Shown here: piece by piece, positions 1-64,000 of the stretch | Position numbering within the stretch: the stretch's first letter is position 1 | How the letters are laid out: each line of letters begins with the position of its first letter | Origin: a virus | Length of the DNA: 64,000 nt | Reading direction: 5' to 3' (one strand) | IMG/VR virus record: IMGVR_UViG_3300035698_010970 | Span: 1-64,000 of that record | The notes under the pieces: model-generated | The model's database searches: none | What the model saw: the letters and a program-made list of their open reading frames with translations, nothing else | What the model was told of the DNA's origin: nothing | Position numbers and translations under genes: made by a program

Positions 1-282
1 ATAGTCTCCCGGGGACTCCGCGTAGTCATCCTCGAATACAAAGTCGTTTCCGGTGTTGTAGGGCGGATCGATGAAGATCATCTTCACCCTGTTTAGATGG
101 GTTTTTTGAAGCAGCTTCAATGCCTCCAAGTTGTCTCCCTCAATGTAGAGATTCTTCGTCCCATCAAAGTCTACACTCTCTTCAGGGTATGGTTTCAGCA
201 CTTTCGCAGTTGGTGCGCCTGCCTCGGCACGAGCTGCACGTTTCCCTGGCCAGTTTAGGCCATACCGTTCCTGGGAACTCAT
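1..282 (-). CDS. Type III Mod-like / N6-adenine DNA methyltransferase (5' part; runs off the left edge)
   Basis: Not in the ORF track; translated by hand: MSSQERYGLNWPGKRAA...KNLYIEGDNLEALKLLQKTHLNRVKMIFIDPPYNTGNDFVFEDDY. The YGLNWPGK, NLYIEGDNL and IDPPYNTG motifs are typical of Mod/N6_N4 MTases. ATG overlaps the dnaB stop (ATGA). Confidence 0.92.
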   Translation of the reverse strand, partial: MSSQERYGLNWPGKRAARAEAGAPTAKVLKPYPEESVDFDGTKNLYIEGDNLEALKLLQKTHLNRVKMIFIDPPYNTGNDFVFEDDYAESPGDY

Positions 283-3170
283 GATGAGAAAGCCTCGTCA
301 AGAGCGTTGCCAATATCCTCAGCCTCTTGCAGCTTCTGATCATCGCTCTTCTCTTCTCCCTCGATACCCTCAAGGTCCGTCAAGATCCGTCGACAATGCC
401 ACTCAACCCTCACGGCAAATCTCTCGAAAGGCGCAGAGTCCCGAGACTTCAAACACTGAATGTACATACGACCCTTTGCCTTCAGCTCCTCATCAAGCCA
501 TCCCGCTGTGACAATGTCCGAACTACGCTCGCAGTTATGAGAGAGTAGCGGTCCCGTCTGGTACTCGTGATCTCCGTCTACCTCGATGTCGTAAACCCTC
601 TCCGTCCGACCCGTAGGCTTCGAGGACACGACTCGGATCACCTGAAGGCGCAACACCTCTCGCAGCAAATCCGTTCTAGGGTCCTCGTGTCCGCCTTCTT
701 CCATGACACCCAAAAGCAGCTTCAGGGAACCGCGAGACACGAAACCCGTATCCCTAGCCTTCTCAACCGAGTTGTAGAAAGCCTTCTTGAGCCTTCCCTT
801 TGTGATGAGGGAATAAGGTGCGTAGTCTGCTGCTAGCGCAGCGAAGGTCTTACCCAAGGGTAGAATCTGAGTCTTCCGATTCCGTACGGGCTTAGTGTTC
901 CAGCAATTCAGGGTTTCTGCCTTGTGCGGTTCCGTGAATCCAATCTCCTCTTCAAACTGCTCGCGAGATTCAAAACCTCGCAGGCGAAGTGTCCAGCCCT
1001 TGTAGCGCTTTCCGGTAGCCTTGAGCATGCCCCATGCTGACGCCAGGTTCGTGTCGTATCCAAGAGTCTGCAGAAGGACCTGCACCTCTTGCAGGTATTC
1101 CTTCGAGGCCATCTTCAACCCAACAATGCCTTGGTTGTTGATCCACCCATCCGTGTCGAACAACCCTTGCAGGTAGCTGAGGACCATCGACTTGGGGGCT
1201 TGGAAAATGACGTCAGGCACCTTCTTACCTCTTGGGCCTGAGACATCCTCGAACCACCTTTTCAAGGGGAAACTGCTATGGATAAGGTCAAAGGAGCCTT
1301 GCCTCGAAGGGTTTTCAAGCAAATTAAGGTGCTGGCCAAACTCTTGCCGAAAGAGATCCCGAAGACGGTCTCGAATTGCGGCCTCTTTTCGATTGCCCGT
1401 GTATCCGATACCATCTCGATGGAGTTTTCCATCTCCATCATACGCACCTAGCAAGTAAGAAACTTCAGGGTTGAGCGTCTCAGGAGCGCACAGGGAAAGG
1501 CCCAGGCTTTGGCCTTTCCGAGCCACCTTACATTCCATTTTGTAGGAAGAAAGAGCCCGAAGTTTAGGTGCCTCAGTGGGGAAGGAGTGACAGCCAACGC
1601 TGAGCACGTGGTCTTGCGGGCTCAAGTCTTGAGCGCGTTTCCAAGCAATCTGCTCATTGTCTAACACCCGTACCCGGTGATTGCCCGTGACTTCGATAGA
1701 TGCTGCCGTGTTGAGCACCACTTCCCACGTCGGTCGCTCTCCTTGGTCGAAGAAGTCTAAGACGGGCTTCCATCCAGACCGGCTCCAAACTCTATCTCCT
1801 ATTTCAACTTCTTCTAATGGTTTCAAGCCTTTAGAGGTCCAAACCAAAGTGGCACCAATTGTGCACTCATTCGCGTAGCTGAGGTGCGTGAGGTTATAGC
1901 GGCCGTCTGCTTTCTCTGCGGAACGGAAACCTTCTCGTGAGATTTGGAACAGGCCAAGGATGGCCATTCCGAGTCCTCGGCGGAAGCTCATAGCGAGTCG
2001 CTTGAGGTCTCGGATTACCTCGTTGAGGTTTTCCGTGGTGTTCGACATCTTCTTGCGAGGCGACATGAGGCCCATGTGGTCGATGACCATCATTTTGAAG
2101 GGGTCGCGAGCGTATGTCAGTTCTGCTTTGGTCTTGAGGTCAGCGACGGTGAAGTCGGACTTGTCTGGATCGGCGACTTCGAGGTGGATAGCGCCATATC
2201 CGTTCGCGGGGTCGACGAAGTCCGGTTCGACGTAGTCGAAGAGGAATTTTTTCTCGTGGGGATCGAGCCTGGCGTTCTTGACCTTCTCGTAGTCTAGACC
2301 TTGGTCGTAGTGGATCATGCTCCCATCGGGAGCTTGCTTGCTGGGCTTTTGGATACCAAGCTGGATACGTACTTCACGGAACTTTTCGTGGTACGTATGC
2401 ATCGAGTGGATCATGTTGAGGCATTGGTGATAAGGCATCTCCAAGCTCAAGAAGAAAACACTGTAGCGATAGGTGATGGCTTGGTTGTAAGCCCATTGAA
2501 GTGCTAGGCTAGATTTTCCATGGCCAGTAAAGGCTGCATGGGTCCACAGCTCTGCTCTCTTAGCCCCAGCGAAGGCTTTGTCCATTTGGCTAATGCCTGA
2601 GAACTGTCCGATTCCGTGTGTTGGATCTGATTCGATCAGATCATAGTGGCTTCGGAACTCGGGAGTATCACTGATGAGGTCCCCTGTCAGCTTCGAGCCA
2701 AAGGCTGGAGCGATGAGGTCGTGGCTTTTTTCTTGGAAGAAGCGAGCGGCGTCGAAGGCACCTTTGAGGATTCGAGTCTCTCCGCGTTTCTCTTTGATCG
2801 TGTGACCTTCGGTAACGATGCGAGCCATCGTCTTGAGGTATTCGAGCAGGAGTCGAGAGCGGCGGTCTTCCACCTTCTCTTCGAGATGCCGAAGGAAGTC
2901 TCCTCGTGTTTTAGAGGGAAGGTTGATAACCGTTTCGATACGGTCAACGACTTCCATCTCTTTGAGGCGCTCGAAGTGTGAGCGCACGGTACTGATCTCT
3001 GGAACGTGCGTATGAGAGCTAAAGAAGTCTCGTACGTACTGCCAGATGAGGTTGTCTTCTTTGGTGTCGAACCCTAGGCCAGACTCTACCAGGGCAAGGT
3101 AGTTGCGTTGGAACAGTTCGACATCGTCTGCGGAGTCCGCGACGAATACAGAGCGAAGTAGTGTTTTCAT
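279..3170 (-). CDS. dnaB: DnaB-like replicative helicase containing an intein
   Basis: Walker A AFTGHGKSS, FLSLEMP (H1a), MVIDHMGL (H2), LKRLA..LFQISR (H3), CERSSD (H4), KSR arginine finger. Confidence 0.9.
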   Translation of the reverse strand: MKTLLRSVFVADSADDVELFQRNYLALVESGLGFDTKEDNLIWQYVRDFFSSHTHVPEISTVRSHFERLKEMEVVDRIETVINLPSKTRGDFLRHLEEKVEDRRSRLLLEYLKTMARIVTEGHTIKEKRGETRILKGAFDAARFFQEKSHDLIAPAFGSKLTGDLISDTPEFRSHYDLIESDPTHGIGQFSGISQMDKAFAGAKRAELWTHAAFTGHGKSSLALQWAYNQAITYRYSVFFLSLEMPYHQCLNMIHSMHTYHEKFREVRIQLGIQKPSKQAPDGSMIHYDQGLDYEKVKNARLDPHEKKFLFDYVEPDFVDPANGYGAIHLEVADPDKSDFTVADLKTKAELTYARDPFKMMVIDHMGLMSPRKKMSNTTENLNEVIRDLKRLAMSFRRGLGMAILGLFQISREGFRSAEKADGRYNLTHLSYANECTIGATLVWTSKGLKPLEEVEIGDRVWSRSGWKPVLDFFDQGERPTWEVVLNTAASIEVTGNHRVRVLDNEQIAWKRAQDLSPQDHVLSVGCHSFPTEAPKLRALSSYKMECKVARKGQSLGLSLCAPETLNPEVSYLLGAYDGDGKLHRDGIGYTGNRKEAAIRDRLRDLFRQEFGQHLNLLENPSRQGSFDLIHSSFPLKRWFEDVSGPRGKKVPDVIFQAPKSMVLSYLQGLFDTDGWINNQGIVGLKMASKEYLQEVQVLLQTLGYDTNLASAWGMLKATGKRYKGWTLRLRGFESREQFEEEIGFTEPHKAETLNCWNTKPVRNRKTQILPLGKTFAALAADYAPYSLITKGRLKKAFYNSVEKARDTGFVSRGSLKLLLGVMEEGGHEDPRTDLLREVLRLQVIRVVSSKPTGRTERVYDIEVDGDHEYQTGPLLSHNCERSSDIVTAGWLDEELKAKGRMYIQCLKSRDSAPFERFAVRVEWHCRRILTDLEGIEGEEKSDDQKLQEAEDIGNALDEAFSS
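534..1865 (-). mobile_element. Intein (444 aa) with LAGLIDADG homing endonuclease in DnaB
   Basis: Begins CTIGATLVWT, block B TGNHRV, LAGLIDADG motifs YLLGAYDGDG and YLQGLFDTDG, ends VYDIEVDGDHEY..LLSHN followed by Cys+1. Confidence 0.93.
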
Positions 3171-4249
3171 TTCTTCCCCCCTGTCCGGTCTTCCTCGTAC
3201 GTGTAGTCTATGGGGGTTGTTGTGCCGCTACCTGTAGAGAGTCGGATCTTCTTGTTTCGGACGTTGCCCGCTGCGGTGGTGGCCTGTGTTCCCGTATCGA
3301 GGATATCGTCTGGAGAGGAGTGTGCGACCATGGCTCCGGAGTTGTGTAGAACTCTGGTGAACGAATCTCTGAGTTTGGTCATGATCTCTGGGGAGTTACA
3401 GAGATGGGCAACATCGTCCACGAGATAGTTTGGTTGGTCGACAATCCACGTGGGTTTGTCGAGGAACTCTCGAATAGCGATGACTTCCATGAGGGTTTCG
3501 GGAGTCGCTGAGTTACGGGCTCGCTTCACGCCTAGGAGCAAGACCAGCAGGTCTGGGGCGTCTGCGAGATCGTGCAGGTCCATGTCTTTCGAGGCGGTTT
3601 CTGCCACGTCGACATCGAAGATCTGGATGGATTTTGCTTTGGCGGAAGCCAGCCATCCGGCCATCATTTGGGAGTCGGAGCGAACGCGGCAGAACCATCG
3701 TGGTCCCATTCGGAGGGCCACGTGACGCAGGTGAGCCTTGAATTCTTGGTCTTTAGCGGTGATCCAGACGCACTTGTCGACGAACTTCTTGAGCACGGAA
3801 GGCTTTTCGAGTCTGGGAGCCCTCATGAGGTCGACTCCGGGCCAAATCCTTCGTACGTTGCTCAGGACATCTCTAGCAAGGACGCAGCGACAACGGCGTC
3901 CGGCCAAGGGTTTGGGTTTGGGTTTGGCATTCTTGGGATTCTTGAGAGCGGCGGCATCAGGGATCTGAGATATGACATCGACCGTGATGAATCCTCGACC
4001 GTAGCAGAATTCGCAGTCGGGGTCTCCGTCGCCAGGGATGGATCTTTTGGTTGCCCCTAACTCCTTGAGGTCGCCTTTCTCTAGGAGACGCTCGAACCTC
4101 TTCTGCTTCTTGAGCACTTCCCAGCACACGTCTGGAACTTCGGCAACCTGGCCTCTCGTTAGGGTGAACGAGGGGGGAGTCTTGGTTTCCGCGGAGATCT
4201 TCGCAAACCGGATGGGGATGTCTTTCTCCCCCGTGTTCTGGATCTTCAA
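3167..4249 (-). CDS. DnaC/IstB-like helicase-loader homologue with Zn finger and degenerate ATPase motifs
   Basis: CEFC-x-G-x-G...CRC zinc site, DLLVLLLG (Walker B-like), EVIAIREFLDKPTWIV (IstB/DnaC-like C-terminal motif); directly upstream of dnaB. Confidence 0.65.
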   Translation of the reverse strand: MKIQNTGEKDIPIRFAKISAETKTPPSFTLTRGQVAEVPDVCWEVLKKQKRFERLLEKGDLKELGATKRSIPGDGDPDCEFCYGRGFITVDVISQIPDAAALKNPKNAKPKPKPLAGRRCRCVLARDVLSNVRRIWPGVDLMRAPRLEKPSVLKKFVDKCVWITAKDQEFKAHLRHVALRMGPRWFCRVRSDSQMMAGWLASAKAKSIQIFDVDVAETASKDMDLHDLADAPDLLVLLLGVKRARNSATPETLMEVIAIREFLDKPTWIVDQPNYLVDDVAHLCNSPEIMTKLRDSFTRVLHNSGAMVAHSSPDDILDTGTQATTAAGNVRNKKIRLSTGSGTTTPIDYTYEEDRTGGKK

Positions 4250-7242
4250 CGCTTCAACCTCGTTTTGGCATCGTCCTGCATCATCTTGAACAGGTTGGAT
4301 ATATCGTTCTTACTCTCAATGTCGAGGTCTTGGTCGTCCTCTCCTTTGAGTCGTTTCCCGATGACGGCTTCCACGAGCTTCATTTTGCGTTTGAGGACTC
4401 CGATGACCTTCTCGTCGATGGTATCTCGGCATGCGAGGTGGATCGCATACACACGGTCGTGCATCGATCCGATGCGGAGCATCCTGCCTAAAACTTGCAA
4501 ATAGGTGCCTGCAGACCAGGGAGAGTCATAGAAAATGATAGCCTTGGCGCTTTGGAGGTTGATGGCTTCGGAAGCGGCATCCGTGATAATGCAAACTCTT
4601 GCGGGATCCTTGGGATCATTGAACCGTTTCATGGAGACGTCTCTCTCCGTCATCTTCTCGCTCTTAAACTTGACCGTTTTAGTCTCTCCTCCGGTGATGC
4701 GGACAGCGTCAATCTTGGCCTTCTTCAAAAGGGGCATGAGAAGGTCGACCATTTTTCGGAAACGCGTGTACACGATCACGTTCTCGCTAGAAAGATCCCC
4801 TTCTTTGAGTAGCTCCATGAGGCGGTCAAGCTTATTCGAGTCCCCCTCGCACTCCACCAGCTCAGGGTGGTCTGCAATTTGCTGGCAGTAGATGAGGGCG
4901 GTTAGCGGCGTTACCTCCTTAACGTCTCCTGTCTTGTCCAGCTCAAGCAAGCCTGCGAGGGCTTCGTGATACTTGTGGTGCTGCGATTTCGAGAGCTTCA
5001 CCCGATCCGTACGGATCGTCAGTGGCGGTATGTCCTTTGCTACGGCATGCTTTGCTCGGCCCAGGAAGAAGGGATCGATGAGGCTCTTGAACTTCTCAAC
5101 CGATCCTTTCTTCGGATAGACAGGGATTGGAATCTGGCGTCCGCCTTTCCCTATCTTCTGCAGCCTCATCACGTAGTAGTCGTTGAGGAACGCATTCATG
5201 GACCCGGGGAAGGGGTTGGCGTCTGTGCCGGCCAACATCACGCAGAAGATCCCGTAGCCTTCCGTGAGGTTGTTCTTGATCAACGTAGCGGTCAGGCACC
5301 AAACCCGGCTCGCTTGGGAGGCCATGTGTTTTGCGATTTTTGCGACTTGAGTCTTCGGATTCTTGAAGGCAGAGCACTCATCGAACACGATGACTAGGTC
5401 CTTCATGGCTTGCAATTTTGCGAAGTCCTGCCTCAGAGACCCATAACCCATCACCAAGACGGTGGGGCCGGTTGCTTCCGCGAACTTCTCGTAGATCTTG
5501 TGTCGCTTTGCTGGAGTCCCTTGGACCTTGAGGATGGTCATTCCATCCGTGTGGCAGAACTTTCCAAACTCGTCGCGCCATTGCCCCACGGCGGACTTCG
5601 TGGTGACCACAAGAACCTTGGCGTCGGGCTCTTTCGACCAAACGTAGGTGAGGGCACCTATTGTTTGAATTGTGTTATGGTTGATCAGGCCGTTGCCGAC
5701 AAAGCTGTGTTCAGGATCATCAACCTCGATATCCATGACCTCGGCTTGACCTGCTTCGATATCGGTGATGGGGTCGTAAAAGTGGTGACGATCAACGATC
5801 TCTTGTAGCTCCAGGTATTCTGGCAGATGTGTGAGCCGAAAGTCTCGCAAATGGGTCATCAACTCTCGAATCTTCGAATAGGTGAGGTCTCTCCTGCCGG
5901 CAAAAACATGCTGGAGGTTGTTGCGGATCACGTCTCCAAACTGCTTAAGACCGGAGCCTTTTCGTAGGCTATTATTGCCTTTAGCCGAAGTTGCTACCTT
6001 CAAGGCTGCCCACAAGGGCCTCAACAAATGGGCCACATGAGGCACGACGTCGTGATTAGGGTTGGAGTCCTCGCTCATTGAAGAGGTCAGGACTGCGGTC
6101 TTCCGTTGCGTTACGAACCCAACTTCGTCTCGGTATTTCCGAGCATCATCCCCAAACAGAGTCAGCCTCCAGTACATCTCCCCATTTACGGGTTTCTCGG
6201 CTATCCGAGAAACCATGCCAAAGCGAAGCAAAAGCGCTTGCACATCTTGAACGAGCTTGAGGCTCTTAGAGGAATACTCGATCCCGCCTTCTAGCGCATG
6301 CCCATCGCCCTCGAATAGCCCTCGGAGAAACTGGACCACGACCTCGCGTGGGGAGCGGAAGATCGTCCAAGGCACACGCTTAGAGCCCGAAGTGACGTGC
6401 CGTGCTCCGGTAGCAGCGAGATAATCACGCAAGACAACGCTAGAGATTACGATTTCCTCATGGTTGCCATCCCATGTCAGACTTTCTTGAAGCAGTGCTC
6501 GAATATCTTGGTGAGCTTCAGGATCGAACTGAGTAATGGTGAACCCGTACTCGTTTGCCGAGTTTCCTTCCGCGACAAAGTACCCTAGGAGCCTCCCCAG
6601 CTCAGGAGTGACCGTTTTTGGGATGACGTAGCGCTTTGCGTTAGCAGCTCGCGTGTCCACGAAGGGCACGACCACTTCTTGCTCTGGCCACGTAACCTCT
6701 CTTCGCTCAACGCACAGGTAGTCTCCTACCCGAAGAGAGGGAAGACGTGTCCAACCTTCTCCCTCGGATCCTCGAACCCTCAGAGGGTGTCTGTGAGAGC
6801 CCTCAACCTCAAACCCGTAACGAGTTTTGATCCGCAACGTGGGCTTCACTCCGCCATAGTAGAAGGACTTGAGGGGGGCCCACTTCGCTCCCGTCCAGAC
6901 CTTGCACGCAACAGCTTGTGTGAAGGTGTCGGGATCGAGCTTTTGTCCTCGGTCTTCGCGGAGGTCCTCGATGGGGACCATTCCACGATCTGTGAGCACA
7001 CGGGTGTTTCCCGTAACGCATTTTCCCAATCCCGTGTCGTCACCAAGAAGGAATCTCGACATCGTATACAGATGGAGAACGCCTTGAACTTGGTAGTAGC
7101 GAAATTGGAGGGGGTGTTCTTCGCCGTCAAAGCCGATAAAGGTTTTCTTGAAGTACTTTGAAGGCTTGAGCTTGAGGTCGTCCTGCTCTCGAATCCTCTT
7201 CAGTCGAAAGTAAGCAGCTCGGGCCTTCTCGTCGAGGGGCAT
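4246..7242 (-). CDS. SNF2-family helicase containing an intein
   Basis: YQVQG, LLGDDTGLGK|T, DECS, LTATLIKNN, EAINLQ, DSPWS, QVLGRMLRIG. Start placed at ATG 7242 (MPLDEK) rather than the GTG at 7323, which lies in structured RNA sequence. Confidence 0.9.
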   Translation of the reverse strand: MPLDEKARAAYFRLKRIREQDDLKLKPSKYFKKTFIGFDGEEHPLQFRYYQVQGVLHLYTMSRFLLGDDTGLGKCVTGNTRVLTDRGMVPIEDLREDRGQKLDPDTFTQAVACKVWTGAKWAPLKSFYYGGVKPTLRIKTRYGFEVEGSHRHPLRVRGSEGEGWTRLPSLRVGDYLCVERREVTWPEQEVVVPFVDTRAANAKRYVIPKTVTPELGRLLGYFVAEGNSANEYGFTITQFDPEAHQDIRALLQESLTWDGNHEEIVISSVVLRDYLAATGARHVTSGSKRVPWTIFRSPREVVVQFLRGLFEGDGHALEGGIEYSSKSLKLVQDVQALLLRFGMVSRIAEKPVNGEMYWRLTLFGDDARKYRDEVGFVTQRKTAVLTSSMSEDSNPNHDVVPHVAHLLRPLWAALKVATSAKGNNSLRKGSGLKQFGDVIRNNLQHVFAGRRDLTYSKIRELMTHLRDFRLTHLPEYLELQEIVDRHHFYDPITDIEAGQAEVMDIEVDDPEHSFVGNGLINHNTIQTIGALTYVWSKEPDAKVLVVTTKSAVGQWRDEFGKFCHTDGMTILKVQGTPAKRHKIYEKFAEATGPTVLVMGYGSLRQDFAKLQAMKDLVIVFDECSAFKNPKTQVAKIAKHMASQASRVWCLTATLIKNNLTEGYGIFCVMLAGTDANPFPGSMNAFLNDYYVMRLQKIGKGGRQIPIPVYPKKGSVEKFKSLIDPFFLGRAKHAVAKDIPPLTIRTDRVKLSKSQHHKYHEALAGLLELDKTGDVKEVTPLTALIYCQQIADHPELVECEGDSNKLDRLMELLKEGDLSSENVIVYTRFRKMVDLLMPLLKKAKIDAVRITGGETKTVKFKSEKMTERDVSMKRFNDPKDPARVCIITDAASEAINLQSAKAIIFYDSPWSAGTYLQVLGRMLRIGSMHDRVYAIHLACRDTIDEKVIGVLKRKMKLVEAVIGKRLKGEDDQDLDIESKNDISNLFKMMQDDAKTRLKR
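5674..7020 (-). mobile_element. Intein (449 aa) with LAGLIDADG homing endonuclease in the SNF2 Walker A
   Basis: GLGK/CVTGNTRVLT...GSHRHP...LLGYFVAEG...FLRGLFEGDG...VMDIEVDDPEHSFVGNGLINHN/T. Confidence 0.93.
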
Positions 7243-7302
7243 CAAGAAGAGGTACCCCAGATTTTCGCACTTGGGCCTCTTTTTGAGAGGGGAGGGAAGG
7301 AG

Positions 7303-7431
7303 ACCACCGCCGAGGCTTCCCACTCGGAACTCCGGGGTTTGAACCCGGTATTTTTGGCTCGCTTTTTGAAGCGCTTACTCTATTACGAGCCGTTCCAGCA
7401 CTATGAAACTACTGGTTAGAACTACGGTGGC
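7303..7431 (-). ncRNA. Putative structured, tRNA-like non-coding RNA or leader
   Basis: Terminal stem GCCACCG/CGGUGGU, inner stem GGAAC/GUUCC, GGCUCG/CGAGCC stem and a perfect T-arm CCGGG-UUCAAAC-CCCGG. The 5' end lies 6 nt downstream of the CGTAGA promoter box. Confidence 0.55.
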
Positions 7432-7436
7432 AAACC

Positions 7437-7465
7437 CTCTACGCAGTCGCCGACGAAAAAAGAAC
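7437..7465 (-). promoter_or_regulatory. Repeated phage promoter-like motif, copy 1
   Basis: Minus strand GTTCTT-ttttcgtcggcgactg(16)-CGTAGAG. Confidence 0.65.
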
Positions 7466-7630
7466 TACTTGGCGATTTTTTTAACGACTTCGTACCACTT
7501 GGGGTACCGAGACCGCAGCTCGTTAGGGTTGATGTGGTAGGCGGCGAAGCAGTCGGCAAAGGCTTCCTCGGAGTTGGACTGCCCGTAAGGCAAGTTGGGG
7601 CTGTCCCAGGGGTCGATCTCGTGCTCACTC
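7465..7630 (-). pseudogene. Orphan C-terminal fragment resembling the end of a zincin-like metallopeptidase
   Basis: EEAFADCFAAYHINPNELRSRYPKWYEVVKK fits the E-x-FA-E/D..Y...P..L....P..Y tail of such proteins. No HExxH and no convincing start. Confidence 0.35.
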
Positions 7631-7870
7631 GCTAGCTTTGAGGGGTTGAGCCCCACACAGGATGCATCGCCCTGTCTTCTTGCCTTCAGAGTCGACATCG
7701 ATCGTCCACTGGTGTGGGCACGGGGCCACTGCGGCGGGTTGTACGGGCGCACGTCGCAGGAGACTCGCCTCCTCACGATGGCTCCGAGTGCACATGTCGG
7801 ACAGTATGGACTGAACTGTCTCGTTGAAGACCTGCCGCTTGTGCCCCTCGGGGCCCCAATGCCTCTTCAT
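7625..7870 (-). CDS. Small hypothetical Zn-ribbon protein
   Basis: ATGA-coupled start (MKRHWG); CPH...CILC motif. Confidence 0.55.
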   Translation of the reverse strand: MKRHWGPEGHKRQVFNETVQSILSDMCTRSHREEASLLRRAPVQPAAVAPCPHQWTIDVDSEGKKTGRCILCGAQPLKASE

Positions 7871-8100
7871 CGCCCCTCGTCTTTCGCACGCATCCGGTCG
7901 CACACGTCGGCCACCAGCTCCAGCGCGGTGGATTCCCCCACAAGCAGGTCCCTGCAGAGCTCGCCCGGGCTACCTCGGAGCCACGAACCGCGCTCGTTCA
8001 GCATCTCAAGGAATGTGATGAGCACGTCCCGGGCGGTCTCATCTGCCGGTCGCAGGCCCCCGGATCGCGCAGCGTCCACGAGTCCTCGTAGGTCGGGCAT
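7867..8100 (-). CDS. Hypothetical protein (77 aa)
   Basis: ATG start, tiles between neighbours with coupled stop/start. Confidence 0.55.
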   Translation of the reverse strand: MPDLRGLVDAARSGGLRPADETARDVLITFLEMLNERGSWLRGSPGELCRDLLVGESTALELVADVCDRMRAKDEGR

Positions 8101-8106
8101 CTCTAG

Positions 8107-8757
8107 CTATTCCATTCTGAAGGCATCAAGCGCCTGAAGCATCAAGAGCCGATTTGGGCTTGTTTCGCTGCCCTGGCTCAACCGATGTTTGAAGTACGCA
8201 GAGACCTGAGAGGAGGCGTCTTGGAGAGCGTTTCCTTTGCCGTTCTCGCGCTTGAGAACCTTGAGGTGCTTCTTGGCAGCGCCTTCAACGGCATCGATAT
8301 AGAACGACTTCTTGATCTTGGGGGCCATCTTCTGCTGCACCCACACAGCCAACGACTTGAAAGCACGCTCGACAGCATCCTCCAGCTCCAGAGGGGGGAG
8401 GTGCATCCCAGCAACGGAGCCAAGGTGACCGCCCTTGATGATCATCCACTTGGCCAGTTCCAGGCCCTTTTCGTAGCTCGCAGGCAGAGGAGACAGAGGG
8501 GGCCAAGCCCGAGGTGGTGCGATCAGAGTCGCGACCAGGTACTTCGGATCGACGTTGGCTTTTTTGGCAGCCTTGTCCAGAGCAGCTCGAAACTCTTTGC
8601 CGTGCGCCATTAGCGCTTTCTCAAAGGTCTTGGAGACATCACTTGCCGCATTGTCCAGCGCTTGCATCTTCTCTTCCCGTGAAGCACGGTCCTCTTGCCC
8701 GTTTTCGATGCCTAGAAGGCGAGAGACCCAACCTGCTACTTTGATCTGTGAAGTCAT
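8107..8757 (-). CDS. Hypothetical protein (216 aa)
   Basis: Long ORF tiling the operon. Confidence 0.7.
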   Translation of the reverse strand: MTSQIKVAGWVSRLLGIENGQEDRASREEKMQALDNAASDVSKTFEKALMAHGKEFRAALDKAAKKANVDPKYLVATLIAPPRAWPPLSPLPASYEKGLELAKWMIIKGGHLGSVAGMHLPPLELEDAVERAFKSLAVWVQQKMAPKIKKSFYIDAVEGAAKKHLKVLKRENGKGNALQDASSQVSAYFKHRLSQGSETSPNRLLMLQALDAFRME

Positions 8758-8761
8758 GAAC

Positions 8762-9580
8762 TCAAGGGATATCTACGACAATTCTCCCTGGACCTTTGAT
8801 GGTAAGGGCCGCTCCTGTAGCGGATTTAGTCGAGCTTATCTGACCAGAGCAAACAATAGAGAAACTAGGGTCGGGAAGCACTACATGACCCACCAGTTGC
8901 TTTTCAGGGTCTTTTGGCTTAGGGGGCTGCATTGTGACGAGCTTTTCAGCGGTTTCCGTCAGGGGGAGGTTCAGGAGCCCGGTTCTCTTGAGACCTTCGG
9001 TGGTGACCTCTCCCATCATGCCATCGATGGGGCCGACATTGATCCCGTTACGGTGCAGTTGAGCTTGGATGAAGCGCTCTAGAGCCTTGGGTCCTTCCCA
9101 GGTTCCCACATCGACTTGGCAAGCGGATGCCAGAGAGGGCCAGGCTTCCTCTCCTCGTCCCAGGCTCAGCAGGTGGTCATACAGGACCTGCCAGGGTCCA
9201 AGGTAGTGCATGAGCCCTGCAGTGGACGTTGGCATGGGGTACCGATCCCAGGGGGTGAATCCGCAGGGGATAGCGAGGCCCCACAAGAGAGCCAGCTCTC
9301 TCTCCTTGCGGGTTTTCTCTTCGCCCTCATCGTCGATGATCTGCAAGCCGAGGGTGACTTCTCGTCCAGAGGGTTTCATGGACCACTCAGGTTGGCATCC
9401 GGTCAAACCCGGATCTTCGGAAACTCGCTCCCAGGACATGTCTACCTTAGGAGTTCCTCCAAACTGGATGCGAACATTCCCTAGCTTGGCAGCGCGAGCT
9501 TCCAGCTTTCGCATGGCTTCGGCCATGTCGGAAGTGATGGCTGCTTGTCGATACTGTATGAGTCGTTCTCGGGAGATCAT
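8762..9580 (-). CDS. Peptidoglycan-binding-domain protein with a degenerate M15-peptidase-like N-terminus
   Basis: FIQAQLHRNGINVGPIDGMMGEVTTEGLK resembles PG_binding_1; SMKPSGREVTL resembles SxHxxGxAxD without the His and Asp. Confidence 0.6.
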   Translation of the reverse strand: MISRERLIQYRQAAITSDMAEAMRKLEARAAKLGNVRIQFGGTPKVDMSWERVSEDPGLTGCQPEWSMKPSGREVTLGLQIIDDEGEEKTRKERELALLWGLAIPCGFTPWDRYPMPTSTAGLMHYLGPWQVLYDHLLSLGRGEEAWPSLASACQVDVGTWEGPKALERFIQAQLHRNGINVGPIDGMMGEVTTEGLKRTGLLNLPLTETAEKLVTMQPPKPKDPEKQLVGHVVLPDPSFSIVCSGQISSTKSATGAALTIKGPGRIVVDIP

Positions 9581-11235
9581 TTTTTCCGGCTTTTCAAGTA
9601 GGCTGTCGCAAGCTGTTTGATGTGCTCTGGATTAGCCTTTCCAGTGGAAAGAAGCTTAGCGTGAGGGTCACGCACCCCTTCTGCTTGTTGTCGCTTAACT
9701 CCTAGCACATCCACCATGATCGGATCGGCGCCGTCTCGCGCTATTAGATAGTACGCGAACACAGGCTCGCGTTGTCCGTCCCGAAGCACCCTTCCTACGC
9801 ATTGCTCAATAGCTTCAGGGCTCCAATCCAGTTCTCCGATAATGACGTTTGAGGTTACGTGCTGAAGCCCGTCCACTCCGGAGCCTGAACGTAGGGACAT
9901 TAGAAGGACTTTGGAATCCCCTTGCAAGAAGCTCTCTAGATTCCGTTGCTTCTGCACGGGGGTTTCCGATCCAGTGAACAACACCGGGTTGAGGTTCTTC
10001 AACTTCTCGCACCAGATAGAGTAAACATCTCGGTGCCACCCAAAGACCACCACAGGGCCGGATTGGTCTACGATCATGCGGATAAACTCCGCAACAAAAG
10101 GGGCCTTCGCCAGGCCTGTAATCTGGCGCATCTTGGAGTCGAATTGCCCGGCAGCGGAGAACCTATCCTCTTTTTTAGACTCCTGGCTCAAGATGATTGC
10201 TGCCAGCTCAGAAGCCGCATCCTTAGCTTCGGACAGAGCAGATGAGTCACTATCCACCTCTTCTACGATGCGCGTGATTGGAGGAAGCTCTCGCCCAACG
10301 TCTGCCTTCGTTCTGCGAAGCATGATCCCCGTTTCACGAAGATACATGCCAAAGGCTTTCGGGTCTCCAATCTGGCTCTTGTCAGTGTTGGAGCTTCGGC
10401 GGCACCACTCTCGGAGAAACTCCTCCTTTGTCCCCAGAGCACCCTGAGACAGGATGTTCAACACGTTCCAATACTCGACTCCATAGTTATATATGGGCGT
10501 CGCCGAGAGCCCTAGAAGCCAAGTAGCGGAAGCTGCGATAGTGTCCGCAGCTTCGTATTTGAGGCTGCCCTCTCTTCGTAGCTCTTGACACTCATCAAAA
10601 ACGACGGTCTTGAAGAGCTTCGAAAAGACGTCCACCCAACCCGACAACTTGTGGTAGGTGCTAATTACCACAGCGGTGTCATCTTCAAGGCTGTATGGGG
10701 CGGTCTTCTTTATGATGTGCGTCTTCAGCTCAGGAAGGAACTTCTTTAGTTGCTGTTTCCAGTGTGTCTGCAAGTGCGTAGGAACAACTACCAGAGCGGG
10801 CAACGTTCCTTCGAGAGCTAAGAGAGCTATTGCACTAACGGTTTTCCCAAGCCCCAGATCGTCCGCTAGGAGGAGACCTTTCGTATTGAAGCACAGTTGA
10901 GCTGCCTGAGCTTGGTATGGCCTTGGAGGCAACGCCATACCGGATATCTTGGGCACCGAATGCCCTTGGAGGATCTGCCAAGTTTTAGTGGCTCTCTGGT
11001 CAAACTCCTGAGCCTTTGTCACGAGAATGTCGGGGTGTGAGACATCCAGCGGGTAGCGCTGCAAGAACCACTCTAGGTCTCTGCAGTTCTCCTCTGTCGC
11101 AGACAGGTACAAGACCTTAGACGCTTTTCGAATCTTCTGGAAGACCTGCTTGGCCCGCATTGCTACATGTGGCTCTAGGTCTAGCTTCCAAGCTTTCTGG
11201 CTAGCGACGTACGTCGCTTTTCCGAAGGACTTCAA
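9577..11235 (-). CDS. Second SNF2-family helicase (no intein)
   Basis: PRPYQ, LLADDLGLGKT, FDECQ, LSATPIYN, MLRRTK, GVDGLQ, ELDWSP, QCVGRVLRDGQ. Start probably the TTG at 11235 overlapping the upstream TGA (track start 11274). Confidence 0.9.
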   Translation of the reverse strand: MKSFGKATYVASQKAWKLDLEPHVAMRAKQVFQKIRKASKVLYLSATEENCRDLEWFLQRYPLDVSHPDILVTKAQEFDQRATKTWQILQGHSVPKISGMALPPRPYQAQAAQLCFNTKGLLLADDLGLGKTVSAIALLALEGTLPALVVVPTHLQTHWKQQLKKFLPELKTHIIKKTAPYSLEDDTAVVISTYHKLSGWVDVFSKLFKTVVFDECQELRREGSLKYEAADTIAASATWLLGLSATPIYNYGVEYWNVLNILSQGALGTKEEFLREWCRRSSNTDKSQIGDPKAFGMYLRETGIMLRRTKADVGRELPPITRIVEEVDSDSSALSEAKDAASELAAIILSQESKKEDRFSAAGQFDSKMRQITGLAKAPFVAEFIRMIVDQSGPVVVFGWHRDVYSIWCEKLKNLNPVLFTGSETPVQKQRNLESFLQGDSKVLLMSLRSGSGVDGLQHVTSNVIIGELDWSPEAIEQCVGRVLRDGQREPVFAYYLIARDGADPIMVDVLGVKRQQAEGVRDPHAKLLSTGKANPEHIKQLATAYLKSRKK

Positions 11236-11594
11236 AACGGGTTTAGATAGATCACCTGCACGGGCTTCTCGCACATTGCCTCCGGCATCCTTCGATGCGC
11301 TGTCTTAGTGGTAACCAAAACCAGCTCCACGATGTCCGGGTGTTGGGCATAGCGATGAAGCTGGCGTGTCACGGAAGTCAGGCTCTCTTGAATCTTCACT
11401 TCCAGCCCTAAACCCTCTCCGAGAAAGAAGTCGATACGATCGGTTCCGGCTAAAAGTCGCTCTCTCTCGTACGGAATTTCAAGCTCATCAAACAATTGAG
11501 CCAGACCTTTTTGCAAGTCTAGTTCGCAAGAGAAAGAAAAAGAACTGTTGAGCACCGCAGTGGTGAGACGTTGACACAAGTCTGGGCCGGTCAT
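11232..11594 (-). CDS. Small PD-(D/E)xK nuclease-like protein
   Basis: E..LQ..L...RE...RIDF......LEVK......QL.RY motif pattern. Confidence 0.6.
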   Translation of the reverse strand: MTGPDLCQRLTTAVLNSSFSFSCELDLQKGLAQLFDELEIPYERERLLAGTDRIDFFLGEGLGLEVKIQESLTSVTRQLHRYAQHPDIVELVLVTTKTAHRRMPEAMCEKPVQVIYLNPF

Positions 11595-11932
11595 GGGCCA
11601 ACCTTCAAACCGAGCTTCTTGGCTTCAGCAAGGAGTGCCGCCTTGCGTTTCTCTTTTTTGGCGTTTTGAGCCTTCTGCCACTTGTCGTAAGCCTTCTTTT
11701 CGGTGGCATAGCGCCAGTTGGCTTGCTCCTCAGTTTCGAGGGTCCTTGCCATCGCACAGAAGTAACCGTCATGCCCTTCGATCTCGAACTCCACAGTCGT
11801 CATGCCTTGCTCCTCCATCTGATCTGCAAGCTTGCGAAGGTCCTCCGGAGAGTACTCAAGGTACGACCCAAAGAGGGGAGTCTCGTGCCGCACGATTTGT
11901 GGCTTCTTGATTGCAAAGATGGGGCGCTTCAT
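11591..11932 (-). CDS. Hypothetical protein (113 aa)
   Basis: ATGA-coupled at both ends; basic C-terminal helix. Confidence 0.65.
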   Translation of the reverse strand: MKRPIFAIKKPQIVRHETPLFGSYLEYSPEDLRKLADQMEEQGMTTVEFEIEGHDGYFCAMARTLETEEQANWRYATEKKAYDKWQKAQNAKKEKRKAALLAEAKKLGLKVGP

Positions 11933-13530
11933 GGAGCCTTTGTGATGGAGATGGCGCAGGTCAGCAAGGTGGTAGAAACCGAAACAGCCGTTTCAATTGC
12001 CGACAGGACAACGGGGATAGGATCCAACAGCATTGGATCGTTGCGAAGATTTCGCATCTCCCCTTGTAGTACGTCAAAACCGAACATCTTGTGTTTCTTC
12101 ACAGAGAGGCTCTCAAGCTCCTGGAGGACGAGAGGAGCTTCGTACCCGGCATTGGTCACCAAGGCCACCACAGGAGCCCTGAGAGCTTCACACAAGGCTT
12201 GCTGAGCAGCTCGGAGGGTCTCATCACCCGCAGGCACAGTCCAACCTTCGATGGCTTGAGCGAGTCGCCAAGCGGTTGTGCCGGCGCCGAGGCAGACGCC
12301 TTCGTTGAGAGCAGCTCTCACGGCATGTAGGCCGTCTTCGATGCGCCCTTTGCGCTCCTTAGCCACGGCTGGGGTGACGCCTCCTACTCTGAGGACACAG
12401 AAACCATCCGTGAGCTTGGCAATGCGCTCTTGGAGCTTCTCCAGGTCGTGGTTTGAAGTTGTCCGCCCCTTCTCCTCTCGAAGCACCTTGACTCGGTTTT
12501 CGATGTTCTCGTAAGCGTCGTCAAAACAAACGAGTGTAGTCTTGTCTTGCTGGACAGAAACTTGCTGAGCTGATCCGAGCCACCTGGATTCGAAGTTCTT
12601 GATTGACATTCCAGCTTCGGGGTCGAACACCCTGGCTTGAGTGAGCGCGGCAATGTCTTCGAGGTAGACTCGCATCTTCGGAGTGATCTTGCCGGGAGCA
12701 CGGATTCCACACGAATGTAACACGTTTTGCTTCGTGTTCGTGACCATCGTTTTCAACGCGTCACCGTAAATCCCGTGGCTGACAATCAACAGGGGAAGGT
12801 TTCCTGGCACCATGGATGATGCCTCCAAGATGGGCACGATCTCCTCGAACTTAGTCAGTGTTGTGGCTACCACAGCAACGAGGCACACGTCTTTCGCCCA
12901 GGCTTCTCCCTCCGTGAAGTCGGAAGTTTCCCAGCCTTGATTCAGTTCCATGCCGTGCTTAGGCAGCACTTCGACCCCGAGACCTTTGCCATCTTCGACC
13001 ACGACCATGCCGTGTTTTCCAACTTGCAAGCAAGCATCTGCGAGAGCCTTGGCAACTTCTCGATCAGATTTGGTCGTGTGGAGAGCGATGTCTTCGAGCA
13101 TTTCCCGTTGGGTAACGTGAATCGTCGTCAACCACTGGTCTTTTCGTTCCATGTAGTGTTCGAGAATGCCTCGAACACATTGCACGAATTCTTGAGGATC
13201 GTAGCCCGCTGTCAAGTACTTGTGTCCGGACTCCAGGAGTTTGCCGGCGATGAGTGCGGTCGTTGAAGTGCCGTCTCCTGCATCTCGGCCGACTTTGAGG
13301 CAGGCATCCTGCAAAACCGAAGCACCCAACCTCTCGATAGGGTCTTGGGGGCAAACTTCCAGAGCCACGGCTACTCCGTCTCGCGTTGACAGGATTCCAG
13401 CCTGACGGTCGAGCATGACCGTGCGTCCTTGGGGGCCATAGGTTACGCGGACAGCCTTCACCAGTTGAAGGGCTCCCCGAACCATTGCTGCTCGATCCCC
13501 CGAGACTTGTACTGGTTTAGGTTTTCTCAT
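11929..13530 (-). CDS. groEL: Divergent group I chaperonin (GroEL-like)
   Basis: TYGPQGRTV, TRDGVAVA, AGDGTSTT, PLLIVS..IYGDAL, EKLQERIAKL, KERKGRIEDGLHAVRAA..EGVCLGAG, LDP..V; no C-terminal GGM tail. Confidence 0.92.
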   Translation of the reverse strand: MRKPKPVQVSGDRAAMVRGALQLVKAVRVTYGPQGRTVMLDRQAGILSTRDGVAVALEVCPQDPIERLGASVLQDACLKVGRDAGDGTSTTALIAGKLLESGHKYLTAGYDPQEFVQCVRGILEHYMERKDQWLTTIHVTQREMLEDIALHTTKSDREVAKALADACLQVGKHGMVVVEDGKGLGVEVLPKHGMELNQGWETSDFTEGEAWAKDVCLVAVVATTLTKFEEIVPILEASSMVPGNLPLLIVSHGIYGDALKTMVTNTKQNVLHSCGIRAPGKITPKMRVYLEDIAALTQARVFDPEAGMSIKNFESRWLGSAQQVSVQQDKTTLVCFDDAYENIENRVKVLREEKGRTTSNHDLEKLQERIAKLTDGFCVLRVGGVTPAVAKERKGRIEDGLHAVRAALNEGVCLGAGTTAWRLAQAIEGWTVPAGDETLRAAQQALCEALRAPVVALVTNAGYEAPLVLQELESLSVKKHKMFGFDVLQGEMRNLRNDPMLLDPIPVVLSAIETAVSVSTTLLTCAISITKAP

Positions 13531-13826
13531 GGGATGAGAACCAACGTGGCCTTCTTATCAGAAAAACCGGAACCCGAGCCATTGCCAAAGCCAGAGCCAT
13601 AGCCGTCGCCACGGCCAGTGCCAAAACCATAGCCATTGCCATTGCCAGAGCCATTGCCAAAGCCACGGCCAGAGCCAATGCCAAGGCCACGGCCAGAGCC
13701 CTGGCCATCGCCTTCGCCACGGCCATCGCCAAAACCATAGCCATAGCCAGAGCCATAGCCACCGCCAAAGCCAATGCCAACGCCGAGTCCACGTTTCTCA
13801 ACTCGATCTGGGTCGAAGATTCTCAT
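13527..13826 (-). CDS. Glycine-rich microprotein 3 (MRIFDPDRVEKR-(GX)n-KATLVLIP)
   Basis: Internal ATG at 13826 of the 195-aa track ORF matches the starts of the two upstream paralogues. The stop overlaps the groEL ATG. Confidence 0.7.
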   Translation of the reverse strand: MRIFDPDRVEKRGLGVGIGFGGGYGSGYGYGFGDGRGEGDGQGSGRGLGIGSGRGFGNGSGNGNGYGFGTGRGDGYGSGFGNGSGSGFSDKKATLVLIP

Positions 13827-13836
13827 AGTGTGTGAG

Positions 13837-14114
13837 CTATGCCGGAGTTTGGCCTTTGAGCAAATAGCAGGCATCCGTGTCTCCTTCGCAGGCCTTCTTC
13901 GCGAGAAATTTTTCCAGCTTGGCAACACACACTTCAGCTTCGGAAGGAGCCAACGGTTGCTGCCATCTCGGGTATTTTGCTTTTGCCGACGGACAGTATC
14001 GAGATTCTGGACAAGCTGGCTCTTCGCGTCCGTGTAGCTTGCCTCGGGATTAACTCTCTGAACGTACCGATCAATGGCGTGTGTGGTGAAGGTGAACTCC
14101 TGAACGTTGGCCAC
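13837..14114 (-). pseudogene. Frameshifted small gene (THAIDRYVQR motif)
   Basis: Good RBS and ATG at 14114. After ~13925 the -1 frame reads AKLEKFLAKKACEGDTDACYLLKGQTPA* (TAG 13837-13839), while frame 0 runs into microprotein 3. Confidence 0.4.
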
Positions 14115-14135
14115 TATGTCCCTCTCGTTGGAAGT

Positions 14136-14327
14136 TTAGGGTACGAAAACAAGGGTGGGCTTCTCTCCCTTGGGTTTACCATGGGAGAGAACTTGGATGC
14201 TAAGAATTCGGGTATCTGGGTCTACACGAAAATCGTATTCAGAGCCCGCACCAGCCTCACCATGGCCAGAGCCAGAGCCAGAGCCACAGGTCCACTTCTC
14301 AACTCGATCTGGATCGTAGATCCTCAT
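14136..14327 (-). CDS. Glycine-rich microprotein 2 (MRIYDPDRVEKW...KPTLVFVP)
   Basis: Paralogous termini; ATGA-coupled start. Confidence 0.7.
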   Translation of the reverse strand: MRIYDPDRVEKWTCGSGSGSGHGEAGAGSEYDFRVDPDTRILSIQVLSHGKPKGEKPTLVFVP

Positions 14328-14635
14328 GGGATGAACACCATGAGGGGTTTCCTCACGCCACCCACCTCGGAGTCCGAGCTACGACCTTCACCGGAACCAC
14401 CAGTGCCATAACCATAGCCAGAGCCATCGCCAAAGCCGTCTCCATAGCCAGCGCCATCGCCATGGCCTTCGCCATCGCCATAGCCATAGCCAGTTCCAAA
14501 GCCATAGCCAAAGCCTTCGCCATGACCCTCTCCAAGGCCCTTGCCCTCTCCATGGCCAGAGCCGTCGCCCGATCCAGATCCAGAACCGTAACCCAAGCTG
14601 CCCCTCCAGGCTCGGTCTTGATCCCAAACCCTCAC
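14324..14635 (-). CDS. Glycine-rich microprotein 1 (MRVWDQDRAWR-(GX)n-KPLMVFIP)
   Basis: Paralogous termini, long GX repeat, GTGA/ATGA coupling. Confidence 0.7.
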   Translation of the reverse strand: MRVWDQDRAWRGSLGYGSGSGSGDGSGHGEGKGLGEGHGEGFGYGFGTGYGYGDGEGHGDGAGYGDGFGDGSGYGYGTGGSGEGRSSDSEVGGVRKPLMVFIP

Positions 14636-14847
14636 AAGGGACGTTCTTCCTCAAGAAACTTCGCTCCGTAGGAATCACAGTCGGCATCTGCCGGGTCTCC
14701 GAATGCTAAACACTCAAGCTCTAGCGCTCGTTCAACCATCCCGCAACGGTTGAGATAGTCCACAAACTGCTTCACGACAGCTTGCTCCTCAAGACTTGCC
14801 GGACCTCTAACCCTCTTGCGGCCTACCAAAATACTCTTGCGGCTCAT
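14632..14847 (-). CDS. Hypothetical protein (71 aa)
   Basis: Coupled overlaps on both sides. Confidence 0.55.
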   Translation of the reverse strand: MSRKSILVGRKRVRGPASLEEQAVVKQFVDYLNRCGMVERALELECLAFGDPADADCDSYGAKFLEEERPL

Positions 14848-15650
14848 CCCGACACGGGGTCCTTGAGGTTGATTTTCAACTCGGAAGCGGTGATGAAGAC
14901 CTCGTAGCGCTCTCCCGGCTCGAAAGGGTTGTTGGCCCGAGGAAAGAGCACACGACCGCGCTCCTTCTGCAGGTTGTACGGGTGGGCTCCGTCTTGGCTG
15001 TCGAGCGAGATCACCGCCTCATCATCCGTCACGAGCACGTACACAGGAGTGCCGGGGTGGATGGCTTGGCCGGAAGCCGCGATGAACTTGTCGAAAATCG
15101 GGCGAGTCAAGCAAAGTCGGCGATCCGTGTGGACGGTTGCTGTGACCATACTGGGCTGCGGCAGCGCCGGTTGCGCCGGTTGCGAAACTGCAGGCTTGGA
15201 GATGGCCGTGGGGTAGCCACTCTTGGGTCGGATAGGGTTGGACTGTGTGATCGCCTTGCCTCCTGGGGCAGGGATGTCGACCTCGAAGTCGTGGTTCTGG
15301 ATGTCGGCAGCGTCAGGGCCGTAAACGAAGACCGTGACTCCGGCAGGAGTGCGCCCAACACCTGATGTGGAACGTGCCATCTGAAGGCCAGGGAAGTCGT
15401 CTCCGTAGCTGTCTTTGTAGTTGACAGCCCCGTTGTAGTACAGATCCCGTACGTACTCCCCAAGAGAGAGCACCGAGAACCGCAGGTCTGTTCGATGCTT
15501 GCGAACCTCAGCAGCAATCTCTCCGCTGGAAAAGCAGAGGTTGTTGGCCGAGTAGAAGTCGATGCAGTCCTGAGCTGCATCGCGCCAGTTCTGGCTGTTC
15601 TGAATGGAGTCCTTGAGGGAAGTGCTGGTGGCTTTTGCGAGTGCGTTCAT
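14844..15650 (-). CDS. Hypothetical two-domain protein with Pro/Gln linker; C-terminus possibly AbrB-like
   Basis: Long ORF with AGGA RBS; ATVHTDRRLCL...GTPVYVLVTDDEAVI resembles a swapped-hairpin pattern (weak). Confidence 0.65.
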   Translation of the reverse strand: MNALAKATSTSLKDSIQNSQNWRDAAQDCIDFYSANNLCFSSGEIAAEVRKHRTDLRFSVLSLGEYVRDLYYNGAVNYKDSYGDDFPGLQMARSTSGVGRTPAGVTVFVYGPDAADIQNHDFEVDIPAPGGKAITQSNPIRPKSGYPTAISKPAVSQPAQPALPQPSMVTATVHTDRRLCLTRPIFDKFIAASGQAIHPGTPVYVLVTDDEAVISLDSQDGAHPYNLQKERGRVLFPRANNPFEPGERYEVFITASELKINLKDPVSG

Positions 15651-15739
15651 GCGAAAATTCCTGAGTGATCGTGGTCCTGAGGATAGATTAGTACTAAGGG
15701 TCTACACCAAATAGTGGTAAGGTAGCCTAATTTTCGAGA

Positions 15740-15979
15740 CTAATTTCCCCCAGTGGGGGTCGTCGATGGGGCCAGTGTCGCCGGCCATAGCGCCTTGCCA
15801 TGGACCGAGAATCGATCATCGGTGGTGGCACGCGTTAGGGTCTCGCGTACCTCGTCGGCTGAGAGTTTGATGCCTACGGCCGCCAGTGCGGTACGCGCCT
15901 TCTTCACATCTTTGGGAAGCCCGGCGGCGAGCGCGACCGCGACGTGGTCCAGAATTAGGCCGTATTCCTGCTTGCTCAT
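15740..15979 (-). CDS. Hypothetical protein (79 aa), probably leaderless
   Basis: ATG 7 nt after the CGTAGA box. Confidence 0.6.
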   Translation of the reverse strand: MSKQEYGLILDHVAVALAAGLPKDVKKARTALAAVGIKLSADEVRETLTRATTDDRFSVHGKALWPATLAPSTTPTGGN

Positions 15980-15985
15980 GCCCCC

Positions 15986-16014
15986 CTCTACGCGAACCGA
16001 GTCAAAAAATGCAC
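15986..16014 (-). promoter_or_regulatory. Repeated phage promoter-like motif, copy 2
   Basis: GTGCAT-tttttgactcggttcg(16)-CGTAGAG. Confidence 0.7.
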
Positions 16015-16076
16015 ACCAGAGTCGGATTTGGCCTCTGCTCTCCCATCAGCAGGCTCCGTAAGAAATGAGGCATCGC

Positions 16077-16117
16077 GACCAACTAGACCTTCCCATGAAG
16101 GTCTTTCTCGCTTGGTC
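16077..16117 (-). terminator. Stem-loop downstream of the PARP gene (terminator or RNA-stability hairpin)
   Basis: AGACCTTC/GAAGGTCT inner stem inside a GACCAA/TTGGTC outer stem; no clear U tract. Confidence 0.4.
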
Positions 16118-16135
16118 TCGAAGGATCAAAGAGTT

Positions 16136-17830
16136 TCAGCGCATCTCGCCTTCAATGATGTAGCGAATGCGTTGGTAGCTAGGATCGAAAATGATGTGCT
16201 CGTCATTGACGACGGTAGAGAAGCTCGACATGGCCGCAATCGAGTCTTTTCCATCGGGGGGAGTGCTCCACGAGCCTGTCCGTCTAGCCTTGTAGGCGTC
16301 TCCCATGATCACGTCATTGAGGAACATGAACCATCCGCGCCCACTGATGCTTCCTTGGTTTCCATAGTAAGATGCGCGATCCCCGCAATACCCGTGCGAT
16401 TTCAGGTAGTCTGAGGCAAAATAGCAGCCTCCCCCGAAGGCTGCGCCGGTAATTTGCGCCCCCGGAAGGGACCGGGGCAGGCGTAGGTTGGTCTGGAGGA
16501 TGGGAGCAATGTTGACGGCTCGTGTTCCGTGGATACCCAGAAACACATTTGCGTTTTCAGCGTAATCCGAAATATCCGAAAGATCTGCACGAGTCCGGGG
16601 CTGCAAGTTTGCAAATAGATCGAAGTCTCCCACGCGTTTCTTAGCCACCTTCTTGACAGCGTTGCGAAACTCTGTGTCACGGTCCGGCCGTTCAACAGTG
16701 AACATGTTGTGGATGATGAGCTTCTGCCCTCGCAGGTGCCCATGACGATTGTTCGTCATACCTCGATAGGTCTGTTCAACCCACTTGCCTTGCTTGCTCT
16801 TCGGGTCGAGCCAACGGACCGTTGCGTTGAGACGGGAGTCCACGTCCACACCTTGGACCTGGACCTTGTCCTCCACGTCGAAGTCCTCGTTGGCCAGAGC
16901 CGACTCAAACGTGTCGAGGTCTTGCTGGAGCTGGAGGATGTTGCCCGAAGACAGCACCATCTTGAGGGCCCGAGCTTCGGCATCTTTGCTACGACCTGGG
17001 TCGGGTCGAGGAACCAAGCTTGCGACGTAGTTGGACAGCTCCTGCAGCTTCTTGTCTTTCGTGCAGGCGACCGCCAAACGGCGGTCGTACTGGGTCTGGT
17101 CGTCGGCCACCTTCTTGGTCGTCGTCTTGCCCACGCGAACGATGTGTTGCAAAGCCGTCGGGAGCAGTGTGTCTCGAACCTCTTCGATGGCTTCTTTCGT
17201 AGGAGTGACGCCACCAGACTCCGAAACCGTTCGGCGCACGTAGCTCTGAACACCTCCAACAAGGTCCTTCACGAGGCGAACCTCTTCGGGGTGGAAGCTC
17301 TTCGTAGGGAGAGCCTTGGCTTTCTTGGCAACCTTTTTCTTGGTCACCTTCTTCGCCAGGCCAGAGCTATCCTTGATCAGGTAGGCGTCAGGAAGGCCGC
17401 TTTCCCGAGTTGCAAGTTTCTGGGCGACGTAGCCGTCTTTGCCGGATTTCCCGACCCAAATGCCGTCCTTTTGTACGAGACGTTTGACGTTCTTGGATTG
17501 GCACTGCTTCTGGAAGAAGGCGCGAGCTTCGTCCTCCGAGCTGCACTGCACGAACTGGTAGTCTTGGCCTGAGAAGGCGTCTCCAGACCAGGATTTCCCG
17601 GTCTTGGCCCGACCCCACTCCAAGTACACGAACCACCCACTGTCGTTCTTGACGACTCCTGCGTGGTAGTATTTGTTGTTGTTCGCACCGAACTGGTTGA
17701 CGCACTTCAGGTCAGCGATACCAACGTCGCTCCCAAAGTCGTCTTGGTCCTTGGCCGCACGGCCTTGGTAGGTGAAGTCCGAAGGGTTCTTCCCAGCTGG
17801 GAACTCTTTACGTCCTAGTTTAGTTGGCAT
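16136..17830 (-). CDS. WGR-domain poly(ADP-ribose) polymerase (PARP)-like ADP-ribosyltransferase
   Basis: N-terminal NNNKYY...VYLEWGR (WGR), helical middle, catalytic IHGT...IL..NLR..GAAFGGGCYFA..KSHGY..FMFLNDV.MG..NDEHIIFD....IRYIIE with the H-Y-E triad. Confidence 0.88.
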   Translation of the reverse strand: MPTKLGRKEFPAGKNPSDFTYQGRAAKDQDDFGSDVGIADLKCVNQFGANNNKYYHAGVVKNDSGWFVYLEWGRAKTGKSWSGDAFSGQDYQFVQCSSEDEARAFFQKQCQSKNVKRLVQKDGIWVGKSGKDGYVAQKLATRESGLPDAYLIKDSSGLAKKVTKKKVAKKAKALPTKSFHPEEVRLVKDLVGGVQSYVRRTVSESGGVTPTKEAIEEVRDTLLPTALQHIVRVGKTTTKKVADDQTQYDRRLAVACTKDKKLQELSNYVASLVPRPDPGRSKDAEARALKMVLSSGNILQLQQDLDTFESALANEDFDVEDKVQVQGVDVDSRLNATVRWLDPKSKQGKWVEQTYRGMTNNRHGHLRGQKLIIHNMFTVERPDRDTEFRNAVKKVAKKRVGDFDLFANLQPRTRADLSDISDYAENANVFLGIHGTRAVNIAPILQTNLRLPRSLPGAQITGAAFGGGCYFASDYLKSHGYCGDRASYYGNQGSISGRGWFMFLNDVIMGDAYKARRTGSWSTPPDGKDSIAAMSSFSTVVNDEHIIFDPSYQRIRYIIEGEMR

Positions 17831-17841
17831 CTTGTTCGTTC

Positions 17842-18285
17842 CTAAGTGAAGCGGGCAGCGGAGTGGTGAATGAGGGTGACCGCGCTTTGAGCACGGTGGA
17901 AGGCAGCTTCAGTCTTGCTGAAGGCATGAACTTGGTCTTCGAGTTTGCTCACGTCGCACAGAAGAGCAGTGTCGAGGGTAGACATTGCGATGGCGTTGGA
18001 AACGTCGAACTTGAAAGGCATCACGCGGAAGAGGACAATTTCGGCGGCAAGAACTTTCTTTTCATCCCAGTCTCGTTGCTTACGCGTGGGCAGCTTTCGG
18101 ATAGCTTTGCTCACGAATATCTCAAGGCGCTTGACGGGGTGCCGTTTGAGGGTGACGCAGTGAAGATACTCGTGGCAGACAGCTTCTACAGCCACCTTGT
18201 CCGAGTTATCACCAAGACCGTGGAAGTCTGCAAGGCGGAGACAAGCGCCTCGAAAACCTCGACCAAGGTTGATACGTTGGATCAT
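17842..18285 (-). CDS. Hypothetical HExxH metalloprotease-like protein
   Basis: ATGA-coupled start (MIQRIN) at 18285; AVCHEYLH motif with downstream Glu residues. Confidence 0.55.
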   Translation of the reverse strand: MIQRINLGRGFRGACLRLADFHGLGDNSDKVAVEAVCHEYLHCVTLKRHPVKRLEIFVSKAIRKLPTRKQRDWDEKKVLAAEIVLFRVMPFKFDVSNAIAMSTLDTALLCDVSKLEDQVHAFSKTEAAFHRAQSAVTLIHHSAARFT

Positions 18286-18836
18286 TCCACACCTTCCACG
18301 AAAGACTTGTCTCTCCAGTAGGCGAAGGACTTGTGAAGAGCAGACACGAACTCTCCGTCGCTCATCTCGGTGGCTGTGCCTCCGCTCATCTCGAAGTGGT
18401 TGTACATCAGAGTCGAGGGATGCATGGGCATCTCTTCGTCCGTGATTCGAGCGTTGATGCTGATGATCTCCCACTCCGCATCCGAAGAGCGTTCGTTGTT
18501 CTCGTCGAGAACGTCGGCATGGTAGAGCACGATGTCCACGTGCTTGGCGGGCTGTTTCTCACCTTTGGTTTGGACGTTTTTGCGGGGCTCTTCGCCGTCT
18601 TGCCGGGCTTCGAAGGACCCTTGGAGGGTGTCGCCCTCTTTGAGGGTCACGACGCCTGAGAGGAACCCTTCCGCCGGTACAGGCACGAGGAGGACCCCTT
18701 CTCGGTAGCCAGGCTTGGCTTGGTCGAAGCAGTCTGTGGCGAGCTTCCGTACCTCTTCCCAGGAGCCTGTGTAGTGGCTGAACCGGGAGGCTGCGGTTTG
18801 TCGTTGGACAAAATGGCTGACTTCAATGTTGGGCAT
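18282..18836 (-). CDS. DUF3228-like protein
   Basis: FVQRQ...FSHY...KPGYREGVLLVP...FEAR..EEP...PAKHVDIVLY...WEIISINA...PMHP.TLM.N....GG pattern recalled for DUF3228; start at MPNIE with GGAAGA RBS. Confidence 0.7.
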   Translation of the reverse strand: MPNIEVSHFVQRQTAASRFSHYTGSWEEVRKLATDCFDQAKPGYREGVLLVPVPAEGFLSGVVTLKEGDTLQGSFEARQDGEEPRKNVQTKGEKQPAKHVDIVLYHADVLDENNERSSDAEWEIISINARITDEEMPMHPSTLMYNHFEMSGGTATEMSDGEFVSALHKSFAYWRDKSFVEGVE

Positions 18837-19059
18837 GGTCTTCTTCCTCGTAGAGCCCGTAGTTTTCATCCCAGTCCAGCAGGGCTAACTCTGGATCAGA
18901 CCCATGGCCATGGCACTGGGGTCCGGCGTCCGGCGCTCCGTCATTGCAGTTGTCGCAGTACGCCTGGTAGTCCCAGTTTCGTTGGGGTGTGGGATTTACG
19001 GTCGGGGAAACCGTGGGCTCCCCTCCGCAAAAAGGGCATGGTTTGTGTGCTTTGCTCAT
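18823..19059 (-). CDS. Lar-like (restriction alleviation) Zn-ribbon protein
   Basis: KPCPFCGG...CDNC...A...W pattern; start MSKAHK. Confidence 0.6.
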   Translation of the reverse strand: MSKAHKPCPFCGGEPTVSPTVNPTPQRNWDYQAYCDNCNDGAPDAGPQCHGHGSDPELALLDWDENYGLYEEEDHAQH

Positions 19060-19061
19060 CG

Positions 19062-19436
19062 TTACGCCAGCCCGACTTGAAAAGCAATCGCGGGCGTGAT
19101 GTGGTGTCCGTAACCCTCGGCGATGGTATCCTTGGCTTCCCACATGGTCTCGTCAGACATCCGCTGCTCCAGCGTGGTGCGAGGAGCCGACCACCAGCAG
19201 TGGGGGTTCAGCTGGCTCGCGTCGACAACGAAAACGTCGTTCGTGTGAGCACTCACCGCTGCAACAACACACTTCACAGCGTTGTCGGCGGCTGTTGGAC
19301 TCTCGAAAGCGTGGAAATGAGTGTAAATCTCGGTCTCGGTTTGTACTACCATGAAGTACACGCAGTACGAGAAGGGTCCGTCTTCCCCGTAGCCTTCCCG
19401 AGCGTGGCTGATGACCCCGATGTCTCCCTTGTCCAT
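19062..19436 (-). CDS. Hypothetical protein (124 aa), probably leaderless
   Basis: ATG 6 nt after the CGTAGA box. Confidence 0.65.
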   Translation of the reverse strand: MDKGDIGVISHAREGYGEDGPFSYCVYFMVVQTETEIYTHFHAFESPTAADNAVKCVVAAVSAHTNDVFVVDASQLNPHCWWSAPRTTLEQRMSDETMWEAKDTIAEGYGHHITPAIAFQVGLA

Positions 19437-19441
19437 GCACC

Positions 19442-19470
19442 CTCTACGTGAATCGACTCAAAAAGTGAAC
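19442..19470 (-). promoter_or_regulatory. Repeated phage promoter-like motif, copy 3
   Basis: GTTCAC-tttttgagtcgattca(16)-CGTAGAG. Confidence 0.7.
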
Positions 19471-19596
19471 ATGTTAGCCGTGATCTGTACGATCAACCCG
19501 AGCAAGGCGGCAAGGAGGAAGAGCCGTTTGGTATCCGCAAGCTGCGCCTTTCCCAAGTCTTCCTTCTGCTCTTCCTGAAATCTAGGCTTTTTGCGG

Positions 19597-20073
19597 TCAT
19601 GAGATCACCGTGATGAGGGTGAAGCCTTCCTCGACTGTGACAGGTTGAGACCGCATGTTGCTGATCATGACGCTCATGGTCGTCCATGGCACTCGACGAC
19701 ACATGTCTCTGGAAGCATTCCGGCGCCACACCTCGACCTCCGGGGTCAAGAACACCACCGCTTCAAGGGGAACCCCCGCTGCTTGAGCGAACCGGACCAA
19801 CACGGAGCGCCGGCCCATCTTGGTCAAAGTCGCATCAAAATAGATAGCGTTGTGGTCTAACGCATCGGTCTTCGCTTGCTGACGAAGCCAGGTGGTCTTC
19901 CCTGCCCCAGGAGGACCTACGAGGAGCACGAGCTTCGACACAGCGGGGTTTTCGAGGGTTTCCGCCAGGTCTGTGTATGCAGCCTCCCAAGCTGCGTCAA
20001 CACGGTCTGGGGTCCAGTAGTAGTCCCCCTCCTCGTCAAGGAGCAAGGCGTCCGGGGAGATTATGCGCGGCAT
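19597..20073 (-). CDS. AAA_33 / polynucleotide-kinase-like P-loop kinase
   Basis: LVLLVGPPGAGKTTW, YFDAT, RRNASR..RRVP, EEGF. Confidence 0.82.
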   Translation of the reverse strand: MPRIISPDALLLDEEGDYYWTPDRVDAAWEAAYTDLAETLENPAVSKLVLLVGPPGAGKTTWLRQQAKTDALDHNAIYFDATLTKMGRRSVLVRFAQAAGVPLEAVVFLTPEVEVWRRNASRDMCRRVPWTTMSVMISNMRSQPVTVEEGFTLITVIS

Positions 20074-20195
20074 GTGATCTTCTTGAGCTTTTCAGCGCTG
20101 TAGTGCAGCGAAGTGAGCACCCCAGCTGGGGTGCGATTCCAGGGAGTTTTTTGCGTTTTCCAGGGTTCACACTCTGCGAGATCTTGTAGGCTCAT
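20061..20195 (-). CDS. Small hypothetical protein (44 aa)
   Basis: Translated by hand: MSLQDLAECEPWKTQKTPWNRTPAGVLTSLHYSAEKLKKITCRA*; ATGA-coupled and fills the gap. Confidence 0.35.
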   Translation of the reverse strand: MSLQDLAECEPWKTQKTPWNRTPAGVLTSLHYSAEKLKKITCRA

Positions 20196-20578
20196 GCTTG
20201 GTCCTTGACCGCTTCGAAAGTCCAGAGGTGACCGTCAGCAGGCTCGCTGGGGAAGCTGTTGAGCCACTGGTCGACTTCGGGGTAGGGGGCAGGTTTCGAG
20301 TCGGTGCTGGCACTGTATTGCAGACCTCGAAAGGCCCGAGCAGAGATCCCAGCGCCGGCAAGGTCTTTGGCAGCGGGGCGCATGGCACCATGCTCAACCA
20401 TGCATCGCAAGAGATCGGCAGCATCCGCAGGAGCGGTGTTGTTGCGAACCTCCGAGAGGATCGCATGAACTCGCATCCCGTGGATGAGGCCATGGCCTGT
20501 GGCTTCCTCGTGCACACGCTTCCAAGCGGAGGCGTATGGCTCCACGGTTTTCTGCCAAGGCTTAGTAGTCTTCATCAT
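20192..20578 (-). CDS. Hypothetical protein (128 aa)
   Basis: Tiles the operon. Confidence 0.6.
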   Translation of the reverse strand: MMKTTKPWQKTVEPYASAWKRVHEEATGHGLIHGMRVHAILSEVRNNTAPADAADLLRCMVEHGAMRPAAKDLAGAGISARAFRGLQYSASTDSKPAPYPEVDQWLNSFPSEPADGHLWTFEAVKDQA

Positions 20579-20785
20579 CCACTTCTTTTTCCGTCGAAGC
20601 GAGGCTGATCACGATCGAGGCGATCGCGATGATCCAGGATCCGGACCGAAAGCGGCATCGAGGTGCTTGCGCGCAGCCTGGAGGCTCTCCCGGATCGGGG
20701 ATCCGCCATATTCTGCGTCAGGGTTCAGCGCATGGGCTGTAGCGTACAGCTTCGAGGCGGAGGAAAGAGAAGTCTTAGCGGGCAT
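20562..20785 (-). pseudogene. Small gene downstream of promoter copy 4, possibly frameshifted
   Basis: MPAKTSLSSASKLYATAHALNP...AAFGP stops at 20609; the -1 frame continues GSWIIAIASIVISLASTEKEVDDEDY* into the next start. Confidence 0.35.
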
Positions 20786-20793
20786 TACAAAAA

Positions 20794-20822
20794 CTCTACG
20801 CCAACGGGATGCGAAAGTGAAC
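20794..20822 (-). promoter_or_regulatory. Repeated phage promoter-like motif, copy 4
   Basis: GTTCAC-tttcgcatcccgttgg(16)-CGTAGAG; ATG 9 nt after the CGTAGA box. Confidence 0.7.
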
Positions 20823-20908
20823 CTAGCTCAGCAATTTCAGGGTCTCAAAAAGGATAGATACGGACTGGGGGACGTACTCGGACATTGCAGTTCTCTACCC
20901 CCACCAAG

Positions 20909-20941
20909 AAAAAAGGCTGCCACCCCAAAAGGATGGCAGCC
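20909..20941 (-). terminator. Rho-independent terminator ending the structural operon
   Basis: GGCTGCCATCC-loop-GGGTGGCAGCC followed by TTTTTT on the minus strand. Confidence 0.85.
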
Positions 20942-20959
20942 AATAGGTTAGGGCTAGAG

Positions 20960-21529
20960 CTAATCTACGTCACCAAGCCAAGGTACGTGCTTGCCGATGA
21001 GGGACCACATTCCGGAGGCAGCTAGACCAGCCGTCAAGCCGGCTAGGACTCGCTCTAGCGAGAGCGCACCTCCTGTGGCAAGGTCCACGGCCAAGACAGT
21101 TGCGACACCAAGTCCCGCAGAAACCCATGGTACGACATTGCTGGGCAACTTCGAAAGGAGTTTGAAACGGCGTGCTCCTCCAATAAGAAGCATGAGAATC
21201 GCTGAAACGCCAAGAGCGTACTCTCCACCTTGGAATGCCTTCACAGCGTCTTCACCAGTGCTTACGAGATCGGTTTCCTCACCATCCGTATCGGCACTAG
21301 ATGATGTGTCCGTGTCTGTGTCAGCATCATCATATGCTCTGGGATCGGCCACTACGGCCAATTCTTTTGCGTCTTCGGTTTCCTCCTCAACTGCTTCGGT
21401 TGCTTTGGTTTCCTCAGCGGCTACCGCTTCGGTTGCTTCGGCGACCTTTGCCTCTTCCGGTGCAGCAAGAGCTGCTGGGGAGAAGGAAAAAGCGACCAGT
21501 AGGGTGAAAATTGACAGGACTCTATTCAT
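20960..21529 (-). CDS. Membrane protein: signal peptide, acidic linker and three TM helices (holin-like C-terminus)
   Basis: N-terminal hydrophobic segment with ALA cleavage motif, Glu/Asp-rich tract, three hydrophobic helices ending GLAASGMWSL. Confidence 0.65.
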   Translation of the reverse strand: MNRVLSIFTLLVAFSFSPAALAAPEEAKVAEATEAVAAEETKATEAVEEETEDAKELAVVADPRAYDDADTDTDTSSSADTDGEETDLVSTGEDAVKAFQGGEYALGVSAILMLLIGGARRFKLLSKLPSNVVPWVSAGLGVATVLAVDLATGGALSLERVLAGLTAGLAASGMWSLIGKHVPWLGDVD

Positions 21530-21920
21530 GGGAAAAAACTCCTTGTTGGTTCAGAATGGCCTCGATGACCTGCGCCTTTGTGTGGGCAGTTTCCAGGTCT
21601 AGTTTGTTCTTTTCCGCGAATCGGAGAAGAACACCACGTGGAGTTTTGGCCAAAGACTCCACTGTGATCTCGAAGTCGAAGTCAAAGTTGGGCTCCGGCT
21701 TGGGCATAGGGCCCGGATCAATAGCATCCAAAGGTACAGGACCATCCGCCCTGTACGTTTTGGGCTTTCCCAACTTCTTCAGCTTGAGCCGCAGATCAGC
21801 GCGATGCTCTGCAGGAAGCGCAGGATTGCGAAGAGCCGTCGTCATTTCCTTTTTCCACCTTTGGAGGTGGGGACGACGGACCTTCATGTCAATCTGCTGC
21901 TGTGAGAGGTGTTGCATCAC
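21522..21920 (-). CDS. Hypothetical protein with a C-terminal HeH/Rho-N-like motif
   Basis: L..FAEKNKLDL....TKAQVIEAIL. Confidence 0.55.
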   Translation of the reverse strand: MMQHLSQQQIDMKVRRPHLQRWKKEMTTALRNPALPAEHRADLRLKLKKLGKPKTYRADGPVPLDAIDPGPMPKPEPNFDFDFEITVESLAKTPRGVLLRFAEKNKLDLETAHTKAQVIEAILNQQGVFSHE

Positions 21921-24900
21921 TCGTCTTTGGAGAAGGGTGCTAGCGGTGTTGTCGCAGGGTCTGGAGTGTTTCTCGTACGACCCTGATACATAGGCTTGCC
22001 GTTGAGGCGATACCTGTCCGCTGCGGTGGTTCCCTCACCATACCCCGTTCGGCTGATGATGCCCGAAAGATCGACGCCCTCTTTCAGCGTATCCCCATTA
22101 CCGGCTACAGAATGGGTCATAACGACCATCTGGATCTCATCTCCCTCAGTCGTGTCATCGTCTGTCGAGAACGCTTCTTCTGGGAAGTTGCGGACTAGCA
22201 GGGCCTTTCCTGCTAGCAAGGCGCCTTTGAGGACAGGGAGTTGATGGGGCTCCAAAGAGCCGCTATTCCAGTCCACAGGACCGCCAGGGTTCACTCCGTT
22301 GAGAACGAACACTGCTCCACCACCACGGAAGATGCGGTAGCGACGGGAGCCTCCTGGAGAGGAGTCCGTGAAGGCTCCATATTGCAGAATAGCGCCGTCT
22401 CCCATACCAATCAGCTCACCAGGAGCACCCGTATGGGGCGTGTACTCTTCTCCACCATTTTGAGTGAGAGGCAGCAAACGTTGTGAAGGACGAATCCCTC
22501 CCAGGAGTGTTTGGACCGCACTCGATGCATCGTTGAGCGGGTTTTCGCCCAAGAAGTCTGCGTCGTTGTAGAGAATGCCCATCGGCATTCTTTCTGTCAT
22601 TCCCGTGAGGTCGAACTTCGTAGTGCCACTACCTCCGTTGACCGGAAGATCAACGCCACCCGCAAGGTTCGCGGTGGTGATCGTAGCATCCAGAGTAGTC
22701 TCTCCCGACTTGGGAAGAAGCAACGTCAGGTTGTCCACGTCGTTGATCCGCACACGGATGCCGTTTCCTTCAGCACCAACAGTCCGGGAAATGATGTCGA
22801 TGACCTGGTCATCGACATCATTCCGAATGAAGACGGAGTTCTGCAACTCAGTCCTCGCGACCATCTTCGCAGCCAACTCTTTGGCCACAACCGTTTCGTC
22901 TGGCGACGAAGCATCAAACTCATCTTCAGCTACCGTCGCACCGTTGTTGGCACGGAAGCTTACAACGGTTCCATCGAGGCGAACCACATCCACTCGGGTT
23001 GCATTCGGGCTCGGGAGGAAGATCATCGTCGCGTTGTTTCCGTCAACACGCAAATCGACAGAAGCCCGGCTTGAGTTCTTCTTCTGACCTTCGGTGAAGG
23101 CCCGAGGTAGGAACCTCCATGCAGGCGTTCCTGGCCCGCTTGGGATACGAGAAGAAGCCTCTGAGGTGTTCTCCATGAACCCAACGTCTAGCTCCGTTCC
23201 CGGATAGACAACGCCACCAATGTTGCCCGAACCCATTGTCGTGTAGAAGTCCAAGGACGCTAACACTTGAAGGGAACGTGCATTGGGTCGTTCGGGGATT
23301 TGATTCCCGCTTGCGTCATACTGCTGAATGTGTGTATTAACTGCGTAAGCATCCGATTGTGCAACTTGCCCAGGACGATGCTCATAGTCAGAAGTGGTGC
23401 GAGTCACTCCCGCACGAGTCATGAACGGGTCACCCTGGTAGACCGTGCGCTCGTAAGCGACGTACAGAGTCGAGGAGTCCGGAGCGGCATGAGGAAGAAC
23501 CAAGCTGGCACCCTCAAGCTCTGGGTTATCGCCATCCGTGATGAGAGCACCCTCTCCGTTGTGGCGTCGAGCCATGACGAAGTTGTTCTCCGTGATCCAC
23601 CCTTTGGCAAACACGAACACTGTGCACTCCACGACGTACTCTAGGTCTGCGAAGTCCTCCCCAGACGTGAAGCTGGGGGACTTGGTGATGTCGACGACGT
23701 TCTCAGGAATGATGTACGTATGGTCTCCACGCTCACCAGTCAAGTCGTAGGCTCCGTCTTCACAGATGAAGAGAGTCTGACGTTTGGCGTCGCGGCGCAA
23801 AAGGTTCGTTGCTCGACCCGCTTGAGGCGTCACACGGTCAACACCGAAGGACACGCCCCCTTGAGCTACGAAGTCACGACGGTCGTAGACCCCATACACA
23901 CGGGCCATACCAAGGTACGGAGGCATCATGATGCCTCGAAGACCTTTCCCGAAGTCGCTCGAAGACACGTTGGCAAGCTTGCCTGTGATCTCAGCCGCTT
24001 CTGGGCATCCAGATCCAATCGTCGTGGTCAAGCGACCCTGGTATGCTGGAGTAAGGGGGCCGGTGACGGTTCCATATTGTCCGTACGCAAACCCACTAGA
24101 AGACCCTGTCTGCACCAGCATGCGGGTAACAAGAGAGCCTCCGGACTGGTTGTCCTGACCTCCGATGGCAAAGAACGCAGGGTTCGAGGCATCAGTGGTG
24201 TCCGTGAACAGGTGGTTGATCCCCTCAAGGAAGGTGCCCGCACCAAACCCAGGACCGTTGTCCTGGTAGTAGGGAATATCCTGTCGACCAAAACGGGGCA
24301 TCCACTGCGGAGGAATCTGGTACCCCATTTGAAGACCTGTGGTCAACAGCTGACCGTCATCTTTGGCTCCGTCGAACCCGGTCGGGATGAGGGCGGGGTT
24401 AGGGTAGTTGCTATCGCCGAGCAGCGTCGGGTTATCGAGATCTCCCGTGTTGTCCGTCGTCATCCCCTGAAGTGTCATCTCCAAACGTTGGAACGGACGG
24501 AACATGAGAGTTTTCGACCCTCGGTCCAGGAAGGCTTCGGTTTCCCGGGTAATCTCCGAGTTAAGCACGACATTGCCACCGTAGGCGGGAGCTGTAGGAG
24601 CGTCAAGCCCGTTTGACGGGAGACGGTTCCACAGCTGAACGTGAGCCCGTGTGAAGTCAGCCTCTGGAGGACTACCAGGAGCGCCTGTGGCAGCTGGGAA
24701 GTCCGTGTCTAGGTTAGCCGGGCTTTGGTTCAAGACCGTGCCAGGAGGGCTCTGCATAGCTACACGGTGGACCCTATCAGGGACACGTGCAGTTGCACCA
24801 CGGTTGGAGTGGTACATCAAAGTCGTGTTGACGAGGCACTTGTAGTTAAAGGGAGTCTGCAAGGTGCGCCCAGGCAAGGCTCCAGGGTTGATGTTGGCAG

Positions 24901-27544
24901 AGTTCCAAGGGTTGGAAGCGCCACCTTCGTCGGCCTCGATGTCTGTCAGCGTGACCGTCATTGCAGAAGGACCGGAAGCAGAGCCGTTTCCGTCCTCTGC
25001 GTTGTGCTCCATAGAACGAGCTTGGAGCGTCAAGGTTCCCGGGGACGTCGTGTCGAAGGCTTGCACACCTTGAGAAAGGAAGCGCACTCGCAGGCTGTTT
25101 CCTGCAGAGGCCGAGCGGGTGGAGTATCCAACGGTTCCTGCACCAATGACTTGGAATGCTCCGTTGTTTTCGATGGCTTGGTCATCGCCAAAGACCACCA
25201 GGTACAGCTCCGAGGAGCTTCCTGTGAGATCTCGACCACCAGCGGTGATGAGATCAAATAAGGTCCGGCTTCCCCGAATGAGCGGGAAGCTCAAAATAGA
25301 TGGATCATCCACAAATTCCCCGAAGGAATCGAACGAATACCAGTCTCCCGCAACATCGAAGTTGAAGCCCGTAAGAACGATCTCACCTTCTCCGAGAGGG
25401 AGCGTTGCGGGGTTCGTATTGTTGTCTCGAAGGTCCGTTGTGGGGTCAATCCCAACAGCTTGAAAACGAGAGTTGACAAGACCACCAAGAACGATGAAAG
25501 GCTTCTCAAAGTTCAGCGACTGAAGCGGGTACATGGGACCCGGGTGCTCCACAGCCTCTTCGCCAGGACCTGCAGGAGCCATGCTCTGAAGGCCCGCTCC
25601 GGGAGCTTGAATGCCTTGGTTTGATTGCTCGGTGCTGAGCCAAGTCAAAGATATCGGGTGCTGCTTACCGACTTCGGAAGTTTTGTTATCGCTAGCTTTC
25701 CAGTACTCTTTGGGGCCTACGAAGCGGACGGCTCTCTCCGAACCATCTCGGAAGGTCTTCCGTGCCCCAACGTTTCCGGTGTCGCCACCGATGTACAAGA
25801 AGACCGTTGATCCATTCGTGAATCCTGGGGTCGTGTTGTTGAGGTTGTTGAGAAACCCGCTAGGTTTGAAATCTGCGCCGGCATTCCACGTTGTCAGATC
25901 GTCGAACGTATCAATGAACCCAGCGCTCATTGATCCCTCGTTGTCGAGCAGAGACGTTACGCGAGGTTGCAGAGCAGCAGCATCGGACCAGATGTAGCGA
26001 ATGCCGTCCGGGCCATCTTGGCCTTCCGTAGCATTGGGAGTCATTCCGTCTTGGTCAAGGAAGTCTACCTCTTCGATAGTCACACCTTGGGTGTCTCCAC
26101 CCGAGGCTCCTGCCGTTTTCCAAGTAGAGCGAAGACGGTTGCGCATCAAGGCTGCAACGTTGTGAAGCAGAAGACGCTCGTAGTCCCAGTCTCCAAGGTT
26201 GACGCCCCGACGCATGTCGAAGATGTCTTCTTCGTTGACCTCATCCGCGAACTTTCCGTCCGGTCGAGTGTTGAAGAATGTGACAGTCGTTCCCGTGCCT
26301 GCCGTCAGGACATCAGAGCGGCCCGTGTGGAGTGTGGGATCGGTTCCCCATTGTCCGCGTCCCCCTGCAGGGATTCGAATGATGTTGGGGTTGACCGTCG
26401 TGTCTACCGAATTGATGGCGATGACCTCGTCCTCGATGACCATGAACACGTTGGAAAGCGTGTGTCCAGTATCGTCAAAGCCGGAATTCTGAAGCCCATC
26501 AACTTCGATCTCCGTCAACAGAGCCGTTTGCTCCCCTGACAGATCGTTGATGAGAGCGACTTGGCTGAGAAGCTTTGCACCGTCGCGAGGGTTCGCCAAG
26601 GATGCGATGCTTGGTGTGCGGTTGAACGCTCCGTTTTGGTTGGGAGCACCCGCCAGGTTCACGGCTACGTAGGGCTGATTGTTGCGACGGAAGACAGCAC
26701 AGACGGGAATCGCGTAGATGTACCCGTCAACCGTTCCAAAGTCGTTGGAAGCGTCGCCATCTCCGGCACGCCACAAGGAAGGGTCTCCAAGCTGCTCTCG
26801 CATGTTTGCGAAGGCAGCATAGGATTGCGCGCTTGCTGTCGTTAGAGGACCTTGGGCCCGCACGTTCGGATCGTCAAGACCATCTGGGTAGACGTCGAGG
26901 TTGGGGCTGACCCCAGCTCCGGCGCCGTCTCCCACAACACGAAGACGGTACTGAATTTGTACGCGCTGGGTCGTCTGAGACCCGATCACAGGATCTTGGA
27001 GATCGTCCGTAACATTGGCCTGACCAAACTCCACGTTGCCGTATTTCCACACGGTAGCCGCAGAAGGCTTGTTGTCCGTCTTCGGGTTGGGAGCCACTAG
27101 GCTTCGCCAAACTTCTAGGAAAACGAAGTCCACGCGAGAGTCCGAATCAGGGGGCGGGAACAACTTGACGATGTTGTCCGTGGCACCGCTTTCCTGGTTG
27201 TTGGTGCCCGTGATAGGAACCACCATCCCGTTGACGTTGGCCCACACAACGGGATCAAACTCCTCAACTTCTCCGTCAGCGTTTCGACGCTGTTGCCCAA
27301 GACGGAACTGGTTGCTGTTGAGAGGATCCGTAACGTAGTCGTCTAGAGGACGAGTCGGATCGAGGAAGAAGCCAGAGTGTGCCTGGCTTCGGATGAACTC
27401 CTGAAATTGAGAGCTGCCCAGCTGCTGGGACAGGTTCAGTTCGGAGTCTAGCGGGGGCTTACCTGCCTGCCATACGACAGTTTGAAACTGCCGTGCAAGA
27501 GCAGAAAGGGTTCGGGAAACGCCATTTCCAAATTCTTCGGACAT
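21917..27544 (-). CDS. Large virion structural protein (1875 aa), tail-fibre/baseplate associated
   Basis: N-terminal VVWQAGKPPLDSELN motif shared with 34916-38368; position in the baseplate cluster. Confidence 0.75.
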   Translation of the reverse strand: MSEEFGNGVSRTLSALARQFQTVVWQAGKPPLDSELNLSQQLGSSQFQEFIRSQAHSGFFLDPTRPLDDYVTDPLNSNQFRLGQQRRNADGEVEEFDPVVWANVNGMVVPITGTNNQESGATDNIVKLFPPPDSDSRVDFVFLEVWRSLVAPNPKTDNKPSAATVWKYGNVEFGQANVTDDLQDPVIGSQTTQRVQIQYRLRVVGDGAGAGVSPNLDVYPDGLDDPNVRAQGPLTTASAQSYAAFANMREQLGDPSLWRAGDGDASNDFGTVDGYIYAIPVCAVFRRNNQPYVAVNLAGAPNQNGAFNRTPSIASLANPRDGAKLLSQVALINDLSGEQTALLTEIEVDGLQNSGFDDTGHTLSNVFMVIEDEVIAINSVDTTVNPNIIRIPAGGRGQWGTDPTLHTGRSDVLTAGTGTTVTFFNTRPDGKFADEVNEEDIFDMRRGVNLGDWDYERLLLHNVAALMRNRLRSTWKTAGASGGDTQGVTIEEVDFLDQDGMTPNATEGQDGPDGIRYIWSDAAALQPRVTSLLDNEGSMSAGFIDTFDDLTTWNAGADFKPSGFLNNLNNTTPGFTNGSTVFLYIGGDTGNVGARKTFRDGSERAVRFVGPKEYWKASDNKTSEVGKQHPISLTWLSTEQSNQGIQAPGAGLQSMAPAGPGEEAVEHPGPMYPLQSLNFEKPFIVLGGLVNSRFQAVGIDPTTDLRDNNTNPATLPLGEGEIVLTGFNFDVAGDWYSFDSFGEFVDDPSILSFPLIRGSRTLFDLITAGGRDLTGSSSELYLVVFGDDQAIENNGAFQVIGAGTVGYSTRSASAGNSLRVRFLSQGVQAFDTTSPGTLTLQARSMEHNAEDGNGSASGPSAMTVTLTDIEADEGGASNPWNSANINPGALPGRTLQTPFNYKCLVNTTLMYHSNRGATARVPDRVHRVAMQSPPGTVLNQSPANLDTDFPAATGAPGSPPEADFTRAHVQLWNRLPSNGLDAPTAPAYGGNVVLNSEITRETEAFLDRGSKTLMFRPFQRLEMTLQGMTTDNTGDLDNPTLLGDSNYPNPALIPTGFDGAKDDGQLLTTGLQMGYQIPPQWMPRFGRQDIPYYQDNGPGFGAGTFLEGINHLFTDTTDASNPAFFAIGGQDNQSGGSLVTRMLVQTGSSSGFAYGQYGTVTGPLTPAYQGRLTTTIGSGCPEAAEITGKLANVSSSDFGKGLRGIMMPPYLGMARVYGVYDRRDFVAQGGVSFGVDRVTPQAGRATNLLRRDAKRQTLFICEDGAYDLTGERGDHTYIIPENVVDITKSPSFTSGEDFADLEYVVECTVFVFAKGWITENNFVMARRHNGEGALITDGDNPELEGASLVLPHAAPDSSTLYVAYERTVYQGDPFMTRAGVTRTTSDYEHRPGQVAQSDAYAVNTHIQQYDASGNQIPERPNARSLQVLASLDFYTTMGSGNIGGVVYPGTELDVGFMENTSEASSRIPSGPGTPAWRFLPRAFTEGQKKNSSRASVDLRVDGNNATMIFLPSPNATRVDVVRLDGTVVSFRANNGATVAEDEFDASSPDETVVAKELAAKMVARTELQNSVFIRNDVDDQVIDIISRTVGAEGNGIRVRINDVDNLTLLLPKSGETTLDATITTANLAGGVDLPVNGGSGTTKFDLTGMTERMPMGILYNDADFLGENPLNDASSAVQTLLGGIRPSQRLLPLTQNGGEEYTPHTGAPGELIGMGDGAILQYGAFTDSSPGGSRRYRIFRGGGAVFVLNGVNPGGPVDWNSGSLEPHQLPVLKGALLAGKALLVRNFPEEAFSTDDDTTEGDEIQMVVMTHSVAGNGDTLKEGVDLSGIISRTGYGEGTTAADRYRLNGKPMYQGRTRNTPDPATTPLAPFSKDE

Positions 27545-27557
27545 CGGTCAAGCCTCT

Positions 27558-28355
27558 TTAGAACATGACGGCGTACGCCGCAATGCACTTTCTTCGTGTA
27601 GGAGCATTATTTCGGAAGGCGAGACGTACAGACGTCCCGGGGGTGCAAAAGGAAACGGGGACGAGCCTCTGAACTTCGGTCCAAGACACGCCATCATTGA
27701 TGGAGAGATACACTTGAAGGTCTGAAGGCTCTTGGTCGACTTCAAGAGCTGCGACCAGAGAGGGGGTATTGAGACCGGCCGTAGCTCCAAAATCGGAGCG
27801 AACGTCCTGCGTTGCGTCACAGTCGTAGATATACCAGTAGGCAACGAACTCATCGGAGCCAATGCCTCCCGTAAAAGGAGACACATCGATCGTGTCGGAG
27901 ATCACCAAACCCGGTGCGGTGGGTGCCGCCCCGGTATTCGCTGCTAGCATCGCAGTATTGTTCGGAGCCTGCCCGGCTGTAAAGGGTCCGCCTGTCCCCC
28001 GTCCAGTGATAGCCCTTGTACGGAAAGAGTCTCCCGTATCGGGATCCGTAAGGGTTGGAGCCGACGGACTACTCGCATCGACAACGATATCGTCCACATC
28101 CGCAGCTTCGAGAAGAGGGTTGTACAAGATGTTGTCGTATTGCGGGAACTGCGCTAGCAACCCCGCGTAAGCTTGGGCAACAACTGAGTTAGGGTTGTTG
28201 GACGGGAGTACGAAGGACGTGGGCTCAACATGCAAAGAGACGCCTTCAGGCGTGGGGAGCACGTATTTGCCATTTGTTGGCGCAAAGCGGCCAATTTCCG
28301 GAACCTTCTCTACTTCGAGAATTCCGTTTGTTGTCCTGTCTACAAGGATGCGCAT
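27558..28355 (-). CDS. Virion structural protein (~265 aa)
   Basis: YLSINDGVSW (Asp-box-like) motif; start at ATG 28355 or TTG 28361. Confidence 0.7.
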   Translation of the reverse strand: MRILVDRTTNGILEVEKVPEIGRFAPTNGKYVLPTPEGVSLHVEPTSFVLPSNNPNSVVAQAYAGLLAQFPQYDNILYNPLLEAADVDDIVVDASSPSAPTLTDPDTGDSFRTRAITGRGTGGPFTAGQAPNNTAMLAANTGAAPTAPGLVISDTIDVSPFTGGIGSDEFVAYWYIYDCDATQDVRSDFGATAGLNTPSLVAALEVDQEPSDLQVYLSINDGVSWTEVQRLVPVSFCTPGTSVRLAFRNNAPTRRKCIAAYAVMF

Positions 28356-28393
28356 CGTCAAAGTACCTTACCTGCAAGAGAGCGCAGGCGGCT

Positions 28394-28424
28394 CTACCAA
28401 CGCGCCTCTATAGACCCAAAAACG
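28394..28424 (-). promoter_or_regulatory. Putative late-promoter motif (CTATAG core)
   Basis: Minus strand CGTT-N4-GGTCTATAGA-gg-CGCGTTGGTAG; left part matches 39118/48014, right part matches 54156. Confidence 0.5.
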
Positions 28425-31400
28425 TCAAAGTTTGGGGGTCTTGTCTCGGAACCTGTTGACCAAGGATGCATAGAAAAAGCGATGATCAACACTTCCGACG
28501 CCTGTAACGTTGCGCCCAGCTTGCGTCACTTCCAAGCTTTGAAGGGTGATGAACGCAGGATCTACTACGTCAATCTCGCTCATCTTGTGCAACTCTTGGT
28601 CGAAAAGAGCCATCTTCAAACGAGATTGGTACTCAGAAGTTGCCGGCACGTAGTACTTGTCCGTCTCAATGACCAGCGTGTAGGGTATCGAGAAGCCTGC
28701 GTCTGACAGCCTCGCAAAACAGTTGGCAGGCTGCACGAGCGACGCTCCAAGCTGGTTTTGGACCGTCCACTCAAAACCTAGTGGGCCCGTGCTTGGGTCA
28801 CCCGTAAACCGTATTCCGGCATAGTCGGTAGTCGGGTCCAGTGGGTCTGCCGTGGCTTCGAGGGCCGACCCAGAAGGTCCGCACAACCCCGAGAAAAAGT
28901 TGTAGCCGTCGTTCGTGTTTGCCAGGACAGCAAACTTGATCACAAGACGGAAGGATTGCGTGAGGTAGATTTCGCTCTCAGTGTCAAACCCACCAATAAC
29001 GTTAGGTCCACCTCCTACAACTTGCCATTGTGCATACTGCCCGTGCTCTCGATCCGAACCAAATACTGGAAGCCCAAAACCTCCTTGCAACTGGAAGCTT
29101 CCGAGGATCCCGCTGGCAGAAAGGACGTCAGCGGGAAGGGCCGCTCCTGATGGCGTAATCAGGCCAGACTGGTGCCACTGATATGTGGAGTCTGCATCTA
29201 GCGTGATTGTGCCATCCACCTCCGAGTTAATTTGCCCTCGGTCTACTCGAATAGCTTTAACACGTTGGGAGCTGCCGTACGTGGTGTCGTATCGGTGGTC
29301 GTCATATCCGAAGTCCTTGTTGGAAGTCTGCGCGCTGAATGCAACATCCCTACGTAACTTGACCACAAGGTCAGTGGAGCCTGCAAAACTAGGATCCGAT
29401 GCCGTGGAAAGACTGCTAATACCGCCAAGAGCCGTAACCTCTTGTCCAGTCGTCACCACGTTGCGGGTCTCTGTGTACCCCCAAACGCCTTGAGAGACGC
29501 CCGTGTCTCGCTCCAAAATTTCGATAACGCCTGTGCGAGGAGCGTTAGCCCATTGTCGATCGAGAACGATCTCCACAGGGTTGGGTACAAGCAAGCTAGC
29601 TCCAACGTACGGAGCGAGAACAACGCTGGTGGTGTTGTTCCCGTCAACTCTGGCCACTACTGGAGAGCTGTAGACATCGACATCCTCAACAGTGCCTCCC
29701 GTGATGCGGACTCCCGTGCCTAGCTGGGATTCCTCCATGGAGTAAGGAATGCAAGCTGCGAAAAGGACAACCTCTTCCCGAGGGTTCGTCGTTCCCGGCC
29801 CACCGATGATATCGTTGGGAATCACGTCTCCGCCAGCGCGGTTTGGGGGGTGGCTCAGACGCACAAGCCCAGAAGAATAGTCCACCTCGATGTACTGCTT
29901 TTCCGCAAGCGTGCTATCGATAACCAACTCCCCGCGAGTGTCGATGGGGTTGCTGAAGTCTGGGATAGGGTTGCCGGCACCGTCATCTTGAGCTGGGAAG
30001 AGGACCATCCTAAAGCCTAGATCCAGCATGCTTCCTGGGTTGGAAGCTCCGGGAATACCTACGCCAGGGTCTGTCGCCGTATCGAAGATAGAGCGTTCAG
30101 GACGTCCATGGCTGGCTCCTCCAGGTTGGGAAAGCCCAGCGCCGCCAACATTGGAAACCTGCTTTTCGAAGCGCTCAACGTCATGGGGGTCGATGAGGTT
30201 TTTGATCCGAGCAGCTTCGATGACATCGGGATTGTAGTCCCCGAGCCAAGCTTCGGAAACCGGACGGTGTAAGGAGTAGACAAGACGGTGCCGAGGACCT
30301 GTTGCAGCGTCTTGGTAGTATGGACCTGGACCGAAAGTGATGCTTCCGCTTGCAGGATCTACCGTCGCTACAGATTGCAGCGTGATAGAGCCCGAGCCAA
30401 AGCTGTGATCCACGACGGGGAAGTAGCCAAATACGTCTTGACTCGCGCCGAACGTCAGAGGAGTGTCCCCACCGCTGTCTAGGTTGTAGACTTTGGCGAC
30501 GAGGCCAACATCTGTGGGGGAAGCTAGGGGGGACTGGACTCTCCAAAATCCGATGCCATCGGGTGGCAGGGCTCCGACGTCCGAGAAAACATTTTCTCCA
30601 ACGCCACCACGGGTCTCGTGGGGGAAGGGTAGGGGGAGGGCATTACGGCCACCGTAAGCACCAGGCTCACCCGTCAACCCTGTAGCTTCGAAGCCCCCTT
30701 GCAGCCAAGATCCGTCCCCTAAAACTCCGCCGTTGAAGGGTGGATACAGATCGGAAGTGGCGGAGAACTCCGGAGAGAGCGTGGCGAAGACTTGCTCTTG
30801 GCCTACCCCTGATCCTGAGCCTCGAATCGCTTGCAAGCGAGTGACGTATGGCTTGAGGAGTGTGACGGACCGACAAACGCGAGTCGTAGCCGGAGGTAGA
30901 TCAAAGAAACTGCTGAGGAGCTTGTTGGGGTGAAGCTCGATAACGTTCGCGTCAATGCTTGCAACTCGGAAAAGCTCGTATCGCGCAGTGTTCAGTGCTT
31001 CCGGAAGCGCTGAAAGAGCTGTGGGACCTACAGTGGGGATCGAGCCCGGATTCGTTCCGTCATCGGAGATAAGGACATAAAGCCCACCGTTAGGCTCTGT
31101 GGGACCGCCAATCGTGAAAACAGGTGCGTCAGGACCATATCCGTCAGTGACGTTGCTTATGACTGCGGATGCGCCATCCGGGCGGTCGCTCAGCTGAAGC
31201 TCGTCTCCCCCGTTAGGCCCAGTCTCTGCCGTGATCGTCCAAGTGTGGTCGCAAAATGGAGACTTGAGCGTAGGTCCAACAACCTCGTAGCTAATTGGGT
31301 GGCCTACAAGAGACGGCCCCTTGCTACCGGACCGGTTTGTACGCCAGTTGTAGGGAACAAAATCGATGTCTGGAACACCACGAAGCCCGAGCTTGGACGT

Positions 31401-31688
31401 CTTTGCTCGAACCGGAACAGGGGCAGCCTTCTCACCATACTTCTCGTCGCCGTAACCCAGAACAGGGGACGTGACAGAGCCAATCCCGTAATTATAGGAA
31501 GCGGCCCAAGAGCCCGAGAATCCTCGAATGATGTCCGTGGCAAGAGAGGAGTTATTCGCGACTACCGAAGTCTCTCGTGAGAAAGGCTCTTGCCACGGCG
31601 CATTGGACGAGACTCCGTCTCCGGTCTTAGCAAGAGCTTTCCGAAGCTCTTCAAGCTTCTTTTTGTCTTGGTCGCTGAGGGTTGCCAT
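28425..31688 (-). CDS. Large virion structural protein (1087 aa)
   Basis: Acidic, Gly/Pro-rich; VDYSSGLVRL motif common in tail/baseplate proteins. Confidence 0.72.
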   Translation of the reverse strand: MATLSDQDKKKLEELRKALAKTGDGVSSNAPWQEPFSRETSVVANNSSLATDIIRGFSGSWAASYNYGIGSVTSPVLGYGDEKYGEKAAPVPVRAKTSKLGLRGVPDIDFVPYNWRTNRSGSKGPSLVGHPISYEVVGPTLKSPFCDHTWTITAETGPNGGDELQLSDRPDGASAVISNVTDGYGPDAPVFTIGGPTEPNGGLYVLISDDGTNPGSIPTVGPTALSALPEALNTARYELFRVASIDANVIELHPNKLLSSFFDLPPATTRVCRSVTLLKPYVTRLQAIRGSGSGVGQEQVFATLSPEFSATSDLYPPFNGGVLGDGSWLQGGFEATGLTGEPGAYGGRNALPLPFPHETRGGVGENVFSDVGALPPDGIGFWRVQSPLASPTDVGLVAKVYNLDSGGDTPLTFGASQDVFGYFPVVDHSFGSGSITLQSVATVDPASGSITFGPGPYYQDAATGPRHRLVYSLHRPVSEAWLGDYNPDVIEAARIKNLIDPHDVERFEKQVSNVGGAGLSQPGGASHGRPERSIFDTATDPGVGIPGASNPGSMLDLGFRMVLFPAQDDGAGNPIPDFSNPIDTRGELVIDSTLAEKQYIEVDYSSGLVRLSHPPNRAGGDVIPNDIIGGPGTTNPREEVVLFAACIPYSMEESQLGTGVRITGGTVEDVDVYSSPVVARVDGNNTTSVVLAPYVGASLLVPNPVEIVLDRQWANAPRTGVIEILERDTGVSQGVWGYTETRNVVTTGQEVTALGGISSLSTASDPSFAGSTDLVVKLRRDVAFSAQTSNKDFGYDDHRYDTTYGSSQRVKAIRVDRGQINSEVDGTITLDADSTYQWHQSGLITPSGAALPADVLSASGILGSFQLQGGFGLPVFGSDREHGQYAQWQVVGGGPNVIGGFDTESEIYLTQSFRLVIKFAVLANTNDGYNFFSGLCGPSGSALEATADPLDPTTDYAGIRFTGDPSTGPLGFEWTVQNQLGASLVQPANCFARLSDAGFSIPYTLVIETDKYYVPATSEYQSRLKMALFDQELHKMSEIDVVDPAFITLQSLEVTQAGRNVTGVGSVDHRFFYASLVNRFRDKTPKL

Positions 31689-31690
31689 AG

Positions 31691-34600
31691 TTACGGTCTC
31701 ACGATTTCAAGGCCAATCAACCCGCGAAGGCTCGATGTGTCCGCGTCAGGCCCAGCGCCCACGAAGTTGAGTGTAGCACCGGCGGCTCGGATAACGACTC
31801 GAACGAGAACGGGAACCTCTCCTTGAGAGTTGCTCTGGAAAGCAGCTTGAGGGCCTACGTTCACAAGCACATCAGCATACACGTGCCCATAGCGGGCTTC
31901 GATGCCATTCACAGTCTGAGTCGGGTCCACGACTTGGCAACCAGCCCCGTCAGTCATGGGATCTTGCTTGGAAGGGCCTTGACCATCAACGCGACCTACA
32001 TCCATCCAAGCCGTCAGACCTGGAACCTTGGCCAAGATGGCAACTTCCGCCGAACCGGGGCCCGGAGCAGCGTAAGAGAAGTCGCTCAAAGCTAATCCAT
32101 GCACCCGAAGCTTGAACTGCGAAGCTCCGACCATGTTTGCTACGATGGGCGAGGCATCTCTGGAGAACCCAAGATCGAGAACTCGAAGGTACTCCCTTTG
32201 AGGGTCCGCGACGCCAACATAGTTGGGTTGAGGAGTTGTCACATCGCCAACCGGAAAAGAAGGCCGGTGACCTGCGGAGTAGTCTGTCTCGGGATACCGG
32301 AGGAGTCCTCGGGAAGGGGCAGGACCTACTCCTGCAACATCAACCAAAGGTCTCCGCTCAGGGAGCCCGCTAACCTGAAGCTCGTCTGCTACACCGACAA
32401 ACGTCGAGAGGTCCTGCGTATGGAGAGCACCTTGCACGAAAGAGACCGCAGCAAAGGCCACATTCCCTCCGACTCTCACAGGAACCTCCAAGAAACCGCT
32501 CAGACCGAAAGGAAGCCCCGGACCTACGAGGTTTCCTCGAATGCCGTCGTAAGTGGGATCGAGCGCGCCTCCATTGAAGGCTCCTAGATCCCAACGGTAG
32601 ACCTCGTCCAAAAACCGTTCTTCTGTATCCTTGAGAGCGGTTTCCAAGTTGGCTCGTGCCACACCAGCAGCCAAGGTCAAGAAGTTTCCGTAGCTACCAA
32701 GGTCGTCCGTAGGGTTCTGAGACGTGCTGTGGTACAAGACGTTGCTCGCAGCAATTTGGTCGAAGTCCACCAAGCCCGCTGAGGTCGCGGGCAAGAGATT
32801 GCCAAGAGGCTTCTTCCACCATCCGATAAGGCGAGAGTTGGTCGAGAACTTCGGAGTCTCTTGCGAACCAACAAACGTCATAGGATCTCCTGGGAAGATT
32901 TGAAGGTCGGCACTCTCTCCAGGAATGGGGCCGTTAACTAGGCTGAAAGCTCCATGCCCGCTCTGCGAATCTAATTCATCATAGCGGAAATCGATTCGTG
33001 TGCTGTCTGTTCCTGTGCGGACAGTCCCTGCAAAGGATGAGGTTGCTGCGGGAGGTGTAACCGTCTCTCCGTAGTTTCCGAGATACAGGAAGAAGGGGGC
33101 ATCATGGTCGAGCCCAGGACTGATCTCCGAAGCTGTTGCAGAACGACCAAGACGGTAGGAGTTGTTCCAGGTATTATCTAGCTCCATGACTAGACTGGAA
33201 ACGGTCCACTCGCTTCCCGCAGTGCCTGGAACCCAGTACTGAACTCCAGACACAAACACGACCTCGTCCTGTGTCACGACAACATCGTAGGTAGTGGTCA
33301 GAGGGTTGACGACCTGGTTGTCTCCCTCAGGGTCCTCAAAGACTGCGGCTCGAAGAACGTGGTAGCCAGGAGCCGTCGTCGGAGGCACGACCGAAGCATT
33401 GACAATGTTGTCCACACTCTCTGGGTTCGCATAGTCTGTCAACGACGCAGACCACAGAGCGTAGCCGTTAGCGACGTCGTCTGGCATGACCCCATCTCGG
33501 GTGAATGCCTCGAAGTCCGACTCTCTTCGAAAGTGAAGAAGCAAGAAGCTACCTTGCTCGATAGGGTCCGGAGCAATAGGAGTGTTGCTCAAGAACTCGA
33601 ACCTGTGACGGTAACGAGCCACTTGAAAGTTCCAATAGTCCTTGCCCAAGCCGGCGTAGTTACCCGCTTGAGTCAGTGCGGTTAAGTGGCTCAAAGCCAC
33701 CGAGGGCTTGTTGAAGTACCTGAACTTTTCCGCGGCAGGAGTATAGGGCAACCCTGTGACTCCCCCAAAGCCGTCATCCGTGTCGCTGTAGTCCGTGAGA
33801 TACGGCAGACGGTAGCGAAAGAAATTGTTGTCGTTGGCTGCAAAGGGGAGGCTATCATCGCGCCCTCGACCCGCAGTTGTCGAGCCAAGGATGGGGATAC
33901 CGCCTGCCACCGGAGCGACTCCCGCCGTTGGGTCCTGACCCAAACGCACCTGACCCGCACCAGGTTCTGCCGCAAAAGAAAGTGCAGCGCCTGTGCCTTC
34001 CGCAAGCGCCGTGTGCAACTCTCGCAGCTGGTACTGACCCGAAGCCCGACCTGGGAAAGAGTTAAGATCCGGATCGCCCTCATTGAAGATGCCTCCGGGC
34101 TGTCCGTCACACTCTTCCGTGATACCTTGACCAAGCACAATCGCAGCAAGACATCGGTCAAGCAGAGGTTGAGCTAGGAACTCTGGAATGCTGCCATCGG
34201 CAGGCCAGTGGAACAGTGCTAGGACTCCCCGATCCGAAGGATACACAACTCCCGAAACAACATTAGGAGTGAAGGACCCTCCTCCCCCAGGCACAACTCG
34301 CATTGTTTCGATCACAGGGTTGTTTGCTGTCGGTGGTCGAGTGAACCCACCCTGATTCGTTTGACCTCTCCCTCCACCAGTATAGGTGGGGTCTCCCGTG
34401 CCTGCAGGATCAAGGTTGAAAACCGGGTCCGTTGCGGGGTCGTTGCCGATCGGGTTGAACGGAGGATGAGGGCTCGCTACGTCCGGCCGGTAATAGTAGT
34501 AGGGGTAAATGTCCTCATCCGTGTTTGGATCATTGGAATCCGGTGAGGAGACATTTCCTTTTGCGAGCTGACCTGCATCTGCCAACTTCAGGGATCCCCA

Positions 34601-34912
34601 ATCGGGAATCCCGCTGACAGGCAGCGTACTGCCAACATTCGAAAGGTGGTTCCCTACCGTGGGAGGGCGAGGAGGAACTAGGCCACCTAGCTCATCAAGG
34701 TTTCCTTGAACGTTGGTTCCATCGAAGACTCCTCTCGAAGTCGTCGAAGAAGTGGCTGACGCTGGGTGGGCATTAGCAGGGTTGTTGATGTGCGCGTTGG
34801 CTCCCGCATTTCCCGAAGAGGAGAGGTCTTGCGTAAAGGAGTTGGCATCAACACTATTCTGGTTGGCCTTACCTGTGCCGGTTCTGACGTCGTTTTCACC
34901 GTTGCGAGGCAT
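31691..34912 (-). CDS. Large virion structural / tail-fibre protein (1073 aa)
   Basis: N-terminal AHINNPANAHPAS and NVQGNLDEL trimer-type fibre motifs. Confidence 0.72.
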   Translation of the reverse strand: MPRNGENDVRTGTGKANQNSVDANSFTQDLSSSGNAGANAHINNPANAHPASATSSTTSRGVFDGTNVQGNLDELGGLVPPRPPTVGNHLSNVGSTLPVSGIPDWGSLKLADAGQLAKGNVSSPDSNDPNTDEDIYPYYYYRPDVASPHPPFNPIGNDPATDPVFNLDPAGTGDPTYTGGGRGQTNQGGFTRPPTANNPVIETMRVVPGGGGSFTPNVVSGVVYPSDRGVLALFHWPADGSIPEFLAQPLLDRCLAAIVLGQGITEECDGQPGGIFNEGDPDLNSFPGRASGQYQLRELHTALAEGTGAALSFAAEPGAGQVRLGQDPTAGVAPVAGGIPILGSTTAGRGRDDSLPFAANDNNFFRYRLPYLTDYSDTDDGFGGVTGLPYTPAAEKFRYFNKPSVALSHLTALTQAGNYAGLGKDYWNFQVARYRHRFEFLSNTPIAPDPIEQGSFLLLHFRRESDFEAFTRDGVMPDDVANGYALWSASLTDYANPESVDNIVNASVVPPTTAPGYHVLRAAVFEDPEGDNQVVNPLTTTYDVVVTQDEVVFVSGVQYWVPGTAGSEWTVSSLVMELDNTWNNSYRLGRSATASEISPGLDHDAPFFLYLGNYGETVTPPAATSSFAGTVRTGTDSTRIDFRYDELDSQSGHGAFSLVNGPIPGESADLQIFPGDPMTFVGSQETPKFSTNSRLIGWWKKPLGNLLPATSAGLVDFDQIAASNVLYHSTSQNPTDDLGSYGNFLTLAAGVARANLETALKDTEERFLDEVYRWDLGAFNGGALDPTYDGIRGNLVGPGLPFGLSGFLEVPVRVGGNVAFAAVSFVQGALHTQDLSTFVGVADELQVSGLPERRPLVDVAGVGPAPSRGLLRYPETDYSAGHRPSFPVGDVTTPQPNYVGVADPQREYLRVLDLGFSRDASPIVANMVGASQFKLRVHGLALSDFSYAAPGPGSAEVAILAKVPGLTAWMDVGRVDGQGPSKQDPMTDGAGCQVVDPTQTVNGIEARYGHVYADVLVNVGPQAAFQSNSQGEVPVLVRVVIRAAGATLNFVGAGPDADTSSLRGLIGLEIVRP

Positions 34913-34915
34913 AGC

Positions 34916-37900
34916 TTAGTCTCCGTTTCCTACTAGAAGTAGAAGGCCCCTGGTACGGTACACGCCAACGCATGCCCGGTTGTCATTCTCCACATCGAGA
35001 AACTTGACGGTGTTGTCTGCATCGAGTTCTGCCCACCGAGTGATTACGACCAGGAGTAACTCGTCTTTTCGGAAAAGGGCAGAATCCTGCTTGGACCGTG
35101 CCAAGAGTGGGAAGAACACTTTGTGACGGTTGAGGCCACTGAGAGGCTGTGCAAAAGCTGACGGACGATACGTGGTCTCGTTGACCACGGGATACGCAAC
35201 CCGGAACTCCGTATCCTGGATCGGAGTCTGGTTCACGTTGACTCCACCCAAGGTGTAGTTCTTCGTTCCGTCGGCCGGGATGTTGGGATGCAAAGATAGT
35301 AATCCCGTATCAGCATCGAAGTCGTCGATCGAAATCTGGGCAGAAGATACGAAGTACCACTCGCCGGGAAATTCTTGGCCAGGTGCGGGAGGGTTCGTTG
35401 AGCTGCTCTGGTCGTTGACCGGGATTTGGTCAAGGGGTGCTGCGTATGGGTACGAGGAGTCCACGGTGCCCATACCTGCGGTGCCTGTCCATAGCTCCTG
35501 AGACATCACCAGAGGTTCCACGGCCAGCTCAGCGGGCAGAGGAGCCCCAGCACCCATGTAGGGGAAACTCGTCACTGTGGTAGACACTACGCCCTCTTTG
35601 GTGCCAGCTGTTTGAGGCGCGTTTGAGCGATAGTAGACGCCAATTTGGTATCCTGCTCCGGCAGGTCCTGCTTGTGGGATCGCATCTTGCGAGAAGTACC
35701 CGACTGCAATTTGGGTCTGCCCAGCTCCAGACAAAGGAAGAGCCGGGGCAAATCCGGAGTTTCGTAGCTGAACGAATCGACTAGAGCTTCCGTACTCTGT
35801 GTTGCCATCATCCACAACGCGCCCACCAGCATCGTTCTGATCTATCACGCTTATGGGCTGAACAAAAGACCCCCAAGACCGTCGAGGCAACACGAAGGAA
35901 AGGTTGTCTCGACTCACGAGTGTCTCAGGTGTGACAGACCCGATGGGTGCTCCGTTGTTGCCACCGCCCCCCGAGGGATCATTGGACACGTACTCAAGAG
36001 CCACTTCTCTAAAACCTGCACGGAAGGAAGGCTGAAGGGGGCTCTCCATATCGAGAGGCCGCTGAGCCAGCGAGCTATCGTTCTCGACGAACGGACCAAA
36101 AGGGTAAACGTCTGTTGAGGCATTGCTGACCTCAAGGTCGGGGGTGTTGGTGATCCCGTTGCCCGCAGGGTAGGTAATTTCTAGCTCGATGAAGATGCGA
36201 CGTTGAGAGCCCTGATCTCCAACAGCCAGGGACCCCACCATACCAGCCGTAGGGCCAGGAAGGCCCTGGTTGACTTGGGCGTTGTTCGTATCTAGCTCGA
36301 TGGAGACGTGCTCAGTGCCCAAGCCTTGGATCACAGACGCCTGCACGTCTTGCGAAACGGCAGACGTGAAGTTTCCATCATCGTGGAAAGCCGTCAGTAC
36401 GTTGGTGATCTGAGTTCCTGCCGGCATGAAGTCGAAGATGTTTCCCGTAGGAAGATTGGCATCGGACAACAGGTAGTTTCCAAGCGTCGAAGCGTTGAGG
36501 TTTGCCAGGTCGAGGTGCAACACATCTTGCTCGGCCCAACCGAAGAAGGCTCCCGCATACCCTGCACGCTCCACGTATTTGCCAGGGTTGGCAACCTGTG
36601 TGTCGTTGGGGCGGAACTCGAACACCACACGCTCTACGACAGACTGATCTGCGAATCGTCGAGCTACGTGGTCAAAGTTTCGAACGGTTTCCCCGTTCGT
36701 GGTGTTGCCCGACAACGGAGCAACACCGTCTAGTCCCGGAGGGTTGGTCTCTGTGCGTCCAATCTGGTCGCACACCAAGAACTGTGTCGAGACATCTCCT
36801 GTTCCGTTCCCCAGCACCTGCTTCGTTGAGGTATCAATGGCCCACGTACGGTAGTTGCCGTCAAGCAGAGACTTCATTTGATGCTGAAGCTCCGCAGCAA
36901 GATCTACCCCATTTAGCATCACGTGGCGTCGAAGATCAAGAAGATCCGTGTCGACGATAGCGTCGGCAAAAGCGCTGTCGGGGCGGTCCGACTCGCCCTG
37001 GTCCACGATCCCATAAAGGGCGCTATTCGAGAACGCGGCATGGTCATGAGGAAGGGCACCATTGGTGTTGTTGGCTGGGCTCCACCCGGCTCCGGCTCCC
37101 GCGTTGTAGGCATCGTTTCTACGGAAGGCAAATGCGATGGGAATGGCGTAGACAAAGCCATCAACTGAGCCCAACGCGTTGGCAGAAGCCAGCGTGCCAT
37201 CTCCAGCGATGAACAAACCGTTGTCTTGCTTCCCGTATCCGATGCCTACTCCTGCAATCTGGTCCCGAGCGTCTGAGTTGCCTACAACAGACGTTAGATC
37301 CGCAGGAACGAAGGGGAAGCTCGCAACGGGGCTTCCTTGTGATCCCTGAGCCAAGATTGACGGGTTGCTGAAGCCATCAGGTTGCGTGCGGAAGTTGACA
37401 CCCTCTGCTACACCTGTAGCACGAATACGGTACTGAACCTGCACCCGACGAGCAGACTCGGCAACAAGGTTCGGGTCTGCCAAGTCGTCGGGTAGGGCGA
37501 CTGCTGGGGAGGACTGCACATTGCCGTGACGGTAGACGAGATTTTGGCCCGGCTTGTTCGCAGTGTCGCTACCACCCGAAAGCGTTGCACCCGAGGGGAT
37601 GATGACCGCTGGAATGGAGGAAGCCAGTGTGATGGCGTTCCCGACTGCACCCGAAGCCAGAGCAATGACCGTAACGATAGGGCCATTCACTTGGGCTCGT
37701 GCCGTTGGAACAAAGGTCGTGATGGCCGAGGCTAGCTCGATGGCCGTCGCAGGAGCGGAGCCAGCGATCAGGAATTCGTTGGGTACAGGAACGCCCGCAG
37801 TTGCCGTAAGGACGACGCCGTCAACCGTGACGGTGTCTCCGGGGTTGATTGACAGAGGGCTTCCCACTTGGAACGTTCCCGTTGCTGTCGGACTTGCCTG

Positions 37901-38368
37901 AACTTGAGCAAGCCAAACTTCTAGGAAAACGAAGTCCGTACGCTTGAAGCTGGGCGGAGTGCCGTTGAACGTCGTAGGAGGATCTAGCTGGATGAGGTTG
38001 TCCCCTGCCGTATCAGTGTTCGTGAACTCGATGTCCACGACATAGCCCGCAACAAGGGCTTGACGCCTCCGCATGTGGAAGGTGTCGGCTATGAAGTCGG
38101 GGTTGAGTGCGGGGCCTGCGAGCCATGGAGCATCGTAAGAGAAGTCTCCGTACGAGTCTGCCCGAGTCTGCCCACGCAACCATCCCGAATGAGACTGATT
38201 GCAGAGCAGGAGATCCTTGATTGACTTGCGAAGATCTTGGTCAAGGTTCAGTTCGGAGTCTAGAACAGGTCTTCCACTCTGGTAAACCACAGACGCGTAT
38301 CCCGTTTCTCCAGGAGGGAGATAACGAGACACGGCTGAGCCAGGGAAGTATCTGTTTCTAATGGGCAT
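34916..38368 (-). CDS. Large virion structural protein (1150 aa), paralogue of 21917-27544
   Basis: VVYQSGRPVLDSELN, RTDFVFLEVW, RVQVQYR, VDGFVYAIP, FRRN, RPDSAFAD. Confidence 0.75.
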   Translation of the reverse strand: MPIRNRYFPGSAVSRYLPPGETGYASVVYQSGRPVLDSELNLDQDLRKSIKDLLLCNQSHSGWLRGQTRADSYGDFSYDAPWLAGPALNPDFIADTFHMRRRQALVAGYVVDIEFTNTDTAGDNLIQLDPPTTFNGTPPSFKRTDFVFLEVWLAQVQASPTATGTFQVGSPLSINPGDTVTVDGVVLTATAGVPVPNEFLIAGSAPATAIELASAITTFVPTARAQVNGPIVTVIALASGAVGNAITLASSIPAVIIPSGATLSGGSDTANKPGQNLVYRHGNVQSSPAVALPDDLADPNLVAESARRVQVQYRIRATGVAEGVNFRTQPDGFSNPSILAQGSQGSPVASFPFVPADLTSVVGNSDARDQIAGVGIGYGKQDNGLFIAGDGTLASANALGSVDGFVYAIPIAFAFRRNDAYNAGAGAGWSPANNTNGALPHDHAAFSNSALYGIVDQGESDRPDSAFADAIVDTDLLDLRRHVMLNGVDLAAELQHQMKSLLDGNYRTWAIDTSTKQVLGNGTGDVSTQFLVCDQIGRTETNPPGLDGVAPLSGNTTNGETVRNFDHVARRFADQSVVERVVFEFRPNDTQVANPGKYVERAGYAGAFFGWAEQDVLHLDLANLNASTLGNYLLSDANLPTGNIFDFMPAGTQITNVLTAFHDDGNFTSAVSQDVQASVIQGLGTEHVSIELDTNNAQVNQGLPGPTAGMVGSLAVGDQGSQRRIFIELEITYPAGNGITNTPDLEVSNASTDVYPFGPFVENDSSLAQRPLDMESPLQPSFRAGFREVALEYVSNDPSGGGGNNGAPIGSVTPETLVSRDNLSFVLPRRSWGSFVQPISVIDQNDAGGRVVDDGNTEYGSSSRFVQLRNSGFAPALPLSGAGQTQIAVGYFSQDAIPQAGPAGAGYQIGVYYRSNAPQTAGTKEGVVSTTVTSFPYMGAGAPLPAELAVEPLVMSQELWTGTAGMGTVDSSYPYAAPLDQIPVNDQSSSTNPPAPGQEFPGEWYFVSSAQISIDDFDADTGLLSLHPNIPADGTKNYTLGGVNVNQTPIQDTEFRVAYPVVNETTYRPSAFAQPLSGLNRHKVFFPLLARSKQDSALFRKDELLLVVITRWAELDADNTVKFLDVENDNRACVGVYRTRGLLLLVGNGD

Positions 38369-38444
38369 CTAGGACGCTTTCTTCTCTTCTCTTTTGCGGG
38401 AGGACGGGTTTGTCAGTCTCGCATGAGGGACAAGTTAACATAAG

Positions 38445-39092
38445 TCAAAATGAAATTCGCCAAGTTATGCTCAAAATTGCAGTCGCTGGCTTTACAACGG
38501 CTCCAAAGGTGAGGTGATTAACCTCGGAATCGTACTGTGAAACATCGATGGTCGGATCATAGGGTTGACCCCCTTGTCCGGATGTGTTCGGATTAGGGTT
38601 GGTGATGGCGGCGTTCGCAGAGAGAGTGGAAAGAAGCGCCATCTCGTTGAGGGGTCCAACAGCTTCGCTCTCGTTGAAGACCGTGGTGAAGTCCACCACG
38701 TTCGTAGCGATCGAAGAGGCCGCGCCTTGAGCATCACGGAACGTGGTGTTCTCAAAAGCCTTGCGAGCAATCTCTTGGTTGAGAGATCTCTGCTGATTCG
38801 AGGGCGTGTCAGGGTTGAGAACGGCACCCAAAGCCCCCGTCCCCACGGCAAGCATGTTGATCCCGTGCGCGGGTTCCGCATTATCCTTGCAGAGACGAGC
38901 AACAAGGATCCCAGCATCAAGCGTGATGATGTTGTCCTTCTGCCACTCCACGAGGCTTTCTCCAGAACGAGCGTCCCGCATATCGAAAAAAACGGTTCCG
39001 TGAAGTTGGACTCCCGTTTCCCGATATCCGGTATGCAACCCCAGAGCAACGGCTGTGTTGGCTCTCTTCATGTGTTCTCGTCCGCGCATCAA
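38445..39092 (-). CDS. Tail-collar-fibre-like baseplate protein
   Basis: NIIT...LAVGTG...L.QEIARK...TTVF...EA.GPL.EMAL...LSITWRISF pattern typical of these small baseplate/tail proteins. Confidence 0.65.
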   Translation of the reverse strand: MMRGREHMKRANTAVALGLHTGYRETGVQLHGTVFFDMRDARSGESLVEWQKDNIITLDAGILVARLCKDNAEPAHGINMLAVGTGALGAVLNPDTPSNQQRSLNQEIARKAFENTTFRDAQGAASSIATNVVDFTTVFNESEAVGPLNEMALLSTLSANAAITNPNPNTSGQGGQPYDPTIDVSQYDSEVNHLTFGAVVKPATAILSITWRISF

Positions 39093-39117
39093 GCTCTCCG
39101 CTGCTGTTTGAGGAATA

Positions 39118-39141
39118 CCATAGGCCAGATACCGCCTATGG
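39118..39141 (-). promoter_or_regulatory. Putative late-promoter motif inside an 8-bp hairpin
   Basis: Minus strand CGGT-atct-GGCCTATGG; CCATAGGC/GCCTATGG inverted repeat. Confidence 0.45.
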
Positions 39142-42100
39142 AAAGCTTATTCCGGCTGTGAAAAATAGGGTCGTGGAAACCAAAGTTCCTGTGTCGTACA
39201 TGACCCCAACGACGCCCCATCCAACAATACCGGGAGTCCCAGGTACAGGCGGGGATGTGACGCTCGAAGCGGTAAACGGAGGATAAAGGAGCGCTTCGGA
39301 GAGGTCCCCACCCAGAGGAGCTGTGCCGCCACTGGCCATGAGGAATCCTCCGGAGAGCGCTGCTCCAGATCCAGCTCCCGCGGCTCCAGGAGAGCCTGGA
39401 GTGCCGTCTGAGAGGAAAAAGCCACCTGTTTCTGTGAACGCTAGGCCACTGAAGCTGAGGTCTCGAAGACCTGCAAGCTTGCTCTGATCATCGCAGAACG
39501 AGGAGAGCTGCCCCGACAGACCTCCGTTGTCGACCTCCAAGAATTTCAGGTCTTCGTAAAAGGCATCAGAAGGGACATTCGCAAATTGTACCGTGCGATA
39601 CGGGCTGTTGTCGATCGTGTCGGGATCACCGGAGATATCTGTAGGATCTTCGACAACCGTACCAAAGATTGCTTCTGCAAGGGTCTCGCAGATCCTGCTC
39701 TTGGGGACAGGAGGCGTTCCTTCGTTGAGAAGCGTGACGCCACTGAGGAGGGGCTGCGTGTTTAGGTACGTACAGGTGACGGGTTTGCCCGGCGCAAACG
39801 TAACCGTGACAGGGATGTTGATCAGGTTTTGTTCAAGCTCGATCTGCTCGAAGTCACCTTCGTCTGAAGGGTCTCCCCCAATAGCGCTGAACAGGACGCC
39901 ATTATCCAAGTCGTCTATTAGGACGGGGGGCCAAAGGAAGACACCATCATTGAGGGTAACGGTTTGGGACGTTAAATCCAGCGTGAAGCTATCGGGGAAG
40001 AGTGTTGCGGTGGATCCGTCGAAATTCGTGTATGTCAGCGAGAAGACACGGTCTGCCGTGATCCCTCCGGCCTTGAGAGAAATGGTCTGGTTGTCGAGGG
40101 AGGTAACAACCAGTGTCTCAAACGTTGTGTCTTTGGTCAGCTCACCGCTGTTGATCACATTCCACTGGTTTAGCACCATGTGGTGGGGAGCAATGAGGGT
40201 CTCGTCAGGGTATTGGTATATCCGATACCGAACATCTTCCCACCTTTGCTGCGTAACTGAGGCAGGATCAAGGGCGCCAAACGCTACGAACCCGATAGGA
40301 GAGCTGTCTCCAAGTCGTGGAAGGTCTTGGTACTCCACGTTGATCCAGCCAGCACTTGGCTCAGTGATCTGCGTCGCAAAATTGCCCGAGAAGAAGGGAG
40401 GAGGAGGCAAATCCGGACGGATAATCGTCACGCCCCAAGTCGGATCGCGATGGATACGGACCTGAATATCCGCTGTCCAGTCCATGGGCTCGATAGCGGC
40501 ACCCAAATCAGAGTTGGAGAACATCAGAGCATCCGTACGTGGAAGCTCCCAGTTGTCGATATTCGACAAGTCTCCGCCCAACCAAACGCCCAAAGTTCGA
40601 AACACGTTAGAGGCAGGGAGCGTTGAGACGGAGAAGGACCCCAGAGCAACACTCGCCTCCGTCGAGCTACCCGTGAGCCCGAAGAGGACCTGGTCATCCG
40701 TAGGCGTAACCGTGAAGTTTGCACCGTATGCGACGACCCCCAAAACTAGGTCATCAATGACCACCGTCACGGAATCTGTTGACGGATCGATGAGGGCACG
40801 GTAGGTGTGCTCGCTACCGTCAGCAAAATCAAAGCTGAACGCGGAAACCTCCACTCCGCTATCGATATCGAAGAGCACGACCTGTGCTGGGAGAATCCCG
40901 ACAGGTATGTGTAGTTTGATGCCTACTCCTCGTGCTGATCCCGGGGGTCCGGCATCCGTTCCCCACAGAATGCCCGTGTCTCCCGTCAAGTCCGAAGTTA
41001 TCGCCGAGTCTACGCGAATACGAGCTTCGAGTATTCTTCCGCCTGAAGGTAGAAGCTCGGCGAAGTAGTCAGAGAAATTGGCGGTGTAAGAGAGGGATTC
41101 TCCAGCAACCTGCCCGAACTGGATGACTTTCCCTTGAACCCGCTCAACCGTCAAAGAACCGCTCTTGACCCACCCCTGAGAAGTTGGATCGCCCGGAAGG
41201 AGAAGACCGGAAAGCGATATAGAGGGGAGATCCGTGACCAGGCGACGCTCTGTAGCCGTTTCTTCGTACAAGACGGTCGAGAGGCGAACTTCTCGCTCTC
41301 CATCTCGGACAATGATCTGAGCATCTCCCGATCCCTGTGTGCCAGACTCCACTCGGAAAATGGCATCCAGATCCAGACTCTCCGTCTTATCTAAGAACGC
41401 CTCAAGTCGAGCATAACCAAAGGAGAGATCGAGCCCCTCTACTCCAGGCATGTTGTTCGACGCAACGCTCTTGAGAAGGAGAGCATCTCCTGACGAATCG
41501 ATTTCGGAATATCCGAACCCTTGAGTCACGAACCAGACGTTATTCAGGTGCTCCTCGGGAAGCTCCGTCATGTCTGCTTCCGCAACAATGCCTTTAAACT
41601 TGAACGTGGACAAGTCCGGCTCTAGGCTGTACTGGACAAAGCTCCAAAGGCTGTTGCTAGCAGCTTGGCGGTCGAGATGGCCAAAGAACACTTGACCTCT
41701 ATCGGAAGTCGGGAAGGTTAGGACAGAGTTCGCAGGAATAGCGAACTTCGGTGCTCCATCCAAGGTCAAAGATAGACCTGTGAGGCTTCCTCCCAAGAAG
41801 AGTTGAGCAAAGCCAAGAGGGGAACGCTTCCGGTCATTGCGGATCGCAAGACGATACGTAAAAGGTTGCGTTCCCTCTACCCCTCCATCCCATTTGACCT
41901 CGAAGTAGGCTGGGAAGAATGTATTCCCAAAGACGGAAGGGTCTTCAGGGAAGGTGTTGTCGGAAGTTAGCGTAACCGTCGACACGCCATCAGAACCGTC
42001 CAAGATGTTTTGGATCGTGTATACGCCGGCTTGCGTGCCTTCTAAAATTTGAAATCGCTGGTCAAGGGGCCCAGTCTCTGCGCACTTCCGACGGACAAAG

Positions 42101-44565
42101 TCTGGAATAGCAGAGGTAGCAACCGTGAGGGTTGTCGCATCCACGACCGTGATAGAAGCGCCTCCGGCAAGCTGCCAGGAATCGATAAGATCTGGTCGAT
42201 CGGGTTCGACCAACATGCCAATGTGTTGCACGTCGTTGCACAACAAGGCTCCTACGAGGTAAAGGTGGTCGTCGTTGTGGGCTCCGAACCCTACGCCCGA
42301 AAATACTCCGTCGTACGTGACAGAGACGGCATTCACATAGAATCGCGAAGCTACGACAATCGAAGAGGGAGTCGAGACATCGATTTCCCGACTCCAAACA
42401 GCCGGGATACCCGTGCCAAACGGGCCAGGAGTTTGGGCTACGACCGGGTAGACGCCTGACTCAAACGTGAACTCCGGAGATCCGATAGGTTCCAAGTCCT
42501 CGCTATTCGTTGTCTCGTCAACCCCAAACAGGTTCCACGGGGGGTTGGCCTCGAAGGGGGCAAGTGTTCCATCGAAATTGACCGTCTCACCTTCAGGGGT
42601 GATCTCCGCGGATGGGAGCGCAATCTCGTGGTTGCTGCGGTTGAGCAGCAGCGTTGTTGGGCTGTTGATAGCAGCCGTATAGGACTTCTCAAAACCTAGG
42701 TATCGGTGACTGATGTGTAGCGGCTTACGAGGCTTCTTTGGTCCAAGAACAACGGCAAAGGGGTAGCGCTGGTCGGCTTGCGATCCTCCGCCGGGGAGGC
42801 CCACTCCCGAAGAGAACACGACATTTCCTCCGGTCTGGATATCATACTTGTTGAGTACGAGTCCCAAGGAGTTGAGACCCACCATCTCCATGATGGGAGA
42901 AGGGAACCAAACGTAGTCAACCTCCACCTCCATAGCCCCTAGAGGCATGAGCGGGATCGGGATGACTGTCCTCACCAGTCCGAGATAAGGGTTGACTGCG
43001 AGGACTTCGACCTCGACGCCGTTGACTCGAACGGTAACGTCCTGAGCTGAAGCGGGAGAGCCATCTCCCCAACCTTTGACGAGAGGGCCGCAGTCAGTCT
43101 TGAAAGTGTTCTGAGCCAGGGCACCGCTGCCTGTGAACGGGCTTTCTTGTCCATGCAGGAAGTTCCACGCTGCCGAGAAGACCGTTTGAGACGATGTGTA
43201 CCTCAGGTCCGTGATCTGGAAGTTAGCAACTTCGTACGATCCAGAAGGGTCCAGTACGAACTCAGCCCCAGCAGCAATCGTAGGGATACCCGTGAAGAAG
43301 TCTATAGTGTTAGAGACGACGGGGCAGTCGTCTATGACGACCGTCATGGTGTTGGCTTGCTGATTCCTTACCAAGCCAAACGTAGTAGGTTGCGTGCTCC
43401 AACTCTGGGGGACGTTGACGATGTAGGGGCCCGACGAGACCTGAATGAAGTCGTTGCCACCAATCCTCTGAAGAGAGATGAGGGTCTGAACTCCGCCGTC
43501 TGAAACCGTGAACGTTGCGACCGTGCCGTCAAACAGTGCTGGGCTGAACGCCGCAGTCGTGGCGTCAATACCAACCTCAACTCGGAAAGATGACCCAGGG
43601 AGAACCTTCCCGCTTGTGTCTTGGAAACCCCAACCGTAGCTTACTCCGGCTTGTTTTTGGAGGATCAGGTTCGAGTTGATGATGTTTGAGGATCCCGTCC
43701 CTACTTCCGTTCCAAGGAAGGAACTCGCAGCACTAGGAAGCGTGGAACCGTCATAGACGACAGCATCAGCAGGACTGATACTCATCGTATACTGTGTTTC
43801 CGTCATCCCTTGGACGCCAAGCTCAACTTGCGAGAAGTCTCCGGCAACAGGATGGGCCACGCCTAAGACCGTGATAGGAACGGGGAACGTTGTCAGGAAC
43901 GCGTAAGCCGTCGGGTCTTCGATGCCCGGAGAGAAGGCCACCTCCGGAAGCATGTCCTGCTCAAAGTCGACGAGAATAGTATCGCCATCAACGGGCGTAA
44001 CCGTGTAAAGAGGCGGCTCCCCTTTGCTCAGGATGTTACGAGCAACATTATCGGGAGGCATCATCGGGGCGCCCGAGCTTGTGTAGACGTTGCTGACCGT
44101 GACGTCGTACAAGCCTCCAAGCGTTGTTCCCGTGTGGTGGATCAACGCTGAAGTGGCTCCTGCAGATCCGGTCATTCCTACTTCGATCGAGGTGGGAGTC
44201 GAAGGAGCCGCACCGAAGATGTCTGTCAGGGCATAGTTTGTTGGATCAAAGAAGTCTGCATCCGTGAGCATCTCAACCGAGAAGAAAACCTCGATGGTGT
44301 AGCCCGTGATCGAAACAGCACTGGTGACTGCACCAAAGACTTGTCCAAGGCAGCCGTAACTACTTAGCCCGTAGGGCTTTCCACCGTAGCCTCCAGAGAC
44401 ATAGGAAGGCACTGGAGGAGGGTTTACAGAACCGTAGGGGCCATGACCATAAGGTTCTCCCCCATACCCCGAGCCAGGCCCGTGAGGTTGCGGTACAAGA
44501 ACCCCACCTACGGAGCCGTATGGACCCCATCCGTAGGGATCCTGTCCGTTTCCTTGCAGGGGCAT
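39136..44565 (-). CDS. Large virion structural protein (1809 aa) with N-terminal GYGxxPYG repeats
   Basis: PYGWGPYG, GYGGEPYGHGPYG, GYGGKPYG repeats followed by beta-rich domains. Confidence 0.75.
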   Translation of the reverse strand: MPLQGNGQDPYGWGPYGSVGGVLVPQPHGPGSGYGGEPYGHGPYGSVNPPPVPSYVSGGYGGKPYGLSSYGCLGQVFGAVTSAVSITGYTIEVFFSVEMLTDADFFDPTNYALTDIFGAAPSTPTSIEVGMTGSAGATSALIHHTGTTLGGLYDVTVSNVYTSSGAPMMPPDNVARNILSKGEPPLYTVTPVDGDTILVDFEQDMLPEVAFSPGIEDPTAYAFLTTFPVPITVLGVAHPVAGDFSQVELGVQGMTETQYTMSISPADAVVYDGSTLPSAASSFLGTEVGTGSSNIINSNLILQKQAGVSYGWGFQDTSGKVLPGSSFRVEVGIDATTAAFSPALFDGTVATFTVSDGGVQTLISLQRIGGNDFIQVSSGPYIVNVPQSWSTQPTTFGLVRNQQANTMTVVIDDCPVVSNTIDFFTGIPTIAAGAEFVLDPSGSYEVANFQITDLRYTSSQTVFSAAWNFLHGQESPFTGSGALAQNTFKTDCGPLVKGWGDGSPASAQDVTVRVNGVEVEVLAVNPYLGLVRTVIPIPLMPLGAMEVEVDYVWFPSPIMEMVGLNSLGLVLNKYDIQTGGNVVFSSGVGLPGGGSQADQRYPFAVVLGPKKPRKPLHISHRYLGFEKSYTAAINSPTTLLLNRSNHEIALPSAEITPEGETVNFDGTLAPFEANPPWNLFGVDETTNSEDLEPIGSPEFTFESGVYPVVAQTPGPFGTGIPAVWSREIDVSTPSSIVVASRFYVNAVSVTYDGVFSGVGFGAHNDDHLYLVGALLCNDVQHIGMLVEPDRPDLIDSWQLAGGASITVVDATTLTVATSAIPDFVRRKCAETGPLDQRFQILEGTQAGVYTIQNILDGSDGVSTVTLTSDNTFPEDPSVFGNTFFPAYFEVKWDGGVEGTQPFTYRLAIRNDRKRSPLGFAQLFLGGSLTGLSLTLDGAPKFAIPANSVLTFPTSDRGQVFFGHLDRQAASNSLWSFVQYSLEPDLSTFKFKGIVAEADMTELPEEHLNNVWFVTQGFGYSEIDSSGDALLLKSVASNNMPGVEGLDLSFGYARLEAFLDKTESLDLDAIFRVESGTQGSGDAQIIVRDGEREVRLSTVLYEETATERRLVTDLPSISLSGLLLPGDPTSQGWVKSGSLTVERVQGKVIQFGQVAGESLSYTANFSDYFAELLPSGGRILEARIRVDSAITSDLTGDTGILWGTDAGPPGSARGVGIKLHIPVGILPAQVVLFDIDSGVEVSAFSFDFADGSEHTYRALIDPSTDSVTVVIDDLVLGVVAYGANFTVTPTDDQVLFGLTGSSTEASVALGSFSVSTLPASNVFRTLGVWLGGDLSNIDNWELPRTDALMFSNSDLGAAIEPMDWTADIQVRIHRDPTWGVTIIRPDLPPPPFFSGNFATQITEPSAGWINVEYQDLPRLGDSSPIGFVAFGALDPASVTQQRWEDVRYRIYQYPDETLIAPHHMVLNQWNVINSGELTKDTTFETLVVTSLDNQTISLKAGGITADRVFSLTYTNFDGSTATLFPDSFTLDLTSQTVTLNDGVFLWPPVLIDDLDNGVLFSAIGGDPSDEGDFEQIELEQNLINIPVTVTFAPGKPVTCTYLNTQPLLSGVTLLNEGTPPVPKSRICETLAEAIFGTVVEDPTDISGDPDTIDNSPYRTVQFANVPSDAFYEDLKFLEVDNGGLSGQLSSFCDDQSKLAGLRDLSFSGLAFTETGGFFLSDGTPGSPGAAGAGSGAALSGGFLMASGGTAPLGGDLSEALLYPPFTASSVTSPPVPGTPGIVGWGVVGVMYDTGTLVSTTLFFTAGISFP

Positions 44566-44572
44566 TCGTTCC

Positions 44573-47500
44573 TTATGCCGTACCGGTGATTGCTACCACT
44601 AGACCATCACCTTGCGTGAGAATTGGGGCGCCGCCACCGTGGGTCATCCGAATGTTGAGAACCGAGTTGGTTGGGATAGGGGAGACTCCCCCATAGGTGA
44701 CTGCGGGTGTCGCAACAACTCCCGCAGATAGCGTGTCTGCAAAGAAAGGTGCAATCACTGCACCAAGCAGTGCTCCAGCAGGGCTGTAAGCTTCCACCTC
44801 TACAATAACGTTACCCGGCCCCAGAGGAAGAATGGCAAGGTTAACGTAGACCGCCACCTGCGTGATGGTAAACCCTGCGCTATATGCCAAGATGCTGTAT
44901 TCGTCCACCACGTTTGGAGAAACAACTCCAACAGGCACTAACAGGTTCCGAGAGATGACCTTCTCAGCGGATCCTCCTACTCCGGTCGAGGCTGCCGTGA
45001 CTCGGCCTTGGGCATCAACCGTGATGTTAGAGTTTGTGTATGAGCCAGCCGCAACGCCAGAGTTGGGGAGACCCAGTGTAACGTTGGAGTTCGCGCCACC
45101 ATCAAGAAGCGTAAGGTGAGCGGGCGTGACCTGAAGGGCTCGCTCCGCCGTCAACACGCCCGAGTTGCCAATAGTGACGTACGGAGCACCTATTGGCGCC
45201 CCGCCGCCGCCAGCGGCAGTCAAGTCGTAAAGCGTTCCCGCAGTGTCCTTGTAGTAGGGGATGTCCGCACTAGCAGCACCACCGCTACCGTCGGAGACAA
45301 AGATGCCGTTTTGGCCGAGGGGAATCGAAGCCTCACCAATCTGCTCAAAGCCAAGCACAGAATCTAGGATGAGAATTTGGTTTAGTCCAGCATAGAGTCT
45401 AGCTTGGTCCGGGTACGTACCTGGAGTAGTTAATGCTCCACCACCGATGGAGAAGTCGCCAAGAAAAGCATTGAGCGCCCCAGCCACCGTGTCTGCCACG
45501 AACGCCACATCAGCCATGGGGCCAGATTCCGTGGTCGTAAGGGTGATGGGGTTGCCTGCACCTGGCCAGGTCGCGACCAGACCCGTGTTGTGCTGGAGCA
45601 GGTCCTGGATCCCTCCAACACCGGCAAACAGCTCACCGCCCGCAAACGTGACATCTACTCGACCATGACTCGTCGAGAAAGTGGCGACTCCTGCCAGGGC
45701 ACCCGAGTCCACGAAGTTACCTGCGGCCGTAAGAGACGCCGGAGTTGCCGTTGTGGGGTTGGCCACTCGAATCGCACCAAAGGGCTCGACTGCGACAGGA
45801 GCACTTGTGAGTCCAGGAACAAGGTAAAGGTCTCCAGCAGTCGCCGCAAGGCCGACCGTTGACGCATCCACGTTTCCGCCGAGCACAAAGACCGAACCTC
45901 CCGCAGGACTGTTCGCGCCAGATATAGCATGAGAGTTACCCGCACCCACCACCACGTTGCCCATAGTGGCGGAGCCGCCAATCGCTGCGGAGTTGCCCTG
46001 GCCGCTTGCCGTCTGAAGGCGGAGGTTGTAATTGCGAAACAGGGGACCACCAGGGGCGTTCTGAGAAGCCTGAAGGATAACACTCGCCCCGGGAACGCTA
46101 TCGTTCCAAAGCAAGTTGCCCATTTGAATCAGAGGTCCGCCAAAGGCGTTGGCCTGAATTCGGATCTCTTCTGCGTTGATCGCTCCAACGCCGATACCCT
46201 GAACAACTCGAAGGGTACCGTCACCGCTTACGGGGTCTGCAAGCGGTGGCGGGTTCGAAGCCACCCCTGAACCGTGGATCTCAACAGCGTCGGCATCCGC
46301 AATGATAACACGGCCAGCGCCGACAAGACGAAGAGGTACCATGCCTGCGAAGGTGAAGCTATCGTAGGCATCGTCCAAGGTTGCGATTGCGGTGCCCGCA
46401 GCCGCCGAATAGGAGATCGCGTCTTGAACGTTTTCTGCCGGGATGCCAGACAGCGCGTTGTTGTAAAACAACGACGTGGGTTGCGTGAGTGCAGATAGAA
46501 CAACCGTAGGACCGTTGGTAATCGGTCCGTACTCTGAGGCCCCGAGACCAAGAGTAGCGCTGCCGACCACCGCCGTGTCGTCCATGTTGATACCGAGAAG
46601 GCTGGCGGGATCGTTCCCCGTACCAAGCAGGCTTTCTCGCAACATGACACGGAGATCGCCAGGAACACCAAGGGCTCCCGGGTTTCCTCGGATAGCATCG
46701 GAGATCGTGAGGTCTTCTTTGAGAAGCTGGCAGTCCTCGAACCGCACCATAGGTGCAAAGGTGTCGACGCAGAACCGAGTAGCTCCAACGCCGGTCTGCT
46801 CGAAAAGGCAGTTGCGGAAGTTGGCTTCAGTGCCCGCTCCGCCAACTCGCTGAGCGTCCATGATGGCAGCAGAGTTACCGCTAAACCGACACTCGATCGC
46901 AGAGATGAATCCCGTGTTTCCCGGAGCCGCGTCTAAAGCTAGAGCAACAGCCGTGTCTTGCGTTGCAGCATTTTGCAGAGCCGAGGTCTCATACATGACC
47001 ATGGAACCCTGCTCGACACCAATAGCTGCGCCTTGACCTGCTCCGTCACCTGTGTTGATGACCTTGCAGTTGGTCATGTAGACCGTGCCAAGACCAACCT
47101 TGCGGAAAGTAGGGTTGGTTGTCGAACCACCGTTCTCAAACACAAGACCATGCAAATGTACGTTGTCCGCGAGGTCAGTCATAACTGCCGAGAACGTTGC
47201 AGCAGGAGCGCCGAGGTTCAAGGCTCGCACACGTACCGAGTAATCCGTGGAGCCTTGGAACCCGCCCGTCGATGGCCATGCCATGACGTGAACGAAGGGA
47301 GCAAAGAGGATGTCCTCAACGTACAACCCAGGTCGTACGGCGACGATGACTGGGTTGTCTTCGCTGGGGACTACCCCGCCGTTGAAGGTAGGATCGAGCT
47401 GCGCAGCTTGAATAGCATCGGAGATGGTCGAGAAGTTCGCATACCCCTCAGCTACCGCTGGATCGTTTGGAGCGTTGGAGTAGTCACGTCCTCGGTTCGC

Positions 47501-47980
47501 GTCAACGTAGATGATGCGACCACTAGCCGCTACAGGTTGTACCAACCCTAGAAGAGCTTGAAGGTTCTTGTTCTGGTCGTCAGCCCATCCCGTGGCGTCG
47601 GCATCGATCGGAATGATCGCTGTCTCGTCTCGTCGCTCCCCTGCGGATACGAGACAAAGGTTTCCTAAGATAGTTTGGAAGCGTACTCGAATGTACTCTT
47701 CGGTAACTGTGGCACCATCGTCGACAACTTGACGAACCTGGTAAGCACCTTCGTTATCCACCGTGAAGGTGATAGGTCCTGGTCCCGTTGCGGAAGACAG
47801 CACCGCAGCTGACGGAGTCCGCGCGGGAGGCGGGCCATCTGGCGTGAAGGTGAGCGCCCAGCTGACCGTAACAAACGGTCCACCGACGTAGCTGAGGGTA
47901 ATTACATCCCCAGCCCGTGCATCTTCACGGCTCTGGGAGACTAGGGGTACAAGTCCGTTTACGAGGCTCTGAATCGCCAT
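44573..47980 (-). CDS. Tail fibre/spike-like protein (1135 aa) with a probable beta-helix
   Basis: FSTISDAI..VRPGLYVE beta-helix cap, AENVQDAI, and the SGVAAGSYTNSNITVDAQGRVTAAS tail-fibre repeat. Confidence 0.72.
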   Translation of the reverse strand: MAIQSLVNGLVPLVSQSREDARAGDVITLSYVGGPFVTVSWALTFTPDGPPPARTPSAAVLSSATGPGPITFTVDNEGAYQVRQVVDDGATVTEEYIRVRFQTILGNLCLVSAGERRDETAIIPIDADATGWADDQNKNLQALLGLVQPVAASGRIIYVDANRGRDYSNAPNDPAVAEGYANFSTISDAIQAAQLDPTFNGGVVPSEDNPVIVAVRPGLYVEDILFAPFVHVMAWPSTGGFQGSTDYSVRVRALNLGAPAATFSAVMTDLADNVHLHGLVFENGGSTTNPTFRKVGLGTVYMTNCKVINTGDGAGQGAAIGVEQGSMVMYETSALQNAATQDTAVALALDAAPGNTGFISAIECRFSGNSAAIMDAQRVGGAGTEANFRNCLFEQTGVGATRFCVDTFAPMVRFEDCQLLKEDLTISDAIRGNPGALGVPGDLRVMLRESLLGTGNDPASLLGINMDDTAVVGSATLGLGASEYGPITNGPTVVLSALTQPTSLFYNNALSGIPAENVQDAISYSAAAGTAIATLDDAYDSFTFAGMVPLRLVGAGRVIIADADAVEIHGSGVASNPPPLADPVSGDGTLRVVQGIGVGAINAEEIRIQANAFGGPLIQMGNLLWNDSVPGASVILQASQNAPGGPLFRNYNLRLQTASGQGNSAAIGGSATMGNVVVGAGNSHAISGANSPAGGSVFVLGGNVDASTVGLAATAGDLYLVPGLTSAPVAVEPFGAIRVANPTTATPASLTAAGNFVDSGALAGVATFSTSHGRVDVTFAGGELFAGVGGIQDLLQHNTGLVATWPGAGNPITLTTTESGPMADVAFVADTVAGALNAFLGDFSIGGGALTTPGTYPDQARLYAGLNQILILDSVLGFEQIGEASIPLGQNGIFVSDGSGGAASADIPYYKDTAGTLYDLTAAGGGGAPIGAPYVTIGNSGVLTAERALQVTPAHLTLLDGGANSNVTLGLPNSGVAAGSYTNSNITVDAQGRVTAASTGVGGSAEKVISRNLLVPVGVVSPNVVDEYSILAYSAGFTITQVAVYVNLAILPLGPGNVIVEVEAYSPAGALLGAVIAPFFADTLSAGVVATPAVTYGGVSPIPTNSVLNIRMTHGGGAPILTQGDGLVVAITGTA

Positions 47981-48013
47981 GTGACGCTCTCCAAGGGGTT
48001 CACTGGGGCGCAG

Positions 48014-48030
48014 CTATAGGCCGAGCACCG
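48014..48030 (-). promoter_or_regulatory. Putative late-promoter motif
   Basis: Minus strand CGGT-gctc-GGCCTATAG, 33 nt upstream of ATG 47980. Confidence 0.5.
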
Positions 48031-48036
48031 AAAAAA

Positions 48037-49443
48037 CTACAAGACAAATTGGGCTGAAACGTCCTCTCCCGTAACGGCCTGAGGAACACGGACCCCAAGA
48101 CGATCTACCGCAACTCGGTAAGTCTGACCTACGGCAACGACTGGAGGGCGCGAATCGAGTCGCAACAGACTATGAGCAACACGAACATTGGTGATGTTTG
48201 ACCCGCCCGCAATAGCACCCACAGGCCCTCCCGTGGGGCCTAGTAGAGCCTCAAGACGGTAGCTCCCAGCGTTCGGACCTGCTGCAAAAGTGACTATCTC
48301 ACCCTCTTGAGCATTGGACCAGTCTTGGGACAGGTCTTGAATCTCTCCTCCCTCTAGAATGTGGGCATCCCCTGAAAGGTTTGATGGGGATGTGGTGTAT
48401 GCGCGAGGGGAGCTATCCGCTCCAAATACCATGCGCAGAACTTCCACGACACGATGTTGCCCGAGGGTGAAGACATCGGATCCTCCGTTCGTCCCTGAAG
48501 CATTCTCGCCACTTAGGATCTCAAGGATAGCTCCGGGGCAAATGTTGCGGAAGTCGCGCATAGGATCGGAGAACAAAGTCCGGTCCGTAAGCGTGATCCC
48601 TCCCGTTCCCGTGACTGACTTAGCCCCTGTACAGAACTTTCGGAAGTCTTCGTAGTAGTAGGAGTTTAGCTCCCAAGAGACCGTGTCCTCGAATTGGTCC
48701 CCGAAAAACTCCCGAAACAAATGCAGGTAATCGTACAGGGTGTGTGCAGGCTTGAGTGCTCGAAGCACCATTTCAGCGTTTTTCTGCGTACGGAAGGGGT
48801 CTTCGGGGAAACCCGTTCCGAGGGAACCCTGAATGGTGTTTCCAGTGTTGGGGTCGGTCCAAACAGAGCAATCGCTAAGAGTAACTTCGAACTCGAACTG
48901 CTCCGGGAAACCCCACGCAGAGTTGGGATCTCGCTGAAAGGAGGCTTTCTCCAATACTTCGACTGTCGCTTGGGTAATCAGATCAACGCCGCTCTTCTGT
49001 ACGTCTAGCTTTGCGCCTTCCAGGAGGAGGCCAATCATCCGCTCAAGGAAAGTTCGATAGCTGACGTCTCCAGGGATATCGGGAACCCCAACCTTGGGGT
49101 CTATCTCAGGGAAGATCAACGTTCCGACGGTCTGCCACAAGAACTCCGGACGCGTGAAGTTGATGCTCCCATCGAGGTGGGCCATCTCGGCCGTGATTTG
49201 GATTTGAGCAAGCGTCTCGGCAATAGCTTGAAACTGCAGGGAATAGTAAGGACCTGTGATCTGCGAGACGTAGTTCGACGGCAACACCTGGTAGAAGGTG
49301 TTCATGATCTGGTCTGTCAGATCCTGAAGGTTGTTGGTAGCGTTCTGGCCTTGCAGGAGGGCGGGAGCAGGGTTCTGATTAAGAACAAAGGGAATCAGAC
49401 TGGTCGCGCGGTTGGGATCAGGCTTGCCCTCTACGCTCGACAT
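48037..49443 (-). CDS. Baseplate wedge (tail protein I-like) protein
   Basis: LPSNY, YRTFL, LRALKPAHT motifs; directly follows baseplate J. Confidence 0.7.
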   Translation of the reverse strand: MSSVEGKPDPNRATSLIPFVLNQNPAPALLQGQNATNNLQDLTDQIMNTFYQVLPSNYVSQITGPYYSLQFQAIAETLAQIQITAEMAHLDGSINFTRPEFLWQTVGTLIFPEIDPKVGVPDIPGDVSYRTFLERMIGLLLEGAKLDVQKSGVDLITQATVEVLEKASFQRDPNSAWGFPEQFEFEVTLSDCSVWTDPNTGNTIQGSLGTGFPEDPFRTQKNAEMVLRALKPAHTLYDYLHLFREFFGDQFEDTVSWELNSYYYEDFRKFCTGAKSVTGTGGITLTDRTLFSDPMRDFRNICPGAILEILSGENASGTNGGSDVFTLGQHRVVEVLRMVFGADSSPRAYTTSPSNLSGDAHILEGGEIQDLSQDWSNAQEGEIVTFAAGPNAGSYRLEALLGPTGGPVGAIAGGSNITNVRVAHSLLRLDSRPPVVAVGQTYRVAVDRLGVRVPQAVTGEDVSAQFVL

Positions 49444-52400
49444 TAGGAGATCTCCGTATAGGTGAAGTTAAAGTTGCCCGTCTCGAAGAACTCAATGTCG
49501 AATGCATTGAGGTTTTTCGCTCCCGCATTAGTCGGCCCTACAACATAGGTAACTCGGTAGACATAATTCGTCGGACTATCGCCAACAGGTAGAGAGATTA
49601 GAACCCGGTTAGAGGTTCTCCGCAACCTCTCCTCTTCGATCTCAAGGTTGCCTGCTGTGGGAAAGGCAAGCGTTAGGGTAGCGTCGTCAGAGAATCCGGG
49701 GATGCTCAAGCCTTCAGCTCCAATGATGAACGCTTTGCCTGGTTGTGTTCCCAAGGATAGCGGGTCTACAATTTGTAGTTCCAGCGGTGTGTCACCTTGG
49801 AACACGCCTCGAAACTCTGTCTCCGGCCCCCCACCTGTTGTGGTTGCTGAGTTCAGCTCCTCATCGAGAAGCCACACCAGCACTGTTTCCGTGCTGATAG
49901 GCGCAAAGTCCGAGCCTCTAATGAAAGTAGAGTCTCCAGACTGGCTAGACGCCAACAACTCGCGGACCACACAAGCATCCACACTACGAGCGAGCTTCAC
50001 CACGGGGACTTCTACGAAGTCAACACCTTCGGTGTTCTTTAGGAGACTAACCACGTCAGATTGACGAATCGACGAGCCAAGAGGAGAGTTGGAGAAGAAC
50101 TGTGCAAGGTTCGAGCGAACTCTGCGATCAACAATCGATGTCGGAACTCCCGCCCTCTTGACGATGGTGGCTGTGATGTCCACCGGAACAGCAACCGTCT
50201 CTTTGACCAGAACATCTGCCGTGATGTGTTTGCTGTTGCTAACATCCTCTTGCGCAGCGATTACCGCCAAGTTGACGACGTACGAAACCGTGAAGTTTTC
50301 GTCGTGGAAGTAGTCGATGCTCAGACGTTGGCCCGAAGAAATGCCTCTCCCCAGTACGCGCTTGATGGACACCGCAGTCGTCTCGTTACCAGGAAGAATT
50401 GTGTAGTCACTCACTCCCGAGGGATCAAACGGACCCCGATACTCCACCGTGCGGTCAAGGTTAAAGACTCTAATCGTAAAGGAGTCTGCGCCCAGGTTGT
50501 TGAGAAACTCCGGGAACTCCCCAATGATCACATGCTCCTCGTTGAGAACTCCGATTTTCTCTCCCGTGGGTGCTCCGTTGACTTGGAAGATCTCGATGGC
50601 GCTCTGAGCCTCGACAGACTTTCCGTCCTTGAGAGGGTCGTCAAGGCGGAAAAGGCCGTAGGCGTCCTCTTCGAGAGACCCGGTCACAACACCTGTAACG
50701 GACTGAATCTCTCGCACAGGCTGACGTGGCAAAACGAACCGGCGGCTCGCCACAAGGCGGTAGTCGCCCAGTACGATATCTCCGAACGTGACCGTTGGCT
50801 GCGGTTGTGTTGTATCAAGTTTGATGGTCTTGAAGTTTTCGACTACAGCGTTTGAAAGGTTGAACTCCACGCCTGTAGACGCATTCCGCAAGCCAAGGCT
50901 TGCATTGGGGAAGTTCAACATCTCCGCAAGGGGGTTGTCTGCGGACAGATCTGAGTCGATAGCTTGGAAACGAAGATCGAGGATGTTGCCAACAGGCACG
51001 AACTGCACGTTGAACTTCCGCTCGAAGCGGAAAGCAAACGTGTCGGAAACCGTTGCAAGGCTCTCACCTCGAATGTATGCGTCTACCTTGCCCCCAGCAT
51101 GCTTGAGATAATCGGGATCGAAGTCTCGCTGCATCAAGTCGTTGCCTGGTGTAACGATGAAGCTCTCTAGAACTCCGGGAAGGTTTGCCAAGGTTTGGCG
51201 ATATCCCGCTTCCGTGCCCGAATCCACGGAGGCCAGAGCGTTCTTGCTACGCTCCGCCAGTTGAACGTTGGTTTCGACTTCCCGGCCCCCAAACGTTCGT
51301 CCTGGGTTCGTAACTGCGAGACTTCCCGTCGTGTTGGTTATGACAGTGTTGATTTGGCCAGCTGCCAAGTTCCCAGAGCTACCAGGGTTCTCGGCTCGAA
51401 TAGGTACATCGACGGAGAACAAGCCTGTTGAGGGGTTGAAAAAACTGGCAGCGTTCTCGACGGGAATCGATGCCTCCTCGGTGGAGACAAAGAAAACTCC
51501 TCCGGAAGAGATCCTTGTACCGAGAGGAATCGGGATGGTTGCTGAGGGTCGTCGGCTCGTGAAGAAGGTGCCCAGACCACGAGCCCGGATACCAGGTTTA
51601 CGCGTAACCCCCACATTGGAAGCCAGCTGCTCGAAAGAGTGGTCGATAAGCGCTTGAGTCTGGTTGCTCGTGATGCCGAATGCCTTCTTGAGCGCTAGCT
51701 TGTATGCCGAACTATCGACCGGAGTAGGGTTGCCGGAGGCTCCTACACCATCCACTCGTACGAGAGTGTCGAAACTCTGCGAACGGTGAAGGAAATCCAC
51801 TACGAAACGAACCTTCTCACTCTCCGCAGCAACAGGGTCGATCACGGTATCTCGAATAACCGCACCCGGCTGTAGGGCTAGCTGGGGGTTCGTTCGAAGT
51901 ACCGAGGAAATGAGACGGTTCGTGATATCCGAACGCGTAACGGTTGGGAAAGCTCCCAAGTTGAGGCTAATCGTCACCGGGTTGCCAAACACCTCGATTG
52001 AAAAGGGGCTTTCCAATTCGGTGTTTGTGGTCGCGTCGAACGTGATGGCCGTAACTACGTAGTAAAGAGGCTCGGAGATGGGTGTTGCTGCAAAGGCGCC
52101 AATAGGAACCGTAGGCGGCAAGCTTGAAGGGCCATTGTTTCGATTGTGTTTGAACCGAATGTACTCCACCTGTCGAACACTCTCCACCGTCACTGATGTT
52201 CGAATTCTGGCGGTAGTCTCTGGGACCTCGGACACGCTCGTGAAGTCCGACTGCAGAAGATTGGCTTGCTCGTCGTAGGTGATAGCTTCGGCAAGCTCGT
52301 CAGTCAGGGAGACGTCCTCAAGCTTCTCGATGACATCCCCCCCTCGGGTCTGCGTTTGCTTGATCTGCAAGAACAGCGGGTCGGCTGCGGGCTGTCCCGC

Positions 52401-52979
52401 CAAGGTGGTCGCGATGTTGGCGTCCGAGTCCACTTGCCGCAAGACAGTCACCTCTTCCTGAATGAAAGAGTCGATCACGGGGCTGAGGTTAACACGAGTG
52501 TAGCCTGTTGCTCCTCCGCCAGAGAACTGGGAAGCATAGAAGTTGAACCCGATAATGTTGTCGTTGTCGGGCTTCTCAACAGTGATCTCCACTTCCGCGT
52601 TGAAGCGCTCCACCTTGATGTTGGAGGGAGGGTCTACCGCAAGGACAACATCGGATTCTTGAACGAGGTTTGCTTGAACTACTGCCGAGTTGGAAACCGC
52701 TCCCGAGAAGGACACTGCGCGAAGCAGGATGTCGTTGCTGCCAGCCTGCAAATCTAGCCCGTCAGGAAAGACCGCAGGGTTAGGGACGGTGAACGACGTC
52801 CCTTCAAACACCACCAAATCAGGGTTGGAGGTGAATGGGCCTCCTCGCACGCTGATCTGCATATCCACGGTCGTCTCATCAACGGTCCCCGTGAAGATCC
52901 GTTCGGGGATAGTCGTCGTAAAGACAAACGTTTCTCTCCAAACCCCATCAGGGCCAAGAATTTGTGGGGTAAGGGTCAT
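49443..52979 (-). CDS. Baseplate J-like protein (extended, 1178 aa)
   Basis: LASNVGVTRKPG.RA.G..TF, IPLGTRI, GSSGNL, VTNP..TFGG.EVET..QL.ER, GT..GY, GGKVDAYIRG. Confidence 0.85.
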   Translation of the reverse strand: MTLTPQILGPDGVWRETFVFTTTIPERIFTGTVDETTVDMQISVRGGPFTSNPDLVVFEGTSFTVPNPAVFPDGLDLQAGSNDILLRAVSFSGAVSNSAVVQANLVQESDVVLAVDPPSNIKVERFNAEVEITVEKPDNDNIIGFNFYASQFSGGGATGYTRVNLSPVIDSFIQEEVTVLRQVDSDANIATTLAGQPAADPLFLQIKQTQTRGGDVIEKLEDVSLTDELAEAITYDEQANLLQSDFTSVSEVPETTARIRTSVTVESVRQVEYIRFKHNRNNGPSSLPPTVPIGAFAATPISEPLYYVVTAITFDATTNTELESPFSIEVFGNPVTISLNLGAFPTVTRSDITNRLISSVLRTNPQLALQPGAVIRDTVIDPVAAESEKVRFVVDFLHRSQSFDTLVRVDGVGASGNPTPVDSSAYKLALKKAFGITSNQTQALIDHSFEQLASNVGVTRKPGIRARGLGTFFTSRRPSATIPIPLGTRISSGGVFFVSTEEASIPVENAASFFNPSTGLFSVDVPIRAENPGSSGNLAAGQINTVITNTTGSLAVTNPGRTFGGREVETNVQLAERSKNALASVDSGTEAGYRQTLANLPGVLESFIVTPGNDLMQRDFDPDYLKHAGGKVDAYIRGESLATVSDTFAFRFERKFNVQFVPVGNILDLRFQAIDSDLSADNPLAEMLNFPNASLGLRNASTGVEFNLSNAVVENFKTIKLDTTQPQPTVTFGDIVLGDYRLVASRRFVLPRQPVREIQSVTGVVTGSLEEDAYGLFRLDDPLKDGKSVEAQSAIEIFQVNGAPTGEKIGVLNEEHVIIGEFPEFLNNLGADSFTIRVFNLDRTVEYRGPFDPSGVSDYTILPGNETTAVSIKRVLGRGISSGQRLSIDYFHDENFTVSYVVNLAVIAAQEDVSNSKHITADVLVKETVAVPVDITATIVKRAGVPTSIVDRRVRSNLAQFFSNSPLGSSIRQSDVVSLLKNTEGVDFVEVPVVKLARSVDACVVRELLASSQSGDSTFIRGSDFAPISTETVLVWLLDEELNSATTTGGGPETEFRGVFQGDTPLELQIVDPLSLGTQPGKAFIIGAEGLSIPGFSDDATLTLAFPTAGNLEIEEERLRRTSNRVLISLPVGDSPTNYVYRVTYVVGPTNAGAKNLNAFDIEFFETGNFNFTYTEIS

Positions 52980-54151
52980 CGTCCAAACACATCCTCTCTG
53001 CGGGTGTTAGGATTGACTCCGAAGCCTTCAAGGCCCAGAGACAACCCACTGCTTCCGACGAGTGCAGCCGTTCCCGGAGCTGCAAACACGGTGTTGACGT
53101 TGACAGGTTGCCCCGATGCATTCGTGCCGACGATCTCGACTTGAACGACCGTTGGGTCCCTAGGTGCTGGGGTTACTGTCAGCGACAAAACAGAGAAGAG
53201 GCGCTCCCGAGCTGTTAGCTCCTGGAAGCGACCTTGGATAGCCTGAAGCTTCTTGAAGGTGTCGACTGCAAACAGCACGTCTTCGTTAATCGATGTTACC
53301 GCCGCGGTAGAGTTTTTGGACCCAATACGGTCAAGCAACGTTGTGCCGTAAAACTCGTGGAAAGGGTTGGAACCTTTTCGGGTCGTCAAGATCTTGAGCA
53401 AAGCTTGGTTGAGCAAGTTCTCATTTCCGATGAGCAAGGCCTCTCCAGTGCCGTCGAAGCGATAGTCGTTCTCGATACCGAACGAGCGACATCGACGACA
53501 CCTTTGCTGTAGGGTCGCATACGTCACCTTGAAGACCGGGTTCGAACGCACCGGTTGGTTGAAGCGAATGTATCGAGTCGCAACTTGAACAAACTGGTTG
53601 ATGTTGACCGTGTTGAAGACGTCATTCCTCTCCGCAAAATCCCACCCAGGGAACAGTTCCTTACCCTTCGCCCCCGTGTTCAAGAGGAAGTTCAAGGATG
53701 CCGTTGCGTCGCCTGCGATTCGGATACGAGATTCTGGACCGTTGCGAGAGATGTCGGACAACGTCAGGTGGCCGTTGTTGTTGACCGCGATGACCCCCGC
53801 CCCCTCCGTGAGGAAAGCCCTTTGCAACACTTTGACCACCTGATCTGTGGTCACCCGAGTCCCTAGGGGGAGAGGCACGGTAACGGAGTCCGAGGAGTTC
53901 GAAACCGTTATGCGATTCTGATTCCGGCAGAGGGTGAAGGGGCCAGCCTTGCTTGAGATAATCCGAGCCTGGGAGAGCAAACCTTCAGAAGGGATAGACA
54001 AATCGAGATCGCTGTTGGCGAGAACCTGAATGAAGTCACCAGAGTTGATGGGCTGGCGCACTTCAAGAGACCGTCGATCAGAGCCCAAGGTTACCCGCTC
54101 CTCCACCGTCAGGTGGGGGCAAGGGAACGCCAGCTGGAAATCAACAGTCAT
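52976..54151 (-). CDS. Baseplate wedge protein with a C-terminal gp25/GPW-like domain
   Basis: LLNQALLKILTTRKGSNPFHEFYGTTL; CxxC before the domain. Confidence 0.78.
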   Translation of the reverse strand: MTVDFQLAFPCPHLTVEERVTLGSDRRSLEVRQPINSGDFIQVLANSDLDLSIPSEGLLSQARIISSKAGPFTLCRNQNRITVSNSSDSVTVPLPLGTRVTTDQVVKVLQRAFLTEGAGVIAVNNNGHLTLSDISRNGPESRIRIAGDATASLNFLLNTGAKGKELFPGWDFAERNDVFNTVNINQFVQVATRYIRFNQPVRSNPVFKVTYATLQQRCRRCRSFGIENDYRFDGTGEALLIGNENLLNQALLKILTTRKGSNPFHEFYGTTLLDRIGSKNSTAAVTSINEDVLFAVDTFKKLQAIQGRFQELTARERLFSVLSLTVTPAPRDPTVVQVEIVGTNASGQPVNVNTVFAAPGTAALVGSSGLSLGLEGFGVNPNTRREDVFGR

Positions 54152-54155
54152 CGGG

Positions 54156-54176
54156 CTACCAACGCGAATCTATAGG
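54156..54176 (-). promoter_or_regulatory. Putative late-promoter motif
   Basis: Minus strand CCTATAGA-tt-CGCGTTGGTAG; 18 of 20 nt identical to 28394-28413. Confidence 0.5.
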
Positions 54177-54190
54177 AGAATTAGAGGGAA

Positions 54191-55252
54191 TTAGAGGGCA
54201 GTGAACGGATCGTCATCCGGCTCATCTGGCCACAAAGTATCGAATTCGGACAGGTTTTTCGTGTTGACCGTTTCAAAGTCCACAGTGTCTCCCTCGTAGG
54301 GCTTCGAGCCACCTTGTGCTTGTGCGAGGGATGCGCCCAATGACGTGATAAGATCCTCTTCTGGAAAGCCGGAGTCTCCTTTAGACAGTGCTGTAGCGGC
54401 ATCGTTGAGGGAAAGACCTGAAGCGGCGTTTCGCGGCTTCTTATCGTAGAAGATGTTGTCGATACTCTCGATGATGCGAACGATATGCAGATTCGCTTGG
54501 AATTCTCGGGGATCGGGAAGAGGAAGCCCTGAAACCGTGCCTCCGACCGCTTGCATGAGCATTTGATCCCGCTCTTGGGAAAATTGCTCACGAAGGTCCA
54601 TGAGCTTGATGATCTTGGCTTCCAAGTTGTTGCGACGCTCTTGGATCGCCGGGTTGAGCCACCTTCTCCCCCGCTCCACTTGGCTTGCAATTCTTCCGTC
54701 AGCATCGCTGAGGTTGATGATTCGTCCAATTCGACGGAAGGGGTAACGACCCCACCCTAGCCAGCCACCACTATCCGCCCCTCCAACTCCTCGACTGTCG
54801 CTGTCGGGAGCGATGACCCCAAAGTGGGGCTGGTCATTACGAGTGTCCGGGACTTCAACATCGTTGATTTGCACGGAAGGATCAACGTCGGGGTCCTCTT
54901 CGGGGTTCAGAACGGAGTTGAACTCTACAAAATCCGGCTTGAGAAACAGGGAGATCTCCATGGGGTTGCCACCTAAAGCAAGGTAGACACCAATGAGCTT
55001 CTCTAGACTCGATCCCGAAGTGACCGAGAAACCTGTCCGAACTTCCGTAACCTCGTCAGCGATATCGAAGCTGCTGTCCGCAGCTACTACGGATTTTTTC
55101 CGAGCATAGAAGACCGTGATCTCTCCGACCTTTTGGATCTCGGCGTCGAGCACTGCCAACCTTGCGTTGACAGCTCTGCGCTCTTCCAGTGCGAAGGTTC
55201 GAAATTCTCTCCACTGCGTTTGTCTGAAACTACCTAGCCATCCAAAAGACAT
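54191..55252 (-). CDS. Hypothetical (probably virion) protein with coiled coil (353 aa)
   Basis: Long ORF coupled to its upstream gene. Confidence 0.7.
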   Translation of the reverse strand: MSFGWLGSFRQTQWREFRTFALEERRAVNARLAVLDAEIQKVGEITVFYARKKSVVAADSSFDIADEVTEVRTGFSVTSGSSLEKLIGVYLALGGNPMEISLFLKPDFVEFNSVLNPEEDPDVDPSVQINDVEVPDTRNDQPHFGVIAPDSDSRGVGGADSGGWLGWGRYPFRRIGRIINLSDADGRIASQVERGRRWLNPAIQERRNNLEAKIIKLMDLREQFSQERDQMLMQAVGGTVSGLPLPDPREFQANLHIVRIIESIDNIFYDKKPRNAASGLSLNDAATALSKGDSGFPEEDLITSLGASLAQAQGGSKPYEGDTVDFETVNTKNLSEFDTLWPDEPDDDPFTAL

Positions 55253-57837
55253 TAGCCATCTCCTTGTACAAGGGCTTTGAACAGCTCAAGGGCCACGTTA
55301 GGAATGCCACCAGCAAGCAAGACAACTCCAGCACCGTATGCCGCTGGACTATCGAAAGGCTTGTTCTGAGCAGACACCAGTGCCTGCAGAGTGCCGTCTG
55401 TGCCGTTGGCAATAGTTACCAACCCACTCGCAGCAGGGAGCCCCACAAACAGTCGGAGCAAGTTCTGGATCATCGAGTTGATACGGTTCAACAAAGCCTG
55501 AAGCTCAATGATCCGAGACTGTAGGAACTCGATAAATCGCCTGATGAGATCTGTGATAGCGTTGAGGGCTGCTCGAATGCTTTTCAGGATTGCGAGAAGC
55601 TCGTCGAAGAACCTGTCCACATCCGGAAGGCCTTGCGGGAAGAGACGGATAGCGATCCACCCCTTCTCTTGGGGCCGTACAACCGGTCCAATCGCAATTC
55701 GAAGAGCAAAGGCAGCTTGCTCTAACACGTTGTCGGGTACGAGGTTGCGAATGAACTGCAGCTCTTCGAACGTCGATTTTTCGCGCTCATACAGAACCGG
55801 AGCCTTGTCTTCGGAGCCGGCAACTACCAGGTTGTTCTTCTTGGACGCTGCTTGGAAGAAGTGCGGTTCCCGGGCTAGGACCGCGGGATTGACAGTTTGG
55901 GTCTTGACGGAGGAAACGTTGGGCGCTCCCGTGGCTTCGGGGTTCGGAGCAATGCCTTTCGTCAAGTCTGCCGAATAGAGCAGGCTCAGCAAGGACTCAT
56001 CATTCAAGGTGTAGTTGAGAAGGTCCTCGCAGGCGTCTACGACAACTTGAGCGATAGTCGGCGACGGTGGGTTCTCAACAAAGAGATCGTTAGCCAAGTT
56101 GAGGGCCGAGCGGGCAGTCTTCTTGCGCCACTTCGACAAGTTCTCAGTGGTGTTGTAGTACTTGTCAATACGACGATCTCGACCCACAAGACGAGACATG
56201 ATAAGGGCTGCTGCATCCTCAAGCTGTGTGGGGAGCCTTGCCGTGCCAACGTAATCCGCCCAAAATCTGCTTGGGAGAATTCCGTTCGCGTCAGCATTCG
56301 CCTCTGTGGGGGGAAAGCTGATCGTCTCTAGAGTTGGAGGTGCACCGTTTACTCCGGGAATCTCTCTCGTTCGGACAGGAAGGTCTGCTCGACATAGCAC
56401 CACAAGCAACAAAGCTTGTACGACGCACTTGAGGTACGCCTCAGTATTGGCGTCAGGAAAGACAATCTCAAACGGAGCAGAGGAAGGGCCAACGTCCTCG
56501 AAGTTGAACCCTAAAGCCATCGGGAACTCCACGGGGTCCGTACCATTGTCGATGGTGATCCTGTCAGCTTGGTATTGCCAATCTGCCTCGGATTCGATGT
56601 TGCGTGTTACGGCTCTAACCCGTACAAAGAACGAGTTTGGACGATCCCCAACTGTGACCTTAGTTTGACCACCGACTCCAATATCCCACGAAGCGCTCTT
56701 GGGCATCTCTTCAAAAGGAATGGTGATTCCGTACCCCTTACCGGGGAAGAAGAGGTTCTGACCAAAGGGAACGAAGAACGTTCGCTGTAGAAGGAACTCA
56801 TTCCCTTGTTGCAGATCGCTGAGCTGGATTGGAGCGGCATCAGCCAGGCTCTTCACGCCATAGACCCGAGCCCCCAAGGTCTTCCGTTCTCCCGTGAAAC
56901 TCGTAGCTTTGTTCCACTGAAGCTCGTCCGAGATCCGAAGTTGTTGGATGCCGCCGTAGAGCCGAATGGGCTGGCCATTGACGTTTACAGCTGTGCCAAC
57001 GTCCGTGCCCTTGTTGTCCGGAGAAGCCTCGATAGCCCCCTTGGTGGGTTTGTCGTACTGAAGCAAGATCCCACTTGCTTCCGTTGAAACTTCGATCAGG
57101 AAGCCTCGGGGAGGTAGTTGAGCAAAGTTCGTTACGAAGTTGCCAGGAGCTGAAGCCATCTGCCACGTCAAGTTGACGGCATTGACCGTAGTGCTGACGT
57201 TTTGGTCTTTTCGGAAAGCTCGTGTAGGTAGTACGCCAGGCTTTCCGAACGAGAAAATGGACGCACCATCAAGACCGTACTTCGCCTGGACATTGGCGGG
57301 AGTGCCAAGCAAGGGTTTGAGATCGATCTTCTGGTTGAAGAGATTCATGATGCCCCGAATGAGGGCAAGCAACCTATCAACAGCAGTCAGGTCAACCGAC
57401 AAGTACAAGAAGACCGAGATGACCGTGGATAGAGAAGAAATGTTCGGTCGGTTGGGATCTCGTCGGTCAACGAGACGAGAGATCATGCGCTTCTCGTATG
57501 CCGAGAACCCACCTCGAAGGTCCTTGAACTCAGGTCCTTCTAGGATGTAGAAGTCCCCGTGGATATACAGGCCCGCTTGTCTTAGGTCGTTGAGAATGGC
57601 TTCAATAAGCGCTAGGAGAGCTTCGATAAGCGCGATGATAGGATCGAGGAAGCCAATCGCAAAGGTCTTGAGGACCTCAAGGATCTGGAGAAGGATGTTG
57701 AGGATGTTGATGAGCGCCGTGAAGAACGCATCAACAGCTTGGCGAACACCTTCCAGAAAATCGGGAATAGCAAGATTGACAGTCTGCCATTCACCGACTG
57801 CTCCCGCTGCTCCTCCACCAAATTCTGGGTTCGCCAT
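55252..57837 (-). CDS. Probable virion protein with long amphipathic helices at both ends (861 aa)
   Basis: Ile/Leu-rich helical runs at the N- and C-termini. Confidence 0.7.
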   Translation of the reverse strand: MANPEFGGGAAGAVGEWQTVNLAIPDFLEGVRQAVDAFFTALINILNILLQILEVLKTFAIGFLDPIIALIEALLALIEAILNDLRQAGLYIHGDFYILEGPEFKDLRGGFSAYEKRMISRLVDRRDPNRPNISSLSTVISVFLYLSVDLTAVDRLLALIRGIMNLFNQKIDLKPLLGTPANVQAKYGLDGASIFSFGKPGVLPTRAFRKDQNVSTTVNAVNLTWQMASAPGNFVTNFAQLPPRGFLIEVSTEASGILLQYDKPTKGAIEASPDNKGTDVGTAVNVNGQPIRLYGGIQQLRISDELQWNKATSFTGERKTLGARVYGVKSLADAAPIQLSDLQQGNEFLLQRTFFVPFGQNLFFPGKGYGITIPFEEMPKSASWDIGVGGQTKVTVGDRPNSFFVRVRAVTRNIESEADWQYQADRITIDNGTDPVEFPMALGFNFEDVGPSSAPFEIVFPDANTEAYLKCVVQALLLVVLCRADLPVRTREIPGVNGAPPTLETISFPPTEANADANGILPSRFWADYVGTARLPTQLEDAAALIMSRLVGRDRRIDKYYNTTENLSKWRKKTARSALNLANDLFVENPPSPTIAQVVVDACEDLLNYTLNDESLLSLLYSADLTKGIAPNPEATGAPNVSSVKTQTVNPAVLAREPHFFQAASKKNNLVVAGSEDKAPVLYEREKSTFEELQFIRNLVPDNVLEQAAFALRIAIGPVVRPQEKGWIAIRLFPQGLPDVDRFFDELLAILKSIRAALNAITDLIRRFIEFLQSRIIELQALLNRINSMIQNLLRLFVGLPAASGLVTIANGTDGTLQALVSAQNKPFDSPAAYGAGVVLLAGGIPNVALELFKALVQGDG

Positions 57838-57841
57838 CTAA

Positions 57842-58096
57842 CTACCTGCCCCCGCCGTACTTCAACCGGTTGAGCTTCATGTTCAGCTCAGCGATCTTGT
57901 TCTGGTCTTCCTTGATCTGATTGCCGAGAAGCTCCTTGAGGTTCTCAAGACCTCCAGCGATACGCTTGAACGAAGGGATCGTGAAGGCTTCAGCGTCCCC
58001 AGAAGGCTCCGTGTTCTCCCAAGTGCCCACAGGAATTTCCATCTCGTCCAGCACCTTCTGTGCTTCTTCGATCGTGATGTCTTCGTCCTTCTTCAT
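57842..58096 (-). CDS. Small coiled-coil protein (84 aa)
   Basis: ATGA-coupled; heptad C-terminus. Confidence 0.65.
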   Translation of the reverse strand: MKKDEDITIEEAQKVLDEMEIPVGTWENTEPSGDAEAFTIPSFKRIAGGLENLKELLGNQIKEDQNKIAELNMKLNRLKYGGGR

Positions 58097-61000
58097 TCTG
58101 TCGCATCCTGTAGGGCTTTGGCCTTCTTCTGCTCGTTGGCTTGCTTGCGCAGCTGCTTCGGCAACTCTCGTTCCCGGATCGTGATCTGCCTAATGTAACC
58201 ATCTTCACGGTTAACGCGAGCGCTAATCCATGAGAGCCGCAAAGGTCGGAATTGGTCGTTGTTGTCCAACACGTCATCAAGGAGATCCGTCAACACAGGT
58301 CGTCCGTCTCCCTCCGGAGCCGCAGGGTTGCCCGCATTGTCCTCGAAGGTTGAGTACGTTGGTGCGCCAGGCTGTTGGAAAGGACGCTCAGCGTCCAGCC
58401 TCGTGTCTCCTACCCAGAACCGTCGGTCAAGGACCGAGAGACAGTCCGTGGCATTCGCAAAGGGGGAAACTTGCGCTACTCCCGCGAGACCTTCCACAAA
58501 GACGTTGCTGAGGACTCCGAGTCCTTCGTCAGGGATGAGTGGGTTCCCAAGGTCCGAGATGTGTGCGTCACGCTGGAACACGAAGTAGCTGCCGCCTTTC
58601 CTGCCTTGGAATAGTACGTTGAACTCCTCGATGAAGCTGAGGGTCCTCTCTCGCATCAACAAGACGAGATCGATAGCCTCATCACTAAACAGTGGTGAGG
58701 GCCTGAAAACTCGATAGGAGATAGGCGCCACGGAAAAGAGGTTGCCTCCGAACGAGTCCGCAGGGGAGCCCAGCTGTCCCGCGTATGCCGTGGGACGAAG
58801 GTCTTGCTGCCCCTCTTGACCCCCCGAGTTGAAGGCTGCCGCAGAGGCACTCACAGTTGGAAGTACGGCATACTCAGCGACACTACCGAAGGTAACGTTG
58901 TCTCCTGCAAATTCCCCGGAGAACTCCGAAGCCGGGCTCACCAAAATCTCGGCAGTCGTGGTCTCTCGAACCCGATACCAACCTCGGTTATCGTCTAGCT
59001 CGGAGGGTTGCCCAGCGATGAAGGGAACTTGCTGACCGACTGAAGCCACAGTTCGGTTGGGAACCGAACGATCTCCGAAGGGCCTCACACCGAACTCGGG
59101 ACCCGTCACCGGGATAGCCCCCCCGATCCCTGACAAGGCGCCGGAAGGATCAATCAAAAGGATGTCGCCCTCTTCGATTCCCAAGCTTCCAAAGTTGATT
59201 GACGTGTCCGTATCTCTCAACCCACGTGGTTCCACAGGATCAGTCTTCGCAGGAACGTAGCCTCCCTCTTGAGTCGAGAAGTCTCCCGTTCTCTCGAAGA
59301 GCACTCGGTCTGTGATGAGGTCTAGGAGCTGCGCGTTGCTTTGCTCATGGGGGACCGGCACAAATCTCAAGTAGATCTCGAAGGAAAGGCCCGCCACGTT
59401 TGGCGTCGCAACATTGACGATTCCGGGAGCCTTGAGCAGGATCCTTTCTGCGTCCAGCACAGCTGCAATCTCGACTTGATCGACAAGGTTCCCGTCTGCA
59501 TCGAGAAGACGCAGCATGTCTCCCGGGTTCACGTTGACATTGGGATCGTCAAACCCACCGAGCTGAGTACCTCCGGTAGACCGAAGAACGAAAGGCCAAA
59601 CGTCTCCCGTGGGAGGCACAGCCTGAGCACCGAAGGAAGCCACTGTTCCTCGACGGATCTCGTACACGTAACGTAGGGGCTCAATAGCAGCCGCAACGTC
59701 ATCTTGCTGTAGATGGAACCGTCGGATGCGGCGAACTTCAAAGGTGACGCGTTCCGGAGATACGGCACCAAAAGCCGTTGAGCTACGGAAGCCCACTGCT
59801 GCAAGCGCCGAGTTGTTGTTGATGTCGACCACACGAGACGCAATTCCCGTGAGATCGAGGACAGGTCGGGGAGACGTGGGCTCAAGGAAGACTCCAGCTT
59901 GCGCCCTGAAGCCTGGGTTCACGCCATCAGAAGTCGTGATGCGGTCTCCAGGGAACAAGCAGTCTACAGCCGTAGCCACACCACCATGGAGCGTTGTCCA
60001 GTTAGCCGTGGAGACATCCCAACGAAGAAGGGAGGCCACGCTAGGATACACAATCGCATCCTCGTCAATCTGGAAAGTTGTCGTAGCTACCGGAGTGTGT
60101 TCGAGAACACGGATCTCGTTTGCCGCAGGGTTGCCCCCTTCAAGAATGTCCCCATCCGGACCGCCAGCAAAGGAGAATGAGAGCGAGCCAATCAGGTCAG
60201 GGTTTTCGAAGGTGATCTCTCCGAACCCAAAAGCGGAGTTGTACGCACCAGCTTGGCGGTAACCTACGAGGTTCCGAGGAAGCCCCGTACCTGCACGGTC
60301 CATCCGTACCTCAGCAGCTGTGAACCCTGAAACGTAGGTGCCCTCAATACCGAGAAGAGCACCAATGGCAACGCCGCCACCGTTTGCGTCTTGCACCGGC
60401 GCAACGATATCGAAGACCCCCGTGTTTACGTTGAATCCTGTGTAGGCAACGCTAAGGGTTTGGGCGATATCTCCGGTGTTGACCAGGAAGTACAAGCGAC
60501 CCGTAGCTGGCCAAGCCGTTTCACCATTTGAAAGTCGCGCGGTGGAGAGGGTAATCTCTAACCCTAGGATGTTGACGCTCGTAACTGTGGGGAACTCCAA
60601 CTGGAGCCACCCTTGACCTGCGTTCAACGGAGCACTAGTTGCTGTTAACTCCAACGCTTGGAACTCCTCAGCAGCATCCGGTTGAATAGCGTGCTTTACG
60701 ACGTAGGTCCCGGCTTTCGTTGTTGCGGACGTCAAAGCAGCTTCAGACTGCGAAACGACCAGAACGTCTCCCGGCTCAATGCTGGCGAGGTTCCCTGCTG
60801 CCAGGTCTACGAAGTCTACGGCCACCCGGTTATCCAAGTCTGGATCAATAGAGGCAGCCTCGCAGGTACCGACACCTTGAGCGATGACGCCATCCTCATC
60901 TTGCGAGGAGGATGGCAGGGCCGAGAACGTGACGCCAGTCTCCTGGATTGGTGTGTTGCTGAAGCCCTCGAAAGCCGGAACTTTGACAGAGCCAATCCCT

Positions 61001-64000
61001 GTAAAGAGATCGAAGGTACCAACAGGCGGGAACGTGTTAGAGCGACTCAGGAACGTGAAGGGTGCTCCACCGTTTACAGACGCCGGAGCATTGACGGTGA
61101 TGTCTTCAGATCCGGGACCGGATACGAAGTCCACAGAGAGTTGGCTAAGAACGGGCTGCCCGTCGACCGCTCCAACGTCGCGCTCAATTACCGACCGCAT
61201 ATCGATGTTCTCCTGGAACGTCAAGCGGTCACCCAAGATGGCTCCGGACGTGGAGGACCCGCTTGCCGAGGTCGTGTCTACATCAACCGTGAACCACAAA
61301 GGCCGAGAGAATCCCGGGTTTCCCGGGTCTTCAGGTACGTCAGACGCACCAAGCCCGACGTTCAGAAAGGCTGCCGCGGTTTGCACAGTGAGCATTTGCT
61401 GCTCGAACGTCGGCTGCACTGCGACGGCTTGCGGACCTAGACCTGAGAACAATGCCTCAGCCGTGGGTGCACCGTTGTTCATTCGAAGCTCAATCGCGCC
61501 TACGTACACAACCGGGTTGACGCCATCTGAAGCAGTCCAAACATGGATTGTGATGATGTTGTCGTTGTTGGGGTAAGCGAAGGCTCCTGCAGGGCTCAGG
61601 ATATCGTTGAATCCTCCGTTGCTACCCGCGGGCTGGCCGTCGTTGAACACCTGGAAGCCGGGTGAAACCGAGGTCGTGTCAAACGTCGTGGTTGCAGCAC
61701 CAAAGGTGTTGATGACCATCCCAGGCGGGTTCCCTACCGGGCTCTGGTTGATGAAGCTCTGAATGGAGCGGAAGCTGTATCGGATACGGCTCGTCAGCGC
61801 TGTAGGCGTGACAAACCGGGGAGGCTCAAGGACACTTCCCCCTGCTCCACCGGAAACGGCTCCGACAGACAGCAAGCCTTGCGATCCAAAGGGGATGCCG
61901 GCTTGAGGGCTCTCCACAAACAAGAAGTCGAAGGCAGCAACGTCGCCGATTCCCGAGTTGGGAGCGTAGCCCCCAGCCGTTGCAACAGGAGTCGCATCCA
62001 AGCTCGTAAGAAGCTGTGCGGCTACGATTGCTCCGTCCAAGCCTTGAACCTCATCGGGATAGACTGCACCAGGCAAGGGTGAATCCAAGCCCAGCAGGTT
62101 TTCGAAAGCGATCTTTGCTTGCCCAAGACGGTCTAGCTCAGTGTTCTGAGCATACAGGTACGGAAGCGTGTAGTCTCCGTCATCATTGACGAACCCTCCC
62201 GTGAGTGCGGGAATCTTCGCAGGCTCCGTGAGGCTGTTCGAGAACCGAACGTCGGCTTCGAGGTACTCCAACGGGTTTGGAGTTTTCTGCCCAAAGATCT
62301 CCTTGACGGGGAAGAGCGGATCTCGAATCGAGGGCATGGAAATGTCCACGTACTCCCCATCTCCATTGTCCACGCGAACATCGAAGCCGACTCGGAAGTT
62401 CGGGATGCCTTCAGCCTGAGCTTCCTTCTCCGCATTATCCGGAGGATCTGAAGACTGGAAGTCTACTTGAGGGGGAGCAATGAAGATAGTGTCTCCGCGC
62501 TCCAGCGTCAGAGGTTCTGCGGTGTCCTCATCGAGCCCTTGCTCAAGGATATCTGCTGCGGTGGAGATGGAGTCTCCGTCATCATCCACAAACGTGATGA
62601 TGCACCCTTGCAAAATCTCCTCAACGAAGATGCGCTTAGGAAGCGTGATGTTATCCAGCCCAAAGGGCAGAGAGGACGTCTTTGACGTGACGATGTCGAC
62701 GATAGCTCCCGTAGGTCGTCCAAAAGTGACTTGTGGATAGCGTCGATCATCACTGTTGAACGTGAAGAAGGCGGGAGTCAGAAGATCCGGGTCTCCTGTT
62801 GTGAGGTCTGGAAGGTCTCCCCCGTTCGCTAGCAATTGCGCAACATCAGGGAAGCCGTCATCCCGGAGTGGGAAGTCGTGCAGAGGAAGAACCGTAGCGA
62901 TGACCGCAGGTCGGGGATCTCCAATGAACGAGATGTCGATCTCTGGGAACCCCGTAGGAGAATACGCAAAGATCCGAGCCCGAGGCAAACGCTTCCGAAC
63001 GGAGATACCGGAGATGCCTGTCAGCTGCCCTAGAACCGGGTTCCCAACATCGCCGATGGACTTGAAGAACGTCGAAGCTCGACGGCGGCCCCCTCCACCC
63101 TTGAAGTTGAGCAGCTCTTTGATCTTCAGGAAAGAGTAGACGCCGGGATTGACGGGTGAGGCGTCGAGATCAGATCCGATGCCCGGATCCGTAAGCGTGA
63201 AAGCTCCCGCAGACTCCGGGAACAGACGGGAGAAAGAGCTTGGCTCACTGGTCTTGCGGTATTTGCCAAAGGCTTCCAACCGGAAAGGATTAAGGCGCAG
63301 ACGCTTACGTGTACGAGATACCAGGACGATGTCGTCGATGTCGTTCGCCACCAAATCCCTTTGCTGGTTGATCAACTCTCCGAGCAAGTCAGGATCTATG
63401 AAACTTCCAACAACGCTGTCTCCCGACAAGCTTGCATCGTTTGGATCTACGAGTGGGTCTCGTGTCAGGTGAGTAATGCTGCGGTTGTAGGCGAAGAACA
63501 ACTCCGAGAATACGTTGCGACGGTTGAGATCACCAGTGATAGCGTTCTCGAAGCCGGGAGGAGGAATTTCTCGATCACGACCAACGTAGAACTGAAACTT
63601 ACCATCCCGGTCTCCTACGATGTCCCCCGTGATGGTCTCTCGAACCTGCTCGAAAGCCCGAATAGTGCGGTTGTAGAAGTCGATGAAAATACGAGCTGCC
63701 CGGTCTTGGTCTTCGATATCCGAAATCTGTGCTCGAAGGCCGACGTTGCCTTGGTCATGGTTGACGATTGAAGGCGGAATAGCAGCAATGGCTCCCCGAG
63801 AGGGTAGCCGTGCCACTGCGTCTTGAGCGATGTCCGTGCCAACTTCGGACAGGTAACCAAGGACCGGGACAGTACGGTAGAAGAAGTTGTCCGGGTTCGA
63901 GAACGTATACTTCGCACGAAGAATCTCCCCTGTGACCCCTGCTCCATCTTCTCCTTGGAGGTTCAAGACGCGCGTGTATGAAGCCAAGAACCGTGGCGTA
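58093..64000 (-). CDS. Giant virion structural protein (>1960 aa, 5' end outside the window)
   Basis: The frame is open to the window edge; acidic Gly/Pro/Ser/Thr-rich like its neighbours. Confidence 0.8.
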   Translation of the reverse strand, partial: TPRFLASYTRVLNLQGEDGAGVTGEILRAKYTFSNPDNFFYRTVPVLGYLSEVGTDIAQDAVARLPSRGAIAAIPPSIVNHDQGNVGLRAQISDIEDQDRAARIFIDFYNRTIRAFEQVRETITGDIVGDRDGKFQFYVGRDREIPPPGFENAITGDLNRRNVFSELFFAYNRSITHLTRDPLVDPNDASLSGDSVVGSFIDPDLLGELINQQRDLVANDIDDIVLVSRTRKRLRLNPFRLEAFGKYRKTSEPSSFSRLFPESAGAFTLTDPGIGSDLDASPVNPGVYSFLKIKELLNFKGGGGRRRASTFFKSIGDVGNPVLGQLTGISGISVRKRLPRARIFAYSPTGFPEIDISFIGDPRPAVIATVLPLHDFPLRDDGFPDVAQLLANGGDLPDLTTGDPDLLTPAFFTFNSDDRRYPQVTFGRPTGAIVDIVTSKTSSLPFGLDNITLPKRIFVEEILQGCIITFVDDDGDSISTAADILEQGLDEDTAEPLTLERGDTIFIAPPQVDFQSSDPPDNAEKEAQAEGIPNFRVGFDVRVDNGDGEYVDISMPSIRDPLFPVKEIFGQKTPNPLEYLEADVRFSNSLTEPAKIPALTGGFVNDDGDYTLPYLYAQNTELDRLGQAKIAFENLLGLDSPLPGAVYPDEVQGLDGAIVAAQLLTSLDATPVATAGGYAPNSGIGDVAAFDFLFVESPQAGIPFGSQGLLSVGAVSGGAGGSVLEPPRFVTPTALTSRIRYSFRSIQSFINQSPVGNPPGMVINTFGAATTTFDTTSVSPGFQVFNDGQPAGSNGGFNDILSPAGAFAYPNNDNIITIHVWTASDGVNPVVYVGAIELRMNNGAPTAEALFSGLGPQAVAVQPTFEQQMLTVQTAAAFLNVGLGASDVPEDPGNPGFSRPLWFTVDVDTTSASGSSTSGAILGDRLTFQENIDMRSVIERDVGAVDGQPVLSQLSVDFVSGPGSEDITVNAPASVNGGAPFTFLSRSNTFPPVGTFDLFTGIGSVKVPAFEGFSNTPIQETGVTFSALPSSSQDEDGVIAQGVGTCEAASIDPDLDNRVAVDFVDLAAGNLASIEPGDVLVVSQSEAALTSATTKAGTYVVKHAIQPDAAEEFQALELTATSAPLNAGQGWLQLEFPTVTSVNILGLEITLSTARLSNGETAWPATGRLYFLVNTGDIAQTLSVAYTGFNVNTGVFDIVAPVQDANGGGVAIGALLGIEGTYVSGFTAAEVRMDRAGTGLPRNLVGYRQAGAYNSAFGFGEITFENPDLIGSLSFSFAGGPDGDILEGGNPAANEIRVLEHTPVATTTFQIDEDAIVYPSVASLLRWDVSTANWTTLHGGVATAVDCLFPGDRITTSDGVNPGFRAQAGVFLEPTSPRPVLDLTGIASRVVDINNNSALAAVGFRSSTAFGAVSPERVTFEVRRIRRFHLQQDDVAAAIEPLRYVYEIRRGTVASFGAQAVPPTGDVWPFVLRSTGGTQLGGFDDPNVNVNPGDMLRLLDADGNLVDQVEIAAVLDAERILLKAPGIVNVATPNVAGLSFEIYLRFVPVPHEQSNAQLLDLITDRVLFERTGDFSTQEGGYVPAKTDPVEPRGLRDTDTSINFGSLGIEEGDILLIDPSGALSGIGGAIPVTGPEFGVRPFGDRSVPNRTVASVGQQVPFIAGQPSELDDNRGWYRVRETTTAEILVSPASEFSGEFAGDNVTFGSVAEYAVLPTVSASAAAFNSGGQEGQQDLRPTAYAGQLGSPADSFGGNLFSVAPISYRVFRPSPLFSDEAIDLVLLMRERTLSFIEEFNVLFQGRKGGSYFVFQRDAHISDLGNPLIPDEGLGVLSNVFVEGLAGVAQVSPFANATDCLSVLDRRFWVGDTRLDAERPFQQPGAPTYSTFEDNAGNPAAPEGDGRPVLTDLLDDVLDNNDQFRPLRLSWISARVNREDGYIRQITIRERELPKQLRKQANEQKKAKALQDATE

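What the first reader, a model, noticed from the sequence alone, without database searches (positions are those of the whole stretch)
7303..7465. Promoter-driven ~129-nt tRNA-mimic RNA closed by a 5'-3' terminal stem, upstream of the replication operon
Seen (minus strand): the conserved promoter copy at 7437-7465 is followed 6 nt after CGTAGA by GCCACCG, not by an ATG as in the other copies. GCCACCG (7425-7431) pairs with CGGUGGU (7303-7309). Inside are an acceptor-like stem GGAAC/GUUCC, a D-like GCUC-GUAAUA-GAGU (or alternatively GGCUCG/CGAGCC), a CUUCAAA loop sequence, and a perfect T-arm CCGGG-UUCAAAC-CCCGG (7332-7348). A competing hairpin CCGAG/CUCGG, a CU-rich anti-SD-like tract (CUCCUUCCCUCC) and a CCUCU/AGAGG hairpin follow before the SD-less SNF2 start. 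Known: bacterial and phage Y RNAs and other tRNA mimics combine a tRNA-like module with a terminal stem. Inference: an undescribed ncRNA (decoy for anticodon nucleases, Y-like RNA) or a conformational leader controlling replication genes.
Basis: partly seen in the sequence, partly recalled or inferred. Interest (0 to 1): 0.78.

Follow-up and report, generated by a model that had tools for sequence, protein, structure and literature searches.

The report
tRNA-shaped RNA heading phage replication genes
A 129-base stretch just downstream of a phage promoter folds like a transfer RNA with extra arms; it is not a working tRNA and has no known relatives, so it is either an exapted tRNA-derived leader RNA or a decaying tRNA remnant.

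Summary
The sequence features are real. The window is a fragment of a huge phage, with all genes on the minus strand. Between a truncated 103-aa ORF and an intein-bearing SNF2 helicase (true start ATG 7242) lies a 222-nt gap. It holds a copy of a repeated phage promoter motif, whose predicted +1 falls on the first base of a 129-nt fold (7431-7303).

A covariance model built from this one sequence finds real tRNA genes in related phages. 42 of its 46 hits above background are ARAGORN tRNAs, and 164 kb of tRNA-free DNA gives none.

The terminal stem is the acceptor stem. The "perfect T-arm" sits at the anticodon-arm position. CCGAG/CUCGG sits at the T-arm position. About 60 nt (two hairpins) are extra.

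It is not a canonical tRNA: ARAGORN finds none, Rfam tRNA scores 12.7 bits against a cut-off of 29, and the elbow nucleotides are missing. It is not a Y RNA either.

The element lies in a lineage-specific insert and has no homologue, no sequence variation and no RNA data.

Best reading: a tRNA-derived leader or processing module. A decayed tRNA is a strong rival.

The parts
7437..7465 (-). Promoter-like motif copy: -35-like GTTCTT plus a T-run, then GTAGAG at 7442-7437. The predicted +1 is about 7431-7430.
   Evidence: Four other copies precede ATG by 5-8 nt after the hexamer. The matrix ranks this site third among non-training positions. The sigma-70 consensus scan finds no promoter here. No transcript data exist.
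7303..7431 (-). 129-nt tRNA-shaped fold with five helices
   Evidence: MFE -47.8 kcal/mol, z = -4.2. Single-sequence model R1 hits real tRNAs over its full length: 42 of 46 hits >=11.3 bits are ARAGORN tRNAs. Background maxima are 11.2 and 9.8 bits.
7425..7431 (-). Closing stem, 5' strand GCCACCG (acceptor-stem position), followed by U8 A9
   Evidence: Aligned to tRNA acceptor stems in all 6 alignments shown. Pair probability is >=0.83 in 15 of 18 contexts.
7303..7309 (-). Closing stem, 3' strand CGGUGGU. It abuts the preceding hairpin with 0 nt between them. It is followed by C-UCC, not NCCA.
7392..7422 (-). D-arm position: GUUC (7422-7419) and GAAC (7395-7392) enclose a 23-nt loop that itself forms the hairpin CCAGUA/UGCUGG (7415-7395).
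   Evidence: Read. The same 10-mer (ACCGUAGUUC) occurs at the same tRNA positions 3-13 in a phage tRNA-Lys. By sequence score alone this match is not significant (35% of background segments do as well).
7356..7391 (-). The linker AAAAAUA follows at 7355-7349.
   Evidence: Present in the MFE. It is deleted in alignments to tRNAs in 5 of the 6 alignments shown. It is taken as the anticodon arm in one alternative alignment.
7332..7348 (-). CCGGG-UUCAAAC-CCCGG: a 5-bp stem with a 7-nt loop. The loop fits both the T-loop consensus and an anticodon loop (U33, CAA, A37). On the plus strand it reads as a weak terminator-like hairpin followed by a T-run.
   Evidence: Placed at the anticodon-arm position by the Rfam tRNA model and by R1. 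Exact 15-mer match to T-arms, and 15 of 17 identity to the anticodon arm of a phage tRNA-Leu(CAA). Plus-strand terminator scan.
7310..7327 (-). CCGAG-UGGGAAGC-CUCGG: hairpin at the T-arm position with an 8-nt non-canonical loop (no U55 C56)
   Evidence: Its exact 13-mer also occurs in the D-arm region of a phage tRNA-Tyr (1.7% of background segments do as well).
7276..7302 (-). Pyrimidine tract CUCCUUCCCUCCCCUCU, overlapping the hairpin CCUCU-CAAAA-AGAGG (7290-7276)
   Evidence: The 8-mer TCAAAAAG occurs on the minus strand of the whole contig only here and in the extra hairpin. These are the only two 5-bp hairpins with a CAAA(A) loop on that strand.
7240..7242 (-). ATG start of the intein-bearing SNF2 helicase (4246-7242). 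No canonical Shine-Dalgarno sequence.
   Evidence: N-terminal alignment with 46 homologous loci and tblastn of the 74-aa N-extein. Pfam SNF2, LAGLIDADG and intein domains.
7465..7776 (-). 103-aa ORF: a truncated remnant that keeps only the C-terminal ~50 aa of a 151-170-aa HExxH protein family
   Evidence: In one homologue-bearing phage (L057) the full gene lies next to a tRNA array.
7243..8106 (-). Lineage-specific insert: 77-aa ORF, 103-aa ORF and the 222-nt gap. In relatives checked, the conserved upstream genes run to within 49 nt of SNF2.
   Evidence: Synteny by tblastn and gap sizes. GC is 0.59-0.70 at 7500-8100 and 0.44-0.47 at 7350-7499.

Best explanation
The element is a tRNA-derived, tRNA-shaped RNA module set at the head of the SNF2-DnaB replication gene block of a huge phage.

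An internal copy of the phage's repeated promoter motif is positioned so that transcription should start on the first base of a 7-bp acceptor-like stem. The RNA then forms:
- a D-arm-like helix with a much enlarged loop;
- one additional long hairpin;
- a 5-bp/7-nt hairpin at the anticodon-arm position;
- a 4-nt variable region;
- a hairpin at the T-arm position that stacks directly on the acceptor stem.

It cannot decode, because the elbow nucleotides are missing and the T-loop is non-canonical.

Inferred mechanism: it acts in cis on the replication-operon transcript. The acceptor/T-arm minihelix is the kind of substrate that host tRNA-processing nucleases (RNase P, RNase Z or RNase E) recognise. 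Cleavage at its 3' side would release a stable ~130-nt RNA and a processed SNF2 mRNA with a ~60-nt CU-rich leader. That would uncouple or tune expression of the replication genes.

Shown: the sequence, the fold, the tRNA shape, the promoter-motif placement, and the lineage-specific location. Inferred: transcription, processing, and any effect on expression.
For: tRNA shape:
- Model R1, built from this sequence alone, hits tRNA-Phe in L057 at 23.2 bits.
- In 81 kb of tRNA-rich phage loci it gives 46 hits >=11.3 bits, and 42 of these are ARAGORN tRNAs on the same strand.
- The best non-self hit is 11.2 bits in the 64-kb window and 9.8 bits in 100 kb of tRNA-free relatives.
- The Rfam tRNA model chooses the same register.
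- The hits span many class I isotypes, so the likeness is to the generic tRNA shape.

Helices: all 30 modelled pairs are standard (27 Watson-Crick, 3 G-U), while loop signatures are lost. This fits selection on structure rather than on decoding.

Promoter placement: in the two closest-matching copies the A of ATG is the 6th or 7th base after GTAGAG. Here the first base of the acceptor stem is the 6th.

No minus-strand terminator follows the fold, so the transcript should run into SNF2.

The gap is 222 nt, whereas 42 of 46 related loci have <=72 nt upstream of SNF2.
Against: - No homologue was found anywhere, so no covariation test is possible.
- No RNA run holds the sequence.
- The DNA contigs laid on it are identical, so they carry no variation.
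- The fold is only in the best 1.3% of genomic windows.
- The closing stem loses out in 3 of 18 transcript contexts.
- The element sits beside a truncated gene inside a lineage-specific insert, which is what a decaying remnant would look like.
- Three different tRNA registers can be drawn.
- The promoter is a motif inference only. The sigma-70 scan finds nothing.
- Processing by RNase P/Z is inferred from general knowledge and was not tested.
Confidence: 0.42

Rival explanations
1. Decaying pseudo-tRNA. The fold is a remnant of one or more tRNA genes from the arrays typical of this phage group. It was carried in with, or left by, the rearrangement that also truncated the neighbouring gene. It has no function of its own, and the promoter simply drives SNF2 through a long leader.
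For: - Related huge phages carry up to 67 tRNA genes. G044, which holds an intact homologue of the neighbouring gene next to tRNAs, has 31.
- The neighbouring 103-aa ORF is a truncated remnant.
- The region is a lineage-specific insert.
- ARAGORN and Rfam do not accept the fold as a tRNA.
- Fragments match different tRNA parts out of register: a T-arm 15-mer, a tRNA-Tyr D-arm 13-mer, and an anticodon-arm-like stretch.
- Two or three overlapping tRNA registers fit a mosaic origin.
Against: - All five helices are perfectly paired, while loops have diverged. Neutral decay should break stems too.
- The 7-bp closing stem joins sequences 115 nt apart.
- The fold starts exactly at the predicted +1 of the promoter copy.
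Confidence: 0.3
2. Trans-acting tRNA mimic. The released RNA acts as a decoy or sponge for host tRNA-targeting defence nucleases or tRNA-binding proteins, or as a Y-RNA-like scaffold.
For: - The shape is tRNA-like, with an intact 7-nt loop carrying U33 and A37 at the anticodon position.
- Phage tRNAs are proposed to counter tRNA-targeting defences (PMC10264068; search listing and start of abstract only).
- A small P-loop kinase (AAA_33) and a PARP-like gene lie in the same early region, but neither is linked to the element by any test.
Against: - No TROVE/Ro60 gene in the 72.5-kb record.
- No GNCGAA motif near the 5' end (read; criterion from PMC4201824).
- No Rfam family match.
- No terminator, so release needs processing.
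- No partner nuclease is known, and there is no conservation.
Confidence: 0.13
3. A cis-regulatory leader whose tRNA likeness is incidental. Possible mechanisms:
- a protein operator (three GTAGTT repeats);
- twin CAAAA-loop hairpins as a protein-binding or antitermination-type signal;
- the CU-rich tract as a Rho-loading or anti-Shine-Dalgarno-like site.
For: - GTAGTT occurs 13 times on the minus strand of 72.5 kb, and three of these lie within 57 nt here (7468, 7425, 7412).
- The two TCAAAAAG hairpins are unique on that strand in the contig.
- The predicted 189-nt leader is long. In phage phiKZ, typical 5'UTRs are 31-40 nt (PMC8244752, passages read).
- Alternative folds involving the start region exist.
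Against: - The tRNA-like architecture is far above background.
- No regulator or binding protein is identified.
- The downstream genes overlap, and no internal terminator was seen that would call for antitermination.
Confidence: 0.11
4. DNA-level or opposite-strand feature: a plus-strand intrinsic terminator for antisense transcripts, or a replication origin next to the helicase genes.
For: - The plus strand reads CCGGGGTTTGAACCCGG followed by TATTTTTG. A weak SorX-like match (15 bits, E 0.19-0.69) reflects that hairpin.
- GC is locally low (0.44-0.47), and direct repeats are present.
Against: - All called genes are on the minus strand.
- No plus-strand promoter-like site was found.
- The stem is only 5 bp.
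- There is no GC-skew inflection at 7.3 kb.
Confidence: 0.04

Closest known systems
Canonical class I tRNA genes of huge-phage tRNA arrays (Rfam RF00005)
   Same: A 7-bp acceptor stem followed by U8 A9. A D stem GUUC/GAAC, as in a phage tRNA-Lys. A 5-bp/7-nt hairpin with U33 and A37. A 4-nt variable region. A 5-bp hairpin abutting the acceptor 3' strand. The element's own model retrieves such tRNAs.
   Different: 129 nt rather than about 72-76. A 23-nt D loop. One extra 36-nt hairpin plus a 7-nt A-rich linker. No G18 G19. An 8-nt T-position loop without U55 C56. No encoded CCA. ARAGORN finds none, and Rfam tRNA scores 12.7 bits against a cut-off of 29.
Bacterial and phage Y RNAs of the YrlA type (Chen et al. 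2014, PMC4201824; abstract and passages read)
   Same: Length of 80-130 nt. The 5' and 3' ends pair. A tRNA-like module lies inside. Such RNAs are known in some phages.
   Different: No Ro60/TROVE gene within 4 kb or anywhere in the record. No GNCGAA(N)G motif near the 5' end. D- and T-loop signatures are absent. Here the end-to-end stem is a 7-bp acceptor-like stem, not a long Ro-binding stem.
tRNA-like processing signals in longer transcripts, such as tRNA punctuation in organelles and tRNA-like 3' modules cut by RNase P (recalled, not from a call)
   Same: A tRNA-shaped module embedded in a longer transcript, with no terminator of its own. It could serve as a cleavage signal that separates it from the flanking mRNA.
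   Different: Here the module would sit at the very 5' end of a phage operon transcript. Cleavage has not been shown.
Phage tRNAs proposed to evade or counter tRNA-targeting defences (van den Berg et al. 2023, PMC10264068; listing and start of abstract only)
   Same: Phage-encoded, tRNA-shaped, with an intact anticodon-type loop.
   Different: Those are functional decoding tRNAs with altered anticodon loops. This element lacks the features needed for decoding.
tmRNA tRNA-like domain
   Same: An acceptor stem plus T-arm stack, with the rest of the tRNA body replaced by other structure.
   Different: ARAGORN finds no tmRNA. There is no tag reading frame, no canonical T loop and no CCA.

Membership tests
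tRNA (RF00005 / ARAGORN) | Detected by tRNA gene finders at standard thresholds | tested here: not met
   ARAGORN finds 0 genes in the window and 0 in the whole 72.5-kb contig. Only poor solutions appear at relaxed thresholds. Rfam tRNA scores 12.7 bits, E 4.1, against a gathering score of 29.
tRNA (RF00005 / ARAGORN) | Cloverleaf topology: 7-bp acceptor stem, 2-nt linker, D arm, anticodon arm with a 7-nt loop (U33, R37), and a T arm abutting the acceptor 3' strand | tested here: met
   R1 alignments to real tRNAs use exactly these elements. 42 of 46 above-background hits are tRNAs. One extra hairpin and an enlarged D loop are additional.
tRNA (RF00005 / ARAGORN) | Elbow nucleotides G18 G19 and T54 Psi55 C56 in the arm that abuts the acceptor stem | tested here: not met
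   The T-position loop reads UGGGAAGC. No GG lies in the D-position loop away from the stem (read). The canonical UUCAAAC loop sits in the other hairpin.
tRNA (RF00005 / ARAGORN) | Length of about 70-95 nt | tested here: not met
   129 nt. About 60 nt are treated as an insertion in 5 of the 6 alignments shown.
Y RNA / YrlA | Encoded within about 4 kb of a Ro60 (TROVE) gene on the same strand | tested here: not met
   PF05731 search of the whole 72.5-kb record found 0 matches at E<=1, and the control genomes were detected. The record is only about 14% of the genome, so a distant Ro60 gene cannot be excluded.
Y RNA / YrlA | GNCGAA(N0-1)G motif near the 5' end | tested here: not met
   The 5' end reads GCCACCGUAGUUCUAACC, with no such motif (criterion).
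Y RNA / YrlA | Match to curated RNA family models | tested here: not met
   No Rfam family reaches its gathering score in the window. Nothing beyond chance-level hits at E<=10 on 7100-7600 and 7296-7436. I did not check which Y-RNA models the library holds.
tmRNA | tRNA-like domain plus tag reading frame, detected by ARAGORN | tested here: not met
   0 tmRNA genes.
Intrinsic terminator (plus strand) | GC-rich hairpin followed by a T-run at the end of a transcription unit | tested here: inconclusive
   The pattern scan lists 7332-7348 (+) with the tail TATTTTTGGC. Four such sites occur in 2 kb against 2.7 expected from shuffles. No plus-strand gene or promoter lies upstream.
Phage promoter with leaderless start (this phage's own repeated motif) | -35-like block, T-run and GTAGAG, with the start 6-9 nt after the hexamer | tested here: met
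   Motif alignment. The site ranks third among non-training positions with the matrix. That the motif is a promoter at all is an inference; no transcript data exist.

The most novel reading that the evidence does not exclude
A huge phage has exapted a tRNA gene into a promoter-driven, non-decoding tRNA mimic with two added arms. After release from the head of the replication-operon transcript, it acts in trans. It might be a decoy or sponge for host tRNA-targeting defence nucleases or tRNA-processing and tRNA-modifying enzymes. Alternatively it might couple replication-gene expression to the host's tRNA-processing capacity.
Probability: 0.12. Interest if true: 0.8.

Novelty: new variant of a known kind. 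Interest (0 to 1): 0.42.

Why it matters
Huge phages carry large tRNA arrays. Phage tRNAs are currently discussed as counter-measures against tRNA-targeting bacterial defences. A tRNA-shaped but non-decoding RNA, set exactly at a promoter's start site in front of replication genes, would be a different use of the tRNA fold in a phage: either a processing or stability module, or a mimic.

It also gives a practical lesson. A covariance model built from a single candidate, run against real tRNA arrays and tRNA-free background, revealed a tRNA likeness that ARAGORN and the Rfam thresholds miss.

If the element is only a decaying tRNA, it documents tRNA-array erosion next to a truncated gene, which is ordinary.

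Tried and rejected
Searches for relatives of the element found nothing:
- blastn of 6900-7800 against the phage collection gave no match.
- Exact 24-mer and 23-mer searches of viral and prokaryote contigs gave no match.
- Close-relative protein scans of IMG/VR with the 103-aa ORF and the SNF2 C-extein gave none.
- The metagenome scan gave one 100%-identical contig. It ends inside the intein and does not reach the element.

Synteny:
- 46 SNF2 loci were examined. Five of the 51 were dropped first: L022, L027 and L047, where the frame runs off the locus, and L051 and L052, at only 22-23% identity.
- None of the 46 has a comparable gap with a T-arm motif.
- No tRNA was found in the 42 loci scanned.

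Model searches:
- R1 over 43 related records via the genome search gave one hit, E 0.064, inside the SNF2 gene of G016, taken as chance. That tool's first look passed few candidates and did not even report tRNAs, so this negative is weak.
- R1 with default filters over 385 kb of five records gave only that same hit.

RNA evidence:
- No RNA holder was listed among the 18 runs.
- Contigs of 4 DNA runs were laid and are identical. None spans the whole stretch, and 7539-7643 is uncovered.

Other points:
- The origin idea was rejected for lack of a GC-skew inflection.
- No small ORF lies in the gap apart from the unsupported in-frame GTG 7323 extension.
- The extra-hairpin column was mis-indexed by one base and is not used.
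- A resemblance of the twin hairpins to lambdoid boxB-type hairpins is recalled only and was not tested.
- Paper supplements were not consulted.

Full report
CONTEXT. The window is the first 64 kb of a 72.5-kb IMG/VR virus record that CheckV rates about 14% complete. All called genes lie on the minus strand and are tightly packed. Identified genes include:
- baseplate J and very large ORFs of unknown family;
- GroEL, a second SNF2-type helicase, an SNF2 helicase and a DnaB helicase, both with LAGLIDADG inteins;
- a PARP-like protein with a WGR domain (WGR hit below its Pfam cut-off) and a small P-loop kinase.

SNF2 homologues reach at most 57% identity and come from contigs of up to 619 kb. 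The phage therefore belongs with the huge phages.

THE OBSERVATION. The finding lies in a 222-nt gap. The gap runs from the stop of a 103-aa ORF (7465-7776) to the SNF2 start.

The SNF2 start is ATG 7242. The 74-aa N-extein aligns from its first residues with the N-termini of homologues in the 46 loci examined and in tblastn. GTG 7270 is out of frame. The in-frame GTG 7323 would add 27 residues that no homologue has.

The promoter claim holds as a motif. GTAGAG preceded by a -35-like block and a T-run occurs at 20898, 20799, 19447, 15991 and 7442. At the first four, ATG follows 5-8 nt after the hexamer. A matrix made from three copies ranks 7442 third among about 145,000 other positions, and two unrelated sites score higher. 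The sigma-70 consensus scan finds nothing. No transcript data exist.

In the two most similar copies the A of ATG is the 6th or 7th base after GTAGAG. At 7442 the 6th base is G7431, the first base of the fold.

FOLD STATISTICS.
- The 129-nt RNA (7431-7303) folds at -47.8 kcal/mol, z = -4.2, with 0 of 200 shuffles as good. It forms four hairpins closed by a 7-bp stem.
- Against 4826 same-length windows of the contig it is in the best 7% raw, and the best 1.3% after GC correction.
- The closing stem has probability >=0.83 in 15 of 18 transcript contexts and 0.17-0.28 in three.
Forcing it costs 3.9 kcal/mol.
- T-arm-like hairpins are not rare: 6 in the contig against 3.1 in shuffles.

STANDARD DETECTORS.
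- ARAGORN finds no tRNA or tmRNA in the window or the contig.
- Rfam finds nothing at gathering thresholds.
- At E<=10 on 141 nt, the tRNA model gives 12.7 bits (E 4.1; cut-off 29). It places CCGGG-UUCAAAC-CCCGG as the anticodon arm and CCGAG-UGGGAAGC-CUCGG as the T arm.

THE DECISIVE TEST. I built a covariance model (R1) from the element alone, with its MFE helices. The model was run without speed filters.
- It scored 23.2 bits on a tRNA-Phe gene in locus L057.
- In 27 tRNA-rich loci (81,232 nt) taken from tRNA arrays of related phages, it gave 46 hits >=11.3 bits.
- 42 of those 46 coincide with ARAGORN tRNAs on the same strand. There are 143 ARAGORN calls in these loci; some loci overlap, so some genes count twice.
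- The best non-self hit in the window is 11.2 bits. The best in 100 kb of tRNA-free DNA from two relatives is 9.8 bits.
- The hits cover many class I isotypes.

The register is constant in 5 of the 6 alignments shown:
- the closing stem is the acceptor stem;
- UAGUUC corresponds to tRNA positions 8-13;
- about 60 nt are deleted;
- the UUCAAAC hairpin is the anticodon arm;
- AGUU is the variable loop;
- the CCGAG hairpin is the T arm, abutting the acceptor 3' strand.

GUUC (7422-7419) and GAAC (7395-7392) can form the D stem, as in a phage tRNA-Lys that shares the 10-mer ACCGUAGUUC at the same positions.

16 of its 20 hits >=14.4 bits are tRNAs, while the window background reaches 14.3 bits. 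One R1 alignment uses a third register, with the long hairpin as the anticodon arm and the UUCAAAC hairpin as the T arm.

So the tRNA shape is established. The arm assignment is not unique.

WHAT IT IS NOT. It is not a decoding tRNA:
- it is 129 nt long;
- it has a 23-nt D loop;
- it has an extra 36-nt hairpin plus an A-rich linker;
- it lacks G18 G19;
- its T-position loop has 8 nt and lacks U55 C56;
- it has no encoded CCA.

It is not a YrlA-type Y RNA by the criteria of Chen et al. 2014. There is no TROVE gene in the record, no GNCGAA motif, and no family-model match.

RELATIVES AND ORIGIN.
- No homologue of the element was found.
- In 42 of 46 related loci the gap upstream of SNF2 is <=72 nt.
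- In L003 the homologues of the 272-aa and 216-aa genes run directly up to SNF2. Other relatives show the 272-aa homologue followed by one gene of similar size.
- The window has in addition a 77-aa ORF, the 103-aa ORF and the gap, together 7243-8106. This is a lineage-specific insert with deviating GC.
- The 103-aa ORF keeps only the C-terminal ~50 residues of a 151-170-aa HExxH family, so it is a truncated remnant.
- In L057, one of three IMG/VR loci with that family, the intact gene is followed by convergent tRNA genes. That record has 31 tRNAs.
- Sequence-level matches of the element to 151 unique phage tRNAs are significant only for the two 3' hairpins: 0.3% and 1.7% of background segments do as well.

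These data fit a tRNA origin. They leave open whether the present sequence is maintained.

FUNCTION. Arguments for a maintained RNA:
- all 30 modelled pairs are intact while loop signatures are lost;
- the 7-bp stem joins ends 115 nt apart;
- the fold starts at the predicted +1.

There is no minus-strand terminator after the fold. The RNA is therefore the 5' part of the SNF2-DnaB transcript unless it is cut out. The acceptor/T-arm stack is the element that tRNA-processing nucleases recognise; this is established knowledge and was not tested here. On that basis I favour a cis-acting tRNA-like processing or stability module (0.42).

The main rival is a functionless decaying tRNA (0.30). The others are a trans-acting mimic (0.13), a leader whose tRNA likeness is incidental (0.11), and a DNA-level or plus-strand feature (0.04).

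Three features of the leader remain unexplained:
- three GTAGTT repeats within 57 nt;
- two hairpins sharing TCAAAAAG, unique on that strand of the contig;
- a 19-nt pyrimidine tract.

DATA LIMITS.
- No RNA run was listed.
- The DNA contigs from four runs are identical where they cover the element.

VERDICT. It is a singleton with no conservation or expression evidence, so interest is moderate.

Noticed in passing
L067:1352-1458 (+), record G019: A 107-nt AT-rich element lies 42 nt upstream of a tRNA-Lys in another huge phage. A rod of about 24 bp closes a loop that holds a T-arm-like hairpin (GUGAG-UUCAAAU-CUCAC). MFE is -36.1 kcal/mol, z = -6.3. ARAGORN does not call it. R1 scores 17.6 bits and R2 14.9 bits. 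Its layout is Y-RNA-like.
   Followed up: partly
window 7403-7468 (-): Three direct GTAGTT(C/T) repeats start at 7468, 7425 and 7412. The hexamer occurs only 13 times on this strand in 72.5 kb. One copy overlaps the -35-like block and two lie just after the predicted start. They may be an operator.
   Followed up: partly
window 7355-7372 and 7276-7290 (-): Two hairpins share the 8-mer TCAAAAAG, in CGCUU-CAAA-AAGCG and CCUCU-CAAAA-AGAGG. They are the only 5-bp hairpins with such loops on the minus strand of the contig. The reverse complement of the 8-mer occurs in or near two of the promoter copies (19458, 20845).
   Followed up: partly
window 7465-7776 (-): The 103-aa ORF is a truncated remnant of a 151-170-aa HExxH (metallopeptidase-like) family found in four other large-phage contigs. 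The N-terminal half, with the motif, is missing here.
   Followed up: yes
window 7538-7707: One assembly contig of run X1 joins 7538 to 7707, skipping 168 nt (56 codons) inside the 103-aa ORF. The shorter side is only 28 nt, so this may be an assembly artefact or a deletion variant.
   Followed up: no
window 4246-7242 and 279-3170 (-): Both the SNF2 helicase and the DnaB-like helicase carry inteins with LAGLIDADG homing-endonuclease domains. Many SNF2 homologues in related phages have an intein at the same site, after GLGK, and many do not.
   Followed up: partly
window 16136-17830, 18282-18869, 19597-20073 (-): The promoter-rich early region holds a PARP catalytic-domain protein with a WGR domain (WGR hit below its Pfam cut-off), a DUF3228 protein and a 158-aa AAA_33 P-loop kinase.
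   Followed up: no
window 20830-20898 (-): A terminator-like hairpin plus T-run is followed by a promoter-motif copy and a 20-codon leaderless mini-ORF. This lies directly upstream of the next promoter copy at 20799.
   Followed up: no
window 13531-14630 (-): Glycine-rich proteins are built from 12- and 18-nt repeats. These windows, and 22866-22911 inside the 1875-aa ORF, are the most strongly folding 129-nt windows of the contig.
   Followed up: no
G000 58093-68928 (-): A single open frame of about 3611 aa runs across the end of the window. The neighbouring ORFs of 1000-1900 aa have no Pfam match, apart from one Baseplate_J domain.
   Followed up: no
L057:2181-2264 (-): An 84-nt tRNA with a long variable arm and a Leu-like D loop is called Ile(GAU) by ARAGORN. 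Its acceptor, anticodon and T stems resemble those of the window element.
   Followed up: partly
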